Source: an uncultured bacterium
Lineage (GTDB): Bacteria > Bacteroidota > Bacteroidia > Sphingobacteriales > Sphingobacteriaceae
DNA length: 64,000 nt
Assembly: GCA_903838995.1 (NCBI GenBank)
Contig: CAIMAP010000056.1
Coordinates: forward strand, 2,028 to 66,027
Reading direction: 5' to 3'
In this document: one piece after another, positions 1-64,000 of the stretch
Layout of the letters: every line of letters starts with the position of its first letter
Numbering within the stretch: the first letter of the stretch is position 1
Program-made: the position numbers and the translations under genes
Notes under the pieces: generated by a model
The model's database searches: none
Seen by the model: the letters and a program-made list of their open reading frames with translations, nothing else
Told to the model about the DNA's origin: nothing

Positions 1-533
1 GCGGATTACAATTCGTAAACGAAATTTCTGGTGGTTCTATTCCTCGTGAATTTATTCCATCAGTAGAAAAAGGATTTGCAGCAGCAATGGTAAATGGCGT
101 ATTAGCTGGTTATCCATTGCCAAGCATGAAAGTAAGATTGATTGATGGTTCATTCCACGCAGTCGATTCAGATGCTTTATCTTTTGAGATTGCAGCGCGT
201 TCTGCTTTCCGTGAAGCATTGCCTAAGGCTAAACCAGTTTTAATGGAGCCAATCATGAAGGTGGAAATTTTAACACCAGAAGAAAACATGGGTGATGTTA
301 TCGGTGACATGAACCGTCGTCGTGGTCAATTACAAGGTATGGATACACGTGCTGGTTCACAAGTAATCAAAGCATTGGTACCACTTTCAGAAATGTTCGG
401 TTATGTGACACAATTACGTACCATTACCTCTGGTCGTGCAACATCAACAATGGAATTTGATCATTATGCAGAAGCACCTAGAAACGTGCAAGACGAAGTA
501 ATTGCAAAAGTAAAAGGTAAATCAAAAGAGTAA
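1..533 (+). CDS. fusA: Elongation factor G, C-terminal fragment (5' end outside window)
   Basis: Frame is open from the window edge. '[17 protein letters not shown]' and '[33 protein letters not shown]' are EF-G domain IV/V hallmarks. Lies directly upstream of rpsJ. Confidence 0.95.
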
Positions 534-590
534 TTAAATAAATCAATCGTTGTAACTAATAGCTCTTACATCGATCTAAATAAATATAAA

Positions 591-896
591 ATGAGCCAAA
601 GAATTAGAATTAAATTAAAATCTTACGATTACAACTTAGTAGATAAATCTGCTGAGAAAATCGTGAAGACTGTAAAGGCTACAAATGCCGTGGTGAGTGG
701 ACCAATTCCATTGCCTACAGAGAAGAAAATTTTTACGGTATTGCGTTCACCGCACGTAAACAAAAAAGCTAGAGAGCAATTCCAATTATGTTCTTACAAA
801 AGACTATTGGATATCTATAGCTCAACTTCAAAAACTGTTGACGCTTTAATGAAATTAGAGTTGCCTTCAGGAGTAGAAGTGGAAATTAAAGTTTGA
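591..896 (+). CDS. rpsJ: 30S ribosomal protein S10
   Basis: 101 aa; '[10 protein letters not shown]' and '[14 protein letters not shown]'; position in the S10 operon. Confidence 0.97.
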
Positions 897-967
897 TAAA
901 TTAAATAAATATACACACATCTTGAACGAAGTGGCCTACACTACGATGGATGTAAAAACAAAAACAA

Positions 968-1585
968 ATGTCAGGAATAATTGGTAAAAAAGTAGGAATG
1001 ACTAGCGTGTACAATGCGGAGGGTAAAAACATCCCATGTACAGTTATCCAAGCTGGTCCTTGCGTAGTTACGCAAGTAAAAACCGTTGAAATAGACGGTT
1101 ACGCTTCTGTACAGTTAGCGTATGACGAAAAGAAGGACAAGAACACTTCTAAACCGATGAAAGGTCATTTTGCGAAAGCAAATACGACTGCAAAAAAGAA
1201 ACTTGTTGAATTCAAGAAGTTTAATGATGCAAAAACAATCGGCGAAGTAATTACTGCAGAGCTTTTCGTAGAAGGTGATCTTATCGATGTGGTAGGAACC
1301 TCAAAAGGTAAAGGATTTCAAGGTGTTGTAAAGCGTCATGGATTTGCCGGTGTGGGTGGTCAAACTCACGGTCAGCATAACCGTTTAAGAGCGCCAGGTT
1401 CATTAGGAGCTTCTTCTTGGCCGTCAAAAGTATTCAAAGGAATGCGTATGGCAGGCAGAATGGGTGGAGACCGCGTGAAAGTTCAAAACTTGCAAATATT
1501 AAAAGTGTACCCAGAACAAAACTTATTAGTAGTAAGTGGTTCTATCCCTGGTGCAAAAGGTTCATATGTAATATTGGAGAAATAA
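968..1585 (+). CDS. rplC: 50S ribosomal protein L3
   Basis: '[10 protein letters not shown]' and '[22 protein letters not shown]'; operon order. Confidence 0.97.
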
Positions 1586-1588
1586 GCG

Positions 1589-2218
1589 ATGGAATTTAAG
1601 GTAGTAAACATTGAAGGAAAAGAGACAGGTAACAAGGTTACCCTTTCCGACGCCATTTTCGGTATTGAACCAAATGATCACGCTATTTATTTAGATGTTA
1701 AACAATATTTAGCGAATCAACGTCAAGGAACACACAAATCGAAGCAACGTAACGAAATTTCTGGTTCAACTAGAAAATTACATAAACAAAAAGGTACTGG
1801 TGGATCCCGTAAAGGTAGCATCAAGAGTCCAATGTTTAAAGGTGGTGGACGCGTTTTTGGTCCGCAACCAAGAGATTACAGCTTCAAATTAAATAAGAAG
1901 TTAAAAGCTTTGGCGCGTATGTCAGCATTGACTTACAAAGCAAAAAATAATGACATCGTTATTTTGGAAGATTTCCAAATGGAAGCTCCAAAAACTAAAA
2001 ACTTTGTGAACATTATGAATAACTTGAAAATCGCTGATAAGAAATCATTATTAGTTTTAGCAGGCATGAGTGAGGCAATTTATTTGTCAAGCAGAAACTT
2101 GCAAAAAGCAAAAGTAGTTTCAGCATCAGATATCAATACTTATGATTTGTTAAACGCAGATAAATTAGTATTGACTTCAGGTTCAGTTAAAACAATTGAA
2201 GAATCATTAAGTAAGTAA
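1589..2218 (+). CDS. rplD: 50S ribosomal protein L4
   Basis: '[27 protein letters not shown]'; operon order. Confidence 0.97.
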
Positions 2219-2222
2219 GACC

Positions 2223-2513
2223 ATGGAGATACTAAAAAAACCAATACTTACAGAGAAAGTAGCTGCAATGGGCGAGAAGTTTAATCGCTTTGCATTTGTG
2301 GTAGATAGAAAAGCAAATAAAATACAAATCAAAAATGCTGTTGAAGCAATGTTCAATGTTACAGTAATTGCAGTTAACACTATGATTGCACCAGGGAAAT
2401 TCAAATCTCGTGGTACAAAAACAGGAGTTGTTTCTGGAACTACAGGTCGTGTGAAAAAAGCGATCGTTTCATTAGCAGAAGGTAGCACTATTGACTTTTA
2501 TAATAATATTTAA
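2223..2513 (+). CDS. rplW: 50S ribosomal protein L23
   Basis: 96 aa; 'ILKKPILTEK'; lies between rplD and rplB. Confidence 0.95.
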   Translation: MEILKKPILTEKVAAMGEKFNRFAFVVDRKANKIQIKNAVEAMFNVTVIAVNTMIAPGKFKSRGTKTGVVSGTTGRVKKAIVSLAEGSTIDFYNNI

Positions 2514-2520
2514 TTAGGTT

Positions 2521-3345
2521 ATGGCAGTTAAAAGATATAAACCGACTACGCCGGGACAACGTTTTAGAGTAAGTGCTGATACTTCAGACATTACTACAAA
2601 CGTTCCTGAAAAATCGCTTGTGGTTTCTCATAAGAGATCAGGCGGACGTAACCATTCGGGAAAAATGACTATGCGTTATATTGGCGGTGGTCATAAGAAA
2701 TCATATCGTTTGATCGATTTCAAAAGAGACAAACATGGTATTCCAGCAGTGGTAGCAACAATTGAGTATGATCCAAACAGAACATCTCGTATTGCATTGT
2801 TACATTATGCAGACGGAGAAAAAAGATATATTCTTTCTCCAGAAGGCTTAACAGTTGGAATGAAAATTCAAAGTGGAGAAGGTTCTGCACCAGAAATTGG
2901 TAATGCGCTTCCATTAAAGAATATTCCATTAGGTACATTGATTCACAACATCGAAATGAAACCTGGTCAAGGTGGTAAGATCGCTAGAGGTGCTGGTACA
3001 TACGCTCAATTAGCAGCGCGTGACGGTAAGTATGCGATCATTAAAATGCCTTCAGGTGAAACTCGTATGATTTTATCAGAGTGTATTGCAACTATCGGAA
3101 AATCTTCAAATTCTGATCACCAAATTGAGAGATTAGGTAAAGCAGGAAGAAACCGTTGGTTGGGTCGCCGTCCAAGAACGAGACCAGTAGCGATGAACCC
3201 AGTCGATCACCCTATGGGTGGTGGTGAAGGTAGAGCTTCTGGAGGTCACCCACGTTCTAGAACAGGTGTGTTAGCGAAAGGTTACAAAACTCGCTACAAA
3301 AAGAAATCATCGAATCGTTACATCATTGAAAGAAGGAAGAAATAA
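2521..3345 (+). CDS. rplB: 50S ribosomal protein L2
   Basis: '[15 protein letters not shown]' and '[14 protein letters not shown]'. Confidence 0.98.
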
Positions 3346-3614
3346 TGGCTCGTTCAATTAAAAAAGGACCTTATATTGATTTTAATCTTGAGAAAAAAGT
3401 GGTTGTTATGAACGACGCTAGCAAGAAATCAGTAATTAAAACTTGGTCAAGAAGATCAATGATCTCACCAGATTTTGTGGGACATACATTTGCAGTTCAT
3501 AATGGTAATAAATTTATTCCTGTTTACGTAACTGAAAACATGGTTGGACATAAGTTAGGAGAATTCTCCCCAACCCGTACATTCAGAGGACATTCAGGTG
3601 ATAAAAAGAAATAA
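3345..3614 (+). CDS. rpsS: 30S ribosomal protein S19
   Basis: '[11 protein letters not shown]' and 'GHTFAVHNG'; the ATG overlaps the rplB stop codon (TAATG). Confidence 0.97.
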
Positions 3615-3622
3615 GAAGTAAC

Positions 3623-3982
3623 ATGGAAGCTATCGCAAAATTAAATGATTGTCCAACCTCACCACGTAAAATGCGTTTGGTTGTAGATTTAATCAGAGGA
3701 CAAAAAGTAGAAAATGCTTTACATATTCTAAAGTACAACACTAAAGAAGCTTCACAACGCGTGGAGAAACTTTTGCTTTCTGCCATTGCAAATTGGCAAG
3801 CAAAAAACGAAGGTGTTCGTATGGAAGAAAGCGAATTATATGTGAAATCTGTTATGGTTGACGGTGGTCGTCAATTGAAAAGATTACGCCCCGCTCCGCA
3901 AGGAAGAGGACATCGTATCCGTAAAAGATCAAATCACGTAACATTAGTTGTAGACAGTAAAATATCAGAAACCAATAACTAA
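3623..3982 (+). CDS. rplV: 50S ribosomal protein L22
   Basis: '[14 protein letters not shown]' and '[14 protein letters not shown]'. Confidence 0.96.
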
Positions 3983-3988
3983 CTAGAA

Positions 3989-4810
3989 ATGGGACAAAAA
4001 GTAAATCCAATAGGATATAGATTAGGAATCATTAAAGGTTGGGATTCTAATTGGTTCGGTGGAAATCACTATGCTGATAAATTAGTTGAAGACGAAAAGA
4101 TTCGTAAATATATTATGGCTCGTATCTCCAAGGGAGGTATTGCTAAGATTGTAATTGAGCGTACATTAAAACGCATCACCATTACAATTCACACTGCACG
4201 TCCAGGTATCGTAATTGGTAAAGGCGGACAGGAAGTGGATAAAATCAAAGAAGAGTTAAAGAAAATTACCAAAAAAGATGTTCAAATTAACATCTTCGAA
4301 ATAAAACGTCCAGAATTAGACGCACAGTTAGTAGCAGATGGCGTTGCAAAACAATTAGAGGCAAGGATCTCTTTCCGTCGTGCAATGAAAACATCTATTG
4401 CATCTACCATGCGTATGGGTGCTGAAGGAATCAAAATCATGACTTCTGGTCGTTTAGGTGGAGCAGAGATGGCTCGTTCTGAACAATACAAAGACGGAAG
4501 AGTGCCTTTGCATACTTTAAGAGCAGACATTGATTATGCATTAGCAGAAGCTTTGACTACTTACGGTAAGATTGGTATTAAAGTGTGGATTTGTAAAGGT
4601 GAAGTTTACGGTAAGCGTGATCTTTCTCCAAACATTGGATCTTCAGCAAATACTAAATCTAGAACAGAAGGTGGTGCTGGCGGCGATCGTCCAGATAGAA
4701 GAGATAATAGAGGTGGCGACAAACGCGATAATAGAGGTTCTGGTGATAGAAGAGGTGGTGGAGCAGCTGGAAACAGAGGCGGTGCAACAAAAAGAACTAA
4801 CAGTAAATAA
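3989..4810 (+). CDS. rpsC: 30S ribosomal protein S3 with a long Arg/Gly/Asp-rich C-terminal tail
   Basis: '[12 protein letters not shown]' and KH motif 'GIVIGKGG'. The last ~55 aa are low-complexity '[28 protein letters not shown]'. Confidence 0.97.
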
Positions 4811-4846
4811 TTAGAGGATTCTTAAAGGGAATAAAAAGGTAAAGTT

Positions 4847-5269
4847 ATGTTACAACCAAAAAGAACGAAATTTAGAAAGATGCAGAAGGGCAGAATGAAA
4901 GGTAACGCCAAAAGAGGTGCTACGCTTGCATTCGGTTCATTCGGAATCAAATCGTTAGAAGATTGCTGGATTACAAGTCGTCAAATTGAAGCGGCTCGTA
5001 TTGCGGTTACACGTTTCATGAAAAGAGAGGGTCAAGTTTGGATCCGTATCTTCCCAGACAAACCAGTAACTAAAAAACCAGCTGAAGTACGTATGGGTAA
5101 GGGTAAAGGTGCACCGGAATATTGGGTAGCAGTAGTTAAACCTGGACGCATGATTTTCGAAGCAGAAGGTGTTTCATTGGAAATTGCAAAAGAGGCATTG
5201 CGCCTTGCTGCACAAAAACTTCCAGTTGCAACTAAGTTTGTCGTAAGAAGAGATTATACAGAAGCATAA
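4847..5269 (+). CDS. rplP: 50S ribosomal protein L16
   Basis: '[16 protein letters not shown]' and '[19 protein letters not shown]'. Confidence 0.97.
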
Positions 5270-5325
5270 TAAGCAATTCATGGAATCTTGGCTCAGGATT
5301 CCCGCTGAAATAAAAACAAAAAGAG

Positions 5326-5529
5326 ATGAAATACGCAGAAATAAAAGAACTCTCAATAGAAGAGATTAAAGTAAGGATACAAGAAGAAAAGGGAAACTTA
5401 ACAAAGTTGAAATTCAGCCATGCTGTATCAGCTGTTGAAAACCCAATGGTTATTCGTACTTTAAGAAAAACAATCGCTCAATTAAATACAGAATTGAAAC
5501 AACGCGAGTTAACAACTAGCGCAGAATAA
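5326..5529 (+). CDS. rpmC: 50S ribosomal protein L29
   Basis: 67-aa helical protein between rplP and rpsQ; 'LRKTIAQLNTELKQRE'. Confidence 0.9.
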   Translation: MKYAEIKELSIEEIKVRIQEEKGNLTKLKFSHAVSAVENPMVIRTLRKTIAQLNTELKQRELTTSAE

Positions 5530-5538
5530 TTTTGTAAA

Positions 5539-5811
5539 ATGTCTCAGGAAATGGAAGAAACAAGAAAATTAAGAAAAACGAGAATCGGGCAAGTGGTTAG
5601 CAACAAAATGGAGAAATCTGTTACGGTAGCAATCGAGCGTAAGGTGAAACACCCGATCTATGGCAAGTTCGTAAAAACTACGAACAAATTTATGGCTCAT
5701 GACGAGAAAAACGAATGTAATATCGGTGATACGGTTAGCATTATGGAAGTTCGTCCGCTTAGTAAAAATAAGCGTTGGAGAGTAGTTGAAATTTTAGAAA
5801 GGGCTAAATAA
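5539..5811 (+). CDS. rpsQ: 30S ribosomal protein S17
   Basis: '[21 protein letters not shown]'. Confidence 0.96.
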
Positions 5812-5813
5812 TC

Positions 5814-6182
5814 ATGATACAGCAAGAATCAAGACTTACCGTAGCAGATAATAGCGGAGCTAAAGAAGTATTATGCATCCGTGTATTAGGTGGAACAGGT
5901 AAGAGATACGCATCAGTAGGCGATAAGATCGTTGTTACTGTAAAACATGCAATTCCTTCTGGAAATATCAAGAAAGGAACAGTTTCTAAAGCAGTAATTG
6001 TTAGGACTAAAAAAGAAGTACGTCGTAAAGATGGTTCATATATTCGTTTCGATGATAACGCAGCTGTGTTATTAAATGCAAACGACGAACCAAGAGGTAC
6101 ACGTATTTTTGGCCCAGTAGCTAGAGAATTGCGTGAAAAACAATTCATGAAAATTGTTTCATTAGCACCGGAGGTATTATAA
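5814..6182 (+). CDS. rplN: 50S ribosomal protein L14
   Basis: '[18 protein letters not shown]'; 122 aa. Confidence 0.98.
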
Positions 6183-6184
6183 TC

Positions 6185-6526
6185 ATGGAAAGAAAATATA
6201 ACACACAGACTAAATTGAAAATCCGTAAAGGGGATACTGTAAAAGTTATCGCTGGAGATTCAAAAGGTCAATCAGGAAAAGTATTAAGTGTGAGCTTAGC
6301 GAAAAACACCGTTCTTGTAGAAGGCATCAACATGGTATCTAAACATACTAAACCAAATGCAAAAAATACAGAAGGTGGTATCGTAAAAATGGAAGCTCCA
6401 GTAAACGTTTCTAATGTAATGCTAATAGATCCTGCATCTGGTAAAACTACTAGAGTTGGAAGAAAAGCAAACGCAGAAGGAAAATTAGAAAGATTTGCAA
6501 AAAAATCAGGGGAGGTGATAAAATAA
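6185..6526 (+). CDS. rplX: 50S ribosomal protein L24
   Basis: KOW motif '[22 protein letters not shown]'. Confidence 0.96.
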
Positions 6527-7086
6527 TGGCTTACGAACCAAGATTAAAAGCGGCTTATAAGAAGGATATTATTTCTTCTTTGAAAGATAAATTTCAGTAC
6601 AAAAGCATCATGCAAGTACCGAAATTGATGAAAATCTGTATCAACCAAGGTGTTGGTGCTGCCGTTTCAGATAAAAAATTAATTGACAACGCAGTAGAGG
6701 AAATTACGATGATTACTGGTCAACGCGCTGTTGCAACCAAATCAAAGAAAGATATCTCGAACTTTAAATTGCGTAAAGCAGTACCAGTTGGTGTTCGTGT
6801 AACACTTCGTGATAATCAAATGTATGAGTTCCTAGACAGATTAATTTCTGTTGCTTTACCTCGTATCCGTGATTTCAAAGGTATCAATGATAAAGGTTTT
6901 GATGGACGTGGTAACTACACTTTAGGTGTTACTGAGCAAATCATCTTCCCAGAGATCGATATTGATAAAATCAACAAGATCACAGGTATGGATATTACAT
7001 TCGTTACCAATGCTGGAACAGATAAAGAGGCTTTAGAATTATTAAAAGAATTTGGTTTACCATTTAAAAATCAAAATAATAACTAA
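6526..7086 (+). CDS. rplE: 50S ribosomal protein L5
   Basis: '[18 protein letters not shown]'; the ATG overlaps the rplX stop codon. Confidence 0.97.
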
Positions 7087-7091
7087 GTAAA

Positions 7092-7361
7092 ATGGCTAAA
7101 GAAGGTTTAAAAGCTCGCGAAGCGAAGCGTCAGAAATTAGTAGATAAATACGCTCAAAAAAGAGCTGATTTGAAAGCTGCCGGAGATTTCCAAGGATTAG
7201 ATAAATTGCCAAAAAACTCTAGCCCTGTTCGTTTACACAACCGTTGTAAATTAACTGGTCGTCCAAGAGGTTATATGCGTCAATTTGGCATCTCAAGGGT
7301 TACTTTTAGAGAAATGGCATTAGCTGGAAAGATCCCAGGAGTGACAAAATCTAGCTGGTAA
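7092..7361 (+). CDS. rpsN: 30S ribosomal protein S14 (long, non-zinc form)
   Basis: 89 aa; '[23 protein letters not shown]'. Has a single Cys, so no CxxC pairs. Confidence 0.96.
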
Positions 7362-7405
7362 GCAATAAAAAGGAGCAAATTATAGGTATAGGTCAAAAAT
7401 ATTCA

Positions 7406-7413
7406 TATCTTTG
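7406..7413 (+). promoter_or_regulatory. Candidate Bacteroidota -7 promoter box TAtcTTTG inside the spc operon, upstream of rpsH
   Basis: Exact match to the Bacteroides-type TAnnTTTG -7 consensus, in the 97-nt rpsN-rpsH spacer, 45 nt before the rpsH ATG. Confidence 0.3.
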
Positions 7414-7458
7414 CCCTCCGCTAAAAATTGAAATTAATTAAGTAGAATTAAAAATAAA

Positions 7459-7857
7459 ATGACTACAGATCCAATAGCAGATTATCTTACAAGAGTAAGG
7501 AATGCCATCAAGGCCAACCATCGGGTTGTCGAAATTCCTGCATCTAATATCAAAAAGGAAATCACGAAAGTGCTTTTTGATAAAGGATATATTGCGAATT
7601 ACAAGTTTGAAGATGCAGGTATAGACAGCAGCATTAAAATTGCTTTGAAATACCATCCGATTACTAAAACTTCGGCAATCAGGAAACTCCAAAGAATCAG
7701 TAAACCTGGTTTAAGATCATATTCTGGTACCGCAACGATGCCAAGAGTATTGAATGGTTTAGGAATCGCAATCATCTCTACCTCAAAAGGTGTGATGTCT
7801 GACAAAGAAGCAAGACTTCAAAATGTTGGTGGCGAAGTATTATGTTACATATATTAA
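7459..7857 (+). CDS. rpsH: 30S ribosomal protein S8
   Basis: 'TDPIADYLTRVRNA' and 'ISTSKGVMSDKEAR'. Confidence 0.97.
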   Translation: MTTDPIADYLTRVRNAIKANHRVVEIPASNIKKEITKVLFDKGYIANYKFEDAGIDSSIKIALKYHPITKTSAIRKLQRISKPGLRSYSGTATMPRVLNGLGIAIISTSKGVMSDKEARLQNVGGEVLCYIY

Positions 7858-7873
7858 TTAGGAGGACGAAAAA

Positions 7874-8431
7874 ATGTCAAGAATTGGAAAATTACCTATA
7901 GCCTTGCCACAAGGCGTAGAATTAACAGTTTCTCCTGAAAATGTAGTAACTGTTAAAGGTCCTAAAGGATCATTAACGCAAGCAGTAGATAAAGATATCA
8001 TTGTTAAAGTAGAAGAGGGACAAATCATTGTTGCTCGTCCAACTGAACAAAAGAGACATAAAGCATTGCATGGTTTATACCGTTCTCTAGTAAACAACAT
8101 GGTTGTTGGAGTAACGCAAGGGTATAAAGTAACGCAAGAATTAGTAGGTGTAGGTTACCGTGCTACCAATACAGGCAATACGCTGGATATGGTATTAGGT
8201 TATTCTCACCATTTTGTGTTCGAATTACCTAAAGAAATTAAAGTTACTACAACTGCAGAAAAAGGTCAAAACCCAACTATTATTTTAGAAAGTATAGACA
8301 AGCAGTTAATTGGTCAAGTTGCCGCAAAGATTAGATCTTTAAGAGCTCCAGAACCATACAAAGGTAAAGGTATTAAATTTGCTGGTGAGGTATTGAGAAG
8401 AAAAGCAGGTAAGTCAGCAGCTAAAAAATAA
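7874..8431 (+). CDS. rplF: 50S ribosomal protein L6
   Basis: 'MSRIGKLPIALPQGV' and 'PEPYKGKGIKF'. Confidence 0.97.
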   Translation: MSRIGKLPIALPQGVELTVSPENVVTVKGPKGSLTQAVDKDIIVKVEEGQIIVARPTEQKRHKALHGLYRSLVNNMVVGVTQGYKVTQELVGVGYRATNTGNTLDMVLGYSHHFVFELPKEIKVTTTAEKGQNPTIILESIDKQLIGQVAAKIRSLRAPEPYKGKGIKFAGEVLRRKAGKSAAKK

Positions 8432-8443
8432 TTAAGAAGAGTC

Positions 8444-8797
8444 ATGGGAAAAAATAAGTCTTCAAGAAGATTAAGAATTAAAAAAGGTATCAGAATTGCC
8501 ATCAGTGGCACGCCTGAAATGCCTAGACTTTCTGTGTACAGAAGTAATAAAGCAATTTACGCTCAAGTAATTGATGATTTAAACGGAAAAACTTTAGCAT
8601 TTGCATCTAGCGCGAAAAACGCAGTAGCTGCAGACTTAAACAAAGTTGACCAATCAAAAGCAGTAGGTATATTAATTGCAGAAAAAGCAAAAGCTGCTGG
8701 TATAGAAAAAGTTGTTTTCGACAGAAACGGTTATTTATATCACGGAAGAATTAAATCTTTAGCAGAAGGTGCTAGAGAAGGTGGTTTACAATTCTAA
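8444..8797 (+). CDS. rplR: 50S ribosomal protein L18
   Basis: '[19 protein letters not shown]' and '[26 protein letters not shown]'. Confidence 0.97.
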
Positions 8798-8807
8798 AAA
8801 TCAGAAA

Positions 8808-9326
8808 ATGTCAACAGCAAATATAAAAAGAGTAAAAACTACTGATATTGAATTAAAAGACAAATTAGTAAGTATTCAGCGTGTAGCTAAAGTTACTAAA
8901 GGTGGTCGTACATTCAGTTTTTCTGCAATCGTAGTGGTTGGAGATGAAAACGGAGTAGTAGGTTTCGGTTTAGGAAAAGCGAAAGAAGTAACCGAAGCGA
9001 TTGCTAAAGGTATCGACGACGCAAAAAAGAATTTAATAAAAGTGCCAATTCACAAAGGTACTGTACCTCACGAGCAATATGGTAAATATTCTGGTGGTTA
9101 TGTATTCTTGAAACCAGCTTCACACGGAACAGGTGTAATTGCAGGTGGTGCAATGCGTGCAGTATTAGAAAGCGCTGGAGTTACAGACGTTTTGGCTAAG
9201 TCAAAAGGTTCTTCAAATCCACATAACGTGGTAAAAGCAACGGTAGCTGCATTAGCTAATATGAGAGATGCAATTACAGTAGCTCAACATAGAGGTGTTT
9301 CTTTAAATAAAGTATTTAACGGTTAA
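8808..9326 (+). CDS. rpsE: 30S ribosomal protein S5
   Basis: '[25 protein letters not shown]'. I chose the ATG at 8808 ('MSTANIKR') because the track start at 8769 overlaps the rplR 3' end. Confidence 0.93.
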
Positions 9327-9332
9327 GAAATT

Positions 9333-9512
9333 ATGTCGAAGATAAAAATTACACAGACCAAAAGTGTCATAGACAGAAGCCTTAGACAAAAGAAAACAAT
9401 GTTTGCTTTAGGTTTAAGAAAAATGAATCAGACTGTTGAAGTAGAAGCAACTCCTCAAATTTTAGGAATGGTTGCAAAAGTAAATCATCTGATCAAAGTA
9501 GAAAATAGTTAA
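9333..9512 (+). CDS. rpmD: 50S ribosomal protein L30 (not in the ORF track, 59 aa)
   Basis: Hand translation gives MSKIKITQTKSVIDRSLRQKKTMFALGLRKMNQTVEVEATPQILGMVAKVNHLIKVENS*. This is the expected rpsE-rpmD-rplO position. Confidence 0.92.
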   Translation: MSKIKITQTKSVIDRSLRQKKTMFALGLRKMNQTVEVEATPQILGMVAKVNHLIKVENS

Positions 9513-9545
9513 TTGTTTTAGCCATTAGGCATAGATTCAACGAAA

Positions 9546-9992
9546 ATGAAATTAAATAATTTAAAACCAGCTATAGGGGCAGTAAAAAGCAGCAAGCGTA
9601 TTGGTAGAGGAACAGGATCTGGAAGAGGTGGAACCTCAACGCGTGGACATAAAGGTGCTGGATCTCGTTCAGGAAATTCAAGTAAGGTTGGTTTCGAAGG
9701 TGGTCAAATGCCATTACAACGTCGTATTCCTAAGTTTGGATTCAAAAATATTAACCGCATAGAGCATACAGGCATTAACCTTGATGTTTTACAAGGTTTG
9801 ATTGAAAAATATAATTTAACTGTAATAGATTTAGAAGTTTTAAGATCACATGGTCTTGCATCTAAAAATGATTTAGTTAAAATTTTAGGTCGCGGAGAAT
9901 TAAAAGCAAAGGTTGAAGTAAAAGCACATGCATTTACGGCAACTGCAAAAGCAGCAATCGAAGCAGCAGGTGGATCAACCGTAACTATCTAA
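9546..9992 (+). CDS. rplO: 50S ribosomal protein L15
   Basis: 'RIGRGTGSGRGGTSTRGHKG' and 'GGQMPLQRRIPK'. Confidence 0.97.
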   Translation: MKLNNLKPAIGAVKSSKRIGRGTGSGRGGTSTRGHKGAGSRSGNSSKVGFEGGQMPLQRRIPKFGFKNINRIEHTGINLDVLQGLIEKYNLTVIDLEVLRSHGLASKNDLVKILGRGELKAKVEVKAHAFTATAKAAIEAAGGSTVTI

Positions 9993-9996
9993 ATTC

Positions 9997-11325
9997 ATGA
10001 AGAGATTTATAGCTACATTAACTAATATTTTTAAAATCGAAGACTTAAGGGTTCGTATTATTAATACAATTCTTTTGTTATTGATTTACCGTGTAGGTTC
10101 TTTTATCGTTTTGCCAGGAATTGATCCTTCGCTAATGAGAACAAAAACGCAAGACGGTATTTTAGGTTTATTAAATATGTTTGCTGGAGGTTCGTTTTCT
10201 CGTGCCTCTGTATTTGCATTAGGTGTAATGCCTTATATCTCTGCTTCCATTGTAGTACAGTTGTTTGGAATTGTAATTCCTTACTTCCAACGCTTACAAA
10301 AAGAAGGAGAAAGCGGCAGAAAAAAAGTAAATCAAATTACCAGATACTTAACCATCTTTATTACCGCTGGTCAAGCAATTGGTTATGTTAAAACGCAAGT
10401 ACCTCCAGAGGCAATTATGGTAAATTCATTCTTGTTCTCTTTATCTTCTATTTTAATTTTAACAACTGGAACCATGTTCGTCATGTGGTTAGGAGAAAGA
10501 ATTACGGATAAAGGTTTAGGAAATGGTATTTCATTAATCATCATGATTGGTATTATTGCACAATTGCCTTTAGCATTCTCTTCTGAATTAGTTTCTAGAA
10601 TGGGTATGAATGGCGGTGGTTTAATTCCTTTCATTATTGAATTAGCAGCATTAGCATTCGTGGTTATTTTAGTGATTTTATTAGTACAAGGAACAAGAAA
10701 AATTCCTGTTCAATATGCTAAAAGAATTGTTGGAAATAAACAATACGGTGGTGTTCGTCAATACATTCCATTAAAAGTAAATGCAGCTGGTGTAATGCCA
10801 ATCATTTTTGCACAAGCTATTATGTTCATTCCAGGAACAATGGCATCTTTCTTACCAGATTCAAGTTTTGCACAATGGATGGGTCCTAACTTAGGTAACC
10901 CAATGTCATTATCTTATAATTTATTATTCGCGTTTTTAATCATCGCCTTCACTTATTTCTATACTGCAATTACCGTAAATCCTACGCAAATGGCAGATGA
11001 TATGAAACGTAATGGTGGTTTTGTACCCGGTATTAAACCAGGCAGAAAAACAGGTGAATTTATAGACGGTGTTATTTCTCATATTACTTTACCAGGTTCT
11101 ATCTTCTTAGCAATTGTGGCTATCATGCCTTCGATCGCTGTGATGTTAGGCATCAACAGTCAGTTTGCACATTTTTACGGTGGAACCTCTTTGTTGATTA
11201 TGGTTGGAGTTGTTTTAGATACTTTACAACAAATTGAAAGTCATTTATTAATGCGTCACTATGATGGATTAATGAAAACTGGAAGAATAAAAGGTCGCAC
11301 ACCAGCGGGTGCTGCAGCCATATAA
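9997..11325 (+). CDS. secY: Preprotein translocase subunit SecY
   Basis: 442 aa, polytopic; 'GGSFSRASVFALGVMPYISASIVVQL' and 'GGFVPGIKPGRKT'. Confidence 0.97.
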   Translation: MKRFIATLTNIFKIEDLRVRIINTILLLLIYRVGSFIVLPGIDPSLMRTKTQDGILGLLNMFAGGSFSRASVFALGVMPYISASIVVQLFGIVIPYFQRLQKEGESGRKKVNQITRYLTIFITAGQAIGYVKTQVPPEAIMVNSFLFSLSSILILTTGTMFVMWLGERITDKGLGNGISLIIMIGIIAQLPLAFSSELVSRMGMNGGGLIPFIIELAALAFVVILVILLVQGTRKIPVQYAKRIVGNKQYGGVRQYIPLKVNAAGVMPIIFAQAIMFIPGTMASFLPDSSFAQWMGPNLGNPMSLSYNLLFAFLIIAFTYFYTAITVNPTQMADDMKRNGGFVPGIKPGRKTGEFIDGVISHITLPGSIFLAIVAIMPSIAVMLGINSQFAHFYGGTSLLIMVGVVLDTLQQIESHLLMRHYDGLMKTGRIKGRTPAGAAAI

Positions 11326-11340
11326 TATCCGCGTAATTGT

Positions 11341-12117
11341 ATGATTACTTACAAAAGCGCAGAGGAAATAGAATTAATTAGAGAGAGTTCTTTACTTGTT
11401 GGCAAAGCCTTAGCAGAGGTTGCAAAAATAATTCGACCAGGTATTACACCTTTAGAATTAGATAGAAGAGCGGAAGAGTTTATCCGTGATTCAAATGCAA
11501 TCCCAGCGTTTAAAGGTTACGGAGATTTTCCAAATACATTATGTATTTCATTGAACGATGTAGTTGTTCACGGAATCCCTTCTTCAAAAGCACTTATCGA
11601 CGGCGACATTGTTTCTGTAGATTGTGGTGTTTTGAAAAATGGATATTATGGTGATTCAGCTTATACATTTGAAATCGGTGAAGTACCAGCTGCAATTAAG
11701 CAGTTGTTAATGGTAACAAAGGAAAGTTTATACAAAGGAATTGAAAAAGCGATTGAGGGAATGAGAATTGGTGATGTTGGCTTCGCTGTTCAAGAACATG
11801 CAGAAAAATTTGGTTACGGGGTTGTACGAGAAATGGTCGGTCACGGAATAGGAAAAAACTTGCATGAAAAACCAGAAGTTCCGAATTATGGAAAAAGAGG
11901 CGCTGGAATAAAATTAATGGAAGGTTTAGTGATTGCCATTGAACCTATGATTAATTTAGGGAAAGCACCCATTTTTCAAGATAATGATGGATGGACAATA
12001 AGAACAAAAGACGGTAAAGTATCCGCTCATTTTGAGCATACCATTGCAGTTAAAAAAGGAAAAGCAGATATACTTTCCTCATTTGAGTTTGTAGAAGAAG
12101 TATTAAATAAAAAATAA
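11341..12117 (+). CDS. map: Type I methionine aminopeptidase
   Basis: 'VVHGIP', 'VSVDCG', '[11 protein letters not shown]' and 'FEHTIAV' metal-ligand motifs; follows secY. Confidence 0.95.
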
Positions 12118-12122
12118 AATTA

Positions 12123-12341
12123 ATGGCGAAACAAGCCTCCATAGAACAAGATGGTGTAATTAGAGAAGCATTGTCAAACGCAATGTTTAGGGTCGAGTTG
12201 GAAAACGGACACGAAATAATTGCACACATTTCAGGAAAAATGAGAATGAATTATATTAAAATTCTTCCTGGAGATAAAGTAAAATTGGAGTTATCGCCAT
12301 ACGATTTATCGAAAGGCAGAATTACTTATCGATACAAATAA
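12123..12341 (+). CDS. infA: Translation initiation factor IF-1
   Basis: 72 aa; '[35 protein letters not shown]'. Confidence 0.97.
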
Positions 12342-12397
12342 TTAAGCTAGCAATAGCAAAAAATAAAAGGATTAAAAAAATTATAAAATAGCTAAAG

Positions 12398-12514
12398 ATG
12401 AAAGTTAAAGCATCAATCAAAAAGAGAAGCGTAGATTGTAAAATCATTAGACGCAATGGAAAGCTTTACGTGATAAACAAGAAGAACCCTAAGTACAAAC
12501 AACGTCAGGGTTAA
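12398..12514 (+). CDS. rpmJ: 50S ribosomal protein L36 (not in the ORF track, 38 aa, non-zinc form)
   Basis: Hand translation gives [38 protein letters not shown]. Lies between infA and rpsM. Confidence 0.93.
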
Positions 12515-12566
12515 TCCATTAATTGAAAAAAAATAAAATAGGTCGCTAAGAAATATAAATTAACAA

Positions 12567-12944
12567 ATGGCAAGGATCGCAGGTATTGATTTACCAAAAA
12601 ACAAAAGAGGAGAAATAGGTTTAACATACATTTATGGTGTTGGCCGTTCTACTGCACAACGTATTTTGAAAGAAGCAGGTATTGATTTCAATACTAAGGT
12701 TCAAGAATGGTCGGATGATCAATTGACGGCTATTCGTAATATCATCAATGATCAAATTAAAGTGGAAGGTGCACTTCGTTCAGAAGTTCAATTGAACATT
12801 AAGCGTTTGATGGATATTGGATGTTACAGAGGTTTACGTCACAGAAAAGGACTTCCAGTGCGTGGTCAAAGAACTAAGAACAACTCTAGAACTCGTAAGG
12901 GTAAACGTAAGACAGTTGCAGGTAAGAAAAAAGCAACTAAGTAA
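12567..12944 (+). CDS. rpsM: 30S ribosomal protein S13
   Basis: '[10 protein letters not shown]' and '[18 protein letters not shown]'. Confidence 0.97.
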
Positions 12945-12956
12945 TCGTAATTAATT

Positions 12957-13349
12957 ATGGCAAAGACAGGTAAAAAAGTTACTAAAAAAAGAGTAGTAGT
13001 GGTTGAACCAATTGGTGAAGCACACATTAGCGCTACTTTTAACAATATCATTATTTCATTAACCAACACACAAGGTCAAGTTATTTCTTGGGCATCTGCT
13101 GGTAAAATGGGATTCAAAGGTTCAAAGAAAAACACTCCTTATGCAGCCCAAATGGCAGCAGGCGAATGTGCTAAAACTGCACATGATCTTGGCTTAAGAA
13201 AAGTAGAGGTTTTTGTTAAAGGACCAGGTTCGGGACGTGAGTCGGCTATCCGTACCATTCAAAACTCTGGAATAGAAGTGACGCTTATCAAAGACATCAC
13301 TCCACTTCCACACAATGGATGTCGTCCTCCGAAAAAGAGAAGAGTATAA
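12957..13349 (+). CDS. rpsK: 30S ribosomal protein S11
   Basis: '[17 protein letters not shown]' and '[16 protein letters not shown]'. Confidence 0.97.
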
Positions 13350-13468
13350 TTAATTACAATAAAATGTGGTATTCGAGAGGACATCACATTTTGTTTATTT
13401 AAAAAGATAATATAGTTATACTGAATGCCGAGGTGGTATTCAGCTAAGATTAACTAAAACAACAAACA

Positions 13469-14077
13469 ATGGCAAGATACACAGGACCAAAATCGAAAAT
13501 CGCTCGTAAGTTTCGTGAAGCAATTTACGGACCAGACAAAGCATTAGAAAGAAAAAATTATCCACCAGGACAACATGGTTTGTCTAAGAAGCGTGGAAAG
13601 CAATCTGAATATGCTATCCAGTTAATGGAAAAGCAAAAAGCTAAATACATCTATGGTGTATTAGAAAAACAGTTCGAAAACTTATTCGGCAAAGCACATC
13701 GTAAGCATGGTATTACTGGTGAAAACTTATTGAAATTTTTAGAGGCTCGTTTAGATAACACTGTTTACCGTTTAGGTATTGCAGGTTCGCGTCGTGCAGC
13801 TCGTCAATTAGTTTCTCATAAGCATGTTTTAGTGAATGGTGATATTGTAAATATTCCATCTTACACTTTGCGTCCAGGAGATGTTATTTCTGTTAGAGAG
13901 AAATCAAAAGCATTAGAAGCGATCAACGAAGCAGTAGCAACTACAAGAGTAGCTAAATACTCTTGGTTAGCATTTGATAGTGCAGCAATGTCAGGAACAT
14001 TCCTTTCAATGCCAGATCGTGCAGATATTCCAGAGAACATCAAAGAACAATTAATTGTCGAGTTGTACTCTAAATAA
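13469..14077 (+). CDS. rpsD: 30S ribosomal protein S4
   Basis: '[15 protein letters not shown]' and S4 domain '[26 protein letters not shown]'. Confidence 0.97.
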
Positions 14078-14153
14078 TTTCTATTAGCATAAAAAACAAT
14101 AGCTCAAAAGGCTAAACAATTAAAAGATTAATATAACATTTAAACATAAATTA

Positions 14154-15146
14154 ATGGCCATATTAGCATTCCAAAAACCGGATAGAGTAATTATGCAGAA
14201 GTCTACGGATTTCGATGGATCGTTTGAATTTCGTCCATTGGAGCCAGGTTTCGGTATAACTATCGGTAATGCATTAAGAAGAATTTTACTTTCTTCGCTT
14301 GAGGGTTACGCTATTACATCAGTAAAGTTCTCTGGAGTTTCTCATGAGTTCTCTACCATTAAAGGTGTAGTAGAAGATGTTACAGACATTATCCTTAACT
14401 TGAAGCAAGTACGTTTCAAAAAAACTGGCGATAGCGGCGACTCTGAAAAAATATTCGTTGTTATTAAAGGTCAAGACGCTTTCAATGCAGGCGACATCAC
14501 TAAGTTTTCTAATAACTTTACAGTATTAAACCCTGATTTAGTTGTTTGCAATATGAATCCAAGTGTTACTTTAGAAATGGAAATTTCTGTTTCAAAAGGT
14601 AGAGGATACATTGCTGCAGAAGAAAATAAAAACGAAAATGCCAATGTAGGTGTAATCGCAATCGATTCAATTTACACTCCAATTAAAAATGTTAAATATA
14701 GCATTGAAAATTACCGTGTAGAACAAAAAACAGATTACGAAAAACTAATCATTGATATTTCTACTGATGGATCTATTCATCCAGAAGAAGCATTAAAAGA
14801 AGCAGCTAAAATTTTGATTCAACACTTTATGTTGTTCTCAGACGAGCGTATCATGTTAGAGACGCAAGCGAAAGAACAAACAAACGAAGTAGACGAAGAA
14901 ATTTTACACATGCGTAAGATTCTTAAAACTGAATTAGTAGATATGGATTTATCGGTAAGAGCATTGAATTGCTTGAAAGCTGCTGATATTCGTACATTGG
15001 CTGATTTAGTAACTTACGATGTTGCTGACATGTTGAAATTCAGAAACTTTGGTAAAAAATCATTGACTGAAATTCAAGAGTTAGTAAAATCAAAAGGATT
15101 ATCTTTCGGCATGAATCTTTCGAAATTTAAATTAGACGAAGAATAA
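14154..15146 (+). CDS. rpoA: DNA-directed RNA polymerase alpha subunit
   Basis: 330 aa; NTD '[14 protein letters not shown]' and CTD '[14 protein letters not shown]...[10 protein letters not shown]'. Confidence 0.97.
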
Positions 15147-15239
15147 AAATTCCGGTCGAACGCAAGTTCGATTTAACTAAATGTTAACTATGCATAAATC
15201 CTCCGCTCAGACGGAACGGTATGCAGCAATAAAAAGAAA

Positions 15240-15767
15240 ATGAGACACGGTAAGAAAATTAACCACTTAGGCAGAACAACACCACATAGAAAAGCGATGC
15301 TTGCAAATATGGCTTGTTCTTTAATTTTACATAAACGCATTACAACAACAGTTGCAAAAGCAAAAGCGTTGCGTACTTATGTAGAGCCTTTGTTGACTAA
15401 ATCAAAAGACGATAGCACAAACTCTAGAAGAGTTGTATTTAGCTACTTGCAAGACAAAGACGCTATTACTACTTTATTCAGAGAGATCGCAGTGAAAATT
15501 GCAGATAGACCAGGAGGATATACTCGTATCATTAAAACGGGTAATAGAATTGGTGATAATGCAGATATGTGTTTTATTGAATTAGTTGATTATAATGAAT
15601 TAATGCTTTCATCTAAAGCAGGTAAAACTGAAAAAGCAACCACTCGTCGTGGTCGCGCTAAGAAAAAAGCAGACGAGCCAGCGGCAGTAGCAGCTCCAGT
15701 TGTAGCAGCAGCTCCAGCAGAAGAAATTGCACCTGCAACCGAGGAGTCAAATTCAACAGAAGAATAA
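15240..15767 (+). CDS. rplQ: 50S ribosomal protein L17 with an Ala/Pro/Glu-rich C-terminal tail
   Basis: '[24 protein letters not shown]'. The tail reads '[26 protein letters not shown]'. Confidence 0.96.
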
Positions 15768-15785
15768 TCTTTCAAGATAATTTTA

Positions 15786-15815
15786 AAGCCGCGATACCCT
15801 CGCGGCTTTTTTTTT
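15786..15815 (+). terminator. Rho-independent terminator closing the ribosomal superoperon
   Basis: GC stem AAGCCGCG / CGCGGCTT around loop ATACCCT, followed by a T9 run. Confidence 0.8.
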
Positions 15816-15898
15816 GATATTTTAATTAAATATGGCGGTCAATTATTTTTTTTATTCATTTCTTAATCGCATTTTTAATCTTTGCTAAAAAACAATAA

Positions 15899-16978
15899 AT
15901 GAATCGCATCGTACTATTATTTGCTACCATTGCCACGCTACTTTCGGCATGTTCGACAGAATTTGATGTAACGGCACCCTATAAAGAAATTCCAGTAGTT
16001 TTCGGAATCCTCAATAAAGACGAAGCCGTTCAATATATCAAAATCAATAAGGCTTATTTGAACGACGAAGGAAGTGCCATCATTGCAGGTTCTGTGCCCG
16101 ATTCAAATATTTATCCTTATCCAATTGAAGCAAAATTGTACGCAAGTTATACTCCAATAACAGATGCGAATATTAAATACATTGACAGTGTTGTGTTAGA
16201 CACCGTTCATTTAAATAAAGAGGCGGGAAGTTTTAATGCCAATAATATTTTTTACAAAACACCTGCTGGCTTTAAAGTTAAATATACAATCATTAACAGA
16301 GACACTACTTGGGCTAACTATCAAATTATAGTGAGAAGAAAATCGGATGGCAAATTAATTGCCAAATCTCGCACGCCCATTGTGGCAGATTTTTTATTCA
16401 GTGGCACGCAAAACGAAGTCAAATTATATAATCGTTTCACTAAAATTTATTTAAACCATACCTTCAGTTGGAATGGCGCTATCAATGGAAAAATGTATAC
16501 TACTTTTTTACGATTTAAGTTTAGAGAAGTAGACGATTTAGCTGGCACCTCTGAAGAAAAATATGTAGACATGCCGATGTTTGAAAATATCAAAACGAGT
16601 AATTCAATTGGTACTTCAAAAATTTCTTATACTTTGTCTGGCGAAGCATTCTTTACTTTTTTACAAGCCAAATTAGACCCGCTCACGAGCCCATCTGCTC
16701 GCAGAGAATACATTGCACCACTTGAGCTTTATTTCAACGTAGCGGGCGAGGAATTGACTAAATACATAGAAATTAACAATGGTTCGGGTGGCTTAAACGA
16801 TATCCGTCCAGAGTATAGCAATGTGGAAGGTGGACTGGGTATTTTTTCTAGTCGAATGGGTAAGGTATTTAACCAACTGAGTAAAACTAATTTAAGTCAA
16901 GATGCCATTTATTGTTTGAAAGAAGGTGACATTACGGGTCGCGGAGCCGGAACCGCAAACGACTTAGGCTTTAGGTAA
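15899..16978 (+). CDS. Lipoprotein of unknown function
   Basis: Lipobox 'TLLSAC|STE'; 359 aa with no catalytic motif recognised. A DUF4249-like assignment is possible but I cannot verify it. Confidence 0.6.
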   Translation: MNRIVLLFATIATLLSACSTEFDVTAPYKEIPVVFGILNKDEAVQYIKINKAYLNDEGSAIIAGSVPDSNIYPYPIEAKLYASYTPITDANIKYIDSVVLDTVHLNKEAGSFNANNIFYKTPAGFKVKYTIINRDTTWANYQIIVRRKSDGKLIAKSRTPIVADFLFSGTQNEVKLYNRFTKIYLNHTFSWNGAINGKMYTTFLRFKFREVDDLAGTSEEKYVDMPMFENIKTSNSIGTSKISYTLSGEAFFTFLQAKLDPLTSPSARREYIAPLELYFNVAGEELTKYIEINNGSGGLNDIRPEYSNVEGGLGIFSSRMGKVFNQLSKTNLSQDAIYCLKEGDITGRGAGTANDLGFR

Positions 16979-17010
16979 GTATTTAATGCCAATGGCATTC
17001 AATTTATGAC

Positions 17011-17040
17011 AAAACGACATAGAAAAATGTCGTTTTTTTC
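17011..17040 (+). terminator. Rho-independent terminator
   Basis: AAAACGACAT / ATGTCGTTTT stem followed by a T run. Confidence 0.7.
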
Positions 17041-17136
17041 ATTTATAAGCCAATGATACCGGTAAAACAGTCAGTTTTTAGGATTGGCACAAGCATTGTA
17101 TATCAATAAGAAATTGAACAAAATAAATTCAAGTAT

Positions 17137-19047
17137 ATGTCAAAAATTATCGGAATCGATTTAGGAACAACCAACTCATGCGTTGCCGTAATGGAAGGAA
17201 ATGAGCCAGTAGTAATTCCAAATTCAGAAGGAAAAAGAACAACCCCATCTATCGTGTCATTTGCAGATAATGGGGAGCGTAAAATTGGTGATCCAGCAAA
17301 AAGACAAGCGATCACAAATCCACGTAAAACGATTTATTCAATTAAGCGTTTTATGGGAAATTCATTTTCAGAAGTTACAAAGGAATTGGAAAGAGTTCCT
17401 TATGCAGTAGTTAAAGGAGATAATAATACACCGCGTGTACAAATTGATGACCGCATGTATACGCCTCAAGAATTATCTGCTATGATTTTGCAGAAAATGA
17501 AAAAAACAGCCGAAGATTATTTAGGCTATGAAGTGAAAGAAGCAGTGGTAACAGTGCCAGCTTATTTCAATGATGCACAAAGACAAGCAACCAAAGAAGC
17601 AGGCGAAATTGCAGGATTAAATGTTCGTAGAATTATCAACGAACCTACTGCAGCAGCTTTAGCTTATGGCTTTGATAAATCACAAAAAGACATGAAAATT
17701 GTGGTGTTCGACTGTGGTGGTGGAACGCACGACGTGTCGGTATTAGAATTAGGTGGTGGCGTGTTCGAAGTAAAATCTACCGACGGTGATACACACTTAG
17801 GTGGTGATGACTTTGACCATGTAATTATTGATTGGTTAGCTGCAGAATTTAAAGCAGAAGAAAACATCGACTTGACAAAAGATCCGATGGCATTACAACG
17901 CTTAAAAGAAGCAGCTGAAAAAGCGAAGATTGAATTATCATCTACTACGCAATCAGAAATTAATTTACCATATGTAACCGCTGTAGACGGTGTGCCTAAA
18001 CATTTAGTGCGTACTTTAACAAGAGCAAAATTCGAATCATTGGCTGATTCATTGATCAAGCGTACTATCGAGCCTTGTAAATCTGCATTGAAAAATGCTG
18101 GTTTATCAACTTCGGATATTGATGAAGTGATTTTAGTTGGAGGTTCAACACGTATTCCTGCGATTCAAGAAGCGGTAGAAAAATTCTTTGGTAAAGCACC
18201 TTCTAAAGGAGTAAATCCTGACGAAGTAGTGGCTATTGGAGCGGCAATTCAAGGTGGTGTATTAACAGGTGATGTAAAAGATGTCTTATTATTAGATGTT
18301 ACTCCACTTTCTTTAGGTATCGAAACTATGGGCGGTGTATTCACTAGATTAATTGAATCTAATACCACAATCCCTTCTAAAAAATCGGAAGTATTTTCAA
18401 CTGCATCAGATCAACAACCATCGGTAGAAATCCATGTATTACAAGGAGAGCGCCCAATGGCAAATCAAAATAGAACCATTGGTCGTTTCCATTTAGATGG
18501 TATTCCACCAGCACCAAGAGGCGTGCCTCAGGTAGAAGTTACTTTTGATATAGATGCAAACGGTATTTTAAATGTAAGTGCGAAAGATAAAGGAACAGGC
18601 AAAGAGCAAAAAATTCGTATTGAAGCAAGTTCTGGATTATCTGATGAGGATATTCAAAAAATGAAACGCGAAGCAGAAGAAAATGCAGAAGTAGATCGTA
18701 AAACAAAAGAAGAAGCAGATTTAATTAACGCAGCCGATTCATTGATTTTCACAACAGAAAAACAATTGAAAGAATACGGTGAAAAATTATCTGCTCCTAA
18801 TAAAGAAGCGATTGAAGCGGCACTTGCTAAATTAAAAGAAGCGCATACTGCTAAAAATTTCGAAGAGTTGGCAACAGCACAGGAAGCTTTAAACGCAGCA
18901 TGGACAGCAGCTTCGGAAGAATTGTATAAAGCAACGCAAGAAGCAGGAGCAGCTGGAGAAAATCCAGGAGCAGGTCCAGAAGCTAGCACAGACGATAATG
19001 TACAAGATGTAAATTTCGAAGAAGTAAAAGAAGACGAAGCAAAGTAA
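17137..19047 (+). CDS. dnaK: Molecular chaperone DnaK (Hsp70)
   Basis: '[15 protein letters not shown]' and 'DLGGGTFD'-type '[14 protein letters not shown]'; 636 aa. Confidence 0.98.
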
Positions 19048-19066
19048 TTTGCATCAACAATAGCAT

Positions 19067-19100
19067 AAAAAAAGCCTCCGAATTTTCGGAGGCTTTTTTT
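19067..19100. terminator. Bidirectional terminator between convergent dnaK and the M13 peptidase gene
   Basis: AAAAAAAGCCTCCGAA-TT-TTCGGAGGCTTTTTTT. The perfect stem has an A run on one side and a T run on the other. Confidence 0.85.
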
Positions 19101-19101
19101 G

Positions 19102-21132
19102 TTACCAAATTTTAATGCGTTGACTTTCGTCTCGCCAAAGTTTATCTCCCTTTTGAATGTTGAATGCTTTATAGAATTCATCAATATTCACGACTGGTCC
19201 ATTCACTCTAAATTCACTTGGTGAATGTACATCGCTCATAATTTGTCTTGCTAAATTTTCGGGACGTCTGTTCACCATCCATGCATAACCATAGGCTAAG
19301 AAGTAACGCTGATCCGCAGTTAAGCCATTGATCATTTCGTTGTTTTTACCTTGTTTGGTTTTTTTGAATGCTTCGTATCCCATTACCACACCACCTAAAT
19401 CGGCAATGTTTTCGCCCTGTGTAGCTTCGCCATTTACATGCATGCTATCTAATACTACATAGGCACTGTATTGCGCCACAATGGCTTTTGTTTTTTCAGT
19501 AAATTTTTCGCGGTCTTGTTTGGTCCACCAATCTTTTAGGTTCCCATCTTCGTCATACTGACTGCCTTGGTCATCAAAGCCATGCGTAATTTCGTGTCCA
19601 AAAGTAGAACCTCCAATAATGCCATACAAAACAGCATCGTCGGGCATTTGTCCTTCAAATCCTGGTACAATAATATTACAAGCAGGCACTACAATTTCGT
19701 TATCTACTGGATTGTAATAAGCATTGTAAGTTTGTGGCGTCATCTCCCATTCTGTTTTGTCTACGGGCTTACCATATTTTTGAATGCTTCTTTCGAAAGA
19801 CCACTGGTTAATGTTTTTGATATTTGTTAAATAGGCATCGCGTGTAATTTTCACGCTCGAAAGATCTTTCCATTTATCTGGATAACCAACCTTCATACTT
19901 ACTTTTGCTAATTTACTCAAGGCCTTAGTTTTGGTTTCGGCCGACATCCAGCTAAGCGTTTTAATATGATCAGCATAAACGGTTCTGATGTTTTCGCCAA
20001 TTTCTAGTAATTTTTCTTTGGTACCTTTTGGTAAGTAATTAGCCACATAAATTTGCCCAACTAATTCGCCCAATGCGCCATCTGTTTGCTCTACAATTCT
20101 TTTGTAGCGCGGCTTCTGGCTTTTAGTGCCAGACATAGTTGTGCTATAAAAATTAAAATTAGCTGTTTCGAAATCTTTGTTTAAATAAGCCGCATAATTA
20201 TTGATAACATTCCAAGTTAAATAGGCTTGCCAATCTGCAATAGTAAATTTAGTTAAGCTTTCTCCAAGTGCACTAACAAATTCAGGTTGTCCAACAATAA
20301 CGCTATCAACATTTTTTAAACCGTAAATGGTTAAAATATTTTCGAAAGAAATGTTTTTGCTCAACTTGCTCAGTTGCGCCACCGACATTTTATTGTAGTT
20401 TTTGTATGGGTCGCGGGTGTCTGCTAATTTTCTACTAGCTTTAGCCAAAGCTGTTTCTATTTGAAAAACAGCTTTCATTTTTTGATTGGCATTATTTTGG
20501 TTTTCGCCTGCCAAAATAAATATGTTTGCAATATGCTTTTGGTATTCATTGCGAATATTAACTGTTCTAGCATCGCTGTTAAAATAATAGTCGCGCTCTG
20601 GCAAGCCTATTCCACCTTGGTATAAAGACACGGCATATTCGCTAGATTTTTTATCGTCTCTGCCCACAAATAAATTAAACAATGGCGAAACACCAATCTT
20701 ATTGAGGCTTGCTATATTTTGCACCAAGCCGTTTAAATCTTTAATTGCGGCAATTTGGTTTAATTCTTCTTGTAATGGTTGGATACCAAGTTTTTCAATG
20801 GTGATGGTGTCCATACCACTTGAATAGAAGTCGCCTATTTTTTGTTCATTGCTACCTTCGGCTGCGTCTTTTGCTGCCGCTGCTTTTTGGCAGATAGCAA
20901 AAACAGTACTGTTAATGGTATCTTGAATGGTTCTGAAAATGCCGTTACTATTTTCTGTACTAGGTATAGGATTATTTTTAAACCAATTGTTATTGGCATA
21001 TAGAAAAAAGTTTTCGCCAGCACTTGAGGTGCTGTCTATATGATTAACAATAGGATCGGATGCTTTATCAATGGTTTTTTGGGAACAAGCAGTGATGAAT
21101 AAAACACTTGCTGCTAATATTATTTTTTTCAT
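19102..21132 (-). CDS. M13-family (neprilysin/PepO-like) zinc metallopeptidase, lipoprotein
   Basis: Lipobox 'FITAC|SQ', zinc motif 'HEITHGFDD' and 'GENIADLGG'; 676 aa. Confidence 0.9.
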   Translation of the reverse strand: MKKIILAASVLFITACSQKTIDKASDPIVNHIDSTSSAGENFFLYANNNWFKNNPIPSTENSNGIFRTIQDTINSTVFAICQKAAAAKDAAEGSNEQKIGDFYSSGMDTITIEKLGIQPLQEELNQIAAIKDLNGLVQNIASLNKIGVSPLFNLFVGRDDKKSSEYAVSLYQGGIGLPERDYYFNSDARTVNIRNEYQKHIANIFILAGENQNNANQKMKAVFQIETALAKASRKLADTRDPYKNYNKMSVAQLSKLSKNISFENILTIYGLKNVDSVIVGQPEFVSALGESLTKFTIADWQAYLTWNVINNYAAYLNKDFETANFNFYSTTMSGTKSQKPRYKRIVEQTDGALGELVGQIYVANYLPKGTKEKLLEIGENIRTVYADHIKTLSWMSAETKTKALSKLAKVSMKVGYPDKWKDLSSVKITRDAYLTNIKNINQWSFERSIQKYGKPVDKTEWEMTPQTYNAYYNPVDNEIVVPACNIIVPGFEGQMPDDAVLYGIIGGSTFGHEITHGFDDQGSQYDEDGNLKDWWTKQDREKFTEKTKAIVAQYSAYVVLDSMHVNGEATQGENIADLGGVVMGYEAFKKTKQGKNNEMINGLTADQRYFLAYGYAWMVNRRPENLARQIMSDVHSPSEFRVNGPVVNIDEFYKAFNIQKGDKLWRDESQRIKIW

Positions 21133-21136
21133 AAGA

Positions 21137-22267
21137 TTATTTTAAATATTTAAAGTCTTGGCCATTTTTTATCACCAATAACGATTCGTAAATTAATTGA
21201 ATTACATTTTCTACGTCTTCTTTATGAATCATTTCTACGGTAGTATGCATGTATCTTAAAGGCAATGAAATCAATGCAGACACTACGCCATCGTTTGAAT
21301 AAGCAAAGGCATCGGTATCGGTTCCGGTAGATCTCGATGAGGCTTGTCTTTGAAAAGGAATGTTATTTTTTTCGGCAGTTTCAATAATTAATTTATTTAA
21401 ATTTAATTGTACCGCAGGCGCATAAGATACTACAGGCCCTTTACCACAGGCCAAATCGCCTTGGGTAATTTTACTAATCATTGGCGTGCTGGTATCGTGT
21501 GTTACATCGGTAACAATCGCTACATTTGGTTTAATTTTATGTGCAATCATTTCGGCGCCACGCAATCCAATTTCTTCTTGAACCGAATTAACAATGTATA
21601 AACCGAATGGTAATTTCTTTTTATTTTCTTTTAATAACCTAGCTACTTCTGCAATCATGAATCCACCTGCTCTATTGTCTAAAGCCCTACCCACATAATA
21701 GCGATCGTTCAAGGTCATGAATTCGTCTACGAATGTGACCACGCAACCTACATGTATTCCTTTTTTCTCTACTTCTTCTTTGCTAATGCAACCGCAATCA
21801 ATAAAAATATTTTTTAAAGAAGGAGCTTCTTCTTTTTCGCCACTTCTGGTATGAATGGCTGGCCAGCCAAACACGCCATTTACAATGCCATTGTCGGTAT
21901 GAATATTTACACGCATAGAAGGAGCAATCTGGTGATCCGAACCACCATTGCGAATGACATAAATTAAACCATCGCTGGTGATGTAATTAACATACCAAGA
22001 AATTTCGTCGGCATGCGCTTCGATCACCACTTTATAAGGCGCCTTTGGATTAATAATACCCACGGCAGTTCCATAATTATCTACATAAGTTTCGTCTACT
22101 AATGGGCGAATATAATCTAGCCAAATTTTTTGACCGCTTTTTTCGTAAGAAGTTGGAGAGGCGTTGTTGATGTATTTTTCAAAAAATGCAATCGACTTAG
22201 CGTTGGTTACAATTTTTGTTTTGCTTGCCGTTTTTGCTGCAGGCTTAGTAGTAGTTTTTTTTGCCAT
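21137..22267 (-). CDS. M42-family aminopeptidase
   Basis: 376 aa; 'VVIEAHADEI', 'GRALDNRAGG' and 'VQEEIGLRGA' are typical of M42 glutamyl aminopeptidase/FrvX-like enzymes. Confidence 0.8.
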   Translation of the reverse strand: MAKKTTTKPAAKTASKTKIVTNAKSIAFFEKYINNASPTSYEKSGQKIWLDYIRPLVDETYVDNYGTAVGIINPKAPYKVVIEAHADEISWYVNYITSDGLIYVIRNGGSDHQIAPSMRVNIHTDNGIVNGVFGWPAIHTRSGEKEEAPSLKNIFIDCGCISKEEVEKKGIHVGCVVTFVDEFMTLNDRYYVGRALDNRAGGFMIAEVARLLKENKKKLPFGLYIVNSVQEEIGLRGAEMIAHKIKPNVAIVTDVTHDTSTPMISKITQGDLACGKGPVVSYAPAVQLNLNKLIIETAEKNNIPFQRQASSRSTGTDTDAFAYSNDGVVSALISLPLRYMHTTVEMIHKEDVENVIQLIYESLLVIKNGQDFKYLK

Positions 22268-22281
22268 GATGGATTTATTTT

Positions 22282-23823
22282 TTACAATGGAATATTGCCA
22301 TGTTTTTTTCTTGGGTTTTTAACTGCTTTATTTTCTAGCATTTTAAATGCTTTAATTAATTTATTTCTAGTTTCAGAAGGTTCAATCACTTCGTCTACAA
22401 AGCCTCTTTCTGCTGCTCTGTATGGGTTTGCAAAGAGATCCGAATATTGTTTTTCTTTTTCTAACCATTTTGCTTGCGAATCGCTTGCTTCCGAAATTTC
22501 TTTTTTGAAAATAATTTCTGCGGCACCTTTTGCGCCCATCACTGCAATTTCTGCACTTGGCCAAGCATAATTCATGTCTGCTCCAATATGCTTCGAATTC
22601 ATCACGTCGTAAGCGCCACCATAGGCTTTTCTGGTAATGACCGTAATGCGAGGAACGGTGGCTTCGCAAAATGCATATAATAGTTTGGCGCCATTGGTGA
22701 TGATGGCGTTCCATTCTTGATCGGTGCCTGGTAAAAAACCGGGTACATCTTCAAATACTAACAATGGAATATTAAAGCAATCACAAAATCTAACAAATCT
22801 TGCTGCTTTTATTGAAGCGTTGTTATCGAGTACGCCAGCTAAGAACATTGGCTGATTGGCAACAATACCAATGCTTTTGCCGGCTAAGCGACCAAAACCA
22901 ACCACAATATTTTCTGCGTAATTTTTATGTACTTCTAAAAAAGAATCCGCATCAATTACCTCTGCAATTACTTCGCGTATATCGTAAGGTTGATTGGCGT
23001 TTTCAGGAATGATGTTATTTAGCTTTGCCCTTGTTTCGTTAGCCGCTTCGTATGGAATTGAAGGAGCTGCTTCGTCGCAATTTTGCGGCATAAAGCTCAA
23101 CAATTTTTTGATGTGCTCAATGCATTCAATTTCATTGGCACAAGCAAATTGGGTAACGCCAGATTTAGTTGAATGCGTAGATGCGCCGCCTAATTCTTCG
23201 GCACTTACTTCTTCGTGCGTAACTGTTTTCACCACATTTGGTCCAGTTACAAACATGTAAGATGTGTTTTCGACCATTAAAATAAAATCAGTGATGGCAG
23301 GAGAATACACTGCACCTCCGGCGCAAGGGCCCATGATGCCAGATAGCTGAGGGATTACACCCGAAGCCATAGTATTGCGATAAAAAATATCTGCATAGCC
23401 ACCTAAAGACACAACACCTTCTTGGATTCTAGCGCCTCCCGAATCGTTCAAGCCAATTAAGGGTGCGCCATTTTGTAAGGCCAAATCCATGATGCGACAA
23501 ATTTTTTCGGCATGTGTTTCGGAAAGCGAACCACCAAAAACAGTAAAGTCTTGAGAAAAAATATAAGTGGTACGACCATTAATAGTGCCGTATCCAGTTA
23601 CCACGCCATCGCCTAAGTATTGCTCGTTTTCTAATCCAAAATCTTTAGAACGATGAGTAACCATCATGCCAATTTCTTCGAAAGAACCTTCGTCTACTAA
23701 AAAGTGAATACGCTCTCTGGCGGTTAATTTTCCTTTTTTATGTTGGGCATCAATTCTCGCTTGGCCTCCACCTAAAACAGCAGCCGCTTTTTTTTCGTTT
23801 AGTAATGCTAATTTCTTTTCCAT
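22282..23823 (-). CDS. Acyl-CoA carboxylase carboxyltransferase (beta) subunit, propionyl-CoA/methylmalonyl-CoA type
   Basis: 513 aa; '[21 protein letters not shown]', 'SGGARIQEG' and '[13 protein letters not shown]'. Confidence 0.9.
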
Positions 23824-23848
23824 TTAATTTTTTATGATTAAAAATGAA

Positions 23849-25480
23849 TTATTCTTTGTCCATAAATGGATAACGGTAATCTTTTGCTGGATCAAATGTT
23901 TCTTTGATGGTTCTTGGAGAAACCCATCTCAATAAATTAATCATCGAGCCTGCTTTATCGTTCGTGCCCGAACCTCTTGCGCCACCAAAGGGTTGTTGCC
24001 CAACAACAGCGCCTGTACATTTATCATTGATGTAAAAATTACCTGCCGCATTTTCTAATTTTCTGGTAGCTAATTCAATTGCATAACGATCTTGTGCAAT
24101 GATAGCGCCAGTTAAAGCATAGATAGAAGTAGTATCTACGATGTCTAAAGTTTCTTCGAATTTGGCATCATCAAAAATATGAATGGTTAATACAGGTCCG
24201 AATAATTCTTCGCACATGGTGACATATCTTGGATCTTGTGCAACAATAATTGTTGGTTCGATAAAATAGCCAACAGATTTATCGTAGTTTCCTCCGGCAA
24301 TAATTTCAACACTTTTATCTTGTTTTGCTGCATCGATATAAGATGCTAATTTATTGAATGATTTTTCGTCGATAACGGCATTGATAAAGTTTTCAAAATT
24401 TTCTGTACCACCCATTTTAAAAGTAGCCATATCGTGAAGAATTCTTTCTTTAATGGCAGGCCAAACTTTATTCGAAATATAAACGCGAGATGCTGCAGAA
24501 CATTTTTGTCCTTGGTATTCAAATGCTCCACGCATAATGGCTACGCTGGCTGCAGCTACATCTGCCGATTCATGAACAACAATAAAATCTTTACCGCCTG
24601 TTTCACCTACAATGCGAGGATATGTTTTGTATTGATGAATGTTGTTTCCAATACTTTTCCAAATATCTTGAAAAACAGCAGTAGATCCAGTAAAGTGAAT
24701 GCCTGCAAAATCGGGGTGTTTAAAAATTACTTCGCCTGCTTGAGGACCAGAAACATAAACTAAATTGATTACACCATCGGGTACACCAGCTTCTTTGAAA
24801 ATTTCCATTAAAACATTGGCAGAATAAATTTGGGTATTCGAAGGTTTCCATACCACTACGTTTCCCATCATGGCTGCAGAGGTAGGTAAATTTCCTGCAA
24901 TAGCAGTAAAGTTAAATGGCGTTAATGCAAACACAAAACCTTCTAAAGGTCTTTGCTCAATGCGGTTCCACATGCCCTTTCCAGAGCCAACTTGTTGTCC
25001 ATAAATTTCAGACATATAGGCCACATTGTATCTTAAAAAATCAATGATTTCGCAAGCCGCGTCTATCTCTGCTTGAAATGCATTTTTAGATTGCCCCAAC
25101 ATAGTGGCTGCATTTAATTTATATCTGTAGGGTCCGGCAATTAAATCGGCTGCTTTTAAAAATATGGCGGCACGTTGTTCCCAAGCTAATGCTGCCCAAG
25201 CTTTTTTTGCTTTTAATGCAGCATCAATTGCTTGGCTCACATGTTTTGCTTCTCCTTTATGAAAATGCCCTAATACATGTTGGTGATCATGCGGAGGTGT
25301 AATGGTTTCTTTGTTTCCACTGCGAACCTCTTGTCCACCAATGTACATTGGAATATCTACTTGTGTAGCGCGTGCTTGTTCGATTGCTTTTTTTAGAGCG
25401 GCTCTTTCTGGACTTCCAGGAGCATAATTATAAATAGGTTCGTTTACTGGTTTTGGAACCACAAAAAATCCGTTTGACAT
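23849..25480 (-). CDS. pruA: L-glutamate gamma-semialdehyde (1-pyrroline-5-carboxylate) dehydrogenase
   Basis: 543 aa aldehyde dehydrogenase; 'VGETGGKDF' and 'GQKCSAASR'. The N-terminus is typical of long PruA proteins. Confidence 0.85.
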   Translation of the reverse strand: MSNGFFVVPKPVNEPIYNYAPGSPERAALKKAIEQARATQVDIPMYIGGQEVRSGNKETITPPHDHQHVLGHFHKGEAKHVSQAIDAALKAKKAWAALAWEQRAAIFLKAADLIAGPYRYKLNAATMLGQSKNAFQAEIDAACEIIDFLRYNVAYMSEIYGQQVGSGKGMWNRIEQRPLEGFVFALTPFNFTAIAGNLPTSAAMMGNVVVWKPSNTQIYSANVLMEIFKEAGVPDGVINLVYVSGPQAGEVIFKHPDFAGIHFTGSTAVFQDIWKSIGNNIHQYKTYPRIVGETGGKDFIVVHESADVAAASVAIMRGAFEYQGQKCSAASRVYISNKVWPAIKERILHDMATFKMGGTENFENFINAVIDEKSFNKLASYIDAAKQDKSVEIIAGGNYDKSVGYFIEPTIIVAQDPRYVTMCEELFGPVLTIHIFDDAKFEETLDIVDTTSIYALTGAIIAQDRYAIELATRKLENAAGNFYINDKCTGAVVGQQPFGGARGSGTNDKAGSMINLLRWVSPRTIKETFDPAKDYRYPFMDKE

Positions 25481-25497
25481 AGTATAGTTGTTTTAAA

Positions 25498-25505
25498 CAA
25501 ACATA
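25498..25505 (-). promoter_or_regulatory. Candidate -7 box TAtgTTTG for the pruA operon
   Basis: Plus-strand CAAACATA is TATGTTTG on the minus strand, 17 nt upstream of the pruA ATG. Confidence 0.3.
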
Positions 25506-25676
25506 CCCATTCTAAGGGTTTTATACAAGCTAAAAATCCGCATATTAGGTGTATTAGCGTAGTTTTTGGCTTATTTTTTTTGAATTTATACCAGCTTTTA
25601 AAGATGCCGAGCATTTTTTTATAATTTAGTATTTTGAATTCTTGAAAATTCGCCTATTTGCGAACAGTAATTTGTA

Positions 25677-25684
25677 TATTTTTG
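25677..25684 (+). promoter_or_regulatory. Candidate -7 box TAttTTTG
   Basis: Matches TAnnTTTG just upstream of the 25689 ATG. The spacing is very short, so the assignment is uncertain. Confidence 0.25.
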
Positions 25685-25688
25685 CTTA

Positions 25689-26453
25689 ATGAAAAAGAGG
25701 CTTCATTTTTTCTTTCCTACGTTATTTTGTTTGTTTTTGAGCATGTTTATTGCATGTGAAAAGCCTCAATTAATAGATATAGAAGGCTCTGAGCCATTTT
25801 CAAAATTAAAAGACACCGACGGGGTAGAATATATTACCGTAAAAATTGGCACACAAACTTGGATGGCAGAAAACCTCCGCACCACCAAGTATAATGATGG
25901 CAAGCCAATTCCTATGGTCACTTCAAATATTGATTGGAAAAATTTAAAAACGCCAGGCTATTGTTGGTACAATAACGATTCTGTGTTTTTTAGAACAAAA
26001 TATGGAGCAATGTATAATTGGTATGCCATTAGCTCCGGAAAATTAGCGCCAAAGGGATGGAGAATACCAAGCGATTCGGATTGGTCTGTGTTAGAAAATT
26101 ATTTAAAAGCGAATAATTATAATTTTAACTCAAGTAAAACCAGTAATGATTTTGCAAAATCTTTGGCGGCAAAAGTTTTTTGGTCTAGCTCTGTAGTGGT
26201 AGGTGCGGTAGGTAATGTAGACTACCCAAGTATAAGAAATAAAACAGGTTTCAATGCGTTGCCGGGTGGCTATCGACTAGAAGACGGCAGCTTTAGCAAC
26301 GAAGGCAATATTGGTTATTGGTGGACCGCTACAATCAATCCTAATACAATTTCAAAAGCATGGTATCGTTATATTTATTATGATGAATCATCCGTGGGTC
26401 GTAACAATTTTCTGAAGTCGAGGGGTTATTCGATTCGTTGCGTGAAGAATTAA
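25689..26453 (+). CDS. FISUMP-domain (Fibrobacter succinogenes major paralogous domain) lipoprotein
   Basis: Lipobox 'MFIAC|EK'; 'QTWMAENL', 'YGAMYNW', 'APKGWRIPSDSDW', 'GFNALPGGYR', 'GYWWTAT' and 'GYSIRCVKN'. Confidence 0.85.
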   Translation: MKKRLHFFFPTLFCLFLSMFIACEKPQLIDIEGSEPFSKLKDTDGVEYITVKIGTQTWMAENLRTTKYNDGKPIPMVTSNIDWKNLKTPGYCWYNNDSVFFRTKYGAMYNWYAISSGKLAPKGWRIPSDSDWSVLENYLKANNYNFNSSKTSNDFAKSLAAKVFWSSSVVVGAVGNVDYPSIRNKTGFNALPGGYRLEDGSFSNEGNIGYWWTATINPNTISKAWYRYIYYDESSVGRNNFLKSRGYSIRCVKN

Positions 26454-26479
26454 CAATCCTTTTTCACTATCTTAGTTTT

Positions 26480-27535
26480 ATGAATTTTTTGAGATATAGT
26501 ACTTTTCCTTTTACCATGCTTTATTACCTAGTAGTGTGGTGTAGGAATAAGCTATATGATTTAAATTTTTTGTCTTCCAAAAAATATACAATACCTACCA
26601 TTGGTGTTGGCAACTTAGTAGTAGGGGGTGCCGGCAAAAGCCCAACCATAGAATATCTTATTCGATTGTTATCGCCAACTTTTAAAGTCTCCACATTAAG
26701 CAGGGGATATGGAAGAAAAACAAAAGGTTTTATTCAAGCAAATGAATTTTCTAGCCCAATTGAAATTGGCGACGAGCCTACCCAATTCAAACAAAAATTT
26801 CCACTAGTCAATGTACTTGTATCTGAAAACAGACAGTTAGGGATGGAGCATTTGGCAAATGATACGCAGGTAGTTTTATTAGATGATGCATTTCAGCACA
26901 GAAAAGTGAAGCTAGGCTTATCGATTTTGTTATTTGATTATAATGCTTTATTTCAAAAAGACTGGTTATTGCCAATGGGAAATATGCGCGAACCAATTTC
27001 TTCAAAAGAGAGAGCAGATATTATTTTAATTACTAAAACACCTAAGCTGTTTTCTCCGATGGAACGCAGAAGGGTGCTTTCTTCTTTTAAAACAAACCCA
27101 AGGCAACACTTGTTTTTTTCTTATTTGAATTACAGCAATCCAGTGCCTTTAAATAGCAATCAAGCTTCCTTAGATGCTGGCTCAGCATCAACAAACACAG
27201 CAGTTCTGGCTTTAACAGGCATTGCCAATCCTACACTATTTTTAAATCACATTTCGGCAAAAAACTATAAAAATATAATTCCATTTTCTTTTCCAGATCA
27301 CCACGATTTTTCTGAAAAAGATTTTCAAAAAATAAAAAAAACATTTGCAGAAATAACTGCAGTTCACAAAATTATACTAACAACAGAAAAAGATGCTATG
27401 CGTTTAAAGTACTCCAAGTACCATGCAATGATTGAGGACTTACCTATTTTTTATATTCCTATTGAGGCAGAAATACACGAACAAGACAAAGTAAAATTTG
27501 ATCAATTAATTTTAAAACATGTTAGAACAAGTTAA
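26480..27535 (+). CDS. lpxK: Tetraacyldisaccharide 4'-kinase
   Basis: P-loop 'VGNLVVGGAGKSP' and 'LLDDAFQHR'. The ATG at 26480 is preferred over 26438, which overlaps the upstream gene. Confidence 0.9.
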   Translation: MNFLRYSTFPFTMLYYLVVWCRNKLYDLNFLSSKKYTIPTIGVGNLVVGGAGKSPTIEYLIRLLSPTFKVSTLSRGYGRKTKGFIQANEFSSPIEIGDEPTQFKQKFPLVNVLVSENRQLGMEHLANDTQVVLLDDAFQHRKVKLGLSILLFDYNALFQKDWLLPMGNMREPISSKERADIILITKTPKLFSPMERRRVLSSFKTNPRQHLFFSYLNYSNPVPLNSNQASLDAGSASTNTAVLALTGIANPTLFLNHISAKNYKNIIPFSFPDHHDFSEKDFQKIKKTFAEITAVHKIILTTEKDAMRLKYSKYHAMIEDLPIFYIPIEAEIHEQDKVKFDQLILKHVRTS

Positions 27536-28334
27536 AAATACGACGGAATATATTAAACGAATTATCGGCGACTTTGAACCCGAAATTGGAATAATTCTAG
27601 GCACGGGTCTAGGCGGCTTGGTGCAAGAAATGGAAGTTAAATATGAGCTATTGTATTCAATGATTCCAGACTTTCCGATTGCCACTGTGGAGTTCCATAC
27701 AGGTAAATTAATTTTTGGAACCTTAGCAGGCAAAAATATAATTGCGATGAACGGCCGGTTTCATTATTACGAAGGTTATTCAATGAAAGAAATTACTTTT
27801 CCGGTAAGGGTAATGAAATTATTAGGTATTCAGAAAATCATTATTTCAAACGCGTCGGGTTGCTTGAATCCAGATTATAAAAAAGGCGATTTAATGGTGA
27901 TTGAAGATCATATTAATTTGCAAAACGATAATCCATTGAGGGGAAGAAATTACGACAGTTTTGGTCCAAGATTTCCAGATATGAGTAGGCCCTACGACTT
28001 AGCGATGAATAGCAAAGCAATGGCCATTGCCGAGCAAGAAAATATTACGATTCATTCGGGTGTATATGTGAGCGTGAATGGACCAAATTTAGAAACAAAA
28101 GCAGAATATAAGTTTTTAAGAATGATTGGCGCTGATGTAGTAGGAATGTCTACCGTACCTGAAGTGATCGTGGCCAATCATATGCAAATACCAGTCTTTG
28201 CTATTTCAGTTATTACAGACGAAGGATTCCCAGAAATATTAAAGCCGGTATCTTTAGCCGAAATTGTTGCAATTGCGCAAAAGGCAGAACCTAAGATGAC
28301 TACTATCATTAAAAAATTAATCGCAGTTGTATAA
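27519..28334 (+). CDS. Purine nucleoside phosphorylase (PNP/MTAP family 2)
   Basis: 'GIILGTGLGGL', 'GRFHYYEGY' and 'GMSTVPEVIVANH'; 17-nt overlap with lpxK. Confidence 0.92.
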   Translation: MLEQVKNTTEYIKRIIGDFEPEIGIILGTGLGGLVQEMEVKYELLYSMIPDFPIATVEFHTGKLIFGTLAGKNIIAMNGRFHYYEGYSMKEITFPVRVMKLLGIQKIIISNASGCLNPDYKKGDLMVIEDHINLQNDNPLRGRNYDSFGPRFPDMSRPYDLAMNSKAMAIAEQENITIHSGVYVSVNGPNLETKAEYKFLRMIGADVVGMSTVPEVIVANHMQIPVFAISVITDEGFPEILKPVSLAEIVAIAQKAEPKMTTIIKKLIAVV

Positions 28335-28340
28335 ATTAAA

Positions 28341-30221
28341 ATGATCAAAAAATTTTATAGCATTTTACTTTTTATTTTGATTAGCAAATGGTGTACTGCT
28401 GTTGCAATAGATAGTGTAAATAAATATGGCCCTAATACGGTTCGTTTTTTAACGCTTTCGGCACAAACAGCAGACACGCTTTTGTTTGAATTAATTGATA
28501 CCAATTATATTGGCTTTCAAAATTTTCATCCTGCTGCAAGCAAAAATATACCCTTTCTTAATTTAGGAAATCTTGGCACTGCAACTCAATCGCTATTTTT
28601 TGAAAATACTGATCTGATTGGATTTCAAGAGGGTTGGTCTGCTTTCAATCAATATTTGACTACTACAGAAAAAATAAAGTTTTACCGAACGGCCTCTCCT
28701 TTTACACAACTCAATTATTTTTGGAATAGGAAACAAGAACAGCTATTTGCTTTTACTTTTGCACAAAATATTTCACCTCGATTAAACTACGCAGTTAATT
28801 ATACTAGGTTAGTTTCTGTGGGTGATTATCAGTTACAAAAAACTGACCATTTAAATTTAGATGCTTCTATTTGGTATACTTCTAAAAATAATCGCTATAA
28901 ATTTTGGTTTGCAGCCATGTCAAATAATTTAACTGCAAAAGAAAATGGGGGTGTAAAAAACGATACTATTTTTAATTCAAATCCTATATACGATCCGCTT
29001 TTCGAGCCGGTTAAATTAAGTGCAGCAAGCAATCAATTAAGACAAACCGAAATCTATTTTAAACAAAGTTATGCTTTCGGTAAAACTTATAAATTAAGTT
29101 TAGATTCTATCTCCATTGATAAAGTGGAAAATAAGCATCGGTTTTCGCATGCCATAAATTATCTCAACAAAGTGATTAATTTTAATGAAAGTAAAATTGA
29201 TTCTGGGTATTATGCTAATGCATTCATTGATGCTTCGAGCACTGCAGATTACACGCAAATAAAAAAGTTTTCTTCGCTTCTAAGTTATGAGTATTTTAAT
29301 CAGGTGCATTCGGGAAAAAGCCAATTAAAGAGCTTTACCATTAGTTTGAAAAACCAGTTGGTGCTTTTTCAAAACAATAATTTCGATACTACACTTTCCG
29401 AACATCACTTGCTAGCTACATCGGAATTTCAGTTAGCGCCAAAATTAATTTATACAGCTAGTACAGATTATATTTTTGCAGGTGTTTTTAAATCAAATTA
29501 TTTTTTCAATTCTGCATTGTCTTACAATTTGTATCAAAGTAAACTTATTGCAAAACTGGGTTTTACTATTTCGAGCCAAAGCCCTGTTTTTAATGCACTT
29601 CAGACGCATAACAATCATTATCAATGGACCAATCATTTTGGAACTGTTCAAAATCAAAAGGCGTACTTACAGCTCGACATTAAATCTATCGCTGCCAGTA
29701 TAAAATTCATACATCAGCAGATAGCCAACTATGTTTATTTTGATGCGCAATTTACACCAAAGCAACATTCAAGCAATATCAGCATAAATACTATTTGTCT
29801 ATCAAAACAAATGGCTTGGCGTGCTTTACATTTTGACAATTATATTTATTTACAACAAAGCTCGAATCAGCAAATATTACCTCAGCCTAGCTTTCATATA
29901 TATAATGCTACCTATGTGCAATTGCCTGTATTTAAAGGAGCTTTAAAACTTAGAGCGGGTTTAGATACCCGATATTATTCCGCCTATCAAGCTTATACTT
30001 ATTCGCCAGCAAATATGATGTTTCATTTAGGGGCAAAAAAATTAGGAGGCTTTCCTTTAGTAGATGTTTTTGTAACCGCAAAATTAAAACGCGCGGTATT
30101 GCTATTTAAATTAGAACACGCCAATAATTTATTAAATAGCTATGGCGAAATGATGGTATCTAATTATCCAATTGCCCCTAGAACATTTAAGCTGGGCTTG
30201 CTTTGGAATTTCTACGATTAA
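28341..30221 (+). CDS. Putative outer-membrane beta-barrel (Bacteroidota 'putative porin'-like)
   Basis: Signal peptide; 626 aa rich in alternating aromatic/polar beta-strand patterns; C-terminal 'FKLGLLWNFYD'. The family assignment is from memory only. Confidence 0.45.
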   Translation: MIKKFYSILLFILISKWCTAVAIDSVNKYGPNTVRFLTLSAQTADTLLFELIDTNYIGFQNFHPAASKNIPFLNLGNLGTATQSLFFENTDLIGFQEGWSAFNQYLTTTEKIKFYRTASPFTQLNYFWNRKQEQLFAFTFAQNISPRLNYAVNYTRLVSVGDYQLQKTDHLNLDASIWYTSKNNRYKFWFAAMSNNLTAKENGGVKNDTIFNSNPIYDPLFEPVKLSAASNQLRQTEIYFKQSYAFGKTYKLSLDSISIDKVENKHRFSHAINYLNKVINFNESKIDSGYYANAFIDASSTADYTQIKKFSSLLSYEYFNQVHSGKSQLKSFTISLKNQLVLFQNNNFDTTLSEHHLLATSEFQLAPKLIYTASTDYIFAGVFKSNYFFNSALSYNLYQSKLIAKLGFTISSQSPVFNALQTHNNHYQWTNHFGTVQNQKAYLQLDIKSIAASIKFIHQQIANYVYFDAQFTPKQHSSNISINTICLSKQMAWRALHFDNYIYLQQSSNQQILPQPSFHIYNATYVQLPVFKGALKLRAGLDTRYYSAYQAYTYSPANMMFHLGAKKLGGFPLVDVFVTAKLKRAVLLFKLEHANNLLNSYGEMMVSNYPIAPRTFKLGLLWNFYD

Positions 30222-30225
30222 GCGA

Positions 30226-31482
30226 TTAGGTTTTCTGCTTCTTCTTTTTTGCCGCTGGAAATAATACATTATTTAAGATAAGTCTATATCCTGGTGAATT
30301 GGGATGTAAGCTTAAATCGGTAGGAGGGTCGCTCACTAAATGTTGGTAATCTTCGGGGTCGTGGCCTCCGTAAAATGTCCAAGTACCTTTGCCTATTTCT
30401 CCATGAATATATCTTACTTCTCCTGCTATACTAGTTTCACCTAATACGAGTACATCTGGCTTCACTAAGCTTTTTTTAAATGCGGTAGTTTGACCCATAA
30501 ATCCTTTGATCACTTTTTCGTGATTCTGAGTAAGCATGCTTGGAACAGGATCCCATTTGGCAGAAAAATCAAATAAACTAAAGTAGTCGTTTTGCTCTGT
30601 TAGATTTCGATTATTAGTATTATCAATATCCGAAAATTCGTAGTTATAAGGATTGTTATCTAGTTTGAAATTTTTAAATGCAAATGTTTGTTGAAAATTT
30701 AATTTGGCCTGCGCATTTGGATCTGCATTATCTCCATCAAACATCGACTCGCAAATGTCTATACCTGCCGCAGCTAAAGCAATATCATAGCTGTCTGTAC
30801 CAGAACACATGGCAAATAAAAATCCGCCACCAATAGTGAAATTTTTAATGGCAGTTGCAACAGCGAGTTTTAATTCGGAAACTTTTTTAAATCCAAGTTT
30901 TGCCGCAGTTTGCTCATTTTGTTGAACATCGTTTTGGTACCAAGCTGCATTTCGATAGGCAGCATAAAATCGTCCATATTGTCCGGTAAAATCTTCATGA
31001 TGCAAATGAAGCCAATCGTATTTCGGAAGCATTCCTTTGATTACTTCTTCATCGTATATCAAATCGTATGGAATTTCGGCATAAGTTAAAACCATGGTAA
31101 CAGCGTCGTCCCAGGGTAATTTATTTTTAGGGGAATACACCGCCATTTTTGGAGCCTTATCTAATTTTACGGCATCCATATTTGTTTCGGGCACGGCAAT
31201 CTCTGCTAAAATTGCACTGGCTTGTACGTCGGCAATAAGATCGTAAGAAACATTTCTGATACGACATTCAGCTTCAATACTTTGGGCGTAGGGGATTAAA
31301 AAACTGCCACCTTTATAATTCAGTAGCCACCACATCGACACATCTTGCTTGAGTACCCAATAAGCGACGCCATAAGCTTTCAAATGATTGCTTTGTTTGT
31401 CATCCATTGGAATTAGTATAGATGTTGCCCTACCTATTGTAACGCAGCCTATTAAGAATAGTAGTAGAATTGTTTTTTTCAT
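30226..31482 (-). CDS. Secreted protein with a class-I glutamine-amidotransferase-like fold signature, function unknown
   Basis: Signal peptide '[19 protein letters not shown]' and nucleophile-elbow-like '[13 protein letters not shown]'. I recall this family being annotated as asparagine synthetase B in Bacteroidota, which may be wrong. Confidence 0.35.
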
Positions 31483-31540
31483 TTCTTATCGTAAAAATAC
31501 TAAAACATTTTTCTACTTTTGTTGCGAACAAAAAAATAAC

Positions 31541-31999
31541 ATGAGCACTGCAATATTAAAAACAGCAAAAGGAGACTTAAAGATTGAGTTCTTCGAAAAA
31601 GATGCACCAAACACGGTTGCAAATTTCATTAAACTAGCGAAAGAAGGTTTTTACGATGGAATCACTTTTCATCGTGTCATTCCTGATTTTGTGGTTCAGG
31701 CAGGATGCCCTTATTCAAAATCTGAAGCAACCGCTTTTAAAGCAGGTTCGGGTGGACCAGGTTACATGATTGATTGTGAATTAACTGGTGAAAACCAATT
31801 TCATGATAGAGGCGTATTATCGATGGCACATGCAGGTAGAAATACGGGCGGATCGCAATTCTTTATTTGCCATAGTCGTGCAAACACTGCTCATCTAGAT
31901 AGAAACCATACGGTATTTGGTAAAGTAATAGAAAATGTAGACCTAGTAGATGCTATTGCACAAGGCGATGCTATTATTGGAATAACAATAACTGAATAA
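31541..31999 (+). CDS. Cyclophilin-type peptidyl-prolyl cis-trans isomerase
   Basis: '[13 protein letters not shown]' and '[19 protein letters not shown]'. The ATG at 31541 is preferred because the track start at 31388 overlaps the divergent gene. Confidence 0.93.
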
Positions 32000-32003
32000 T
32001 CAT

Positions 32004-32432
32004 ATGAATTTAAGAGGAATTGTTTCGGTAACTGGCAAGTCAGGGTTGTATCGTGTAATTGGTCAAAATAAAGCAGGCTTTATTTTAGAGACCATGGATG
32101 GTTTGAAAAATAAATTAATTACCAATGCAAGTACAAAGCTTGCAACTTTAGAGGATATTACTGTTTTTGGTGACCAAGAAGAGGATATTACTTTAATCAG
32201 TATTTTAGAGAAAATGAAAACTGCTGCTGCTACTAATACAGTGCCGGATCCAAAAGCAGACAATAAAATATTGCGTAATTATTTTACTAGCATTGTTCCT
32301 AACCATGATGTGGAAAGGGTTTACGCTTCAGATATTAAAAAAATTATTTCTTGGTATGTGTTTCTTGCAACCTTACCCTTGTTTGATGAGGCAGCTCCAG
32401 TAGCAAACGAAGCCGCCGAATCGGATGTATAA
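32004..32432 (+). CDS. Conserved hypothetical protein (DUF5606-like)
   Basis: 142 aa; the 'GIVSVTGKSGLYRVIGQNKAGFILE' N-terminus resembles the DUF5606 family as I recall it. Confidence 0.5.
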   Translation: MNLRGIVSVTGKSGLYRVIGQNKAGFILETMDGLKNKLITNASTKLATLEDITVFGDQEEDITLISILEKMKTAAATNTVPDPKADNKILRNYFTSIVPNHDVERVYASDIKKIISWYVFLATLPLFDEAAPVANEAAESDV

Positions 32433-32447
32433 TTTGTAACAGCATCA

Positions 32448-32480
32448 TAAAAAAACCCAAATGAACATTTGGGTTTTTTT
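32448..32480. terminator. Bidirectional terminator between convergent genes
   Basis: AAAAAAAACCCAAATG-AA-CATTTGGGTTTTTTT. Confidence 0.8.
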
Positions 32481-32491
32481 ATTTCCATATT

Positions 32492-32965
32492 TTAAGCATG
32501 ATGATAGGGCTCTCCTTTTAAAATGCTAAAGGCTCGATAGATTTGTTCTACAAAAAACAAGCGCACCATTTGATGAGAGAAAGTCATTTTAGAAAGTGAA
32601 ATTTCACCATTTGCTCTCGCTTTTATTTTTTGATCAAAACCATAAGGGCCGCCCACTACAAAGACAACCGAGCCAATCGATTGATTTTGCCAGTTGTTCA
32701 TTTGTTTGCTAAAATCTACCGAGCTAAATTGTTTTCCGGTTTCATCTAAGAGCATGACTAAATCGGTATTGGTAATTTTACTTAAGATCAATTCCGATTC
32801 TTTTTCTTTTTGTTGTTCTTCGCTTAAGCTTTTAGTGTTTTTTAATTCAGGAATTTCAATTAATTGAAACTTACAATAATGTATTAATCGTTTGGCATAT
32901 TTTTCTACGCCTTCAATTAAATAAGCATCATTTGTTTTACCGACAACTAAAAGGGTAATTTTCAT
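32492..32965 (-). CDS. rlmH: 23S rRNA (pseudouridine1915-N3)-methyltransferase
   Basis: 157 aa SPOUT protein; 'VVFVVGGPYGF', 'LSLSKMTFSHQMVRL' and 'EQIYRAFSILKGEPYH'. Confidence 0.92.
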   Translation of the reverse strand: MKITLLVVGKTNDAYLIEGVEKYAKRLIHYCKFQLIEIPELKNTKSLSEEQQKEKESELILSKITNTDLVMLLDETGKQFSSVDFSKQMNNWQNQSIGSVVFVVGGPYGFDQKIKARANGEISLSKMTFSHQMVRLFFVEQIYRAFSILKGEPYHHA

Positions 32966-32981
32966 CCGTGTAATTTTTGGG

Positions 32982-33010
32982 CAAAAAAAAAGGGCTGAAC
33001 CCTTTTTTTT
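32982..33010 (-). terminator. Terminator-like A/T-flanked hairpin downstream of aconitase
   Basis: AAAAAAAAAGGG-CTGAA-CCCTTTTTTTT. The GC core is short, so the hairpin is weak. Confidence 0.45.
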
Positions 33011-33013
33011 AAA

Positions 33014-35275
33014 TTAGTTAACGCTTGCGCGTATAATGTTTAATGCACCTCCAGCCTTAAACCACTCAATTTGTTGTTGGTTATAAGTATGGTTAACCAT
33101 AATTGTTTCGTTGCTTCCATCTGCATGGTTTAAACAAATGCTCAGTTGTTTGCCTGGCGCAAATTCGTTTAATCCATTAATGTCAATGCTATCATCTTCT
33201 AAAATTTTATCGTAATCGGCATTGTTTGCAAAAGTTAAGGCAAGCATACCTTGTTTCTTTAAATTTGTTTCGTGAATTCTAGCAAATGATTTTACCAAAA
33301 TTGCACGAACACCTAAATGACGAGGTTCCATAGCTGCGTGTTCTCTAGAAGAACCTTCTCCATAATTCTCATCACCAACTACAATCGATCCAATACCAGC
33401 TGCTTTGTATGTACGCTGTGTTGCAGGAACTGCGCCATATTCGCCGGTTAATTGATTTTTTACCGTATCTGCTTTATCGTTGAAATAGTTAATGGCACCA
33501 ATCAACATATTATTCGAAATATTATCTAAGTGTCCGCGGAATTTTAACCATGGACCAGCCATAGAAATATGATCGGTAGTACATTTCCCTTTGGCTTTAA
33601 TTAATAATTTTAAGCCTTTGATATCTTGTTTTTCCCAAGCTGCAAATGGTGCAAGCAATTGTAATCTGCTAGAGTTTTCTGCTACCAGCACGGTTACTTT
33701 ACTTCCATCTGCTGCGGGCGCTTGGTATCCTGCGTCTTCCACTGCAAAGCCTTTGATGGGTAATTCAATTCCTTTAGGCTCATCTAATTTAACTTGTTCG
33801 CCTTTTGAATTAATTAGCGTGTCTGTTAAAGGATTAAAAGTTAAATCACCTGCAATCGCTAAAGCGGTTACTATTTCTGGTGAGGCAACAAAAGCAAAAG
33901 TATTCGGATTACCGTCTGCGCGTTTGGCAAAATTTCTATTGAACGAAGTGATGATTGAATTTTTTTCTTGTTTTTCTGCGCCATGTCTAGCCCATTGTCC
34001 AATGCATGGTCCGCAAGCATTGGCAAGTACCACACCACCCATAGCAGCAAAAGTGGCTAAATAGCCATCTCTGTCTACCGTATAGCGTACTTGCTCGGAG
34101 CCAGGAGTAATAGTATATTCTGATTTTGCTTGCAAGTGTTTATCCACTGCTTGTTGTGCAATAGATGCTGCCCTTGAAATATCTTCGTAAGAAGAATTGG
34201 TACAAGAACCAATTAATCCAACTTCTAATTTTGCTGGCCAATTATTTTCTTTTACTGCTGCAGCAAATTTAGAAATGGGCCAAGCTAAATCTGGCGTAAA
34301 TGGTCCGTTAATTTGTGGCTCTAATGTTGACAAATCAATTTCAATTAATTCGTCAAAATAATTTTCAGGATTGGCATATACTTCTGCATCACCTGTTAAA
34401 TGATGAGCTACTTTATCTGCTAGGTCAGCTATGTCAGCACGATCGGTGCCTCTTAAATAAGCAGCCATTTTTTCGTCGTATCCAAAAATTGAAGTGGTAG
34501 CACCAATCTCTGCACCCATATTACAAATGGTTCCTTTTCCTGTACAAGATAATGATAGCGCACCTTCGCCAAAATATTCTACAATGGCACCTGTTCCACC
34601 TTTTACCGTTAAGATTCCAGCTACTTTTAAAATCACATCTTTTGCAGAAGTCCAACCAGATAATTTACCTGTTAATTTAATGCCGATTAATTTTGGAAAT
34701 TTTAATTCCCAAGGTAAGCCAGCCATTACATCACAAGCATCTGCACCACCAACACCAATGGCAATCATGCCTAAGCCACCAGCATTAACTGTGTGAGAGT
34801 CTGTACCAATCATCATACCTCCAGGGAATGCATAATTTTCTAAAACCACTTGGTGAATAATTCCGGCACCTGGTTTCCAAAAACCAATACCATATTTATT
34901 AGAAACAGAAGCTAAGAAATCATAAACTTCTTTGTTCTGAGAATTTGCTGTGGCTAAGTCGGCGTTTGCACCTTCTTTTGCTTGAATTAAATGGTCGCAA
35001 TGAGCAGTAGAAGGAACCGCTACTTTTGCTCTACCTGCTTGCATAAATTGCAATAAAGCCATTTGAGCAGTTGCATCCTGCATCGCCACTCTATCCGGAG
35101 CAAAATCTACGTAAGACTTACCTCTGCTATAGGCTTCTGTAGCACTTTCCCATAAATGGGCGTATAATATTTTTTCGGTTAAAGTGAGGGGTTTGTTAAC
35201 AATTTTGCGAGCAGCGTTCACTTTCGCGTCAAGGTTTGCATAAACCTTTTCAATCATTTCTATATCAAATGCCAT
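33014..35275 (-). CDS. acn: Aconitate hydratase
   Basis: 753 aa; 'GTDSHT', 'IGSCTNSS' and 'CGPCIGQW' Fe-S ligand motifs. Confidence 0.96.
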
Positions 35276-35342
35276 AATAATTTATTTTCTACCGCGAATT
35301 TAGGATAAATTATTATTTTTTTTCGATCAATTTTGCATTTGT

Positions 35343-35957
35343 TTATTTGATAATTTCGAATCGAAAACCTTGTTTTAATAGGGCTTCTATGGATCTTGGT
35401 AGTGATTCTTTGAGATTGGCGTATGCTTTCAGGCTATCGTGAAAAACGATAATAGCGCCATCGCTTGTATGCTTAAGCACATTCTGAAAGCATTTTTCGG
35501 GGCTGCTTTTTTGATCAAAATCGCCACTTAATACATCATACATCACAATTTTGAACTTTTCTTGGAGTAGTTTGATTTGACTTCTTTTAATTCTGCCATA
35601 AGGAGGGCGGAATAAGTTTGTTTTAAAATAAGATTCGCAGGCAAGCGTATTTTGCTGATAAACTTTTTTATCCGTTTTCCAGCCATTTAAATGGTTAAAT
35701 GTATGGTTTCCAATAGCATGCCCTGCTTTTACAATTTCTTCAAATACGCCAGGGTGTTTTTGAACATTATTGCCAATACAGAAAAAAGTTGCTTTAATTT
35801 GGTATTGCGCAAGCACTTTCAATACATAGGGTGTTACCTCTGGAATTGGTCCGTCATCGAAGGTTAAATATACCACCCCTTTTTGCGTAGGAATATCCCA
35901 AATTAGATTGGGATATAATGCTTTTAGTAATTTGGGTGTTTTGCTGAGGTACATCAA
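35343..35957 (-). CDS. Polysaccharide deacetylase (NodB homology) family protein
   Basis: 'LTFDDGP' and 'GNHTFNH'; 204 aa. Confidence 0.85.
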   Translation of the reverse strand: MMYLSKTPKLLKALYPNLIWDIPTQKGVVYLTFDDGPIPEVTPYVLKVLAQYQIKATFFCIGNNVQKHPGVFEEIVKAGHAIGNHTFNHLNGWKTDKKVYQQNTLACESYFKTNLFRPPYGRIKRSQIKLLQEKFKIVMYDVLSGDFDQKSSPEKCFQNVLKHTSDGAIIVFHDSLKAYANLKESLPRSIEALLKQGFRFEIIK

Positions 35958-36015
35958 GTAAAAAAAATGTTACGGTAATTTAGCAATTTATTAAGGATAT
36001 GGAGCTAAATTACTA

Positions 36016-36023
36016 TATTTTTG
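36016..36023 (+). promoter_or_regulatory. Candidate -7 box TAttTTTG for the tolC-adaptor pair
   Basis: TATATTTTTG occurs twice, 20 nt apart (36014-36023 and 36034-36043), upstream of the 36054 ATG. Confidence 0.35.
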
Positions 36024-36053
36024 CAGTTCAAATTATATTTTTGTTTCTGAAAT

Positions 36054-37382
36054 ATGAAAAAAAAGATTTTACTCTTATGGACTGCCTGTTTTGGATTTGG
36101 CTGTGCCCAGTTGCAAGCCCAAAGCCAAGCTTGGTCTTTAGAAAATTGCATTAGTTATGCCCTCGAAAATAATTTAACCATCAAGCAATATAAATTGAAT
36201 GTCGATTTGGCATCTATCGATTTGGATCAAAGCAAGAATGCGCTATTGCCATCTGTAAATGCAAGCGCATCTAATTCAAAAAATTATGGTTTGTCTGTTA
36301 ATCCAGTAACCAGTTCGTCGAGTTTCAGTAGCTACAATTCTTTCTCAACGGGCATCAATTCACAAGTCACTATTTTTGGTGCCGGACAAAAACTTTACAA
36401 TTACCAAGCGCAGACTTTCGATTTAGCGGCAGAGCGAGCGAGTTTAGCTAAAATCAAAAACGACATTACGCTAACAGTAATTAATTATTATTTAAATGTA
36501 TTGTACAATCAAGACCTAACGCTTGTTTCGCAAGAGCAATTAAAAATAAGTTTACAACAATTCGAAAGGGCGAATAAAAATTTTGAAGTAGGAAATAGCA
36601 CACAGGGAGATTTATTAGAAAGTAAAGCGCAATTAGCAAGAGACCAATTGAATTTAACCAATGCAGAAAATCAATTAGCGATTGCAAGGCTAAATTTATT
36701 GCAGTTATTAGATAGAGATCCTGCAGAAGTCATGTTGATTGAAAAGCCAGCAAATTTAATTCCTGCCTTAGATAAAAGCGAGCAGTATCAATTTACTGCG
36801 GTATATCAGGCTGCTGCAGAAAAACTGCCAGATGTTAAACTATACGATTTTAGATTTCAATCTGCGGCTAAAAGTGTGGCAATCAGTAAAGCGGTTTTAT
36901 TTCCTAGTTTAAGTTTTGGTGCAGGCCTTAATTCAAATTATGTTTCATTAGCACAAGAAAATTTTAAAGGTCAATTGCAAGATAACTTTGGGCAGTATTG
37001 GGGATTCAGTTTAAATGTGCCCATTTTCAATAGTAGAAATGCCAATGCTAATTTAAAAAGAGCGAAAATAAATTTAGCCAATGCCAATATCAATACGCAA
37101 ACAGCTAGGCTGAATTTAAGTAAATCTATAGCGCAAGCTTTAACAGATTTAAAAGCTGCTGAAAAAAAATATGAGTCAACGGCAAATAGTAATGTTGCCC
37201 TTAAAGAATCTTTTAAATATAATCAACAAAAATTCGAAGTTGGATTAATCAATGCAGTTGATTTTATCATATCAAAAAATAACTTAGCAAAGTCTGAAGC
37301 CGAACGCGTGCAAGCATTGTACGAGTTAATACTCAGACAAAAGCTTGTCGATTTTTATTTAGGAATTCCATTGTCATTTTAA
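36054..37382 (+). CDS. TolC-family outer-membrane efflux protein
   Basis: Signal peptide; two-repeat coiled-coil/beta architecture; 'LENCISYALENNLTIKQ' and 'ALYELILRQKLVDFYLG'. Confidence 0.88.
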   Translation: MKKKILLLWTACFGFGCAQLQAQSQAWSLENCISYALENNLTIKQYKLNVDLASIDLDQSKNALLPSVNASASNSKNYGLSVNPVTSSSSFSSYNSFSTGINSQVTIFGAGQKLYNYQAQTFDLAAERASLAKIKNDITLTVINYYLNVLYNQDLTLVSQEQLKISLQQFERANKNFEVGNSTQGDLLESKAQLARDQLNLTNAENQLAIARLNLLQLLDRDPAEVMLIEKPANLIPALDKSEQYQFTAVYQAAAEKLPDVKLYDFRFQSAAKSVAISKAVLFPSLSFGAGLNSNYVSLAQENFKGQLQDNFGQYWGFSLNVPIFNSRNANANLKRAKINLANANINTQTARLNLSKSIAQALTDLKAAEKKYESTANSNVALKESFKYNQQKFEVGLINAVDFIISKNNLAKSEAERVQALYELILRQKLVDFYLGIPLSF

Positions 37383-37392
37383 AACAAAAAAC

Positions 37393-38691
37393 ATGTTGAA
37401 CAAGAAAAATAATTTAATTAAATATTTAGTAATTGCAGTGGTAGTGTTAATTGCATTTGTAATTACTGGCAAAAAAATGGGATGGATTGGCGGTGTGGCT
37501 AATCAAAAAGTAGCAGTTGAAAAAGTTTCACTTAGAACAATTGTAGAAACTGTTTCTGCTAGTGGAAAAATTCAACCAGAAATAGAAGTGAAAATATCTT
37601 CAGATGTTTCTGGCGAAATTGTTTCTTTAATGGTTAAAGAGGGCCAAAAAGTTAAGCGTGGACAACTGCTTTGCAAAATTAGACCAGATATCTATGAATC
37701 TTATTTAGACAGGGCTTCGGCAGCTTTAAATACTTCAAAAGCGAATTTATCAAATGCAGAAGCACGATTTATTCAAACCGAACAAGCATACGAAAGAAAC
37801 TCAAAACTCATAAAAGATAAAATTATTTCTGAAGCAGATTTTGAAGTGATAAAAAGTAATTATTTATCGGCAAAAGCAGATGTGCAAGCAGCAAAGTTTA
37901 ATGTTAAAAGTGCAGAGGCATCTGTAAAAGAAGCAAAAGATAATTTATTTAAAACAACAGTGTTTTCTCCTGTAGATGGAACCGTTTCTAAATTAAATGT
38001 AGAATTAGGCGAGCGTGTATTAGGAACTTCTCAAATGACGGGTACCGAAATTATGCGCATTGCTAATTTAAATTCTATGGAAGTAAGTGTAGATGTGAAC
38101 GAAAACGATATCAATCGATTGTCTATTGGAGATACGGCAACAGTAGAAGTAGACGCTTTTCTTGATCAGCATTTTAAAGGAGTGGTTACTGAAATCGCAA
38201 ACTCTGCAAGTGTTGTAGGTGCTAGCGCAGACCAGGTTACTAATTTTCCGGTTAAGATTAGAATTTTGAGCGAGTCATATGCAAAATTAAATAGCAAAGA
38301 CAAAAATTTAGCATCACCATTAAGACCAGGATTATCTGCAACCGTAGAAATTCAAACAGAAAAAACAATTAATATTTTAACTGTCCCAATTCAATCTGTT
38401 ACGACAAGAGAAGATTCTGTAGACGATAAAAATATTGCTACTACAGCAGTTGTAGCAAGTACTTCGAGTATGAAAGAATTTGTTTTTGTAATAGAAAACA
38501 ATAAAGTAATTAAACTTCCAGTGAAGACCGGTATTCAAGACGATATGTATATTGAAATTAAAGAGGGTTTAAAAGAAGGACAGGAAGTGGTGGTTGCACC
38601 ATATTTAGCAATTTCTAAAATGTTAAAAGATGGAATGCAAATAGAAATAGTGACCAAAGAAGACTTATACACATCGGACGAGAAGAAGTAG
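37393..38691 (+). CDS. Efflux periplasmic adaptor (HlyD/MacA-like membrane fusion protein)
   Basis: N-terminal TM helix, lipoyl-like 'VSGEIVSLMVKEGQKVKRGQLL', coiled coil, and 'SPVDGTVSKLNVELGERV'. Confidence 0.88.
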   Translation: MLNKKNNLIKYLVIAVVVLIAFVITGKKMGWIGGVANQKVAVEKVSLRTIVETVSASGKIQPEIEVKISSDVSGEIVSLMVKEGQKVKRGQLLCKIRPDIYESYLDRASAALNTSKANLSNAEARFIQTEQAYERNSKLIKDKIISEADFEVIKSNYLSAKADVQAAKFNVKSAEASVKEAKDNLFKTTVFSPVDGTVSKLNVELGERVLGTSQMTGTEIMRIANLNSMEVSVDVNENDINRLSIGDTATVEVDAFLDQHFKGVVTEIANSASVVGASADQVTNFPVKIRILSESYAKLNSKDKNLASPLRPGLSATVEIQTEKTINILTVPIQSVTTREDSVDDKNIATTAVVASTSSMKEFVFVIENNKVIKLPVKTGIQDDMYIEIKEGLKEGQEVVVAPYLAISKMLKDGMQIEIVTKEDLYTSDEKK

Positions 38692-38746
38692 CTTAGTTTT
38701 TTGGCTTTGTATTTCAATTTTGGTATTTTCGTGCTTAAAGTAGACT

Positions 38747-39754
38747 ATGCAGCAAATTAATAAAGAAGCTAAGATTGCCGTAATTGGTGGTGGAAGTTGG
38801 GCTACAGCCTTAGTAAAGATTCTTTGCGATAACCAAGCAGATGTAACCTGGTGGATGAGAAATGAAGAGGCGGTTACACACATTCAAGCTTTTGGTAGAA
38901 ATCCTCATTATTTATCATCGGCAGAAATAAGCATTTCGAAAGAGCGAGTAAGAACAGATTTAAAGGCCACCATCGCTGCTTCAGATATAATAATTTTAGC
39001 AGTTCCAGCTGCTTTTTTACATACAAGTTTATCTTCATTAAGCCCAGCAGATTTTGCTGGAAAATTTATTTGTAGTGCAATAAAAGGGATTGTACCAGAA
39101 TTTAATTTAATCATCGGAGAATACTTTAATAATTATTTTAAATTACCATTAGCACAAGTCTTAGTTATAAGCGGGCCTTGTCATGCAGAGGAAGTGGCCT
39201 TAGAGAAATTGTCTTATTTAACAATTTCTTGTTTACAGCAGAATCATACGGATGCATTTGCAGCTATTTTAAATAATCGATATATCCGTACCGTTACCAG
39301 TGACGATATTTATGGAACAGAATACGGAGCAGTGCTTAAAAATATTTATGCAATCGCAGCAGGTATTTTTCATGGTTTAGGCTATGGCGATAATTTTCAA
39401 TCGGTATTAATTTCTAATGCCATTAGAGAAATGGAACGTTTTCTTGCAGCCGTTCATCCAATCAATAGAGATATCAAAGAATCGGCTTATTTAGGAGATT
39501 TATTAGTAACGGCCTATTCTCAATTTTCGAGAAACAGAACCTTTGGTAATATGGTGGGGAAGGGATATTCTGTAAAATCTGCCCAATTTGAAATGGGTAT
39601 GATCGCAGAGGGCTATTATGCTGTTAAATGTATTCACGAAATCAATCGACAATATAAAGTGGAGATGCCTATCTGTAGGGCCGTTTTTGCAGTTTTATAT
39701 GAAAATATTTCTCCATTAATAGAAATGAAATTGCTAACGGAGCAATTAAATTAA
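38747..39754 (+). CDS. gpsA: NAD(P)H-dependent glycerol-3-phosphate dehydrogenase
   Basis: 'IAVIGGGSWATAL' Rossmann motif and 'GPCHAEEVA'; 335 aa. Confidence 0.93.
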   Translation: MQQINKEAKIAVIGGGSWATALVKILCDNQADVTWWMRNEEAVTHIQAFGRNPHYLSSAEISISKERVRTDLKATIAASDIIILAVPAAFLHTSLSSLSPADFAGKFICSAIKGIVPEFNLIIGEYFNNYFKLPLAQVLVISGPCHAEEVALEKLSYLTISCLQQNHTDAFAAILNNRYIRTVTSDDIYGTEYGAVLKNIYAIAAGIFHGLGYGDNFQSVLISNAIREMERFLAAVHPINRDIKESAYLGDLLVTAYSQFSRNRTFGNMVGKGYSVKSAQFEMGMIAEGYYAVKCIHEINRQYKVEMPICRAVFAVLYENISPLIEMKLLTEQLN

Positions 39755-39861
39755 AAATATTTTCTCTTTTAGCTAAATTCCTAATTTACAATTAGTTAAA
39801 ATTCATTTTATTTTCAAAATGAACATCCTGTCAAATTTGCGTTAAGTCTGCGGCTTTCGGC

Positions 39862-39869
39862 TATTTTTG
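39862..39869 (+). promoter_or_regulatory. Candidate -7 box TAttTTTG for the 39.9-52.1 kb surface locus
   Basis: Matches TAnnTTTG 54 nt upstream of the 39924 ATG, in a 169-nt spacer. Confidence 0.35.
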
Positions 39870-39923
39870 CCTTGCAAAATGTATATTTATAGGTACATTT
39901 AAAATCTGATTTATAGGAATAAA

Positions 39924-41225
39924 ATGAAAAAAGATTTTTTGTTTAAAACACTTTATTTGACAGGGTTATTCCTTGTGTTCATGAATGTTCAATCATTCGC
40001 GCAAGACACCATTAGGGTGATGCAATATAATCTTCTTCGTTATGGCGAATCAAATCAGCCACCTAGTACAAAAAACCCTTTACTTTCGACCATCATCAAT
40101 TATGTCAAACCTGATATATTTGGTTGTAACGAAATTTCTGCTACTGCAGATTATGCGCAAAACATTTTAACTGGGGCCCTTAATATTAATGGGGAAACCA
40201 AATGGAAAAGAGCGAAACTTTCTAAGGCTGGTGCAGATGCATCTTTATCCAATACGCTATTTTATAATTCAAATAAGTTTGAACTTATTTCTCAAGATAC
40301 CGTTTCTAAAGTGCAAAGAGAAATTACGGCATTCAATTTATTTTATAAAGATTCTAATCTTGTTAAAACAAAAGATACTATTTTCTTTACGGTACTTGTT
40401 TTACATTTAAAGGCTAGTAATGGTTCTGCAGAAGCAGCGACCAGAGCGGCTGAAACCCAACAGGTATCTAGGTATATGAAGAAATTTACCAAGCCTAAAA
40501 ATGTTTTGATTATGGGAGATTATAATATTTATACCCATACCGAATTGGCCTATCAAAATTTAATTGCGGATACTAATTTAATGGGAAGATTTTATGATCC
40601 ACTAAATAAACCAGGTGCTTGGAATAACAATGGAAGTTTTTCTTCTATTCATACGCAGTCAACTCATAGTGCAACAGGTGGAAGCTTTTCTGGCGGTGGC
40701 ATGGATGATCGATTTGATATTATGTTAGCAACTAAATCGATAATTTCAGATTCTTTGAAAGTTCGCATCTTACCGAATACTTATATTCCTATTGGTAATG
40801 ATGGCATGCATTTTAATTTAGCCTTAACGGATTTACCAGCAAACACTTCGGTGCCTTCTGACGTTTTAGGATCCTTGTATAATATGTCGGATCATTTACC
40901 CATAAGGGCAGATTTTGTTTTTACGCCTTCAAAGCCTGCAGTACAAGGGCTTTCCTTACAGGCAGTTCAATTTTCGCAACAAATTCAAGTAGTCAACCCC
41001 GTAAAAAATAATTTTGAAATTCACTTTAGTGCAAACTTGTTGAATCAAATAATTAATTTAAAAATATATAATCAATCCGGGAATTTAATTGAAAGTCAAA
41101 AAATTGCAACTGCGAATTCTGATTTTCAAATCACACCTACAGCATCATTACCTGAAGGGATTTATTTATTGAGATTTGAAAACAAAGCAGGTTTGTCGGT
41201 CATTAAAAAAATAGCAAAGTATTAA
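39924..41225 (+). CDS. Secreted endonuclease/exonuclease/phosphatase (EEP) family hydrolase with a T9SS C-terminal sorting domain
   Basis: Signal peptide. EEP motifs are 'IRVMQYNL', 'FGCNE', 'IMGDYNI', 'DRFDIML' and 'SDHLPIRADF'. The CTD reads 'IKIYNQSGNLI...EGIYLLRFENKAGLSVIKKIAKY'. Confidence 0.85.
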   Translation: MKKDFLFKTLYLTGLFLVFMNVQSFAQDTIRVMQYNLLRYGESNQPPSTKNPLLSTIINYVKPDIFGCNEISATADYAQNILTGALNINGETKWKRAKLSKAGADASLSNTLFYNSNKFELISQDTVSKVQREITAFNLFYKDSNLVKTKDTIFFTVLVLHLKASNGSAEAATRAAETQQVSRYMKKFTKPKNVLIMGDYNIYTHTELAYQNLIADTNLMGRFYDPLNKPGAWNNNGSFSSIHTQSTHSATGGSFSGGGMDDRFDIMLATKSIISDSLKVRILPNTYIPIGNDGMHFNLALTDLPANTSVPSDVLGSLYNMSDHLPIRADFVFTPSKPAVQGLSLQAVQFSQQIQVVNPVKNNFEIHFSANLLNQIINLKIYNQSGNLIESQKIATANSDFQITPTASLPEGIYLLRFENKAGLSVIKKIAKY

Positions 41226-41226
41226 G

Positions 41227-43341
41227 ATGTTTTTTAAGCAATATTTGAATCGTTATTTTGGGTTATTGGCTGCCTGCATTATTCCGCTAACAGGATTTTC
41301 GCAAGCTTCATTCGATGAAAAATTAACGACAGCAGGAAATATTAGAATGACCATTAATAACCTCGGAATGATTGGAAATGCATTCAAAGGTTCTTATAAT
41401 ATTTTAGCATATCCTTCGTGTGAGTTTCCGGCTAATTCTGGTATAGAACATTTATTCCAGGGTGGTTTATGGATTGGTGCAATGATCAATGGTTCTCAAG
41501 TTGCTGTAAGTTCGGGAGCTACAGATGATGCCGCAGGTTATACAACGGGCAAAAGCGGTTTTGAGTTTACCGCGGCACTGGGTGCTAAAATAAAAGAAAG
41601 ATCTAGCTTAATAGATAATCCATTATACGAAACCAATGCTGTTTCGCATCAAGATTTTCTTTCCGATTTTACAGATAAAAATATTGTTGTTCCTGGAACA
41701 AACATTGCGATTAGCAATCATAATTTTCCACTTGGCGCCGATGTGCATTTTGAAGCCTATAATTATAATTTTAATTTTGCCAATTATTTTGTCATTCTAA
41801 ATTATACCATTACCAATAACAGTGCGACAAATTGGGATAGTGTTTTTATTGGTTATTGGAAAGATGGAGTGGTTAGAAATGTAAATGTTACTCCACCTGG
41901 GGGAAGTGCTTTTTACAATAAAGGCGGAAATGGCTTTTTAGATTCTTTAGATATTGCTTACGAGTTTGACGCTAACGGCGACCCAGGATTTACCGAAACC
42001 TATGTTGGCTTAAAGTATCTTGGATCGATAGACCCTGCAGGCTTTGCACATCCATTATTGAGGCCAAACATGAAAATCAATTATAATTCATGGCAGTTTC
42101 AAAACTCTGCCGATCCATTATATTTTTCACCATCAGACGATAATCAGAAGTATGGTAAAATGACGGCGGGTTTAAATCATCGTGCCGATTGGCAAACCGT
42201 TATTCGTCCTTCCTTAAGTCAGCCGAATAATAGATCGCATTTAATGGCCGTTGGTCCATTCGTTCAAATTAAACCAGGGGAAACTATTAATATTTCTTTT
42301 GCATTAGTTTGCGCTAAAAAGAACGAAGATGGAAAGCCAAACACGGCAGATAATGATTTTCAAAAACAAATTTTAGTACAAAACTCAAAGTTTGCACAAA
42401 CGGCATATAATGGCGAAGACATTAATTTTAATGGCTTATTAGATGCGGGTGAAGATAGAGATGGTAATGGGGTAATTACTCGTTTTGTTTTACCTGCGCC
42501 TCCAGTAATTCCAAGAATGAAAGTGATTGCAACTGAAAATAAAATGGAAATTTATTGGACTAAAAATGCGGAGGCATCGGTCGATCCAATTTCTAAGAAA
42601 AAAGATTTCGAAGGTTATCGATTATATAAAACGGCTTTGGGTTTTGATGTAAAGCAAACGCAAGACATTGCCAAGGCTTTAAAATTAGTGGCAGAATTTG
42701 ATCGCGCAGATAATACTTTGTTTAGCAATACAGGATTGCAATCTATTACATTGCCCGACTCTGTTACTTTTGGCGAGTTAGGCCCATTAGATGAGCCAAT
42801 CTATTATCATTATAAATACACTTTTGATAATTTACAAAATGGATGGCAACATGCCATTGCCTTAACTGCATTTGACCAAGGAGATAAAGTAAATAATTTA
42901 GAATCATTAGAATCTAGTACGCTACCAAATATTAAAAGAGTATTTCCAGGAATGCCGGCAAATGATGGCTTTGAAAATGGAGAACCATTTGTATATCCTA
43001 ATCCTTATTATGGATTAGCCGCTTGGGAAGGTTTAAGTACCAATCCCGAAAGTAAAAAAATATATTTCGCAAACCTACCCGCAAATTGCGTCGTAAAAAT
43101 TTTTACTTCTTCTGGAGATTTAGTAGATCAGTTTACGCATAACGAAAGTTATAATGGTTCGGATATTAAATGGAATAATATATACGCAGATCCAAGCAAG
43201 AATCAGTTTTCAGGTGGAGAACATGCTTGGGATTTATTATCTGCCGATAATCAAATAATAGCTAGAGGAATTTATATGTTTTCTGTAAAAGACAATAAAA
43301 CCGGTAAAGTTGTTAACGGGAAATTCGCATTAATTAAATAA
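41227..43341 (+). CDS. Secreted 704-aa protein of unknown function with a T9SS-CTD/FlgD-Ig-like C-terminus
   Basis: Signal peptide 'LTGFSQA|S' and 'EHLFQGGLWIGAMINGSQV'. Has a Ca-binding-like loop 'DAGEDRDGNGVI' and no HExxH. C-terminus is 'FVYPNPYYG...VVKIFTSSGDLV...ARGIYMFSV...GKFALIK'. Starts 1 nt after the EEP stop codon. Confidence 0.6.
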   Translation: MFFKQYLNRYFGLLAACIIPLTGFSQASFDEKLTTAGNIRMTINNLGMIGNAFKGSYNILAYPSCEFPANSGIEHLFQGGLWIGAMINGSQVAVSSGATDDAAGYTTGKSGFEFTAALGAKIKERSSLIDNPLYETNAVSHQDFLSDFTDKNIVVPGTNIAISNHNFPLGADVHFEAYNYNFNFANYFVILNYTITNNSATNWDSVFIGYWKDGVVRNVNVTPPGGSAFYNKGGNGFLDSLDIAYEFDANGDPGFTETYVGLKYLGSIDPAGFAHPLLRPNMKINYNSWQFQNSADPLYFSPSDDNQKYGKMTAGLNHRADWQTVIRPSLSQPNNRSHLMAVGPFVQIKPGETINISFALVCAKKNEDGKPNTADNDFQKQILVQNSKFAQTAYNGEDINFNGLLDAGEDRDGNGVITRFVLPAPPVIPRMKVIATENKMEIYWTKNAEASVDPISKKKDFEGYRLYKTALGFDVKQTQDIAKALKLVAEFDRADNTLFSNTGLQSITLPDSVTFGELGPLDEPIYYHYKYTFDNLQNGWQHAIALTAFDQGDKVNNLESLESSTLPNIKRVFPGMPANDGFENGEPFVYPNPYYGLAAWEGLSTNPESKKIYFANLPANCVVKIFTSSGDLVDQFTHNESYNGSDIKWNNIYADPSKNQFSGGEHAWDLLSADNQIIARGIYMFSVKDNKTGKVVNGKFALIK

Positions 43342-43375
43342 GAAGTATAAAATTTAAAAAAAAAATAAAAAAACC

Positions 43376-45508
43376 ATGAACAAAAAATTACTCACAATGG
43401 CCATATTGTTGTCTGCTGCATTTACAGCACAAGCACAATATCCTTTAAAAACAATTCAAGCAGTACAAACTGTTTCTCAGCAAGATTTAGCAGCAGGTAT
43501 TGAGGCTTCTTCTATTCCATCTACCGATACCATTAGAATCCGTGGTGTCGTAATAATGGATGCTGGACTTTCTACTTTAGTAGGCGGAAAACAAATTTGG
43601 ATTCAAGCAAATAATGGTTCATCATTTTCTGGTATTGATGTATATCAAAACTTTCCTGGCAGTACGGTAACCGGTGATGCAGGAACTGGCATTCTTTCTT
43701 TAGTTGCGGGTGACTCAGTAGAAATAACTGGTAATGTGTTAGAATATCAAGGGGAAACAGAATTTGTGCCAGTGAATACTACACCTGCTACACCTATTCA
43801 AATTTTAGGCGGCGGAATTACAGTTAAATCAAAATTAATTACTGCAGCAGAATTAAATGACGCCAACAGAAATAATATTTTAACAACTGGCGAACAATAC
43901 GAAGGCATGTATGTAGAGATTCGCAACTTAACTGTTTCTACCGTTGATTATTTTTCGAATGGTACGCGTGTAAGTTTCAATATTGTAGATGCTGCTGGAA
44001 ATAAAATAAATGTTTCTGACAGATTTAAAGCTTTTAAATTACCTGCAGCGGGTGGAACTTTTGTGCCACCAAATGTTGGTGATGTTTTAACAAGCATTAA
44101 AGGAGTTGTTGTTCATTCATTAAACAATCGTGGTTATGAATTGCATGTTTTTGATGCATCTCAAATTGTGTATGGTGCAGCAGCGCCAACTATTTCACAA
44201 ATTACGCGTTCTATTAAAGTACCAACAAGTACAGATGCAATTACCGTAACAGCAAATATTACCGATAAAGACGGTGTTAACTCTGCAGATTTATATTATG
44301 CAGTTGGTGTAAATAGCACATCTTATACATCGGTTGCAATGACTGCAAACGGAAACAGCTATTCGGCTGTGATACCTGCACAAGCAGATGGTTCATTTAT
44401 TAAATATTATATTTCTGCAAAAGATAATTCAACTGGACAATTGGTAAGTCGTATTCCAAATGTGCCTACAGAAGATCCTAAATTTTATGTAGTGCGTAAT
44501 GCAGGAATGGGAATTTATGATGTACAATATACTCCCTTTAAATCTGGAAATTCTGGATTCGCAGGACAAGAAGTTACCGTAAGTGGTATTGTTACTTCAT
44601 CGGCAAACGATTTAGGTTATATATTTATTCAACAAGAAAACCAATTGAATTGGGCTGGTGTAATGTGTATTGGAAGCACTACACTTGCTACCTTAGCTAT
44701 TGGCGATAAAGTTACCGTTACCGGAACTGTTCGCGAAAATTTTGGTTTTACACGTATCGAAGCCATTACCTCTGTTGCTAAAAATGGAACGGGTACCATT
44801 ACGCCAATTGTATTGGTAGCAGATTCATTCCGTAAATATAGTTTCACAGGTACAGAACCATACGAAGGTATGTTGGTGAAATTTGTAGGGAACTCAGGAT
44901 CGACTTTAAAAGTAGTTAATTCAAATGCAGATGATCCTAGTAATTTTGCAGAATACCGTGTAGGTCCAGATACAACAGATGCTGGTGCTGGTTGCAGAAT
45001 AATTGCAGGTAGAGTAACTTCATCAGTTTATTCTTCGTTAAATGTTTCATATGTAAATGATACCATTTGGGCTACCATATCAGGTATTATGAAAGTGGCT
45101 CCAATTGCAGTTCAAAAAGGAGATGCAATGACATCTGTTACAGGTATCATGGATTATTCTTTTAGTAATTGTAAATTAATGCCTCGTAACAATGCAGATT
45201 TTGAAAATTATGTAAGGTTAAATGTTGGCGTAAATAGCAACGCAATTAATTTAGGAAAAGTGGTTGCTTATCCAAATCCAACTAGCAACCAAATTAATTT
45301 TGATTATATCTTACCTGCAAACGCAGCAAATTGCGCAATTGTAGTATACGACTTATTAGGTCAAGAAGTGGCAAGCACTAACATTAACACTTTAAGTGGT
45401 AGTGCAAGTATTGCAACTAGCAACTTAGCACAAGGAACTTATCTCTATTCAATTACTTCAAGTAATTTAGGACAATTGAATAACGGTAGATTTGTAGTGG
45501 TAAAATAA
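43376..45508 (+). CDS. Secreted 710-aa protein with two OB-fold-like modules (as in ExeM/NucH extracellular nucleases), an Ig-like domain and a T9SS CTD
   Basis: Signal peptide. Modules are 'IRIRGVVIMD...IWIQANNG..GIDVY...GDSVEITGNVLEYQGETEF' and 'VTVSGIVTSS...IFIQQEN...GDKVTVTGTVRENFGFTRIE'. 'YEGMYVEI' and 'YEGMLVKF' also occur. CTD is 'AYPNPTSNQINF...GTYLYSI...GRFVVVK'. Confidence 0.6.
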   Translation: MNKKLLTMAILLSAAFTAQAQYPLKTIQAVQTVSQQDLAAGIEASSIPSTDTIRIRGVVIMDAGLSTLVGGKQIWIQANNGSSFSGIDVYQNFPGSTVTGDAGTGILSLVAGDSVEITGNVLEYQGETEFVPVNTTPATPIQILGGGITVKSKLITAAELNDANRNNILTTGEQYEGMYVEIRNLTVSTVDYFSNGTRVSFNIVDAAGNKINVSDRFKAFKLPAAGGTFVPPNVGDVLTSIKGVVVHSLNNRGYELHVFDASQIVYGAAAPTISQITRSIKVPTSTDAITVTANITDKDGVNSADLYYAVGVNSTSYTSVAMTANGNSYSAVIPAQADGSFIKYYISAKDNSTGQLVSRIPNVPTEDPKFYVVRNAGMGIYDVQYTPFKSGNSGFAGQEVTVSGIVTSSANDLGYIFIQQENQLNWAGVMCIGSTTLATLAIGDKVTVTGTVRENFGFTRIEAITSVAKNGTGTITPIVLVADSFRKYSFTGTEPYEGMLVKFVGNSGSTLKVVNSNADDPSNFAEYRVGPDTTDAGAGCRIIAGRVTSSVYSSLNVSYVNDTIWATISGIMKVAPIAVQKGDAMTSVTGIMDYSFSNCKLMPRNNADFENYVRLNVGVNSNAINLGKVVAYPNPTSNQINFDYILPANAANCAIVVYDLLGQEVASTNINTLSGSASIATSNLAQGTYLYSITSSNLGQLNNGRFVVVK

Positions 45509-45515
45509 TTTAAAC

Positions 45516-45551
45516 AGCTGCTTGTGTTGAAAAATGCAAGCAGCTTTTTTA
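45516..45551 (+). terminator. Hairpin plus T tract inside the surface locus (terminator or attenuator)
   Basis: 9-bp stem AGCTGCTTG / CAAGCAGCT with a 12-nt loop, followed by TTTTTTATTT. Lies 8 nt after the 45508 stop codon. Confidence 0.6.
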
Positions 45552-45563
45552 TTTCAAATTCTA

Positions 45564-47051
45564 ATGAAACAAACACGCATTTTATTTTTTCTGTTAGTAA
45601 CAACCATTTTCTCTGCTTGTATAAAAGAAGACGAATTAAAGTTGAATACGAACCCAAACACGAATATATTTTTAGAAAAAATAGATCGTGTAGGCGAAAA
45701 TAGATTAAATACAAATGTAACCATGCATTGGTCGGCCGATGACCGAGACGGCTATATTATAGGATATGAAGTATCTTTAGATAACATCACTTGGTCTTTT
45801 ACCACCAAACAAGACAGCGTTTTTAGGTTTAGTATTTTAAATGGGGATACAACAGACATTAACTTGTATGTTCGTGCAATTGACAACGATGGCAATAAAG
45901 ATTTAACGCCTGCTTATTTAAAAATTCCAATAAAAAACACGATTCCTACCGTTGCATTTGATGACAATTTGATTAAATGCGATTCGGTATATTCAGTTTT
46001 TTCTTTGCTTTTTTCTGCAAACGATTTAGATGGTAACGAAACAATAGATTCAATTTATTTAAAAATAAACAATGGAAATTGGTTTGCACTTTCTAATCAA
46101 TCAACCTTTGTTACCTTAGTACCCAATAATCCAACAATTGCAGGTAACGACCAAGCAAAAGTTTATTTAGGTTACGATGCCATTAAATTAAACAAGCAGA
46201 TGAATGGCTTGTTAGTAGATGGTGCCAATCAAGTATACCTCAAAGCCCGCGATTTTTCTGGTGCAGAGAGTGTCATAGATACCTTAGCGCCATTCTTTTT
46301 AAGAAGAAAAACTTCCGACCTATTGGTCTTAGATGCCTATAATATTGCAACAACTCCTAATGCCGATGTGGTTTATAAAGAAGTATTGCAATCGGTTTAT
46401 GGCGCTGTAGACTATTATGATTTTTTTAGACAAAACAAAGCTTATTTTCCATCTATTTGGAAGCCAACATTTAGCTTGTTTTTGAATTTGTACGATAAGG
46501 TGTTTTGGTATTCTGATAATATTGCTAGTAATAACAATGCCATGCTATTAGAAAGTGGAGCATCCGCAATTCAAAATTATTTAAATGCAGATGGCAAATT
46601 ATTTGTTTGTTCTGATTTTGCAAACAACGCTTACCCATTGGCTTTTTCAAAAACATCACCCATTTTTCAGTTTTCTCCAGCAGATAGTTTTCAAACTTTT
46701 TTTGCGGCTAATCAAAAAGCAAGTATCCCTAAAGATTCGCTGTTACTGCCCAATACGGCTGCAGGCGCAGGTTACCCAACTTTGCTTGCCAGTTCATTTG
46801 CAGACGCAGTTGATCCCTTTTTTGAAAAATCAAATGCGACGGTTATTTATACTGCAAATACTAAAAGAAATTCGGGTGTGACGAATACTAAAGTGGTGAT
46901 GGCCAAAACGCAAAACGCAAATGGTAAAACCAACCAAGTATTTTGCTCAATAGATTTGTTTAAAATGCAAGGCGATGCCAATGCAAATGGACAACAGGAT
47001 GAATTAAAACAATTGTTTCAAAAGATATTTTTAGACGAATTTAATTGGTAA
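45564..47051 (+). CDS. Lipoprotein of unknown function (two Ig-like 'W..D.DG' modules plus a C-terminal alpha/beta-like region)
   Basis: Lipobox 'TIFSAC|IKE' if translation starts at the 45564 ATG. The track start at 45534 sits in the hairpin loop. 'MHWSADDRDGYIIGYEVSLDNITW', 'VRAIDNDGNKD' and 'FSANDLDGNETIDSIYLKINNGNW'. Confidence 0.65.
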   Translation: MKQTRILFFLLVTTIFSACIKEDELKLNTNPNTNIFLEKIDRVGENRLNTNVTMHWSADDRDGYIIGYEVSLDNITWSFTTKQDSVFRFSILNGDTTDINLYVRAIDNDGNKDLTPAYLKIPIKNTIPTVAFDDNLIKCDSVYSVFSLLFSANDLDGNETIDSIYLKINNGNWFALSNQSTFVTLVPNNPTIAGNDQAKVYLGYDAIKLNKQMNGLLVDGANQVYLKARDFSGAESVIDTLAPFFLRRKTSDLLVLDAYNIATTPNADVVYKEVLQSVYGAVDYYDFFRQNKAYFPSIWKPTFSLFLNLYDKVFWYSDNIASNNNAMLLESGASAIQNYLNADGKLFVCSDFANNAYPLAFSKTSPIFQFSPADSFQTFFAANQKASIPKDSLLLPNTAAGAGYPTLLASSFADAVDPFFEKSNATVIYTANTKRNSGVTNTKVVMAKTQNANGKTNQVFCSIDLFKMQGDANANGQQDELKQLFQKIFLDEFNW

Positions 47052-49873
47052 TGAAAAAAAGCATTCTTTATATATTGCTATTTATTTTTTCTTTTGTAAC
47101 ATTTGCTTCTGCGCAAATTCAGACGGGTGTATTAAAAGGTAAAGTAGTTGATAGAAAAACAAAAGAGCCTATTATAGGAGCAACGGTAACCATTGTGGGC
47201 ACTTACTTTGGGGTGAGTACCGATATCAACGGTAATTTTCAAATCAATGCCATTAAACCAGGAGAGTATACTGTGAAAGCAATTTATTTAGGCTATAAAG
47301 AATTGCAGTATAACGGGGTGAAAATAAATGCGACTGTTCCTACACAATTAAATTTATCCTTGACAGAAGTTACCGCAGAAATTGGTGCGGTAGAAGTATT
47401 AGGCCAAAGAACCATTGTCGATTTAGAATCTGGCAAATCGAGTTCGAAAGTTACTTCAGATGACATCAAAGACATGAGTGTGAAAGATGTGCAGTCTATT
47501 GTTGCCAATCAAGCTGGGGTGAGTCAAAATCCAGATGGCTTGCAGATAAGAGGTGGCCGAGTTTATGAAACACAATATTTAGTAGATGGAATTAATGCGC
47601 AAGATCCATTGGCAGGAACAGGCTTTGGCGTCGACATTGCATCCAATGCAGTAAATGATATCGAAGTAATAACCGGTGGTGTTGGAGCAGAATATGGCGA
47701 AGGCACATCGGGCGTGGTACTTACCAGAATTAGAGAAGGTGGAGACAAAGTAAAGTTTGGTGGAAGTTATTATCGAGATAATTTAGGTATTAATGAATCG
47801 AGTAATTGGAATACGGATATGCTCAGCCTTAATTTTGGATCTCCTGTACCATTTACCAAAAAGAAACTTACTTTTTTTAGTAGCGCCAACATGGAATTGA
47901 CGGATGAGTTTTTTAAAAATCCAGCTAATCAATTGCATAGTTCTATGCTTCGTAAAAATGATTCTATATGGGCACCACGCGAAGACAATAAATGGTCGAG
48001 TACTTTCAAGCTAACTTATAATATTGCACCAGGTAAAAAATTATCTATATCAAATCAATCAAGTTTAAATATCAATCAAAATACAAGATCGCTGCAAGTA
48101 GTAGGAAACAATGCTATTGTAACGCCTGGGTATCAATATTTATTTAGCTTGAATATGGATAATGCGGCAACTTATACGCATAAATCAAACTTGTTAATTA
48201 TTCAATATTTAAATTTATTCTCTAAAGAATTATCGATGGATGTTTCTTTTGCAAGACTCTTTACCAATTTAAGAGCCGATGCAAATGGTCGTCCATTCAG
48301 ACCCTCTACCATTGATCAAATTTTTGATCCTGCTTCGATTGTTTCGGATCCTGCCACTTTATTTAATCCTGGCGATTCGGTAATTTATGTAAATCCTGGA
48401 CCAGGATTATATAATAATGGTGGAGTGTCTACCCTATGGCACGATCACTATGCGCAAGAAAATACCTTCAAAGTAAAATTTAATTATACACCTAACAAAG
48501 CCAATTTTATTAGTTTTGGTTTAGAGCATAAAGAGCAAGAGTATCAGTGGGTAGACGTTACCAGACCTTGGATTGGTGCACCAATAATTATTGATGATAC
48601 TACTACCACGGCTTCGTCGAGTATTGGACAATCCAACGATATTTGGAAAGTAAATCCAGCAACAGGCGGTTTGTTTTTTCAAGATGAATTACGTTACAAG
48701 GGAATCATTGTCAATGCAGGTATACGATTAAATTATTGGATGCCAGGTAAATTTGCAGATCAAGCAGTGGCAGATCCTAACGCACCAGTAATTGCAGCCA
48801 TTAGAGAATCGTATATAAAAAATAGCACCGAAATATTTGGACGCAGAACAAAATTTAGGTTATTACCAAAACTTAGAATTTCTTTTCCTGTTTCTGAAAA
48901 TAATGTATTGTATTTTAATTACGGACACCTTAGCAGATTACCACATCCTCGCTTTGTCTATGCAGGTTTAGATCCTGTTTATCAAAACCGATCGTTCTTA
49001 GCCAACTTGGGTAATCCAGATTTAAATCCCGAAGTAACTGTTTCTTACGAAGTGGGAATAAAAACACAAGTAACCGCTAATTTTGCTATTACTGCTACTG
49101 CATTTTATAACGATAAATTTGATTATATCGTGAGTAGAAGAATTATTGTAAAAGACCAAACCGGTCGATTTGTCGAAAAGAATTTTAATATCAATCAAGA
49201 CTATGCAAGAATTCGTGGCTTCGAATTAACCTTGAATAGAAGAGTGCAAAAATATTTGAGTACAACCTTTAGTGCGGCCTATCAAATAGCAACTGGTAAA
49301 TCTAATTCTGCACAAGAATCGCAATTACAAATTTTACAAACAGGTTCGGTATCACCAACGGTAGAGCAGTACTTAGCTTGGGACAGACCCCTTGATTTAA
49401 AATTAATGATTGTATTTAAACCAGACACTTCCTTTCATATTGGACGAATTAATTTTAATAAAGTAAGGGTGTTTTTAAATTCAACTTATAAATCTGGTTT
49501 AAGATATACACCTTATTATCAAAATGGAGTAGAGCCCAATGGCAGACCTATATACGAGCCAGACGAATTGAATCCATTTAGTAAAATAGGTGCTGCTTGG
49601 TGGAATACAGATTTAAAAATCACCAAAGATATTTCCATTAAAAGAGGCCAACAAATTAGTTTGAGTATCGAGTTTAAAAATATTTTTGATAATAAAAATG
49701 CAGCCATTATTAATCCTATAACAGGAAAAGCCTACGAATACGGTGATCCGCTGCCTAATACTTATCGCGATCCAATGTATCCAGATCCACAAGACAACGG
49801 GGTGCCACCATTTAACCCTGCAAGGTATTTAACCCCAAGGCAAGTGTTGGCAGGAATTAGTTGGCAGTTTTAA
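47051..49873 (+). CDS. TonB-dependent outer-membrane transporter with an N-terminal carboxypeptidase-regulatory-like domain (no SusD partner)
   Basis: Signal peptide. 'GKVVDRKTKEPIIGATVTIVGTYFGVSTDINGNFQI..KPGEYTV' is the N-domain. Plug is 'DGLQIRGGRVYETQYLVDGI'. Terminal 'LAGISWQF'. The ATG overlaps the upstream stop codon (TAATG). The track start at 47045 is a TTG codon. Confidence 0.88.
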   Translation: MKKSILYILLFIFSFVTFASAQIQTGVLKGKVVDRKTKEPIIGATVTIVGTYFGVSTDINGNFQINAIKPGEYTVKAIYLGYKELQYNGVKINATVPTQLNLSLTEVTAEIGAVEVLGQRTIVDLESGKSSSKVTSDDIKDMSVKDVQSIVANQAGVSQNPDGLQIRGGRVYETQYLVDGINAQDPLAGTGFGVDIASNAVNDIEVITGGVGAEYGEGTSGVVLTRIREGGDKVKFGGSYYRDNLGINESSNWNTDMLSLNFGSPVPFTKKKLTFFSSANMELTDEFFKNPANQLHSSMLRKNDSIWAPREDNKWSSTFKLTYNIAPGKKLSISNQSSLNINQNTRSLQVVGNNAIVTPGYQYLFSLNMDNAATYTHKSNLLIIQYLNLFSKELSMDVSFARLFTNLRADANGRPFRPSTIDQIFDPASIVSDPATLFNPGDSVIYVNPGPGLYNNGGVSTLWHDHYAQENTFKVKFNYTPNKANFISFGLEHKEQEYQWVDVTRPWIGAPIIIDDTTTTASSSIGQSNDIWKVNPATGGLFFQDELRYKGIIVNAGIRLNYWMPGKFADQAVADPNAPVIAAIRESYIKNSTEIFGRRTKFRLLPKLRISFPVSENNVLYFNYGHLSRLPHPRFVYAGLDPVYQNRSFLANLGNPDLNPEVTVSYEVGIKTQVTANFAITATAFYNDKFDYIVSRRIIVKDQTGRFVEKNFNINQDYARIRGFELTLNRRVQKYLSTTFSAAYQIATGKSNSAQESQLQILQTGSVSPTVEQYLAWDRPLDLKLMIVFKPDTSFHIGRINFNKVRVFLNSTYKSGLRYTPYYQNGVEPNGRPIYEPDELNPFSKIGAAWWNTDLKITKDISIKRGQQISLSIEFKNIFDNKNAAIINPITGKAYEYGDPLPNTYRDPMYPDPQDNGVPPFNPARYLTPRQVLAGISWQF

Positions 49874-49913
49874 TTAAACGCAAATGAATTATTTTATTTA
49901 TAAAAATATTGAA

Positions 49914-50915
49914 ATGAAAAAATACTTAATCATGTTGATGTGTATGATGAGTAGTATGTTGGTGCAGGCGCAATTGATGCCAAATTTAGGTGGTCAAAGA
50001 GCAGGTACTTCGGCATTTAATTTTTTAAAATTAAATTTCAATCCAAGGGCAACGGCTATGGCTGGCGCTAGTGCTGCAATGCCCGGCGATGCCTACGCTG
50101 CAGCTGCAAATCCTGCGGCATTAATTGACATCAAAGAGCTAAGTTTTGCTTTATCTTCTCAACAATATTATGCTGGTGCAAATACCAGTTATTTAGCGGC
50201 AGTGTTGCCAACTAAACATTATAGCGCTTGGGCATTTCAATTGCAAAGTTACCGAACCGATGCCATGGAAAAACGCACCGAATTTCAACCCTATGGAACA
50301 GGCGAATATTTTTATGGACAAAATTTAGCTTTTGGTCTTAGTTACAGTAAAATTCTTTCTGACTATTTTAGTTATGGAATTTCTGCTAAGTATGTATATG
50401 AAGGTATTGATAATTACAGCGCACATACTGGGGTAGTTGATTTAGGATTTTTGTATAAAACAGATTTTAAAGATTTAAAATTTGCCGTATTGCTTTCTAA
50501 TTTTGGCATCAATACAAAAATAGATGGACAAACAAATACTTTAGTTGCTTTCAATAATTCGACAGAAGATATCAACGCTTATGCAGCGCCAACACTATTT
50601 AAAATGGGCGTTTCGCTTGTGCCCTATAAATCTGGCAGAAATCAACTCTTAGTGGCAGCAGAGTTGCAGCATCCAAACGACAATTCAGAAAACATTCGTT
50701 TGGGTTTAGAATATAGTTGGATGGAAATGTTTTTTGTGAGGGCAGGCTACAAGCTAGGATTGAAAGACCAAACCACACCAACATTTGGCGCAGGTATTCG
50801 CAGTCATTTTGGACGCTATCCTTTAAATATAACTTATGCTGCAGATCCACATCCAAACTTGGGATTTGCACAACAAATTGGGGTAGCCATTACATTAACT
50901 AAAGAAACAAGGTAA
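49914..50915 (+). CDS. PorV/PorQ-family outer-membrane beta-barrel protein
   Basis: Signal 'MLVQAQ'. The 'GGQRAGTSAFNFLKLNFNPRATAMAGASAAMPGDAYAAAANPAAL' N-terminal motif is typical of the PorV/PorQ family. Beta-strand periodicity throughout. The ATG at 49914 is preferred. Confidence 0.7.
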   Translation: MKKYLIMLMCMMSSMLVQAQLMPNLGGQRAGTSAFNFLKLNFNPRATAMAGASAAMPGDAYAAAANPAALIDIKELSFALSSQQYYAGANTSYLAAVLPTKHYSAWAFQLQSYRTDAMEKRTEFQPYGTGEYFYGQNLAFGLSYSKILSDYFSYGISAKYVYEGIDNYSAHTGVVDLGFLYKTDFKDLKFAVLLSNFGINTKIDGQTNTLVAFNNSTEDINAYAAPTLFKMGVSLVPYKSGRNQLLVAAELQHPNDNSENIRLGLEYSWMEMFFVRAGYKLGLKDQTTPTFGAGIRSHFGRYPLNITYAADPHPNLGFAQQIGVAITLTKETR

Positions 50916-52117
50916 TGATTCAAGGTATAAAAAAATTATTTATCTTATTTTTTGCAATTGCTTTTTTGGCAAGTTGTGAAAATCCATTTGGTGATAAAAC
51001 TAATTTAAGTTTTATTGATGTACCTAATTACGACGAGCAGCCCATTGCTTTTGTTCCCATTCAACCTGCGTTAAAAGATTTCGATTATCCAAGTGCTGTT
51101 TTTATTGGCTACGACGAGTTGGTATATATTGCAGATCAAGGAAGGTCAATTGTTTATTGCTTCGATCAAAGTGGAAAGAAAATTTCACAATTAAGCATTC
51201 CAGGTTTGAAATCTGTTGCAATGGATAGAAGTCTCAATCTATTGGCACTAGGGTCAATAGACACACTCATCAATGGCAATACATTTAAGTTAGATGCGGT
51301 ATTCAGATATGAGTTAGCTTCATCCGATGGTTATGGATTAGCAAAAGCAAAACTTGTTAAAAGAACAATTCATCCATTTTATTTTAAAACAAGTTTTACT
51401 ACTTCAGATACAGCTACGCATTTTAATGCAATAAGTATCATGGCAGATAATAATTATTACATCACTCGATCGGGGCCATCTAATTCGTCGACGCAAATTG
51501 GTGGGCCAGATGATGCCATACTTGTTTTTAATTCGCGTGATAAATTTGTAACAACTGTTAATGTACAAACAGCACAAGGATTAATGAGCGATTATTTCAA
51601 AAAACCATTTGCCATTACTACACTTGCAAAAGGCCCGCAATCGCCAATTGTAAAGCAAGGCGGCGATTTTATATTTACTTCTGTTAATCCTGGAACAACC
51701 ATCAAAACACAATACATTAGTTTTCTTTCTTCCGAATTTGGTTCGAGCTATTCTTTAAACACGGCGCTTGCAGGACAAGACACTTCTAAAGCAAATGGAT
51801 TTATTTATTCACCTGATAAATTTTCTTCGCCAGTTGGGGTGACCATTGCAGGCGATGGTAGTAATTATATTTTTGTGGCAGATGCGGCCAAAGATTCTGT
51901 TTATTTATTTTCGTTAAATGGATTAGAAGGCATTCAGCCGCCTCCAGGTTATGCAGCAAAAAAATACATTAAAGTTTCTTTTGGAGGCAGTGGATTAGGC
52001 CCTAAACAATTTAACAGACCAGTTGCGGTAGCATATCACAATCAAATTCTATATGTGTGCGATGCAGGCAATGGCAGGGTTACTCGATTCAAATTAAGTA
52101 CCGAATTTATCAATTAA
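50915..52117 (+). CDS. NHL-repeat beta-propeller lipoprotein
   Basis: Lipobox 'AFLASC|ENP'. NHL-like repeats are 'PSAVFIGYDELVYIADQGRSIVYCFDQSG', 'PVGVTIAGDGSNYIFVADAAKDSVYLFSLNG' and 'NRPVAVAYHNQILYVCDAGNGRVTRFK'. The ATG overlaps the upstream stop codon. Confidence 0.7.
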   Translation: MIQGIKKLFILFFAIAFLASCENPFGDKTNLSFIDVPNYDEQPIAFVPIQPALKDFDYPSAVFIGYDELVYIADQGRSIVYCFDQSGKKISQLSIPGLKSVAMDRSLNLLALGSIDTLINGNTFKLDAVFRYELASSDGYGLAKAKLVKRTIHPFYFKTSFTTSDTATHFNAISIMADNNYYITRSGPSNSSTQIGGPDDAILVFNSRDKFVTTVNVQTAQGLMSDYFKKPFAITTLAKGPQSPIVKQGGDFIFTSVNPGTTIKTQYISFLSSEFGSSYSLNTALAGQDTSKANGFIYSPDKFSSPVGVTIAGDGSNYIFVADAAKDSVYLFSLNGLEGIQPPPGYAAKKYIKVSFGGSGLGPKQFNRPVAVAYHNQILYVCDAGNGRVTRFKLSTEFIN

Positions 52118-52149
52118 CACAATTTTAAATAGCTTCAATTAAATGCTTT

Positions 52150-52171
52150 AAAGCCTCCATTCGGGCTTTTT
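52150..52171 (+). terminator. Weak terminator-like hairpin after the surface locus
   Basis: AAAGCCT-CCATTC-GGGCTTT followed by TT. The stem is short with a G-U pair. Confidence 0.35.
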
Positions 52172-52215
52172 AAAACATAAGTTGCTAAACTATTGCTACT
52201 TGCCAAATAAAAGCC

Positions 52216-52223
52216 TATCTTTG
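52216..52223 (+). promoter_or_regulatory. Candidate -7 box TAtcTTTG for the DEAD-box helicase gene
   Basis: Exact TAnnTTTG match 43 nt upstream of the 52266 ATG. Confidence 0.4.
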
Positions 52224-52265
52224 CGGCGGCTTTCGCAAGAGGCGATCGCTTTAAACTATATTTTA

Positions 52266-54203
52266 ATGAACCCATTTGAACAATTGGGTGTCAGTCCTAA
52301 AATTGTAAAGGCAATTGTAGAAATCGGCTTTGTCTCGCCGACGCCTATACAAGAACAATCCATTCCCGTCTTATTAAAGGGGGATCGCGACTTTGTCGGT
52401 CTGGCACAAACAGGAACAGGGAAAACTGCCGCATTTGGCCTCCCACTGTTAGAACAGATAGATCTTCGAAGTAAACATCCGCAGGCATTAATATTATGCC
52501 CGACGCGTGAGTTATGTTTACAAATTACGAATGATCTAAAAAATTACGGTAAATACCTCGACGACTTAAATGTTGTTGCCGTGTACGGAGGTGCTAGTAT
52601 TGTAACTCAGTTAAAAGACATCAAGAGAGGCGCACACATTGTGGTGGCTACTCCTGGTAGAATGCTGGATGTACTCAATAGAAAAGCAGTTAATTTTTCA
52701 GAAGTAAAATCTGTTGTTTTAGATGAAGCCGATGAAATGTTAAACATGGGTTTTCAAGAAGACATCAACAGTATTTTATCAACTACTCCAGATGATAAAT
52801 TTACATGGTTATTTTCGGCAACGATGCCTGCAGAGGTTCGTCGTATTGCCAAAAATTACATGGAGAATCCTTTTGAATTAACAGTAGGTACAAAAAACAC
52901 TGGTAATGTTAATATTAATCACGAATACTATGTGGTTCGTCCGCGCGACAAATACGCAGCGTTAAAAAGATTAGTAGATTATAATCCTGATATTTTTGGT
53001 ATTGTTTTTTCAAGAACAAAAATTGAAACGCAAGAGATTGCAGAGATGTTGATGAAAGATGGATATAATGCAGATTCTTTGCATGGTGACTTATCACAAC
53101 AACAACGCGACAGGGTAATGAAAAGATTCCGCGATAGGTCTTTGCAAATTTTAGTTGCAACAGATGTAGCTGCAAGAGGAATCGATGTAGACAATGTAAC
53201 TCACGTAGTGCATTTCTCTTTACCAGATGAAATTGAAAATTACACTCACAGAAGTGGTCGTACTGCAAGAGCAGGAAAAACAGGAACTTCATTGGCAATT
53301 ATTACTTCAAGAGACATTGGTAAGATTCGTCAAATTGAAAGACAACTTGGATCGAAATTTACTTTAGCAGAAGTGCCAACTTCATTTGATGTATGTGAAA
53401 AACAATTGTTCTCTTTAGTTCACCGTGTACATAATGTACAAGTAAACGATGAGCAAATTGATCAGTATATGCAACGCATTTACGATGAGTTAGGCGATTT
53501 ATCAAAAGAAGATGTAATCAAAAGATTTGCTTCTTTAGAGTTTAATCGTTTCTTAGATTACTATCGCAACGCACCAGATTTAAATGCGAAAGCAGATGAT
53601 CGTTCGTCAGATAGAAATTCGATGGGAAGTGCTAAAAGTGGTACACATACGCGCTTATTTATTAATTTAGGTTCTGTTGATGAATTCAATAGAGGCGAAT
53701 TATTAGGCTTTGTATGTAATACTTCTGGTATCAAAGGAGACCTTGTTGGTAAAATTGATATTAAAGGAGTGTATTCTTTCTTCGAAGTAGAAAACGAAGT
53801 ATTAGAACAAGTACAAGCTGCATTTAAGAGCGTAGATTTTAAAGGTAGAAATGTAAGAATTGAAGTTTCACAAGATAGCGGTGGTGGTGATAGAGGAAGA
53901 AGTCGTTCGAGAGGATCTTACGGTGGCGGCGGTGAACGCAAATCTTATGGCGGCGGCGGCGGTGAGCGCAAATCATATGGAGGCGGAGAACGCAAATCGT
54001 ATGGCGGCGGCGGCGGCGGTGGCGAACGCAGATCTTACGGTGGTGGCGAAGGTAGAAGTTCAGATAGTCGAGGTGGCGAAAGCAGAGGCTATTCTTCAGA
54101 AAGAAGATCGTCGAGTGCAGGAAGCACAGGCGGTTCTAATTCTTCTAGCGGTGCTCCAAGAAGAGAACGCAAAGACAAAGATTCAAGAGGCGGCAGATGG
54201 TAA
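52266..54203 (+). CDS. deaD: DEAD-box ATP-dependent RNA helicase (DeaD/CsdA-like, DbpA-type RNA-binding domain) with an RGG/Gly-rich repetitive tail
   Basis: Q-motif region 'FVSPTPIQEQ', 'AQTGTGKT', 'PTRELC', 'VLDEADEM', 'SAT' and 'HRSGRTARAG'. DbpA-like 'RLFINLGSVDEFNRGELLGFV'. The ATG at 52266 is preferred because the track start at 52182 is a TTG codon. Confidence 0.93.
   Translation: MNPFEQLGVSPKIVKAIVEIGFVSPTPIQEQSIPVLLKGDRDFVGLAQTGTGKTAAFGLPLLEQIDLRSKHPQALILCPTRELCLQITNDLKNYGKYLDDLNVVAVYGGASIVTQLKDIKRGAHIVVATPGRMLDVLNRKAVNFSEVKSVVLDEADEMLNMGFQEDINSILSTTPDDKFTWLFSATMPAEVRRIAKNYMENPFELTVGTKNTGNVNINHEYYVVRPRDKYAALKRLVDYNPDIFGIVFSRTKIETQEIAEMLMKDGYNADSLHGDLSQQQRDRVMKRFRDRSLQILVATDVAARGIDVDNVTHVVHFSLPDEIENYTHRSGRTARAGKTGTSLAIITSRDIGKIRQIERQLGSKFTLAEVPTSFDVCEKQLFSLVHRVHNVQVNDEQIDQYMQRIYDELGDLSKEDVIKRFASLEFNRFLDYYRNAPDLNAKADDRSSDRNSMGSAKSGTHTRLFINLGSVDEFNRGELLGFVCNTSGIKGDLVGKIDIKGVYSFFEVENEVLEQVQAAFKSVDFKGRNVRIEVSQDSGGGDRGRSRSRGSYGGGGERKSYGGGGGERKSYGGGERKSYGGGGGGGERRSYGGGEGRSSDSRGGESRGYSSERRSSSAGSTGGSNSSSGAPRRERKDKDSRGGRW
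53916..54056 (+). repeat. In-frame imperfect tandem repeat (5 units of 24-36 nt) encoding SYGGG(G)nER(K/R)
   Basis: Units read directly from the sequence are SYGGGGERK, SYGGGGGERK, SYGGGERK, SYGGGGGGGERR and SYGGGEGR. They contain GGC/GGT runs. Confidence 0.9.
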
Positions 54204-54221
54204 TCCATTCGCTTTAATAAT

Positions 54222-54254
54222 AAAAGAGCAGGTTTTAAGCCTGCTCTTTTTTTG
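54222..54254 (+). terminator. Rho-independent terminator of the helicase gene
   Basis: AGAGCAGG-TTTTAAG-CCTGCTCT followed by a T7 run. Confidence 0.85.
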
Positions 54255-54315
54255 TTTAATAAAATTGCTGTTAGGCGTGTTTTTTCGTCAAATTCCTTTA
54301 ATTTTACTTTTTTAA

Positions 54316-54804
54316 ATGATCATGATACAACGAATTCAAACACTTTATTTGTTCTTAGCAGCAATTGCGTTAATGGTATTATTTTTTGTGCCAATTTATC
54401 ACTATCAACAAATTGCCAATGCACAATTAGTAGATGCTAAAATTACCATTCAAGGTAGTTATGTGAAAAATGTAAGCTCACAAATTTACGAATTACAAAC
54501 ATTTAATTTTTTGCGCATGTTTATTGCTGCTGCGCTTTCACTTTTTTTATTGTTTACCATTTTTCAATTTAACAATAGAAAAAGGCAAGTAGGTATTGCA
54601 AGAATTTTAGTCATTGCGCAATTTGCCTTTGTAATTTATTTATTGTCTTCTTTGCAACAGCAAATTACGGCGGCGGGTATTACACAAGTGCGCATGGGTT
54701 TAGGGGTTGCCTTACCAAGTGTAGCAATCTTATTTACTGCAATGGCTGCAAAAGCTATTCGTAAAGACGAAGAAAAAGTTAGGGCAGCAGATCGAATAAG
54801 ATAA
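54316..54804 (+). CDS. Small polytopic membrane protein (DUF4293-like)
   Basis: 162 aa with about 4 TM helices; 'MIQRIQTLYLFLAAI' resembles DUF4293 as I recall it. Confidence 0.5.
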   Translation: MIMIQRIQTLYLFLAAIALMVLFFVPIYHYQQIANAQLVDAKITIQGSYVKNVSSQIYELQTFNFLRMFIAAALSLFLLFTIFQFNNRKRQVGIARILVIAQFAFVIYLLSSLQQQITAAGITQVRMGLGVALPSVAILFTAMAAKAIRKDEEKVRAADRIR

Positions 54805-54805
54805 G

Positions 54806-55561
54806 ATGCGCTATTTTTTAGAATTAGCTTATTTGGGTACAGCCTATCACGGTTGGCAATTGCAGCCAAACGCAATAACTGTGCAAGAAGTGCTAGATCA
54901 AAAACTGAGCGCATTGTTATCGGAACCTATCTATTCATTGGGTTGTGGCCGAACAGATGCGGGCGTGCATGCAAGTCAATTTTATGCGCATTTCGATACT
55001 ACTAAAACTATTACCGCCAATTTAATTACCAATTTAAATGGCATGTTACCCATGGACATTGTAGCTAAAAGATTTGTTTTAGTCCATGACGATGCACATG
55101 CACGATTTGACGCAACTGCGCGAGGCTACGAATATCGCATGCATTTTTTTAAGAATCCATTTATAGATGCACAGAGTTATTACTTTCATTTTAAAAACAA
55201 ACCAGACATCGAATTGATGAATGCTGCTGCCGCTTTATTAATTAAGCACGAAGATTTTGAATGTTTTAGCAAAGCGCATACGGGCTCTGGTACCAGCATA
55301 TGTAAAATTAATTATGCTTATTGGGAACAAACATCAGAAGGTTTTATTTTTAAAATTTCTGCGAATCGATTTTTAAGAAATATGGTGCGAGCAATAGTTG
55401 GAACGCTTTTAGACGTAGGCATTGGCCGCATTAATTTAGCCGATTTGCAAATCATTTTAGAAAGCAGAAATCGTTCAAAAGCCGGAACATCAGTTCCAGC
55501 AAATGGTTTAGCTTTAGTATCGGTAGATTATCCGATGGGATATTTAGCTAACGAATTGTAA
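54806..55561 (+). CDS. truA: tRNA pseudouridine(38-40) synthase
   Basis: 'YLGTAYHGWQLQPN', catalytic 'GRTDAGVHA' and 'FLRNMVRAIVGTL'. Confidence 0.94.
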   Translation: MRYFLELAYLGTAYHGWQLQPNAITVQEVLDQKLSALLSEPIYSLGCGRTDAGVHASQFYAHFDTTKTITANLITNLNGMLPMDIVAKRFVLVHDDAHARFDATARGYEYRMHFFKNPFIDAQSYYFHFKNKPDIELMNAAAALLIKHEDFECFSKAHTGSGTSICKINYAYWEQTSEGFIFKISANRFLRNMVRAIVGTLLDVGIGRINLADLQIILESRNRSKAGTSVPANGLALVSVDYPMGYLANEL

Positions 55562-55573
55562 TAAAAACCAAAA

Positions 55574-57325
55574 ATGGCAACAGGGCAAATCGTTAACACA
55601 AAATTATTAACAAGGGTTTTTCAATTTGTGAAGCCTTATAAAATCATATTTTACAAGGCTGTCTTTTTAACAATTGTACTTGCGGTAATAGCACCCGTAA
55701 GACCATACATGGTTCAATATACCATCGATCATTTTATTTTTGAATCAAATTTGCTGGCTTTAATTTGGATGGTTTTAGCTATGCTATTGGTTTTAATCAT
55801 ACAAATGTTATTTCAATATTACCACACGCTACTTACTAATTTACTAGGACAATCGGCCATCTTAGATCTTCGTAAAAAAATAGTCAATCATTTATTGAGC
55901 TTAAAATTAAGTTATTTTGATCATACACCCATTGGCACTTTAGTTACTCGAAGTGTTTCCGATTTAGAAACCATTGCAGATATTTTTTCGGAAGGCCTAC
56001 TCGTTATTATTGGTGATATATTGCAGATTGCAGTATTGGTTTCGGTAATGCTTTACGTGGATTGGCGGTTAACGTTAATTAGTTTAAGTACCATTCCTTT
56101 TCTTTTATTTGCCACTTATGTTTTTAAAGAAAAAACGAAAGTTGCCTTTCAAGAAGTGCGAACAGAAGTAGCTAAACTCAATACATTTTTACAAGAGCAC
56201 ATATCGGGCATGAAAATTATTCAGTTGTTTCATCGCGAAAAACAAGAGCAAGCAAATTTCGAAGCCATTAACCTTCGTCATCGCGAGGCCCATATAAAAT
56301 CAGTTTGGTATTACTCTATTTTTTTTCCAGTAGTAGAATTAATGTCTGCTACATCCTTAGGAATATTGGTTTGGTATGGTTCAAAAGAAGTGATGCAAGA
56401 AGCAGTTTCCTTAGGCGTAATAGTTTCTTTTATTATGTATCTAAATATGTTATTCAGACCCATAAGAGAATTAGCAGATAAATTCAATACTTTACAGATG
56501 GGAATGGTTAGTGCAGAAAGAATTTTTAAGGTATTAGACACCGATTTAAAAACTAAAAACGAAGGCGTTTTGCAGCCCGACACACTTAATGGTGCCATTG
56601 CATTTCAAGCAGTTTCTTTTGCTTATAACGAGGCAAATTATGTATTAAAAAATATTTCATTTGATTTACCCGCTGGCTCAACGCTTGCTTTGGTAGGCGC
56701 TACAGGGGCAGGAAAATCTTCTATTATTAATTTATTAAATCGTTTTTACGATATTAATTCTGGAAGCATCACCGTAGACGGCATCAATATTGAAGCATAC
56801 GAATTATCTTTTTTACGCAGCAGTATTGCAACCATTTTGCAAGATGTTTTTTTATTCTCCGACACTATTCACGAAAACATTACCTTAAAAAATAAAGCTA
56901 TTACGAGGGAGCAAGTTATTGCCGCGGCTAAAGAAGTTGGTGCACACGATTTTATTATGCAATTACCAGGCAATTATGATTACAATGTGATGGAACGAGG
57001 GGCTACCTTATCGGTTGGTCAAGGACAGCTCATCTCTTTTATTAGGGCTTTGGTGTATGATCCAAAAATTTTGGTTTTAGACGAAGCTACTTCTTCGGTC
57101 GATACCGAAACAGAATTACTGATTCAAACAGCCATCAAAAAACTTATGCTAGGACGCACCAGTATTGTAATCGCACATCGATTATCCACCATTCAACATG
57201 CTGATAAAATTTTAGTTATTGATAAGGGCGAAATTGCAGAAATGGGTAATCACCAAGAATTACTTCAAATGGGCGGAATATATAGCAAATTGGTTGCCTT
57301 GCAATTCAATACTAAGGTGATATAA
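55574..57325 (+). CDS. ABC exporter, fused permease/ATPase (MsbA/multidrug type)
   Basis: 6-TM N-domain; Walker A 'GATGAGKSS', signature 'LSVGQGQ', Walker B 'ILVLDEATS' and H-loop 'IAHRLST'. Confidence 0.92.
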   Translation: MATGQIVNTKLLTRVFQFVKPYKIIFYKAVFLTIVLAVIAPVRPYMVQYTIDHFIFESNLLALIWMVLAMLLVLIIQMLFQYYHTLLTNLLGQSAILDLRKKIVNHLLSLKLSYFDHTPIGTLVTRSVSDLETIADIFSEGLLVIIGDILQIAVLVSVMLYVDWRLTLISLSTIPFLLFATYVFKEKTKVAFQEVRTEVAKLNTFLQEHISGMKIIQLFHREKQEQANFEAINLRHREAHIKSVWYYSIFFPVVELMSATSLGILVWYGSKEVMQEAVSLGVIVSFIMYLNMLFRPIRELADKFNTLQMGMVSAERIFKVLDTDLKTKNEGVLQPDTLNGAIAFQAVSFAYNEANYVLKNISFDLPAGSTLALVGATGAGKSSIINLLNRFYDINSGSITVDGINIEAYELSFLRSSIATILQDVFLFSDTIHENITLKNKAITREQVIAAAKEVGAHDFIMQLPGNYDYNVMERGATLSVGQGQLISFIRALVYDPKILVLDEATSSVDTETELLIQTAIKKLMLGRTSIVIAHRLSTIQHADKILVIDKGEIAEMGNHQELLQMGGIYSKLVALQFNTKVI

Positions 57326-57362
57326 ATATCGAAATCAATAGTTTGGATTATTTAAATTTTAT

Positions 57363-57370
57363 TAGTTTTG
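57363..57370 (+). promoter_or_regulatory. Candidate -7 box TAgtTTTG for sucD
   Basis: TAnnTTTG match 25 nt upstream of the sucD ATG. Confidence 0.35.
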
Positions 57371-57394
57371 CAGCATAATTTATCATAAAAAACA

Positions 57395-58279
57395 ATGAGT
57401 GTTTTAGTCAATAAAGATTCCAAAGTAATTGTACAAGGTTTTACAGGTAGCGAAGGCACCTTCCACGCAGGTCAAATGTTAGCCTATGGCACAAATGTAG
57501 TAGGTGGTGTTACGCCAGGTAAAGGTGGTTCAAGCCATTTAGAGAAACCAGTATTTAATACCGTAGCAGATGCGGTTGCACAAACTGGTGCAAATGTTTC
57601 TATCATTTTTGTTCCTCCAGCTTTTGCAGCAGATGCAATTATGGAAGCGGCGAATGGTGGTATTAAAGTTATAATTTGTATTACAGAAGGTATTCCAACC
57701 AAAGACATGATTTTGGTAAAGGCTTATTTGTCTGATAAAGATTGCCGATTAATTGGTCCAAACTGCCCAGGAGTAATGACTGCAGGCGAAGCCAAAGTAG
57801 GTATTATGCCAGGTTTTATTTTCCAACCAGGTAGAGTAGGAATTGTTTCTAAATCTGGAACTTTAACTTACGAAGCGGTTGATCAAATTACCAGATTAGG
57901 ATTAGGTCAATCAACTGCAATTGGTATTGGTGGTGATCCAATCATTGGCACTACAACCAAAGAAGCGGTTGAATTATTAATGAACGACCCTGAAACCGAT
58001 GGTATTATTATGATTGGCGAAATTGGTGGTGGAATGGAGGCAGAAGCGGCTATGTGGATTAAAAACCATGGTACAAAACCAGTAGTTGGTTTTATTGCAG
58101 GTCAAACTGCACCAGCAGGTAGAAGAATGGGTCATGCGGGTGCAATTGTTGGCGGCGCAGACGATACCGCTGCTGCAAAAATGAAAATTATGCGTGAATG
58201 TGGTATCAGGGTAGTGGAATCTCCGGCAACAATTGGCGTAGCCATTAAAGAAGAATTGCAAAAGGCAGGTCTTTTATAG
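57395..58279 (+). CDS. sucD: Succinyl-CoA synthetase alpha subunit
   Basis: '[14 protein letters not shown]', 'GPNCPGV' and phosphohistidine loop 'MGHAGAIV'. Confidence 0.97.
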
Positions 58280-58291
58280 AAATTTAAACTT

Positions 58292-58330
58292 AAAAAATGG
58301 CTTCAGTAATTTCTGAAGCCATTTTTTTTG
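58292..58330 (+). terminator. Rho-independent terminator of sucD
   Basis: AATGGCTTCAG-TAATTT-CTGAAGCCATT followed by a T7 run. Confidence 0.85.
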
Positions 58331-58377
58331 CTCTAAAAAGGATATAACATATTAATGTAGTATTTATAATTTTATTT

Positions 58378-58385
58378 TATATTTG
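58378..58385 (+). promoter_or_regulatory. Candidate -7 box TAtaTTTG for fabG
   Basis: TAnnTTTG match 51 nt upstream of the fabG ATG. Confidence 0.35.
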
Positions 58386-58436
58386 CTATAGAAATTTAAG
58401 GTTTCAAATAGTACATTTATCAAAAAAATATTGTGA

Positions 58437-59183
58437 ATGAATTTATTATCAGGTAAAACCGCTTTAATTACTGGTGCATCCAAAGGGATAGGAAAAAAAA
58501 TCGCTGAACTTTTTGCAGCTCAAGGCGCCAATGTAGCCTTTACCTATTTATCATCTGTAGAAAAAGGCGAAGCCTTAGCCAAAGAGCTTTCTGCTACTGG
58601 CGCAAATGTAAAAGGGTATCGTTCCGATGCTTCAGATTTCAATGCAGCAGAACAATTAATAAATGATATTGTAACAGATTTTGGTACCATAGATATTGTG
58701 GTAAACAATGCAGGTATAACCAAAGATGGTTTATTGATGCGCATGACCGAAGCGCAATGGGACGAAGTAATGACCGTCAATTTAAAATCAATATTTAATG
58801 TGACCAAAGCAGCAAGTAAAATAATGATGCGCCAAAGAAGCGGCGTTTTTATTAACATGACTTCTATCGTTGGTTTGCAAGGAAATCCTGGTCAAGCAAA
58901 TTACGCTGCTTCAAAAGCAGGTATCATTGGATTTACTAAATCAATAGCACAAGAGTTAGGCTCTAGAAATATCAGGTGTAATGCCATCGCTCCAGGGTTT
59001 ATCAAAACAGAAATGACAGACGCCTTGGCGCCCGAAACGGTAGCGGCTTGGAGTAAAACAATTCCTTTGCAAAGAATGGGCGAGACAAGCGATGTAGCAA
59101 ATGTTGCCTTGTTTTTAGCATCCGATATGGGAAGTTATATCAGCGGTCAAACGATTGCTGTTTGTGGCGGAATGTCGAGATAG
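58437..59183 (+). CDS. fabG: 3-oxoacyl-[acyl-carrier-protein] reductase
   Basis: SDR 'TGASKGIGK', 'NNAG', 'YAASKAG' and C-terminal 'GQTIAVCGGM'. Confidence 0.93.
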   Translation: MNLLSGKTALITGASKGIGKKIAELFAAQGANVAFTYLSSVEKGEALAKELSATGANVKGYRSDASDFNAAEQLINDIVTDFGTIDIVVNNAGITKDGLLMRMTEAQWDEVMTVNLKSIFNVTKAASKIMMRQRSGVFINMTSIVGLQGNPGQANYAASKAGIIGFTKSIAQELGSRNIRCNAIAPGFIKTEMTDALAPETVAAWSKTIPLQRMGETSDVANVALFLASDMGSYISGQTIAVCGGMSR

Positions 59184-59227
59184 TAGCACCCGCAAATCCA
59201 TAAAAAAATGTAAATTAGCATGCGTTT

Positions 59228-61333
59228 ATGAATAGCATGTTGCATACCACAATCCATTTTTCTGAACACTCTGCTTGGTGGTTATTGCTTTGTATTTTCA
59301 TCGCAAGTGCTTATGCTTTTTTACTTTATTATCCAGCTAAGTATTTTGACAAATCTGCTAGAAGATTATTAGCAGCAACTCGATGGTTGCTTGTGTTTAT
59401 GTTAATGGTTTTTTTATTTTCTCCATTCATTACTTCCACAAGTAGCCGAGAAGAAAAGCCAATCATTATTTTTGCACAAGATAATTCCGCTTCTTTATTG
59501 CAAAGCAATCGAAAAGATTTTTATCAAAATCAATATTTAGTAGACTTAATCAAGTTTAAAGAAAAATGTGCCGACAAGTTTGATGTTCAAATTGGAAACT
59601 TTGGCGAATCTATTTCGTTTGCTAATCAAAAGCCAGATTACTCAGCCCCTAAAACAGCTATTGCTGCTACATTTCAGCAAATCGAGAAGAGTGCTATCAA
59701 TCGAAACATTGCCGCAGTGGTGCTTGCATCAGATGGTATAAATAATATCGGACAACAACCTCTTGCCGCAGCACAACAATTAACTTTGCCTGTTTATACT
59801 GTTTGTATGGGAGATCCTCGGGTACAAAAAGACCTATCGATTAAAGATGTGCAAGTAAACGAGGTGGTTTTTAAAGATGCGCAATTTCCTGTCAATGTAA
59901 ATTTGAAGGCTTATGCACTTAAAGGGAAAAGCGCTTCCCTGGCTATTTATCAAAAAGAAAAACTGATTAGTAAATCTTTAGTCAATATTAATCAAGATGA
60001 TTTTTTTTGTACGGTACCATATAGTATTACTGCAACAACAGTAGGATTGCAAACCTATACCGTACAAGTGCAATCGATAGTTGGGGAACAAAATCGATAC
60101 AATAATACTTTTCAATTTTATGTAAATGTATTAGAGAGTAAAAAGAAAATTTTGCTACTTGCCAATGCGGCGCACCCAGATTTAGCGGCACTTCAAACCA
60201 TGGTTACGGCAAATCAGCATTACGAATTAAGCACCTTGATAGACGAAGAAGTAAGCAGTAAAGATTTAGCTAAATATCAATTGTTAATTTTACATCAATT
60301 GCCTTCGGGTAATCAAGCTGCTTTCGATGTATTGCAAAAAGCTAAAGAATTAAGTATACCCATTTTATATATACTAGGGCCCCAAACCTATATCGATTTA
60401 TATAATAGACAAGCCAACGCAAATAAAATATTTGGCAGTAATTCAAAATCATCCGAAGCAACTGCTTTAGTAAACTCTGCATTTTATTTTTTCAATTTAT
60501 CTGACGAAACAAAAAACATATTGCCTCAATTGCCCCCGTTAAATGCACCATTCGGAAACTACCAAACACAAGGCAATGCGCAATTATTGCTCCAACAACA
60601 AATTGGAAATGTTGCCACAAGTTTGCCCTTGTTGAGTTTTGAAACGCAACAAAATATAAAGTCGGCAACACTATTTGGCGATGGTATTTGGCGCTGGCGT
60701 TTAGCTAATTTTCAATTAGCGAATAACGACCATGCAGTGGCAGAATTAGTTCAAAAAACCATACAGTTTTTGGTACTACAAACGGACAACAGAAAGTTTA
60801 ATGTACGGCTGGAGAATAAAAATTTACTCGAAGGCGAGGAAATTAATTTCCATGCTACTTTATATAATGACAGTTACCAAAGTATCAATTCGCCAGATGT
60901 ACAATTGAAAATTAAAAATAGTAAAGGGCAATCTTTTGATTATGTATTTGCAAAGAATGCCATTAATTATGATTTATTAATTGCTGCGCTGCCAGCTGGC
61001 GATTATAATTTTGAGGCTAAAACACAATTAGGTACCACACAATACAAAGACAAAGGCAACTTTACAATTAGGGTGAATCAACTCGAACAATCGAACACAA
61101 GGGCTGATTTCGATATGTTAGCGCAAATGGCAAAGCAAACAGGTGGATTGTGTTTTAAAGACACGCAATTAAGCGAATTGGCCGATTCGTTATTGGCCAA
61201 CGCGAATTACAAAAAGCTGGCCTATGCGCAAACTACCAGCGATGAATTGATTGATTTTCCTTGGATTTTAGCTCTTCTGCTTGCTTTAGCGGGGCTGGAA
61301 TGGTTTAGCAGAAAGCGTTTGGGCTATTATTAG
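59228..61333 (+). CDS. Membrane-anchored vWA-domain protein (Bat-like, N- and C-terminal TM segments)
   Basis: N-terminal double TM; MIDAS 'FAQDNSAS' (DxSxS) and 'VLASDGINNIG'. The middle 'KKILLLANAAHPD...LLILHQLP' is a GATase1-like module. 'GDGIWRWRL'. C-terminal TM 'WILALLLALAGLEWF'. Confidence 0.65.
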   Translation: MNSMLHTTIHFSEHSAWWLLLCIFIASAYAFLLYYPAKYFDKSARRLLAATRWLLVFMLMVFLFSPFITSTSSREEKPIIIFAQDNSASLLQSNRKDFYQNQYLVDLIKFKEKCADKFDVQIGNFGESISFANQKPDYSAPKTAIAATFQQIEKSAINRNIAAVVLASDGINNIGQQPLAAAQQLTLPVYTVCMGDPRVQKDLSIKDVQVNEVVFKDAQFPVNVNLKAYALKGKSASLAIYQKEKLISKSLVNINQDDFFCTVPYSITATTVGLQTYTVQVQSIVGEQNRYNNTFQFYVNVLESKKKILLLANAAHPDLAALQTMVTANQHYELSTLIDEEVSSKDLAKYQLLILHQLPSGNQAAFDVLQKAKELSIPILYILGPQTYIDLYNRQANANKIFGSNSKSSEATALVNSAFYFFNLSDETKNILPQLPPLNAPFGNYQTQGNAQLLLQQQIGNVATSLPLLSFETQQNIKSATLFGDGIWRWRLANFQLANNDHAVAELVQKTIQFLVLQTDNRKFNVRLENKNLLEGEEINFHATLYNDSYQSINSPDVQLKIKNSKGQSFDYVFAKNAINYDLLIAALPAGDYNFEAKTQLGTTQYKDKGNFTIRVNQLEQSNTRADFDMLAQMAKQTGGLCFKDTQLSELADSLLANANYKKLAYAQTTSDELIDFPWILALLLALAGLEWFSRKRLGYY

Positions 61334-61379
61334 ATGTTAAGGTGCATCTGGAGAGCGCAGCGATAAGTCTTAGCTTTTT

Positions 61380-61712
61380 TTAAAAAAAGTAGAATCTCTT
61401 TTTCTTTTCGACCGAATCTTTTCTTGGAATTTTAACAATCACAAAAACATCTTCATTGTCTTTTTTCATCAGGTATTTTTCTCTTCCGAATTGCTCTAAT
61501 CTATTTTGATCGGTGGTAAGATCGGATAAATTTTTGCGCATGCTTTCAATATCTTTGATATAATATGCGCGTTGATCTTCTAGTAATTTTAAATCTTTAT
61601 AGTGTTCGTATTGACTTATCAAATCGTTTCTGTCAAACACCAACATATAAACGATAAATATGCCAAGGCTTATATAATATTTGTTTTTTAAAATAGAGAG
61701 TAACTTTTTCAT
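61380..61712 (-). CDS. ftsB: Septum formation initiator (FtsB/DivIC family)
   Basis: 110 aa; one TM helix, then a coiled coil, then 'LEQFGREKYLMKKDNEDVFVI'. Lies downstream of eno, a common synteny. Confidence 0.8.
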   Translation of the reverse strand: MKKLLSILKNKYYISLGIFIVYMLVFDRNDLISQYEHYKDLKLLEDQRAYYIKDIESMRKNLSDLTTDQNRLEQFGREKYLMKKDNEDVFVIVKIPRKDSVEKKKRFYFF

Positions 61713-61719
61713 TTTTAAG

Positions 61720-61759
61720 CAAAAAAAAGGACAGATGCCCGCTTGTTAACATCTGTCCT
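61720..61759 (-). terminator. Rho-independent terminator after eno, ending 8 nt upstream of the ftsB start codon
   Basis: Minus strand reads AGGACAGATG-(12-nt loop)-CATCTGTCCT followed by a T8 run. Confidence 0.75.
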
Positions 61760-61900
61760 CATAATAATTCTAACCACAAGCGGTTTTCATGTTTTATGTT
61801 TCAATACAAAGAAAATAATCTTAATTGATTTTAGTCAATCTTAATTTTCAACATATCAACATTTTAAAGATAAAAAACCTTTATGAAATCCCAAAATAAA

Positions 61901-63220
<1,320 letters not shown>

Positions 63221-64000
63221 TTAATTTAACATAGCTACAAAATCATCAAATAAATACCTCGAATCATGTGGGCCCGGAGATGATTCTGGATGGTACTGTA
63301 CAGAAAACGCTTTCTTACCTTTTACTCGAATGCCTTCTATGCTTTGATCATTTAAATTGATATGGGTTATCTCTACTAATTCAGATTTTTTTACATCTTC
63401 TGGTACCACCCCAAATCCATGATTTTGAGAAGTTACTTCGCAATGATTGATGATGATATTTTTTACCGGATGATTTAAACCTCGGTGACCGTTGAACATT
63501 TTGTGTGTACGAATACCATTGGCCTGTGCTAATAATTGATGGCCTAAACATATACCAAATAAAGGTTGATCGGCGGCTAAAATATTTTTTACCGTTTCAA
63601 TGGCATAAGGCATTGCTGCTGGATCTCCGGGGCCGTTTGAAATAAAATAACCATTCGGATTCCAAGCTTTCATTTCTTCAAAAGTAGTTTTAGCTGGAAA
63701 AACTTTCACCAAAACATCGCGCTCGTTAAAGCATCTTAAAATATTTTTCTTAACCCCTAAATCTAAAACAGCTACTTTCTTTTTCGCATTTTCGTTGCCT
63801 AAAACATAGGCTGTTTTGGTGCTAACAATAGAGGATAATTCTAAACCATCCATAGAAGGTGTGCCAGCTAATTTTTCTTTTAATTCTTCAATTGTAAAAT
63901 TCTCTGAAGAGATAATGGCATTCATTGCGCCTTTGGCTCTAATATGACGCACTAATTGTCTGGTGTCTACATCAGATATACCCACTATATGATCTTCTGA
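63221..64000 (-). CDS. carA: Carbamoyl-phosphate synthase small (glutaminase) subunit, C-terminal part (N-terminus outside window)
   Basis: GATase1 'PLFGICLGHQLL' and 'VQYHPESSPGPHD'. The frame stays open upstream of the 63985 Met to the window edge ('SEDHIVGISDVDTRQLV'). Confidence 0.93.
   Translation of the reverse strand, partial: SEDHIVGISDVDTRQLVRHIRAKGAMNAIISSENFTIEELKEKLAGTPSMDGLELSSIVSTKTAYVLGNENAKKKVAVLDLGVKKNILRCFNERDVLVKVFPAKTTFEEMKAWNPNGYFISNGPGDPAAMPYAIETVKNILAADQPLFGICLGHQLLAQANGIRTHKMFNGHRGLNHPVKNIIINHCEVTSQNHGFGVVPEDVKKSELVEITHINLNDQSIEGIRVKGKKAFSVQYHPESSPGPHDSRYLFDDFVAMLN

Follow-up and report, generated by a model that had tools for sequence, protein, structure and literature searches.

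Seven genes between gpsA and a DEAD-box helicase gene

Within the window (the whole 64,000-nt stretch of DNA that was analysed), seven genes, which we refer to as A to G, lie on the + strand at 39924-52117 with housekeeping genes on either side, gpsA and a DEAD-box helicase gene forming the flanks (Table 1). Open reading frames and sequence agree with an earlier, sequence-only reading of this DNA on the seven same-strand genes, on intergenic junctions of 1, 34, 55, -1, 40 and -1 nt, which follow from the gene starts chosen, and on the TAATG overlaps at 47051 (D stop, E start) and 50915 (F and G), both read directly in the sequence; the start used for D is invariant in its family. Domain searches likewise upheld the statement that the locus lacks SusD, glycoside hydrolase, regulator and mobile-element genes.

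Table 1. Genes and signals of the A-G locus, in window coordinates
Feature	Position	Strand	Description
TATTTTTG	39862..39869	+	candidate -7 promoter box of Bacteroidota type; lies in the 169 nt between gpsA and A
A	39924..41225	+	ORF, 433 aa; putative secreted EEP-fold phosphodiesterase; type A T9SS CTD at ~residues 358-432
B	41227..43341	+	ORF, 704 aa; putative T9SS cargo; N-terminal beta-supersandwich of ~400 aa, acidic loop, FN3, CTD-like domain ~585-704
C	43376..45508	+	ORF, 710 aa; putative T9SS cargo; OB-fold/DUF5689-like modules ~22-270 and ~380-625, Ig-like domain ~285-375, type A CTD 632-697
C-D hairpin	45516..45551	+	terminator-like; 13 bp stem, 4-nt loop, T-run
D	45564..47051	+	ORF 45534-47051, start taken at Met11 (45564), 495 aa; lipoprotein; two FN3/Ig domains and a C-terminal class I glutamine-amidotransferase-like (flavodoxin-like) domain
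E	47051..49873	+	ORF opens at TTG 47045, ATG 47051 gives 940 aa; SusD-less TonB-dependent transporter (TBDT); CarboxypepD_reg N-terminal extension, Plug, barrel
F	49914..50915	+	ORF opens at 49884, signal-peptide Met at 49914; 14-strand-type outer-membrane barrel, PorV/PorQ family (NF033709)
G	50915..52117	+	ORF, 400 aa; NHL-repeat beta-propeller lipoprotein; lipobox, NHL profile, TAATG overlap with F

The TAnnTTTG box noted by the sequence-only reading is present upstream of A, but with 110 occurrences across the window, where 101 would be expected, the motif is at chance frequency, so it is the position of the box that speaks for it. The weak hairpin placed after G did not hold up, being no better than shuffled sequences (z -0.96). 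A different hairpin, with a T-run and absent from that reading, lies between C and D: at -19.9 kcal/mol (z -4.2) it was equalled in stability by 0 of 200 shuffles, it is retained in loci L003 and L004 through a compensatory G-C to C-G change, and L014 retains it with a different stem. This conserved, terminator-like hairpin divides A-B-C from D-E-F-G.

A conserved gene order and a PorV/PorQ-family barrel

The A-G grouping is a conserved surface locus; its genes are not together by accident. Of 41 F-anchored metagenome contigs, each including 10 kb upstream of F, 31 have the full A-B-C-D-E-F-G series in the same order, and 38 have either A-G or B-G in that order; A is present in 31 of these 41 loci and missing in 20 of 80 D-anchored loci. 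The A-G order was found in Sphingobacteriales, Flavobacteriales, Cytophagales and unclassified Bacteroidia, the flanking genes changing from one to the next, all seven genes occur in MAGs of Cytophagales and other Bacteroidia, many species genomes carry the cluster between unrelated housekeeping flanks, and the gene order is maintained in hundreds of aquatic Bacteroidota. Cultured bacteria with the locus include Acidiluteibacter ferrifornacis S-15 and Flexibacter flexilis, and OZ257246.1 and NZ_WWNE01 are among the carrier records. In distant variants (B ~29% identical, 63% G+C), B, C, D, E and F are clustered in a changed order, for example E, F, B, D and C together on a 63% G+C contig; S8 or M6 peptidases with CTDs are encoded beside B homologues in such variants, and rpiB and deoC lie immediately upstream in one of them (L167). 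B-C-D frequently occurs with no E-F-G within 10 kb.

F matches NF033709 at 150.6 bits (cut-off 90), the profile of its family aligns with PorV of F. johnsoniae (6h3i_F) over the N-terminal half (E 1.2e-13), and NCBI labels its homologues 'PorV/PorQ family protein'. Its tightest genomic partners are G, which follows it in 66/69 loci and stands with it as a lone pair in L134, and E (52/54 loci). G has the lipobox LASC followed by E-N-P-F-G-D-K, and its profile matches NHL propellers (TRIM71 NHL, E 2e-19). We consider it extremely improbable that F is the genome's PorQ (or PorV) orthologue with its neighbours there by chance: PorQ is indeed the best specific model and the loci examined show no second PorV-family gene, but F falls below the cut-offs of PorQ (92.5 vs 220 bits), PorV (56.6 vs 250) and PorV2 (44.7 vs 325), its adjacency to E and G holds across orders and also in the 63% G+C variant, and the cluster stays intact while flanking genes vary by lineage. 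These scores place F in a subfamily of its own, apart from PorV, PorQ and PorV2. The sequence-only reading, which had proposed a self-contained surface locus, named three findings that would speak against it: homologues that are not syntenic elsewhere, an F that is the core PorV/PorQ orthologue, and a match to a characterised utilisation system. As the order recurs in other genomes and across orders despite differing flanks, and F is not an orthologue by the NCBIfam cut-offs, the first two were not found.

Cargo proteins, lipoprotein D and transporter

The CTD of A scores 37.4 bits against PF18962 (cut-off 27). Weak EEP-nuclease matches are to MnuA (44 bits, cut-off 185) and to the EEP part of ExeM/NucH; the match to xth (exonuclease III, 16 bits) is also below cut-off. 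Across the A family MnuA is matched by 6/7 members and ExeM/NucH by 4/7, and the EEP catalytic residues N36, E70, D199, N201, D323 and H324 are invariant, and A is probably a nuclease. By profile comparison, C carries in tandem two copies of the OB-fold/DUF5689-like module found at the start of ExeM/NucH nucleases: module 1 aligns with module 2 (hhalign 98.7%, E 3.5e-16), and all 13 C members match the ExeM/NucH N-terminal region (best E 1.3e-19), below the family cut-off. The C homologue in L027 covers DUF5689 positions 22-216 of 217 at 23.3 bits (cut-off 28.6), 7/13 C members give weak OB-fold Pfam matches, residues 390-489 of C are matched by the N-terminus of PDB 9sf8/9sf9, residues 293-378 match the PPAD Ig domain, and the CTD scores 42 bits. 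C, which persists in the 63% G+C variant, is a predicted nucleic-acid binder. All nuclease and DNA-binding matches of the locus fall below family cut-offs; ExeM/NucH, whose cut-off of 300 bits neither A nor C reaches, is matched at 61.5 and 23 bits. The domain searches bear out the assignments put forward from sequence alone, the EEP matches of A being weak.

Among the seven genes, B shows the highest conservation. None of 14 members has a Pfam family; B carries the acidic loop GEDxNxNGxLDxGEDxDxDG, and the only Foldseek matches of its AF2 model (pLDDT 78.8) are N-terminal sandwich domains from enzymes of GH94, GH116 and GH63 (TM ~0.25), the modelled N-domain having a fold typical of carbohydrate-active enzymes. 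An identity with PorZ was rejected (21 bits vs a cut-off of 260, fold differs). The C-terminal 120 aa match the C-family CTD profile (hhalign probability 84%, E 7.7e-6). In A and C the CTD is the least conserved part (mean pairwise identity 23% vs 46% for the rest of A, 28% vs 44% for the remainder of C) and looks like a cleaved sorting tag, whereas the CTD-like domain of B is its best-conserved domain (63% vs 54% for its own N-domain). This contrast argues for a possible pairing of B with F, as do a faint match of the B C-terminus to that of PorZ and the precedents of PorZ-PorQ and PorU-PorV. The sequence-only reading would have F anchor the CTD cargos of the locus in general; the tag-like CTDs of A and C speak against this for those two, and the closest genomic ties of F are to G and E, which leaves B as the candidate cargo. 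Dependence on the T9SS is suggested by the canonical CTDs on A and C, and on all of the other-architecture proteins that share the N-domain of B.

D has the lipobox FSAC, followed by I-K-E-D-E (family consensus C-(K/D)-K-(E/G)-(D/E)-E), and is probably surface-exposed. Searches of Pfam and PDB gave no sequence matches, Foldseek matched its AF2 model (pLDDT 82.6) to FN3 pairs and gamma-glutamyl peptidase/Pdx2 folds, and its glutamine-amidotransferase-like domain lacks a conserved Cys-His triad; D is a candidate lid of E. E, read earlier as a TBDT without SusD and found to be so, has CarbopepD_reg_2 (65 bits), Plug (41.5 bits) and barrel, and scores only 65 bits against the SusC/RagA model (cut-off 368). 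Conserved in its family (mean identity 57%) are the plug motifs DGLQIRGxRVYET and DPLAGT and the C-terminal Phe, and a TonB-box-like xVxVxG is present.

The locus might alternatively have no part in import and encode a structural, surface-layer, adhesion or accessory T9SS/outer-membrane biogenesis complex, in which E and F would anchor B, C, D and G to the membrane. Such a complex would fit the very high conservation (between orders ~50% identity for B, ~54% for E), the housekeeping neighbours with no regulator, and BamG-type FadL/PorV-like structural barrels, which hold surface lipoproteins, as BamG holds BamH. It is nonetheless quite improbable: the retained plug motifs and TonB-box-like segment of E are of the kind usual in active transporters, the active site of the enzyme A is intact, and occurrence is patchy. 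Pattern matching, which sets a lower bound, found at least 262 D relatives in 185,579 species genomes, and many T9SS-bearing lineages are without the locus, so it belongs to neither the core T9SS nor BAM.

A possible system for DNA capture, cleavage and import

The best explanation takes A to G as a single cell-surface apparatus, conserved among Bacteroidota that have the T9SS. What is observed is the gene content, the domain homologies, the invariance of catalytic residues, the patterns of conservation and the synteny; the substrate, the surface exposure, every contact between the proteins and what B does are what we infer. A secreted DNA-binding protein and a nuclease are most likely set beside a dedicated TonB-dependent importer, and we tentatively favour, with slightly less than even confidence, a T9SS-displayed system for DNA capture, cleavage and import. 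A, B and C would cross the inner membrane via Sec and the outer membrane via the T9SS, the two modules of C would bind DNA or RNA, A would cut the bound nucleic acid, and fragments would pass into the periplasm through E, with D as its lid or binding partner. F and G would form an accessory outer-membrane pair, probably holding B via its conserved, presumably uncleaved CTD-like domain, as PorQ holds PorZ.

The ExeM/NucH-type duplicated modules of C, the DUF5689 match in L027, the catalytic residues of A, the role of DUF5689 proteins as TBDT partners elsewhere and rpiB/deoC upstream in L167 all point towards nucleic acid. As to a characterised system, the logic of a nuclease, an OB/DUF5689 binder and a SusD-less CarboxypepD_reg TBDT is known, but the full composition, with T9SS cargos, B, D, F and G, was not found described in the literature. 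The ddbABCDEF DNA-utilisation loci of gut Bacteroidales, experimentally required and with a DUF5689 protein as the TBDT's predicted DNA-binding partner (Sharan et al. 2025, PNAS, PMC12478041), also unite secreted nucleases, a SusD-less TBDT and a DUF5689/OB-like predicted DNA binder in one PUL-like locus without glycoside hydrolases, a likeness by domain type, the DUF5689 match being below cut-off. There, however, DdbD, the binder, is an SPII lipoprotein, as are two of the nucleases, and the DdbD gene adjoins the TBDT gene, whereas C and A are T9SS cargos with CTDs, C is tandemly duplicated, the neighbour of E is D, with another fold, and counterparts of B, D, F and G were not identified in ddb. 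That C is a T9SS cargo not adjacent to E, where DdbD is a lipoprotein, weighs against the DNA reading. ExeM/NucH (NCBIfam NF033681; Shewanella ExeM, PMC6085458) has the N-terminal module that occurs twice in C and the EEP part matched by A in a single polypeptide, whereas the A-G locus splits binding and catalysis into two genes, each with a T9SS CTD.

The Riemerella anatipestifer outer-membrane pair RA0C_RS04915/RS04920 is required for natural transformation (Huang et al. 2021, PMC8459023) and combines a CarboxypepD_reg outer-membrane protein, its extension of the same domain type as in E, with a surface protein that contains DUF5689, and a nuclease is encoded nearby; RS04920 also bears DUF5017, not seen in C. 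A DNA-uptake machine for transformation instead of nutrition would share this logic, and the housekeeping context with no regulator gene, suggesting constitutive expression, would suit it, yet we hold it to be very improbable. No indication of competence was seen at the locus (comEC, dprA and an HhH protein are not in the window or annotated flanks), the DUF5689 match is below cut-off, and the operon opens with the putative nuclease A, which would break down DNA on its way in, although a nuclease is also encoded at the ddb-related locus of Riemerella.

The locus shares with the T9SS attachment-complex pairs PorQ-PorZ and PorV-PorU, and with PorP/SprF, which carry type B cargo, a PorV-family barrel associated with T9SS cargos, here encoded alongside them, and a CTD retained and bound to a PorV-like barrel is described for PorZ-PorQ and PorU-PorV, the conservation of the CTD-like domain of B being as if it were retained. 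F differs in failing the equivalog cut-offs and in its genomic link to a TBDT and an NHL lipoprotein, unreported for PorQ, PorV and SprF. Complexes of a TBDT with a surface lipoprotein are established in Bacteroidota, including BtuB-BtuG with its propeller lipoprotein, and, as in SusCD PULs/utilisomes, E has a SusC-like CarboxypepD_reg extension and lipoprotein genes on either side. Unlike SusCD PULs, the locus has no SusD, CAZymes, hybrid two-component or ECF/anti-sigma regulator, E scores far below SusC/RagA, and the fold of D (two FN3 and a GATase1-like domain) is not among known TBDT lids.

Several observations weigh against the DNA reading: B and E, the two most conserved proteins, carry no nucleic-acid signature, A is absent from many loci, distant variants pair B with S8/M6 peptidases instead, the nuclease and DNA-binding matches are below cut-off, and a search for phosphate or nucleotide regulatory signals found none. 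The frequent separation of B-C-D from E-F-G also weighs against this reading. The dispensability of A, those peptidases, the sub-cut-off matches and the N-domain of B, which resembles those of GH94, GH116 and GH63 enzymes, would also fit a generic T9SS-coupled TonB-dependent utilisation platform, in which B, D, E, F and G form a scaffold, lineage-variable neighbouring enzymes set the substrate (peptides/proteins or a glycan, for example, and not nucleic acid) and the modules of C bind another polymer. We regard this platform as unlikely, since ExeM/NucH-type C is retained even in the 63% G+C variant, the catalytic residues of A are intact, and no glycoside hydrolase, lyase, SusD or peptidase occurs among ~120 Bacteroidia loci examined. 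If the locus is indeed a DNA capture, cleavage and import system, the cluster may explain the use of extracellular DNA by the bacteria that carry it.

Layout and transcription of the locus

ORF reading confirmed the seven same-strand genes A-G where the sequence-only reading had placed them. With family-supported starts for D (Met11), E (ATG) and F (Met), its junctions of 1, 34, 55, −1, 40 and −1 nt were reproduced, and both TAATG overlaps (D-E and F-G) were found by direct reading of the sequence. Its two proposed expression signals fared less well: the TAnnTTTG box upstream of A is present but the motif occurs at chance frequency in the window, and was therefore dropped as promoter evidence, and the hairpin after G (~52150) was no more stable than shuffled sequence and not significant. 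Scans for sigma-70-type promoters and terminators were at shuffle level overall, the sole outlier being a terminator-like hairpin in the C-D gap which is kept in relatives, with a compensatory change in two and a different stem in a third. The D open-reading frame has its first ATG (45534) within this hairpin, which supports Met11 as the probable true start of D. With the hairpin conserved, the genes may be expressed as A-B-C plus D-E-F-G, or by attenuated read-through, instead of as one uniform operon. No riboswitch or RNA leader, a possible ligand clue, was present in the window at gathering thresholds, nor in 39700-40000 at E 1 or better.

Features of the window, with A-G the genes of the surface locus
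Feature	Position	Strand	Description
lpxK	26438-27535
Intervening gene	27519-28334		between lpxK and porin gene
Putative porin	28341-30221		626 aa, full-length Porin_10 (PF14121)
Unmatched gene	30226-31482	−	418 aa, no Pfam match at E 1e-4 or better
A	39924-41225	+	EEP-fold protein, T9SS C-terminal domain (CTD)
B	41227-43341	+	secreted protein, CTD-like end
C	43376-45508	+	duplicated module, CTD
C-D hairpin	45516-45551		13-bp stem then T-run; −19.9 kcal/mol, z −4.2
D	45564-47051	+	lipoprotein
E	47051-49873	+	TonB-dependent transporter (TBDT)
F	49914-50915	+	PorV/PorQ-family barrel
G	50915-52117	+	NHL-repeat lipoprotein
DEAD-box helicase	52182-54203		DEAD, Helicase_C and DbpA domains
Unmatched gene	59228-61333	+	701 aa, no Pfam match at E 1e-4 or better

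Annotation of the locus, its flanks and the window gave no mobile, regulatory, SusD or CAZyme genes, in agreement with the sequence-only reading of the locus. An efflux OEP/HlyD pair and gpsA lie on the 5′ side, and a DEAD-box helicase, DUF4293, truA and an ABC exporter on the 3′ side; the remainder of the window includes dnaK, peptidases, lpxK, a porin and enolase, and base composition is even throughout. Conserved flanking genes were ruled out as functional partners, as all are housekeeping genes and differ from one lineage to another. The helicase itself carries a long C-terminal tail of Gly/Arg/Ser/Tyr-rich repeats (GGGERKSYGGG...), and its listed TTG start is probably too early, with a conserved N-terminus (MNPFEQLG) near 52267. 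The putative porin gene lies just downstream of lpxK.

Conservation and modularity of the gene cluster

The A-G proteins are 93-98% identical to those of two freshwater Sphingobacteriales MAGs (L001 and L002), and the cluster extends far beyond them. A profile search with D found relatives in at least 262 species-representative genomes; among the best 80 of these D-anchored loci, B-C-D-E-F-G recurs in the same order in Sphingobacteriales, unclassified Bacteroidia and several Flavobacteriales families, including the cultured Acidiluteibacter ferrifornacis, with between-order identities of ~50% for B and ~54% for E. An F-anchored search of metagenomes returned at least 574 relatives, and those extending the full 10 kb upstream, 41 loci in all, were ordered A-B-C-D-E-F-G (31), B-C-D-E-F-G (7), D-E-F-G (2) or F-G alone (1). 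Complete seven-gene copies also occur in one Cytophagales MAG and another Bacteroidia MAG. The co-occurrence in order of B, D, E, F and G homologues, which the sequence-only reading had proposed as a check, was thus found from both anchors.

The cluster is modular. A large group of Bacteroidia MAGs has B-C-D without E-F-G within 10 kb, the partial sets B-C-D-E, D-E-F-G and F-G are also seen, and A is absent from many loci. In several Sphingobacteriales relatives (L006, L008, L010-L013, L015, L019, L021) C and D are separated by an additional conserved gene of ~283 aa (e.g. L010:9022-9873), which is absent from the window and has no Pfam match. A B profile search gave 4372 cluster representatives, and homologues at ~29% identity were examined for distant contexts (distant homologues are primed below). 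For example, a related locus on a contig of 63% G+C, L167, is ordered rpiB-deoC-E′-F′-(two small genes, one NHL-like)-B′-D′-C′-S8 peptidase, with C′ confirmed by hhalign (99.6%); on a 41% G+C contig E′ is divergently oriented to B′-C′, and a 52% G+C contig has an NHL protein followed by B′-D′. We do not count G in the deep core, because the 313-aa gene after F′ in L167 is not recognisably G. B, C, D, E and F therefore remain clustered, in varying order, even between very distant relatives, which argues strongly that they function together; A-G very probably constitute a conserved functional surface unit.

Predicted roles of the barrel, the transporter and their partners

The sequence-only reading had described F as a PorV/PorQ-family barrel, E as a SusD-less TBDT with a CarboxypepD_reg-like N-domain, and D and G as lipoproteins, G with NHL repeats; each of these assignments was borne out. 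F scores 150.6 bits against the PorV/PorQ subfamily model (NF033709, cut-off 90), with residues 42-334 covering profile positions 1-322 of 326, and its homologues are named 'PorV/PorQ family protein' by NCBI. It falls short of the equivalogs for PorV (NF033710, 56.6 bits against 250), PorQ (NF033711, 92.5 bits against 220, residues 29-212 only) and PorV2, and the F-family profile matches F. johnsoniae PorV over the N-terminal half only (E 1.2e-13). Scanning 2.6 Mb of related loci revealed no second PorV-family gene. E has a Plug domain (41.5 bits, cut-off 23.9) with conserved motifs, barrel matches to several TBDT models, a plausible xVxVxG segment as TonB box and a CarboxypepD_reg extension, and scores 65.4 bits against the SusC/RagA model (TIGR04056, cut-off 368) over the N-terminal 200 residues only; no SusD-like gene occurs in the window locus or in any related locus examined. 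By these scores F is a family member that is neither PorV nor PorQ, and E is a genuine TBDT but not SusC.

D and E overlap in the window and adjoin in related loci. D has a lipobox Cys followed by K-E-D-E, which resembles the Bacteroidota lipoprotein export signal, and no informative Pfam, NCBIfam or PDB sequence match. Its AF2 model (pLDDT 82.6) combines two FN3/Ig domains with one that is glutamine-amidotransferase-like; we do not call it an amidotransferase, as the GATase1-like fold comes without an invariant Cys or His in the family. G matches one NHL repeat (PF01436, 20.4 bits, cut-off 20), its family profile aligns to solved NHL propellers in 3-4 stretches (E 2e-19), and it has a lipobox. 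In the genomes F is coupled most tightly to G and E: it is paired with G, whose gene overlaps that of F in the window, in 66 of 69 loci, with an isolated F-G pair in the related locus L134, and with E in 52 of 54.

For B, a secreted protein in which the sequence-only reading recognised no catalytic motif, searches gave no useful Pfam, NCBIfam or PDB sequence match (14 homologues with Pfam). The AF2 model (pLDDT 78.8) has an N-terminal beta-supersandwich of ~400 residues and a small sandwich at the C-terminus, with an acidic loop resembling a calcium site and an FN3 domain between them. A fold search with the supersandwich returned, at low TM, non-catalytic N-domains of GH94, GH116 and GH63 enzymes (glycoside hydrolases and phosphorylases) and nothing else, and B is therefore not called a glycosidase. 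The CTD-like end noted earlier was recovered by hhalign of the C-terminal sandwich to the C-family CTD (84%, E 7.7e-6, two insertions); none of the 14 B homologues matches PF18962, and proteins of other architecture with the B N-domain carry canonical CTDs. At 63% mean pairwise identity this CTD-like domain is the best-conserved globular domain of B, the N-domain reaching 54%. B and D are unnamed protein families and new targets for structural study. In the MAG carrying locus L172, the gene for a distant B homologue of 679 aa precedes that for an M6 peptidase of 1179 aa, immune inhibitor A-like and bearing a T9SS CTD (L172:3892-9484), and no TBDT lies nearby, which suggests that members of the B family occur alongside various T9SS hydrolases.

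For PorZ-PorQ and PorU-PorV it has been published that the CTD is retained and bound by a cognate PorV-like barrel. By analogy with these, and given its conserved CTD-like domain and a faint match to the PorZ C-terminus, B is the one plausible stable client of F, which narrows the proposal of the sequence-only reading that F would anchor the locus's own CTD cargos. It does not qualify as PorZ itself (NF052228, 21.2 bits against a cut-off of 260, C-terminal 120 residues only), and its model lacks propellers. A different partnership, in which F would hold G much as the FadL-like BamG holds the lipoprotein BamH, is at least as likely as B being held by F.

Nucleic acid as a candidate substrate

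Of the seven products A and C alone bear a functional signature, and in both it points to nucleic acid. Both qualify as T9SS type A cargo (PF18962/TIGR04183, 37.4 bits for A and 42 for C, cut-off 27), with CTD matches in 6 of 7 A and all 13 C homologues. Their CTDs are the least conserved parts of these proteins (mean pairwise identity 23% for A, 28% for C), as expected for cleaved tags. The EEP fold proposed for A is supported by an invariant catalytic set (N36, E70, D199, N201, D323 and H324 in a seven-sequence alignment) and with sub-cut-off matches to MnuA, ExeM/NucH and exonuclease III in most family members; PF03372 matches the L081 homologue weakly and the window's A not at all at E 0.01 or better. 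A is thus predicted to be an EEP phosphodiesterase whose active site is intact and whose affinities lie with nuclease families.

C contains one module twice, the two copies aligning to each other in hhalign at 98.7%. Of the earlier description of C, the clear CTD and the doubling stood, and OB-fold families gave weak matches in 7 of 13 homologues. All 13 match the N-terminal module of ExeM/NucH (best E 1.3e-19). Neither protein reaches the ExeM/NucH cut-off (NF033681, 300 bits), and the parts are divided between the two genes, C scoring 61.5 bits over profile positions 1-115 (N-terminal module) and A 23.2 bits over 282-449 (EEP), so that both appear to be sub-cut-off fragments of that architecture. 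Two of 13 C homologues match DUF5689 (PF18942) below cut-off (best 23.3 bits against 28.6, positions 22-216 of 217), and the window's C does not at E 0.1 or better; C would be a doubled ExeM/NucH-initial module shading into DUF5689. An Ig-like domain in C resembles that preceding the CTD of PPAD. Beside a solitary D homologue in another locus, a 1438-aa open-reading frame (L031:2379-6692) has four short repeats matching part of the second C module (E 3e-8).

Recent work links DUF5689 proteins to the transport of DNA through the outer membrane of Bacteroidota (PMC12478041, PMC8459023). In B. thetaiotaomicron, ddbABCDEF is required for depletion of exogenous DNA and encodes three nucleases, a SusD-less TBDT (DdbC), a DUF5689 lipoprotein (DdbD) predicted to cap DdbC and resembling the dsDNA-binding p202 domain, and DdbE (PMC12478041); in Riemerella anatipestifer, natural transformation requires a homologous pair, made up of an outer-membrane protein with CarboxypepD_reg and a protein with DUF5689 (PMC8459023). 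The ddb locus and A-G would have three ingredients in common (nuclease, DUF5689-like binder and SusD-less TBDT), delivered as lipoproteins in ddb and by T9SS here. The ddb binder adjoins its TBDT as a lipoprotein, whereas C is a T9SS cargo not adjacent to E; the candidate counterpart of the ddb nucleases, the secreted EEP protein A, has an invariant catalytic set and sub-cut-off nuclease matches and is absent from many loci; and E shares CarboxypepD_reg with Riemerella RA0C_RS04915, a likeness of domain type alone. No independent DUF5689-plus-TBDT locus was present in the 2.6 Mb scanned.

From these ingredients we propose that C, as predicted binder, and A, as predicted nuclease, would be displayed at the surface by T9SS, and that E, partnered by the surface lipoprotein D, would import nucleic-acid fragments. 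The workings of the locus would then resemble those of a DNA-utilisation locus of ddb type joined to a T9SS arrangement with a cognate barrel. We put this DNA reading at a little under an even chance, the substrate assignment resting wholly on sub-cut-off matches and analogy. A single further hint is found in L167, whose TBDT gene is directly preceded, on the same strand, by rpiB and the deoxyribose-phosphate aldolase gene deoC (L167:560-1935); the S8 peptidase downstream in that locus has a FlgD_ig-type CTD.

A wider and more speculative possibility, which we consider rather unlikely, is that these loci represent a widespread and so far unrecognised class of outer-membrane machine coupling T9SS to TonB-dependent import, with a B-C-D-E-F core conserved well beyond Bacteroidia. 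F and G would permanently hold B, by its retained CTD, beside a D-capped E, as a platform recruiting other T9SS cargos (here C and A, peptidases in distant lineages), giving a SusD-independent 'utilisome' built from secreted proteins instead of lipoproteins. A literature search found no paper on the A-G gene combination, in line with the sequence-only reading, which knew of no characterised system of this composition, and informative annotation is missing for four of the seven proteins.

The cluster is carried by Bacteroidia that are abundant in fresh and marine waters, among them those of TARA Oceans and lake metagenomes; many of these carriers apparently have small genomes, and the cluster is among their most conserved outer-membrane loci. 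Dissolved DNA is a major pool of phosphorus and nitrogen, and if the DNA reading is true the locus would provide a concrete route for its turnover by these bacteria, and would extend the newly described DNA transport of the ddb and Riemerella type to T9SS-displayed components. Regardless of substrate, the synteny of a PorV-family barrel with a TBDT and a putative cargo with a conserved CTD-like domain offers a handle on T9SS surface retention, namely how cognate PorV-like barrels keep some cargos at the surface.

Follow-up and report, generated by a model that had tools for sequence, protein, structure and literature searches.

A conserved Bacteroidota outer-membrane gene cluster encodes a predicted twin-OB surface protein and is flanked by putative secreted nucleases of different folds

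The window analyzed here is a stretch of 64,000 nucleotides from the genome of a freshwater Bacteroidota, and the genes considered below, named A to G, all lie on its forward (+) strand. Gene A (39924-41225) encodes a 433-aa protein with a signal peptide, an EEP-fold nuclease-like domain and a T9SS type A sorting domain. It is followed by gene B (41227-43341), which encodes a 704-aa secreted protein, and by gene C (43376-45508), whose 710-aa product is a T9SS cargo without a catalytic domain. A terminator-like hairpin of 13 pairs followed by a T run (45516-45545, + strand) separates C from gene D (45564-47051), which encodes a lipoprotein (lipobox FSAC) with Fn3-like modules and a C-terminal domain. 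The 3' end of D overlaps the start of gene E (47045-49873), encoding a TonB-dependent transporter composed of a CarboxypepD_reg domain, a plug and a barrel, without a SusD partner. Gene F (49884-50915) encodes an outer-membrane barrel of the PorV/PorQ family and gene G (50915-52117), with which the conserved cluster ends, an NHL-repeat lipoprotein. A sigma-70 promoter scan of the locus gave background levels. The initial annotation had proposed that modules of the binding type and a cleavage enzyme reside on distinct T9SS cargos, encoded in a single operon next to a TonB-dependent transporter, and the layout predicted from the sequence, a co-directional locus, agrees with it.

The product of A starts with a signal-peptide-like N-terminus, followed by the EEP domain (residues ~28-340, nt 40005-40943, + strand). 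Its T9SS type A sorting domain (residues ~358-433) scores 37.4 bits with PF18962 (cut-off 27) and also exceeds the cut-off of TIGR04183, so that the EEP fold plus C-terminal domain described initially were both recovered. In the catalytic region, only EEP-type profiles matched (MnuA, 2.7e-11; EEP part of ExeM/NucH, 2.9e-5; xth, 0.0047). MnuA, ExeM, DNase gamma, nocturnin and ExoIII match best; apart from nocturnin, every match below E 0.01 is a nuclease or a nucleic-acid phosphodiesterase. Sphingomyelinase reached only E 0.08, and inositol phosphatases, a possibility that the initial annotation had raised, gave no match to A at E <= 10. The canonical EEP residues N36, E70, H161, D199, N201, D262/D265, D323 and H324 are invariant among 21 A orthologues and align with ExeM-type motifs, and the catalytic set of the EEP nuclease branch (Asn, Glu, His, Asp-x-Asn, Asp, Asp-His) is complete in A. 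The EEP domains of A and ExeM/NucH were aligned by hhalign with a probability of 98-99%; the score of A against ExeM/NucH was 113 versus 173 for the DdbB-type PF19580 nucleases, indicating that A is more distant. PDB sequence searches with A and C returned sorting-domain matches and weak EEP matches only. Judged by homology, A is thus a predicted EEP nuclease whose EEP domain is an outlier, outside the ExeM/DdbB grouping.

Two genes downstream, the product of C has a signal-peptide-like N-terminus and contains two modules of ~240 residues each, as well as its own CTD, as had been noticed in the initial annotation. Module 1 (residues 22-265, 43439-44170) and module 2 (residues 373-615, 44492-45220) are separated by a middle domain (residues 266-372, 44171-44491) modelled as an all-beta, Ig/E-set-like beta-sandwich with a pLDDT of ~90, for which weak DUF7743/E-set matches were obtained with C-family members. 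The T9SS type A C-terminal sorting domain (45248-45505; all on the + strand) is recognized by PF18962 (42 bits, cut-off 27) and, above its cut-off, by TIGR04183. Aligned by hhalign over ~200 columns (probability 98.5%, E 1.6e-15), the two modules prove to be homologues. They carry GDSVEITGNVLEYQGETEF followed by YEGMYV and GDKVTVTGTVRENFGFTRI followed by YEGMLV, as in the motif pattern quoted initially; this pattern is only approximate in module 1, because its opening 'V.V.G.V' reads IRIRGVV there.

The first 115 positions of the NCBIfam model ExeM_NucH_DNase (NF033681) match C twice (E 6.8e-17), and a whole-genome profile search places the two copies at residues ~402-514 and ~110-195. No catalytic model matched C. 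Module 1, of the OB type found at the N-terminus of ExeM/NucH, aligns with positions 46-119 of NF033681 (E 2.5e-5), and module 2 with the whole of the N-terminal, non-catalytic part of ExeM/NucH. In hhalign comparisons made exclusively with full-length ExeM/NucH sequences, module 2 matched residues 38-272 (97.3%, E 2.7e-11, 202 columns) and module 1 gave a partial alignment only (84%). These comparisons, which the initial annotation had suggested, hence uphold an ExeM/NucH-type homology of C.

A related module is fused to PLD-type nucleases. The C modules match this OB module with an hhalign probability of ~98% (E ~1e-13; 97.7% for module 1), and from the PLD-linked module the similarity extends to DUF5689 proteins of the DdbD type (95.9%, E 5e-9). 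The link between C and DUF5689 is transitive, through the PLD-linked module, since direct hhalign of C with DdbD-like proteins is weak (4.6%) and the C of the window has no match to DUF5689 (PF18942) at E <= 0.1. Among 15 C-family members, DUF5689 matched eight and an OB-fold model seven. The sole Pfam DUF5689 match in the genome, located on a short contig, is a Calx-beta T9SS cargo and was rejected as a DdbD. When the whole C model was submitted to Foldseek, the top match was the p204 HIN-dsDNA complex, and a HIN-dsDNA resemblance of the same kind was reported for DdbD (10.1101/2025.03.18.642099). The remaining whole-chain matches were mostly generic multi-Ig/Fn3 proteins, with a TM of ~0.15. 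The C modules are net acidic (pI 4.1-5.3), and ExeM N-termini and DdbD-like proteins are as acidic as they are; acidic modules are unusual among unspecific DNA binders. Altogether, C is predicted to be a non-enzymatic T9SS surface protein built on OB-type modules common to ExeM/NucH, certain PLD-type nucleases and DUF5689 (DdbD) proteins.

The other cluster members were analyzed by family and structure comparisons. B, which is among the best conserved of them, starts with a beta-supersandwich, continues with an Fn3-like domain and ends in a domain similar to the C-terminal one of PorZ. The only structures that Foldseek retrieved with its AF2 model (pLDDT 78.9) were N-terminal sandwiches of enzymes of the GH94/GH116 type (TM ~0.25). 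The match to these glycoside phosphorylases and GH116 enzymes is limited to the supersandwich, and no catalytic domain was found in B by profile search or with the AF2 model and Foldseek. Family and structure searches with D gave no match, and those with B, D and G yielded no clue to function. F scores 150.6 bits with the PorV/PorQ family (cut-off 90) and ranks third among the five paralogues of the genome, where the canonical PorV-family gene, with four paralogues besides, reaches 428 bits. As for E, an HMM of its family gave 19-34 bits with DdbC-like proteins and 40-125 bits with the 11 best-scoring other receptors of the genome. Its assignment as an orthologue of DdbC or RA0C_RS04915 was rejected, E being no closer to the DdbC type than to ordinary TonB receptors. 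Conversely, a DdbC-like HMM built from 10 proteins matched none of the genome's ORFs.

B-C-D(-E-F-G) is retained as a cluster in 80 loci and also occurs in distant genomes, where C identity is ~30%; among uncultured small-genome Bacteroidota of fresh and marine waters it is common. In the 80 related loci the architecture of C is preserved over its full length at 37-96% identity, far beyond chance. Comparative sequence analysis thus indicates that B-C-D-E-F-G is a conserved outer-membrane cluster, with C among its core parts and belonging to an old and stable family. No description of this cluster was found in the literature searched, and it appears to be undescribed.

Gene A behaves differently from this core. 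It adjoins the cluster in 28/80 loci, and C is kept together with B and D-G whether or not A lies beside them; in the genomes without an adjacent A, an orthologue was present elsewhere in 5/5. Homologues of A also occur alone in genomes devoid of C, where they share no common neighbourhood. Co-occurrence is loose, with a C-like protein in 51 of 201 sampled genomes, an A-like protein in 30 and both in 13. The T9SS nucleases flanking the cluster belong to three unrelated folds, namely EEP, Endonuclease I and PLD, the last of these carrying a copy of the OB module, and take at least four arrangements: EEP upstream in 28 loci, EEP downstream in three, Endonuclease I downstream in eight and PLD downstream in six. 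PhoD is encoded near the cluster in six loci, and neither a glycoside hydrolase nor a peptidase was seen in the loci examined. It appears from these arrangements that the nuclease is an interchangeable add-on to the B-G cluster and that A is a separately exported EEP nuclease, presumably recruited to it in the present lineage. The alternation of nuclease folds at the cluster supports extracellular capture, cleavage and uptake of nucleic acid. The initial annotation had suggested such a pathway for DNA/RNA or other phosphodiesters; the flanking nuclease folds and PhoD point to nucleic acid as the probable substrate, and its caution about the substrate still applies.

Among characterized nucleases, the ExeM/NucH family (NF033681; ExeM of Shewanella oneidensis, PMC6085458) resembles A through the same set of EEP catalytic residues and C through its modules, mainly module 2, including YEGM and the closing strand (G-I/V-L-x-Y-x-F...KL-P). 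As stated in the initial annotation, these enzymes unite an OB-type module and an EEP domain in one chain, whereas here the two are borne by C and A, with gene B in between, and C, unlike the family, carries the module twice. No ORF of the genome reaches the NF033681 cut-off of 300 bits (C, 61.5; A, 23.2), and full-length ExeM/NucH reaches it in a single genome among the 201 sampled from the phylum. Moreover, ExeM/NucH has a GlyGly-CTERM/rhombosortase signal and A and C a T9SS tail.

The closest known systems to the B-G cluster are the DNA-utilisation locus ddbABCDEF of Bacteroides thetaiotaomicron (PNAS 2025, PMC12478041) and the transformation locus of Riemerella anatipestifer with the pair RA0C_RS04915/RS04920 (PMC8459023). 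Common to them are the HIN/dsDNA structural resemblance and the presence of secreted nucleases in the locus (A here; EEP, Endonuclease I or PLD in related loci). They differ in that transporter E is not orthologous to theirs, the surface parts bear T9SS tails here and lipoprotein signals there, the OB protein is twin-module and, for the window's C, joined to DUF5689 transitively only, and B, D, the PorQ-like barrel F and the NHL lipoprotein G are additional conserved genes. The locus also recalls the PorZ-PorQ/PorV T9SS attachment complex by the family of F, the PorZ-like C-terminus of B and the type A sorting domains of A and C; as the third-ranked paralogue, however, F lies in a transporter operon, outside the core secretion genes.

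The reading that we moderately favour is that C is the twin-OB surface part of the B-G cluster and A a recruited nuclease, the whole serving to capture, cut and import extracellular nucleic acid. It draws on homologous domains, conserved catalytic residues, synteny and the alternation of nucleases. A, B and C would leave the cell through the T9SS and stay attached to its surface, possibly by means of the PorQ-like barrel F. Extracellular DNA, and possibly RNA, would be bound by C and cut in trans by A, and the fragments would be imported by the TonB-dependent transporter E with the lipoproteins D and G, mainly as a nucleotide or phosphorus source. Also in line with this reading are the loss of nuclease activity in ExeM when this OB region is deleted (PMC6085458) and the 5'-nucleotidase-domain proteins of the genome. 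Against it count the acidity of the C modules, the transitive link to DUF5689, the lack of any special kinship between E and DdbC-type transporters, the absence of functional clues from B, D and G, the carbohydrate-enzyme resemblance of the B sandwich and the loose co-occurrence of A and C.

It is also conceivable, and in our opinion unlikely, that B-G imports another substrate, for instance a glycan, peptide or organophosphate bound by the OB-type modules, the nucleases and PhoD clearing matrix DNA or scavenging phosphate in parallel. That one cluster has recruited nucleases of three unrelated folds, each in an arrangement of its own, speaks against it, as do the fusion of the module to EEP and PLD nucleases, its occurrence in the DNA-uptake protein DdbD and the lack of glycoside hydrolases or peptidases in the examined loci. 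Yet OB folds also bind oligosaccharides, and the acidity of the C modules, the resemblance of the B supersandwich to GH94/GH116 enzyme domains, the ordinary TonB-receptor appearance of E and the compatibility of PhoD neighbours with general phosphate scavenging would all suit such a substrate.

Even less probable is a role in natural transformation, in which the cluster would carry long DNA over the outer membrane for ComEC-dependent uptake, a role proposed for the TBDT-like/DUF5689 pair of Riemerella, and the nucleases would trim or limit it. A DUF5689 protein and a barrel are essential for transformation in Riemerella (PMC8459023), and the genome encodes ComEC and DprA; both are nearly universal, though, being present in 10/14 control genomes, E is not a barrel of the Riemerella/DdbC type, of which the family HMM finds none in the genome, and the adjacent endonucleases, PhoD and the 5'-nucleotidase-domain proteins encoded in the genome fit degradation better. 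Finally, the 'split ExeM/NucH' put forward in the initial annotation, by which A and C would stem from fission of one gene and form a two-chain nuclease with A inactive without C, is very improbable: the match of module 2 to the whole ExeM/NucH N-terminal region, the alignment of the EEP domains and the fact that in ExeM deletion of the OB region, required in cis, abolishes nuclease activity (PMC6085458) are in its favour, but A is an EEP outlier with MnuA as its best named match, an unrelated gene separates it from C, C has two modules plus an Ig-like domain and is conserved without an adjacent A, A homologues stand alone in C-less genomes, Endonuclease I or PLD nucleases replace A in other lineages, and ExeM/NucH is rare in the phylum sample.

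Returning to nucleic-acid capture and import, a broader proposal, which we advance tentatively and with less confidence, is that B-G constitutes an undescribed phylum-wide (possibly FCB-wide) T9SS-coupled outer-membrane DNA importer. The PorQ-like barrel would anchor the twin-OB binder and the PorZ-tailed B onto a SusD-less TonB-dependent transporter, into which nucleases of at least three folds would plug, as a second solution independent of Ddb/Riemerella. Lakes, sediments and guts hold a major pool of phosphorus, nitrogen and genes in the form of extracellular DNA, and the passage of such DNA across the outer membrane of Bacteroidota was first outlined in 2021-2025, from Riemerella and Bacteroides. 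If this proposal is true, the B-G locus would represent a separate, T9SS-based version of the Bacteroidota DNA-uptake system, whose exchangeable nuclease modules lend themselves to clean comparisons, and a function would be given to a large unannotated family of "T9SS sorting domain-containing" proteins.

Genes A to G form a run of seven genes in one direction on the + strand (39924-52117), with 1-34 nt gaps or overlaps between them, the sole exception being the C-D gap. They encode, in order, a 433-aa EEP-fold cargo (A), a 704-aa protein (B, 41227-43341), a 710-aa twin-module cargo (C), a lipoprotein with the lipobox FSAC (D), a 942-aa TonB-dependent transporter (E), a PorV/PorQ-family barrel (F, 49884-50915) and an NHL lipoprotein (G). 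Directly 3' of the C stop lies a terminator-like hairpin (45516-45545, a 13-bp stem then a T run) that may mark the end of an A-B-C transcript or an attenuation ahead of D-G. The ORF table begins D at 45534, inside this hairpin, which makes the ATG at 45564 the likelier start. D gave no match in family and structure searches. The predicted model of B shows a beta-supersandwich, an Fn3 domain, a tail like that of PorZ and nothing else, its C-terminal ~120 residues resembling the PorZ C-terminal domain (NF052228, E 8.3e-5), and F matches PorQ (2.5e-26) better than PorV (2.5e-15). B and F may constitute a PorZ-PorQ-like anchoring pair within the transporter operon.

The genome (~2.0 Mb, 214 contigs, 99% complete, ~36% GC) has as closest relatives lake metagenome bins labelled Sphingobacteriales. 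Upstream of the locus, translations of window 36054-38691 read as a TolC-like outer-membrane factor and an HlyD/MacA-like adaptor, with no pump gene between this pair and gpsA. The latter fills the position where five related loci (L006, L008, L013, L014 and L063) carry, upstream of A, a PKD-repeat cargo of 1530-1760 aa with a CHU_C-type T9SS tail (Pfam check on L006 only), then a PorP/SprF gene.

A had been described in the initial annotation as an EEP fold with a C-terminal sorting domain, and this holds. Apart from the T9SS type A sorting domain, A matches EEP nuclease models only, every one below cut-off (MnuA, 2.7e-11; the EEP part of ExeM/NucH, 2.9e-5; xth, 0.0047), and none of the general Pfam EEP models at E <= 0.1. 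The EEP catalytic set (N36, E70, H161, D199, N201, D262/D265, D323, H324) is invariant in an alignment of 21 A orthologues and coincides with the ExeM-type motifs NE, H-x-K, GD-x-N and SDH. Searched against the PDB, the A profile gave weak EEP matches only, led by DNase gamma (1.3e-4), then nocturnin and exonuclease III; sphingomyelinase came at 0.08, and inositol phosphatases, which had been named as the counter-reading of the active site, did not match.

The reading of C as two modules with their own sorting domain and no catalytic domain is likewise borne out: the first 115 positions of the ExeM/NucH model NF033681 match it twice (E 6.8e-17), and profile searches gave no catalytic match. 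Module 1 (residues ~22-265) and module 2 (residues ~373-615) are homologous (hhalign, 98.5%, E 1.6e-15) and flank an Ig-like beta-sandwich. The proposed profile-profile comparison with ExeM/NucH was positive, since module 2 aligned over 202 columns (hhalign, 97.3%, E 2.7e-11) with residues 38-272 of a full-length enzyme from a sampled Bacteroidota genome, which is the entire stretch ahead of its EEP domain. The C modules also match the module linked to PLD-type nucleases (98%, E ~1e-13), which in turn matches DdbD-like DUF5689 proteins at 95.9% (E 5e-9) and, at 89.6%, the ExeM N-terminus. Among 15 C-family members, eight match Pfam DUF5689 and seven match OB-fold nucleic-acid-binding models. 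From these profiles, the OB module appears to be the link among C, the PLD-linked cargos, the DdbD-like proteins and the ExeM N-terminus. The C modules are net acidic (pI 4.1-5.3), as are the ExeM N-termini, DdbD-like proteins and PLD-linked modules; acidity does not separate the hypotheses. The same genome encodes a second nuclease-less OB-module protein (C186:2576-5671, +; L085), a T9SS cargo of 1031 aa that combines four Calx-beta domains, a single PLD-nuclease/DUF5689-type module (residues ~643-840, local HMM E 5e-28) and a sorting domain, with no adjoining transporter on its 7.5-kb contig.

C is an old, stable family, with 329 database matches, a full-length architecture retained to 37% identity over 80 genomic loci and the twin-module layout kept in distant genomes at ~30% identity. 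A complete B ORF accompanies it at 69/80 loci, D at 63/80 and E at 43/80, A lying directly upstream at 28/80; its fixed partners are B and D, usually E-F-G too, and not A. At loci that lack E-F-G behind D, an E orthologue was found elsewhere in 5/5 genomes tested. One lineage keeps B-C-D apart from E-F-G (L033-L042, L051, L054, L058-L060, L067, L069, L079); its separate E orthologue has 56-60% identity, and no F was seen closer than 1.5 kb to it in the five genomes tested. Of 201 genomes sampled from the phylum, 51 encode a C-like protein, 30 an A-like one and 13 both. A homologues in C-less genomes stand alone in unrelated contexts. A is neither necessary to the cluster nor specific for it; against this, where B-C-D lacks an adjoining A, an A orthologue was present elsewhere in 5/5 genomes tested.

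These data speak against the initial proposal that A and C are an ExeM/NucH nuclease split over two cargos. By hhalign, the ExeM-type and DdbB-type (PF19580) EEP domains score 173 (E 9e-32) against each other, that of A scoring 113 and 47 against them respectively, which makes the domain of A an outlier to both; C has B and D, and not A, as its fixed partners; and full-length ExeM/NucH reached cut-off in 1/201 sampled genomes and not in the window's genome. A split ExeM/NucH is not the right description, but the function proposed with it is plausible, and the comparison between lineages strengthens it.

The gene at the cluster edge varies by lineage and is repeatedly a predicted T9SS-exported nuclease. 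An A-type EEP protein lies upstream of B in 28 loci and the window, and directly 3' of G in three distant genomes; Endonuclease I (PF04231) with a sorting domain follows G in eight Flavobacteriales-type loci (L029, L031, L048, L049, L052, L055, L056, L057); a PLD-type nuclease follows G in five distant loci and, in one (L065), stands two genes after G, behind PhoD; PhoD lies after G or beside A in six loci. The Endonuclease I cargos have 746-783 aa, with no OB module detected in their ~400-residue N-terminal region. The PLD-type cargo combines a single OB module with Fn3, a pair of PLDc_2 (NucT-like) domains and a sorting domain, a lamin-tail domain being optional, and is a PLD-fold counterpart of the ExeM/NucH architecture; such OB/DUF5689-PLDc_2 fusions occur in L145, L147, L148, L149, L150 and L065, some with the lamin-tail domain. 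The recurrence of three unrelated nuclease folds, in four arrangements or more, is difficult to account for if the cluster does not handle nucleic acid.

The closest described system is the ddbABCDEF locus of Bacteroides thetaiotaomicron, which includes three active nucleases and in which DdbD, a DUF5689 protein of HIN/p202-like structure, is proposed to bind DNA in partnership with the TonB-dependent transporter DdbC (10.1101/2025.03.18.642099; PMC12478041); Riemerella homologues of DdbD are essential for natural transformation (PMC8459023). The top Foldseek match of the predicted C model is also a HIN structure, a HIN-dsDNA complex, at low TM. The canonical Ddb arrangement (PF19580 nuclease, CarboxypepD_reg transporter, 450-480-aa DUF5689 protein) was recovered in sampled genomes. 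Membership of the window locus in the Ddb family was rejected: a DdbC-type HMM had no match in its genome, the E-family HMM favours this genome's other TonB receptors over DdbC-type ones, its exposed proteins bear T9SS tails, and B, D, F and G are without Ddb counterparts. In ExeM, the OB region is needed in cis for activity (PMC6085458). No description of the T9SS-linked cluster was found in the literature searched. The window locus would be a variant of the TonB-dependent DNA utilisation/uptake loci, which pair a putative OB-type binder with secreted nucleases. As the genome encodes 5'-nucleotidase-domain proteins, as well as ComEC and DprA, both downstream routes are possible in this organism.

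Follow-up and report, generated by a model that had tools for sequence, protein, structure and literature searches.

A TBDT-associated clade of PorV/PorQ-family barrels in Bacteroidota and a likely client carrying a T9SS CTD outside the curated classes

The window, a stretch of 64,000 nt from contig CAIMAP010000056.1 of an uncultured member of the Sphingobacteriaceae (GCA_903838995.1), contains a conserved seven-gene cluster in which a PorV/PorQ-family outer-membrane barrel is encoded directly after a TonB-dependent transporter (TBDT). The barrel falls outside the PorV, PorQ and PorV2 clades, in a group encoded together with a TBDT and with a protein whose CTD (here, the partner-type CTD) is missed by the curated models for T9SS cargo. 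In this cluster that protein is B, the likely client of the barrel, which would hold it at the cell surface beside the TBDT.

The barrel gene and its product

The barrel gene encodes a 333-aa protein with a signal peptide, MKKYLIMLMCMMSSMLVQA (residues 1–19), followed by the mature N-terminus at Q20. The N-terminal family motif and the size of about 330 aa quoted in the earlier note were both recovered. An alternative in-frame ATG at 49884 would extend the protein by 10 residues, and 49914 is the better start because distant orthologues begin at the MKK methionine; M1 is close to invariant in the orthologue alignment. The TBDT ORF ends at 49873, leaving a gap of 40 nt, while the final A of the TAA stop of the barrel gene (50913–50915) is also the first base of the ATG that starts the following gene, which encodes an NHL-repeat lipoprotein (aggTAATGatt). 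Both the spacing and the overlap are as they had been described. Barrel orthologues are 42–50% identical across orders, with fixed synteny.

The barrel matched the NCBIfam model PorV_fam (NF033709) at 150.8 bits (cut-off 90, E 6.8e-44) over profile positions 1–322 of 326, which at the sequence level places membership of the PorV/PorQ family far beyond chance. The second-best model was the PorQ equivalog (NF033711, 92.6 bits, cut-off 220), which matched the N-terminal half only. This cut-off was failed, as were those of the PorV equivalog (NF033710, 56.7 bits, cut-off 250) and the PorV2 equivalog (NF052325, 44.3 bits, cut-off 325). No PorP/SprF model was listed for the barrel at E <= 0.01 in NCBIfam. 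The Pfam PorV model did not report it, though many of its orthologues do have PF19572, and Toluene_X (PF03349) reached 16 bits against a gathering threshold of 29.7, over the N-terminal 64 residues only. The sole relative found by sequence in the PDB was PorV of F. johnsoniae (6h3i_F, E 1.9e-13).

The AlphaFold2 model (pLDDT 80.2) has 14 strands with an N-terminal hatch segment ahead of them, the FadL-like architecture that had been anticipated. PorV of F. johnsoniae was also the top Foldseek match (8gl6_F, E 4.5e-13, TM 0.68/0.62), in line with the family assignment of the earlier note. FadL/TodX came next, and the BamG chains 9hiv_F and 9hjm_F were among the matches with E about 1e-5. The NPA motif of the hatch (N66-P67-A68) is invariant across 27 orthologues. 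An unrelated barrel, OmpA-like or FadL proper, was considered and rejected. Family membership alone does not prove a role in the T9SS, as a PorV_fam match above the cut-off was also found in a control genome, that of Bacteroides thetaiotaomicron, which to our knowledge is without a T9SS.

The seven-gene cluster and its conservation

The features of the cluster are listed in Table 1.

Table 1. Features of the seven-gene cluster (positions in the window)
Feature	Position	Strand	Basis or remark
Protein A, 433 aa, EEP-fold nuclease-like hydrolase, ordinary type A CTD	39924..41225	+	profile matches
Protein B, 704 aa, proposed barrel client	41227..43341	+	CTD class, conservation, pairing
Protein C, 710 aa, ExeM/NucH N-terminus-like segment, ordinary type A CTD	43376..45508	+	profile matches
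Terminator-like hairpin, 13 pairs, then T run, between C and D	45516..45545	+	sequence
Lipoprotein D, about 495–505 aa, lipobox FSAC then IKEDEL	45534..47051	+	overlaps TBDT gene start
TonB-dependent transporter, 942 aa: CarboxypepD_reg N-domain, plug, barrel	47045..49873	+	domain matches
PorV/PorQ-family 14-strand outer-membrane barrel, TBDT-associated clade	49914..50915	+	family model, fold, tree, loop motifs
NHL-repeat beta-propeller lipoprotein, lipobox LASC	50915..52117	+	translationally coupled to barrel gene (TAATG)

Protein A matched Por_Secre_tail at 37.4 bits, and its MnuA and ExeM/NucH matches were sub-threshold. Protein B consists of a beta-sandwich N-domain, an FN3-like domain and the partner-type CTD (about residues 585–704, nt 42979–43338). 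Pfam and NCBIfam gave no family for B except a faint sub-threshold PorZ-tail match, and a fold search with its model returned generic beta-sandwich/FN3 matches only (TM about 0.25), with no functional clue. In lipoprotein D, the IKEDEL that follows the lipobox is compatible with a surface-export signal. No other protein of the cluster is as well conserved as the TBDT (52–59% identity across orders, column homogeneity 0.63). The TBDT scored 65 bits against the SusC/RagA family model, for which the cut-off is 368, and no SusD gene follows it. The NHL lipoprotein contains a sub-threshold NHL repeat and no OmpA-like or other domain in Pfam; at loose thresholds Pfam gave nothing useful for B, D or the NHL lipoprotein beyond this single repeat. 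Its orthologues retain the motif C-E-x-[YF]-[FL]-G immediately after the lipidated Cys, with at least two acidic residues in 42 of 59.

The hairpin between C and D may mark a division of the cluster, with A-B-C as one unit and D-TBDT-barrel-NHL as the other. On the + strand no terminator-like site separates the TBDT gene from the barrel gene, or the barrel gene from the NHL gene. A sigma-70 promoter scan gave a count not above that in shuffled sequences, and such a scan is ill-suited to Bacteroidota promoters.

Of 80 loci in Sphingobacteriales, Cytophagales and Flavobacteriales, most retain the order A-B-C-D-TBDT-barrel-NHL; the barrel is present at 77 of these loci and A at 33. The cultured Acidiluteibacter ferrifornacis S-15 is among the organisms with the complete cluster. 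Where the barrel is unlinked from the rest, one B orthologue was found in all 10 genomes examined (52–59% identical) and a single TBDT orthologue in all five searched. In such dispersed genomes C stays beside B, and in one of them (L094) D adjoins the TBDT gene. Five genomes with a solo barrel each have one unlinked NHL orthologue, and in several others with a broken-up cluster the barrel-NHL pair survives. The tightest gene partner of the barrel is this downstream NHL lipoprotein, a point that the earlier note had missed.

Importer-partner-barrel triads (TBDT, partner-type CTD protein and barrel) were recovered in three other genomes, and over the four genomes most of the clusters combining a partner-type CTD with a barrel are of this kind. 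In the three other genomes a further 19 loci with clade barrels were examined, and all 19 also encode a TBDT; the genomic tie between barrel and TBDT is real and general. The sister barrels of the triads have no NHL gene; loop motifs (see below) are common among them, and a gene for a partner-type CTD is always present.

A clade distinct from PorV, PorQ and PorV2

The host genome (99.4% complete) encodes five members of the PorV/PorQ family. By equivalog models and gene context, the true PorV is found on contig C137 after PorU, the true PorQ on C84 adjoining cmk, and PorV2 on C169. As all three are encoded elsewhere, the barrel is a specialised paralogue; that it might be the single housekeeping PorV/PorQ of the genome was rejected, since the true PorV and the true PorQ are separate genes. 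The host T9SS includes the PorV, PorU and PorQ equivalogs, and 59 ORFs match the type A CTD profile.

A tree was built from 61 barrels, including 25 from the orthologous group of the target and 16 from triads. PorV, PorQ and PorV2 each formed one clade (SH-aLRT 99), and the target barrel lay apart from all three. None of the 16 triad barrels fell within the PorV or the PorQ clade; 14 grouped with the 25 barrels of the orthologous group (SH-aLRT 86, the orthologous group itself 99) and the remaining two clustered with the C49 paralogue (support 99). Phylum-wide barrel scores, with seven candidates scored per genome, were continuous from the orthologues into the triad paralogues.

Two extracellular loops mark the clade. 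In the target barrel these are L2 (RTEFQPYGTGE, residues 121–131) and L5 (HPNDNSEN, residues 253–260), which are among its best-conserved segments (0.68 and 0.87, respectively). The corresponding motifs TTExxPxGTGE and HPNDNxE were found in all barrels of the orthologous group and most triad barrels, and in none of the PorV, PorQ or PorV2 barrels. The long L5 insert of PorV is not found in the target barrel. An additional conserved N-terminal segment, QLxPxLGGQRAG, is present in the orthologous-group barrels and missing from those of the triads. By its position in the tree, its L2 and L5 motifs and the presence of both a TBDT and a partner-type CTD in its cluster, the target barrel belongs to this undescribed TBDT-associated clade.

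CTD classes and the likely client

Two classes of T9SS cargo are recognised, type A, carried by PorV, and type B, carried by PorP/SprF; PorQ serves PorZ. The CTDs of A and C pass TIGR04183/PF18962, as do those of about 57 other proteins of the genome that share one PorV. The CTD of B was detected by neither the type A nor the type B curated models. The CHU_C/type B model did not match B and matched A and C below threshold only, and an hhalign comparison related the B CTD to the type A CTD with a probability of 96.5% and a 13-aa insert after PNPY. In B the CTD is better conserved than the passenger (0.70 vs 0.59) and nearly invariant across orders, while the opposite holds for A (0.24 vs 0.40) and C (0.28 vs 0.43).

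Partner-type CTDs and clade barrels are found together. This genome has two strong partner-type CTDs and exactly two clade barrels, each clustered with one of them. In the three other genomes 9, 9 and 4 matches (>=83 bits) were found, all clustered with clade barrels (6, 9 and 4, respectively), and the next-best matches were at <=58 bits. Over the four genomes each of the 24 partner-type CTD genes was clustered with a clade barrel (21 barrels), and as three extra partner-type CTD genes share one barrel in one genome, the pairing is only about one-to-one. In the paralogous triads the partner type is the only constant CTD protein. The triad partner proteins examined are 680–1270 aa long, with several per genome, and for eight of them Pfam gave no family and NCBIfam only two faint PorZ-tail matches. 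The label 'PorZ-like CTD' was dropped, with the PorZ-tail similarity sub-threshold and the genome's own PorZ missed by the partner-CTD profile.

The earlier note had proposed a specialised paralogue acting as a dedicated anchor or shuttle for the three upstream CTD proteins. That it is specialised holds, given the separate true PorV and PorQ, and that it serves all three is not supported, given the ordinary type A CTDs of A and C. The likely client is B, and A and C are most likely handled by the housekeeping PorV and PorU. Counted against B are the three genes that separate it from the barrel gene and several dispersed genomes in which the barrel keeps the NHL gene beside it and not B. Mirror-tree partial correlations (barrel-B 0.03, barrel-TBDT 0.51, barrel-A 0.42) were given little weight, as the measure is crude, the pairs are non-independent and history is shared.

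Proposed mechanism and alternatives

We propose that B would be exported by Sec and taken through the T9SS translocon by its CTD, where the dedicated barrel, not the general carrier PorV, would take it over. The CTD would escape removal by PorU and stay on the extracellular loops of the barrel, in parallel with PorZ on PorQ, PorU on PorV and type B cargo on PorP/SprF. B would then be fixed non-covalently beside the TBDT, in a substrate-capturing role like that of SusD in SusC/SusD, and in the seven-gene version the NHL propeller lipoprotein would be co-produced, probably in the same surface assembly. The binding of B by the barrel is suggested by the gene association together with the precedents of PorQ-PorZ, PorV-PorU and PorP with its cargo; retention of the CTD and contact between barrel and TBDT are inferred. 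The substrate is possibly extracellular nucleic acid. As a whole, this explanation appears to us moderately probable.

A locus-specific shuttle or anchor for A, B and C together would fit three proteins with T9SS-type tails whose genes share a conserved cluster with that of the barrel and, weakly, the barrel-A mirror-tree residual of 0.42. We consider it improbable, as the A and C CTDs are the ordinary type A found in the many other proteins sharing one PorV and are the least conserved parts of these proteins, A is missing at many barrel loci (33 vs 77 of 80) and only the partner-type CTD protein is constant in the paralogous triads. Somewhat less improbable, though still unlikely, is a role like that of BamG, in which the barrel docks on the TBDT and grips the NHL lipoprotein by its lipid-anchored N-terminus, with no CTD bound. 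The TAATG coupling, the retention of the barrel-NHL pair in broken-up clusters, the C-E-x-[YF]-[FL]-G motif kept after the lipid Cys in NHL orthologues, the BamG structures 9hiv_F and 9hjm_F among the Foldseek matches and the barrel-TBDT residual of 0.51 all point this way, and the QLxPxLGGQRAG segment recalls the extended N-tail of BamG (PMC12611786, PMC12578637). However, the NHL-free triad barrels share the loop motifs and always come with a partner-type CTD gene, and the sequence of the barrel is that of PorV/PorQ, not FadL/BamG (Toluene_X 16 bits vs 29.7). The two roles are compatible, and one like that of BamG may hold in part alongside the retention of B by its CTD.

A role as a FadL-type channel, in which a small or hydrophobic locus product would diffuse passively and laterally through the barrel while the TBDT works alongside and no protein is its client, seems very unlikely to us. 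The FadL/TodX fold, the invariant NPA hatch motif and the PorV_fam match in B. thetaiotaomicron are consistent with it, but it gives no reason for the strict pairing, in the genomes, of the barrels with a special class of CTD, PorV is both the best structural match and the only sequence relative in the PDB, and the extracellular loops are the most conserved parts of the barrel. We give almost no credence to a redundant spare copy of PorV or PorQ without a special client. The barrel is of their family, with PorQ as the second-best model (92.6 bits), but the three equivalog cut-offs are failed by a wide margin, the barrels form a separate well-supported clade with 42–50% identity and fixed synteny across orders, and the long L5 insert of PorV is missing.

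Significance

In the published literature, no paper was found that links a PorV/PorQ-like barrel with a TBDT, and 'PorV2' was found in no relevant paper. This agrees with the earlier statement that locus-specific PorV/PorQ paralogues have not been functionally dissected. The findings add a further PorV/PorQ-like clade, each member paired with a CTD class missed by curated models and each tied to a TBDT. If pairing means binding, catalogues of T9SS cargo built on CTDs have gaps, the T9SS contributes to the assembly of nutrient importers and there is a SusD-free route of substrate capture in many Bacteroidota. A function for the partner proteins would also annotate a large block of dark proteins in environmental Bacteroidota. 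More broadly and more tentatively, there could be a third branch of T9SS cargo, in which an uncleaved CTD on a private PorQ-like barrel fixes a binding protein to a TBDT, giving SusD-independent surface 'utilisomes', of which free-living Bacteroidota would have many in each genome, with the seven-gene version serving capture and import of extracellular nucleic acid. This is a conceivable extension that we would not yet call probable.

Comparison with known systems

In Porphyromonas gingivalis, PorU and PorZ are anchored via PorV and PorQ, each of these 14-strand barrels holding one T9SS-exported protein at the surface by its CTD (PMC12365241). According to a review, their CTDs are retained, not cleaved, and it has been hypothesised that retained CTDs sit on cognate PorV-like barrels (PMC10202324). 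The target barrel belongs to the same curated family, and the CTD of its proposed client B is likewise non-standard and conserved. However, it is not orthologous to PorV or PorQ and lies in another clade, and the client is an unannotated 704-aa surface protein and not a T9SS component. The module is tied to a TBDT, and in other Bacteroidota it occurs in many paralogous copies per genome.

In the PorP-PorE-PG1035 and SprF-SprB complexes, barrel and cargo genes are clustered and anchoring is non-covalent, and a gene for a propeller-containing lipoprotein is often found beside a PorP/SprF-like barrel gene (PMC9143113). This logic is shared by the barrel-NHL lipoprotein pair described here, but the CTD of B is a divergent relative of type A and not type B, the NHL lipoprotein has no OmpA-like domain, and no link to gliding is apparent.

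BamG is a 14-strand barrel of the FadL superfamily that packs against a bigger barrel and holds on to a surface lipoprotein, and in B. thetaiotaomicron genes for paralogous BamG-type barrels and lipoproteins are adjacent (PMC12578637, PMC12611786). The BamG-BamH-BamA complex is thus a precedent for barrels of this kind serving as protein adaptors beside big barrels. It differs in that BamG is FadL/Toluene_X proper and has no CTD client, with a Foldseek E value of about 1e-5 compared with 4.5e-13 for PorV.

As in SusC/SusD (RagA/RagB) systems, a TBDT is encoded with a surface partner, further lipoproteins and secreted enzymes in one locus. Here, however, SusD is missing, the TBDT falls short of full membership of the SusC/RagA family, and the partner is presumably exported by the T9SS and held by a barrel, not lipid-anchored.

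Also related are the TBDT-partner-barrel triads, which have the barrel clade, the partner-type CTD and the TBDT association in common with the seven-gene cluster. They differ in arrangement, the partner here lying three genes upstream of the TBDT with the barrel directly after it, and the seven-gene cluster is larger by lipoprotein D, the NHL lipoprotein and the type A cargo proteins A and C. Its barrel also has an extra N-terminal segment and its partner CTD an extra insert of about 24 aa.

Identity and paralogues of the barrel

The open reading frame of the barrel gene was found to encode a 333 aa protein with a typical signal peptide. The earlier note had described a PorV/PorQ-family barrel with a family-type N-terminal motif, encoded 40 nt after the gene for a TonB-dependent transporter (TBDT) and overlapping an NHL lipoprotein gene, and this was confirmed in each respect. 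The motif is present, the TBDT frame ends at 49873, the barrel stop codon and the ATG that opens the following gene overlap by one base (TAATG), and the protein scored 150.8 bits against the NCBIfam PorV/PorQ family model NF033709 (cut-off 90). A longer frame opening at ATG 49884 was disfavoured, and the start at 49914 is preferred because the methionine of the MKK sequence opens distant orthologues. With this start, the mature N-terminus would be an invariant Gln.

Among NCBIfam equivalog models, the barrel did not reach the cut-offs for PorQ (92.6 against 220), PorV (56.7 against 250) or PorV2 (44.3 against 325), and its sole Pfam match, to FadL/Toluene_X, was sub-threshold. A profile of 27 orthologues found one PDB relative by sequence, Flavobacterium johnsoniae PorV (E 1.9e-13). 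The AlphaFold2 model (pLDDT 80.2) consisted of a helical N-terminal segment and then 14 strands, the number the earlier note had expected of a FadL-like fold. Its top structural match was PorV in the SprA translocon complex (8gl6_F, E 4.5e-13, TM 0.68), followed by FadL and TodX, with BamG chains lower in the list. A PorV_fam match above the curated cut-off was also found in the control genome of Bacteroides thetaiotaomicron, to our knowledge a species without a T9SS, so membership of PorV_fam alone is no proof of a T9SS role.

The genome containing the window (1.99 Mb, 214 contigs, 99.4% complete) includes five family members above the cut-off, which were named using the equivalog models and gene context. 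True PorV and true PorQ are other genes, and the barrel is neither an unrelated type, such as OmpA-like or FadL proper, nor the sole housekeeping PorV/PorQ. In the same genome, three of the eight other TBDT-like ORFs directly adjoin genes for ordinary type A CTD proteins, so adjacency of TBDT and T9SS cargo seems to be a more general trait there, in a genome of small size.

Features of the seven-gene cluster and of related loci (homogeneity of alignment columns computed over 27 diverse loci)
Feature	Contig or locus	Position	Homogeneity	Remarks
A (CTD protein)	window		0.34	
B (CTD protein)	window	41227-43341	0.59	partner-type CTD
C (CTD protein)	window		0.41	
Terminator-like hairpin	window	45516-45545		between C and D; 13 pairs, then TTTTTATTT
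D (lipoprotein)	window		0.39	
TBDT	window		0.63	
Barrel	window	49914-50915 (+)	0.54	generic family member
NHL lipoprotein	window	50915-52117	0.51	
True PorV	C137			directly after PorU
True PorQ	C84			adjoins cmk
PorV2	C169			
Second generic family member	C49			
TBDT-like ORF beside type A CTD gene	C106	7427-13221		
TBDT-like ORF beside type A CTD gene	C149	10601-15001		
TBDT-like ORF beside type A CTD gene	C81	1221-5205		
Tandem partner-CTD genes	downstream of L133	G096:C1:669467-676087		triad with one barrel only

Distribution of the cluster

The barrel has more than 1000 homologues, the best 120 being 45–97% identical, and a genome scan confirmed at least 586 relatives. The best 80 of these loci came from MAGs and isolates labelled Sphingobacteriales, Cytophagales, Owenweeksia, Salibacteraceae, Schleiferiaceae, Crocinitomicaceae, Vicingaceae, Acidiluteibacter and others, and most retained the full order A-B-C-D-TBDT-barrel-NHL. 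The closest relatives among the matches listed were freshwater Sphingobacteriales MAGs (96%). In the window, the hairpin divides A-B-C from D-TBDT-barrel-NHL. The longest ORF call for D opens inside it, at 45534, so the ATG further on, at 45564, is the likelier start.

In 17 of the best 80 loci there was no TBDT upstream of the barrel; about half of these still had NHL on the 3' side, while the rest had the barrel alone. Ten such genomes were searched for unlinked cluster genes, and exactly one clear copy of B was found in every one (52–59% identical). A single TBDT orthologue was present in all five genomes searched for it (53–59%), as was one NHL orthologue in each of five with a solo barrel (44–50%). 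Among the five genomes searched that have a barrel-NHL pair, B adjoins C in all four whose B locus is complete, and in one D lies before the TBDT. This co-occurrence of the components, even when unlinked, argues for one functional system.

The genomes ranked as closest kin (same family or class label, 4–6 Mb) gave only weak, paralogue-level barrel matches (E 1e-9 to 1e-20), whereas strong orthologues were found in more distant classes. Either the 2-Mb MAG is taxonomically misplaced or that lineage has lost the cluster.

Protein B, triads and phylogeny

The earlier proposal that the barrel serves all three CTD proteins was not upheld, as A and C end in CTDs of the ordinary type A, which pass the curated models and are poorly conserved. 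B passed none of the curated CTD models, with only a faint match to the PorZ tail; its C-terminus is a CTD-like beta-sandwich (PNPYY ... NLP..C ... GIYMF ... GKFALIK). Conservation across orders was 0.70 for the CTD of B versus 0.59 for the remainder, compared with 0.24 versus 0.40 (passenger) for A and 0.28 versus 0.43 for C. That the CTD is the best-conserved part of B would be expected if it remains attached to a partner, and not if it is only a removable export signal. In a profile-profile comparison this partner-type CTD proved to be related to type A but diverged from it (probability 96.5%, E 1e-9), with 13 residues inserted behind the PNPY motif; in the B-type proteins of the seven-gene cluster a second insert adds about 24 residues. 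B did not stand out in a mirror-tree test as the co-evolving partner of the barrel.

Three other Bacteroidota genomes (G096, G167, G276) contained 10–13 family members each above the cut-off, and 15 kb around each member was annotated with local profiles. Sixteen barrels lay in a shared three-gene arrangement (triad) of a TBDT (820–1120 aa), a 680–1270-aa protein and the barrel, in that order, and the C-terminus of the middle protein matched the B-CTD profile (E 1e-9 to 1e-22). The C49 paralogue likewise lies 3' of a gene for a protein of >1000 aa with a partner-type CTD; the contig ends within this gene. Eight triad-type middle proteins matched no Pfam family and gave just two faint PorZ-tail matches in NCBIfam. 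In all four genomes, the gene 3' of PorU was true PorV.

In the window's genome, 59 ORFs matched the type A profile and only two, B and the C49 protein, strongly matched the partner-type profile, equal to the number of barrels grouping with the window's gene and the triads (clade barrels). When a profile of 19 partner-type CTDs was searched over the other three genomes, 9, 9 and 4 matches of at least 83 bits were found before a drop to 58 bits or less, all of them clustered with clade barrels (6, 9 and 4 barrels). The surplus in G096 was three tandem partner-CTD genes (about 1045–1059 aa, 83–84 bits) 3' of one triad, which suggests that one barrel may serve several clients. A separate conserved module (L134, L145 and L157, one locus per genome) encoded a lipoprotein (about 275 aa), a 524–536-aa protein carrying a type A-like CTD, and a tandem pair of PorV-family barrels (about 330–346 and 300–313 aa), each forming its own well-supported clade.

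A tree of 61 barrels (IQ-TREE quick search, SH-aLRT support only) resolved PorV, PorQ and PorV2 as separate clades (support 99 each), and the phylogenetic check proposed earlier placed the window's barrel outside the first two. The 25 barrels of its orthologous group formed one clade (99) that grouped with 14 triad barrels (86), and the C49 paralogue fell with two further triad barrels (99). Deep branches were weak (55), and four branches were flagged as long, namely those of three unclassified barrels and of the window genome's own PorQ. Two loop motifs, L2 (TTExxPxGTGE) and L5 (HPNDNxE), were common to all orthologous-group barrels and most triad barrels and absent from PorV, PorQ, PorV2 and other paralogues. 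They are among the most conserved barrel segments (0.68 and 0.87), and their assignment to the extracellular side used the loop lengths of the model rather than its coordinates.

Proposed role and comparison with known systems

The barrel is probably a PorV/PorQ-family carrier of CTDs that has a client of its own and a transporter context. Taken together with the analogy to known carriers, the CTD conservation, triads, tree and pairing make it most likely that the barrel would receive B through its CTD and keep it at the cell surface. That a TBDT is always present suggests joint action with the anchored protein, which would serve as the capture subunit. Nuclease-like matches, an EEP fold with sub-threshold MnuA/ExeM matches in A and a segment like the ExeM/NucH N-terminus in C, give a weak hint that the substrate may be nucleic acid. 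Literature searches turned up no account of barrels of this kind, of the partner-type CTD or of the triads.

Published precedents include the cognate PorP/SprF barrels that hold type B cargo, in some cases together with a PorE-like lipoprotein (PMC9143113), and the window's barrel is proposed to hold B in the same way; according to a suggestion in a review, CTDs are shielded from cleavage by cognate PorV-like barrels (PMC10202324). In BamG, a FadL-type barrel sits tightly against a larger barrel and holds a lipoprotein (PMC12578637, PMC12611786). This precedent makes contact between the window's barrel, TBDT and NHL plausible. Such contact would fit the TAATG coupling, an extra N-terminal segment specific to barrels of the orthologous group, and a near-invariant C-E-x-[YF]-[FL]-G straight after the lipidated cysteine of NHL and its orthologues (L006-L085), which resembles a docking peptide more than a simple signal for surface export. 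The difference from SusD-type systems is that an anchored T9SS protein, B, would act with the TBDT in SusD's place.
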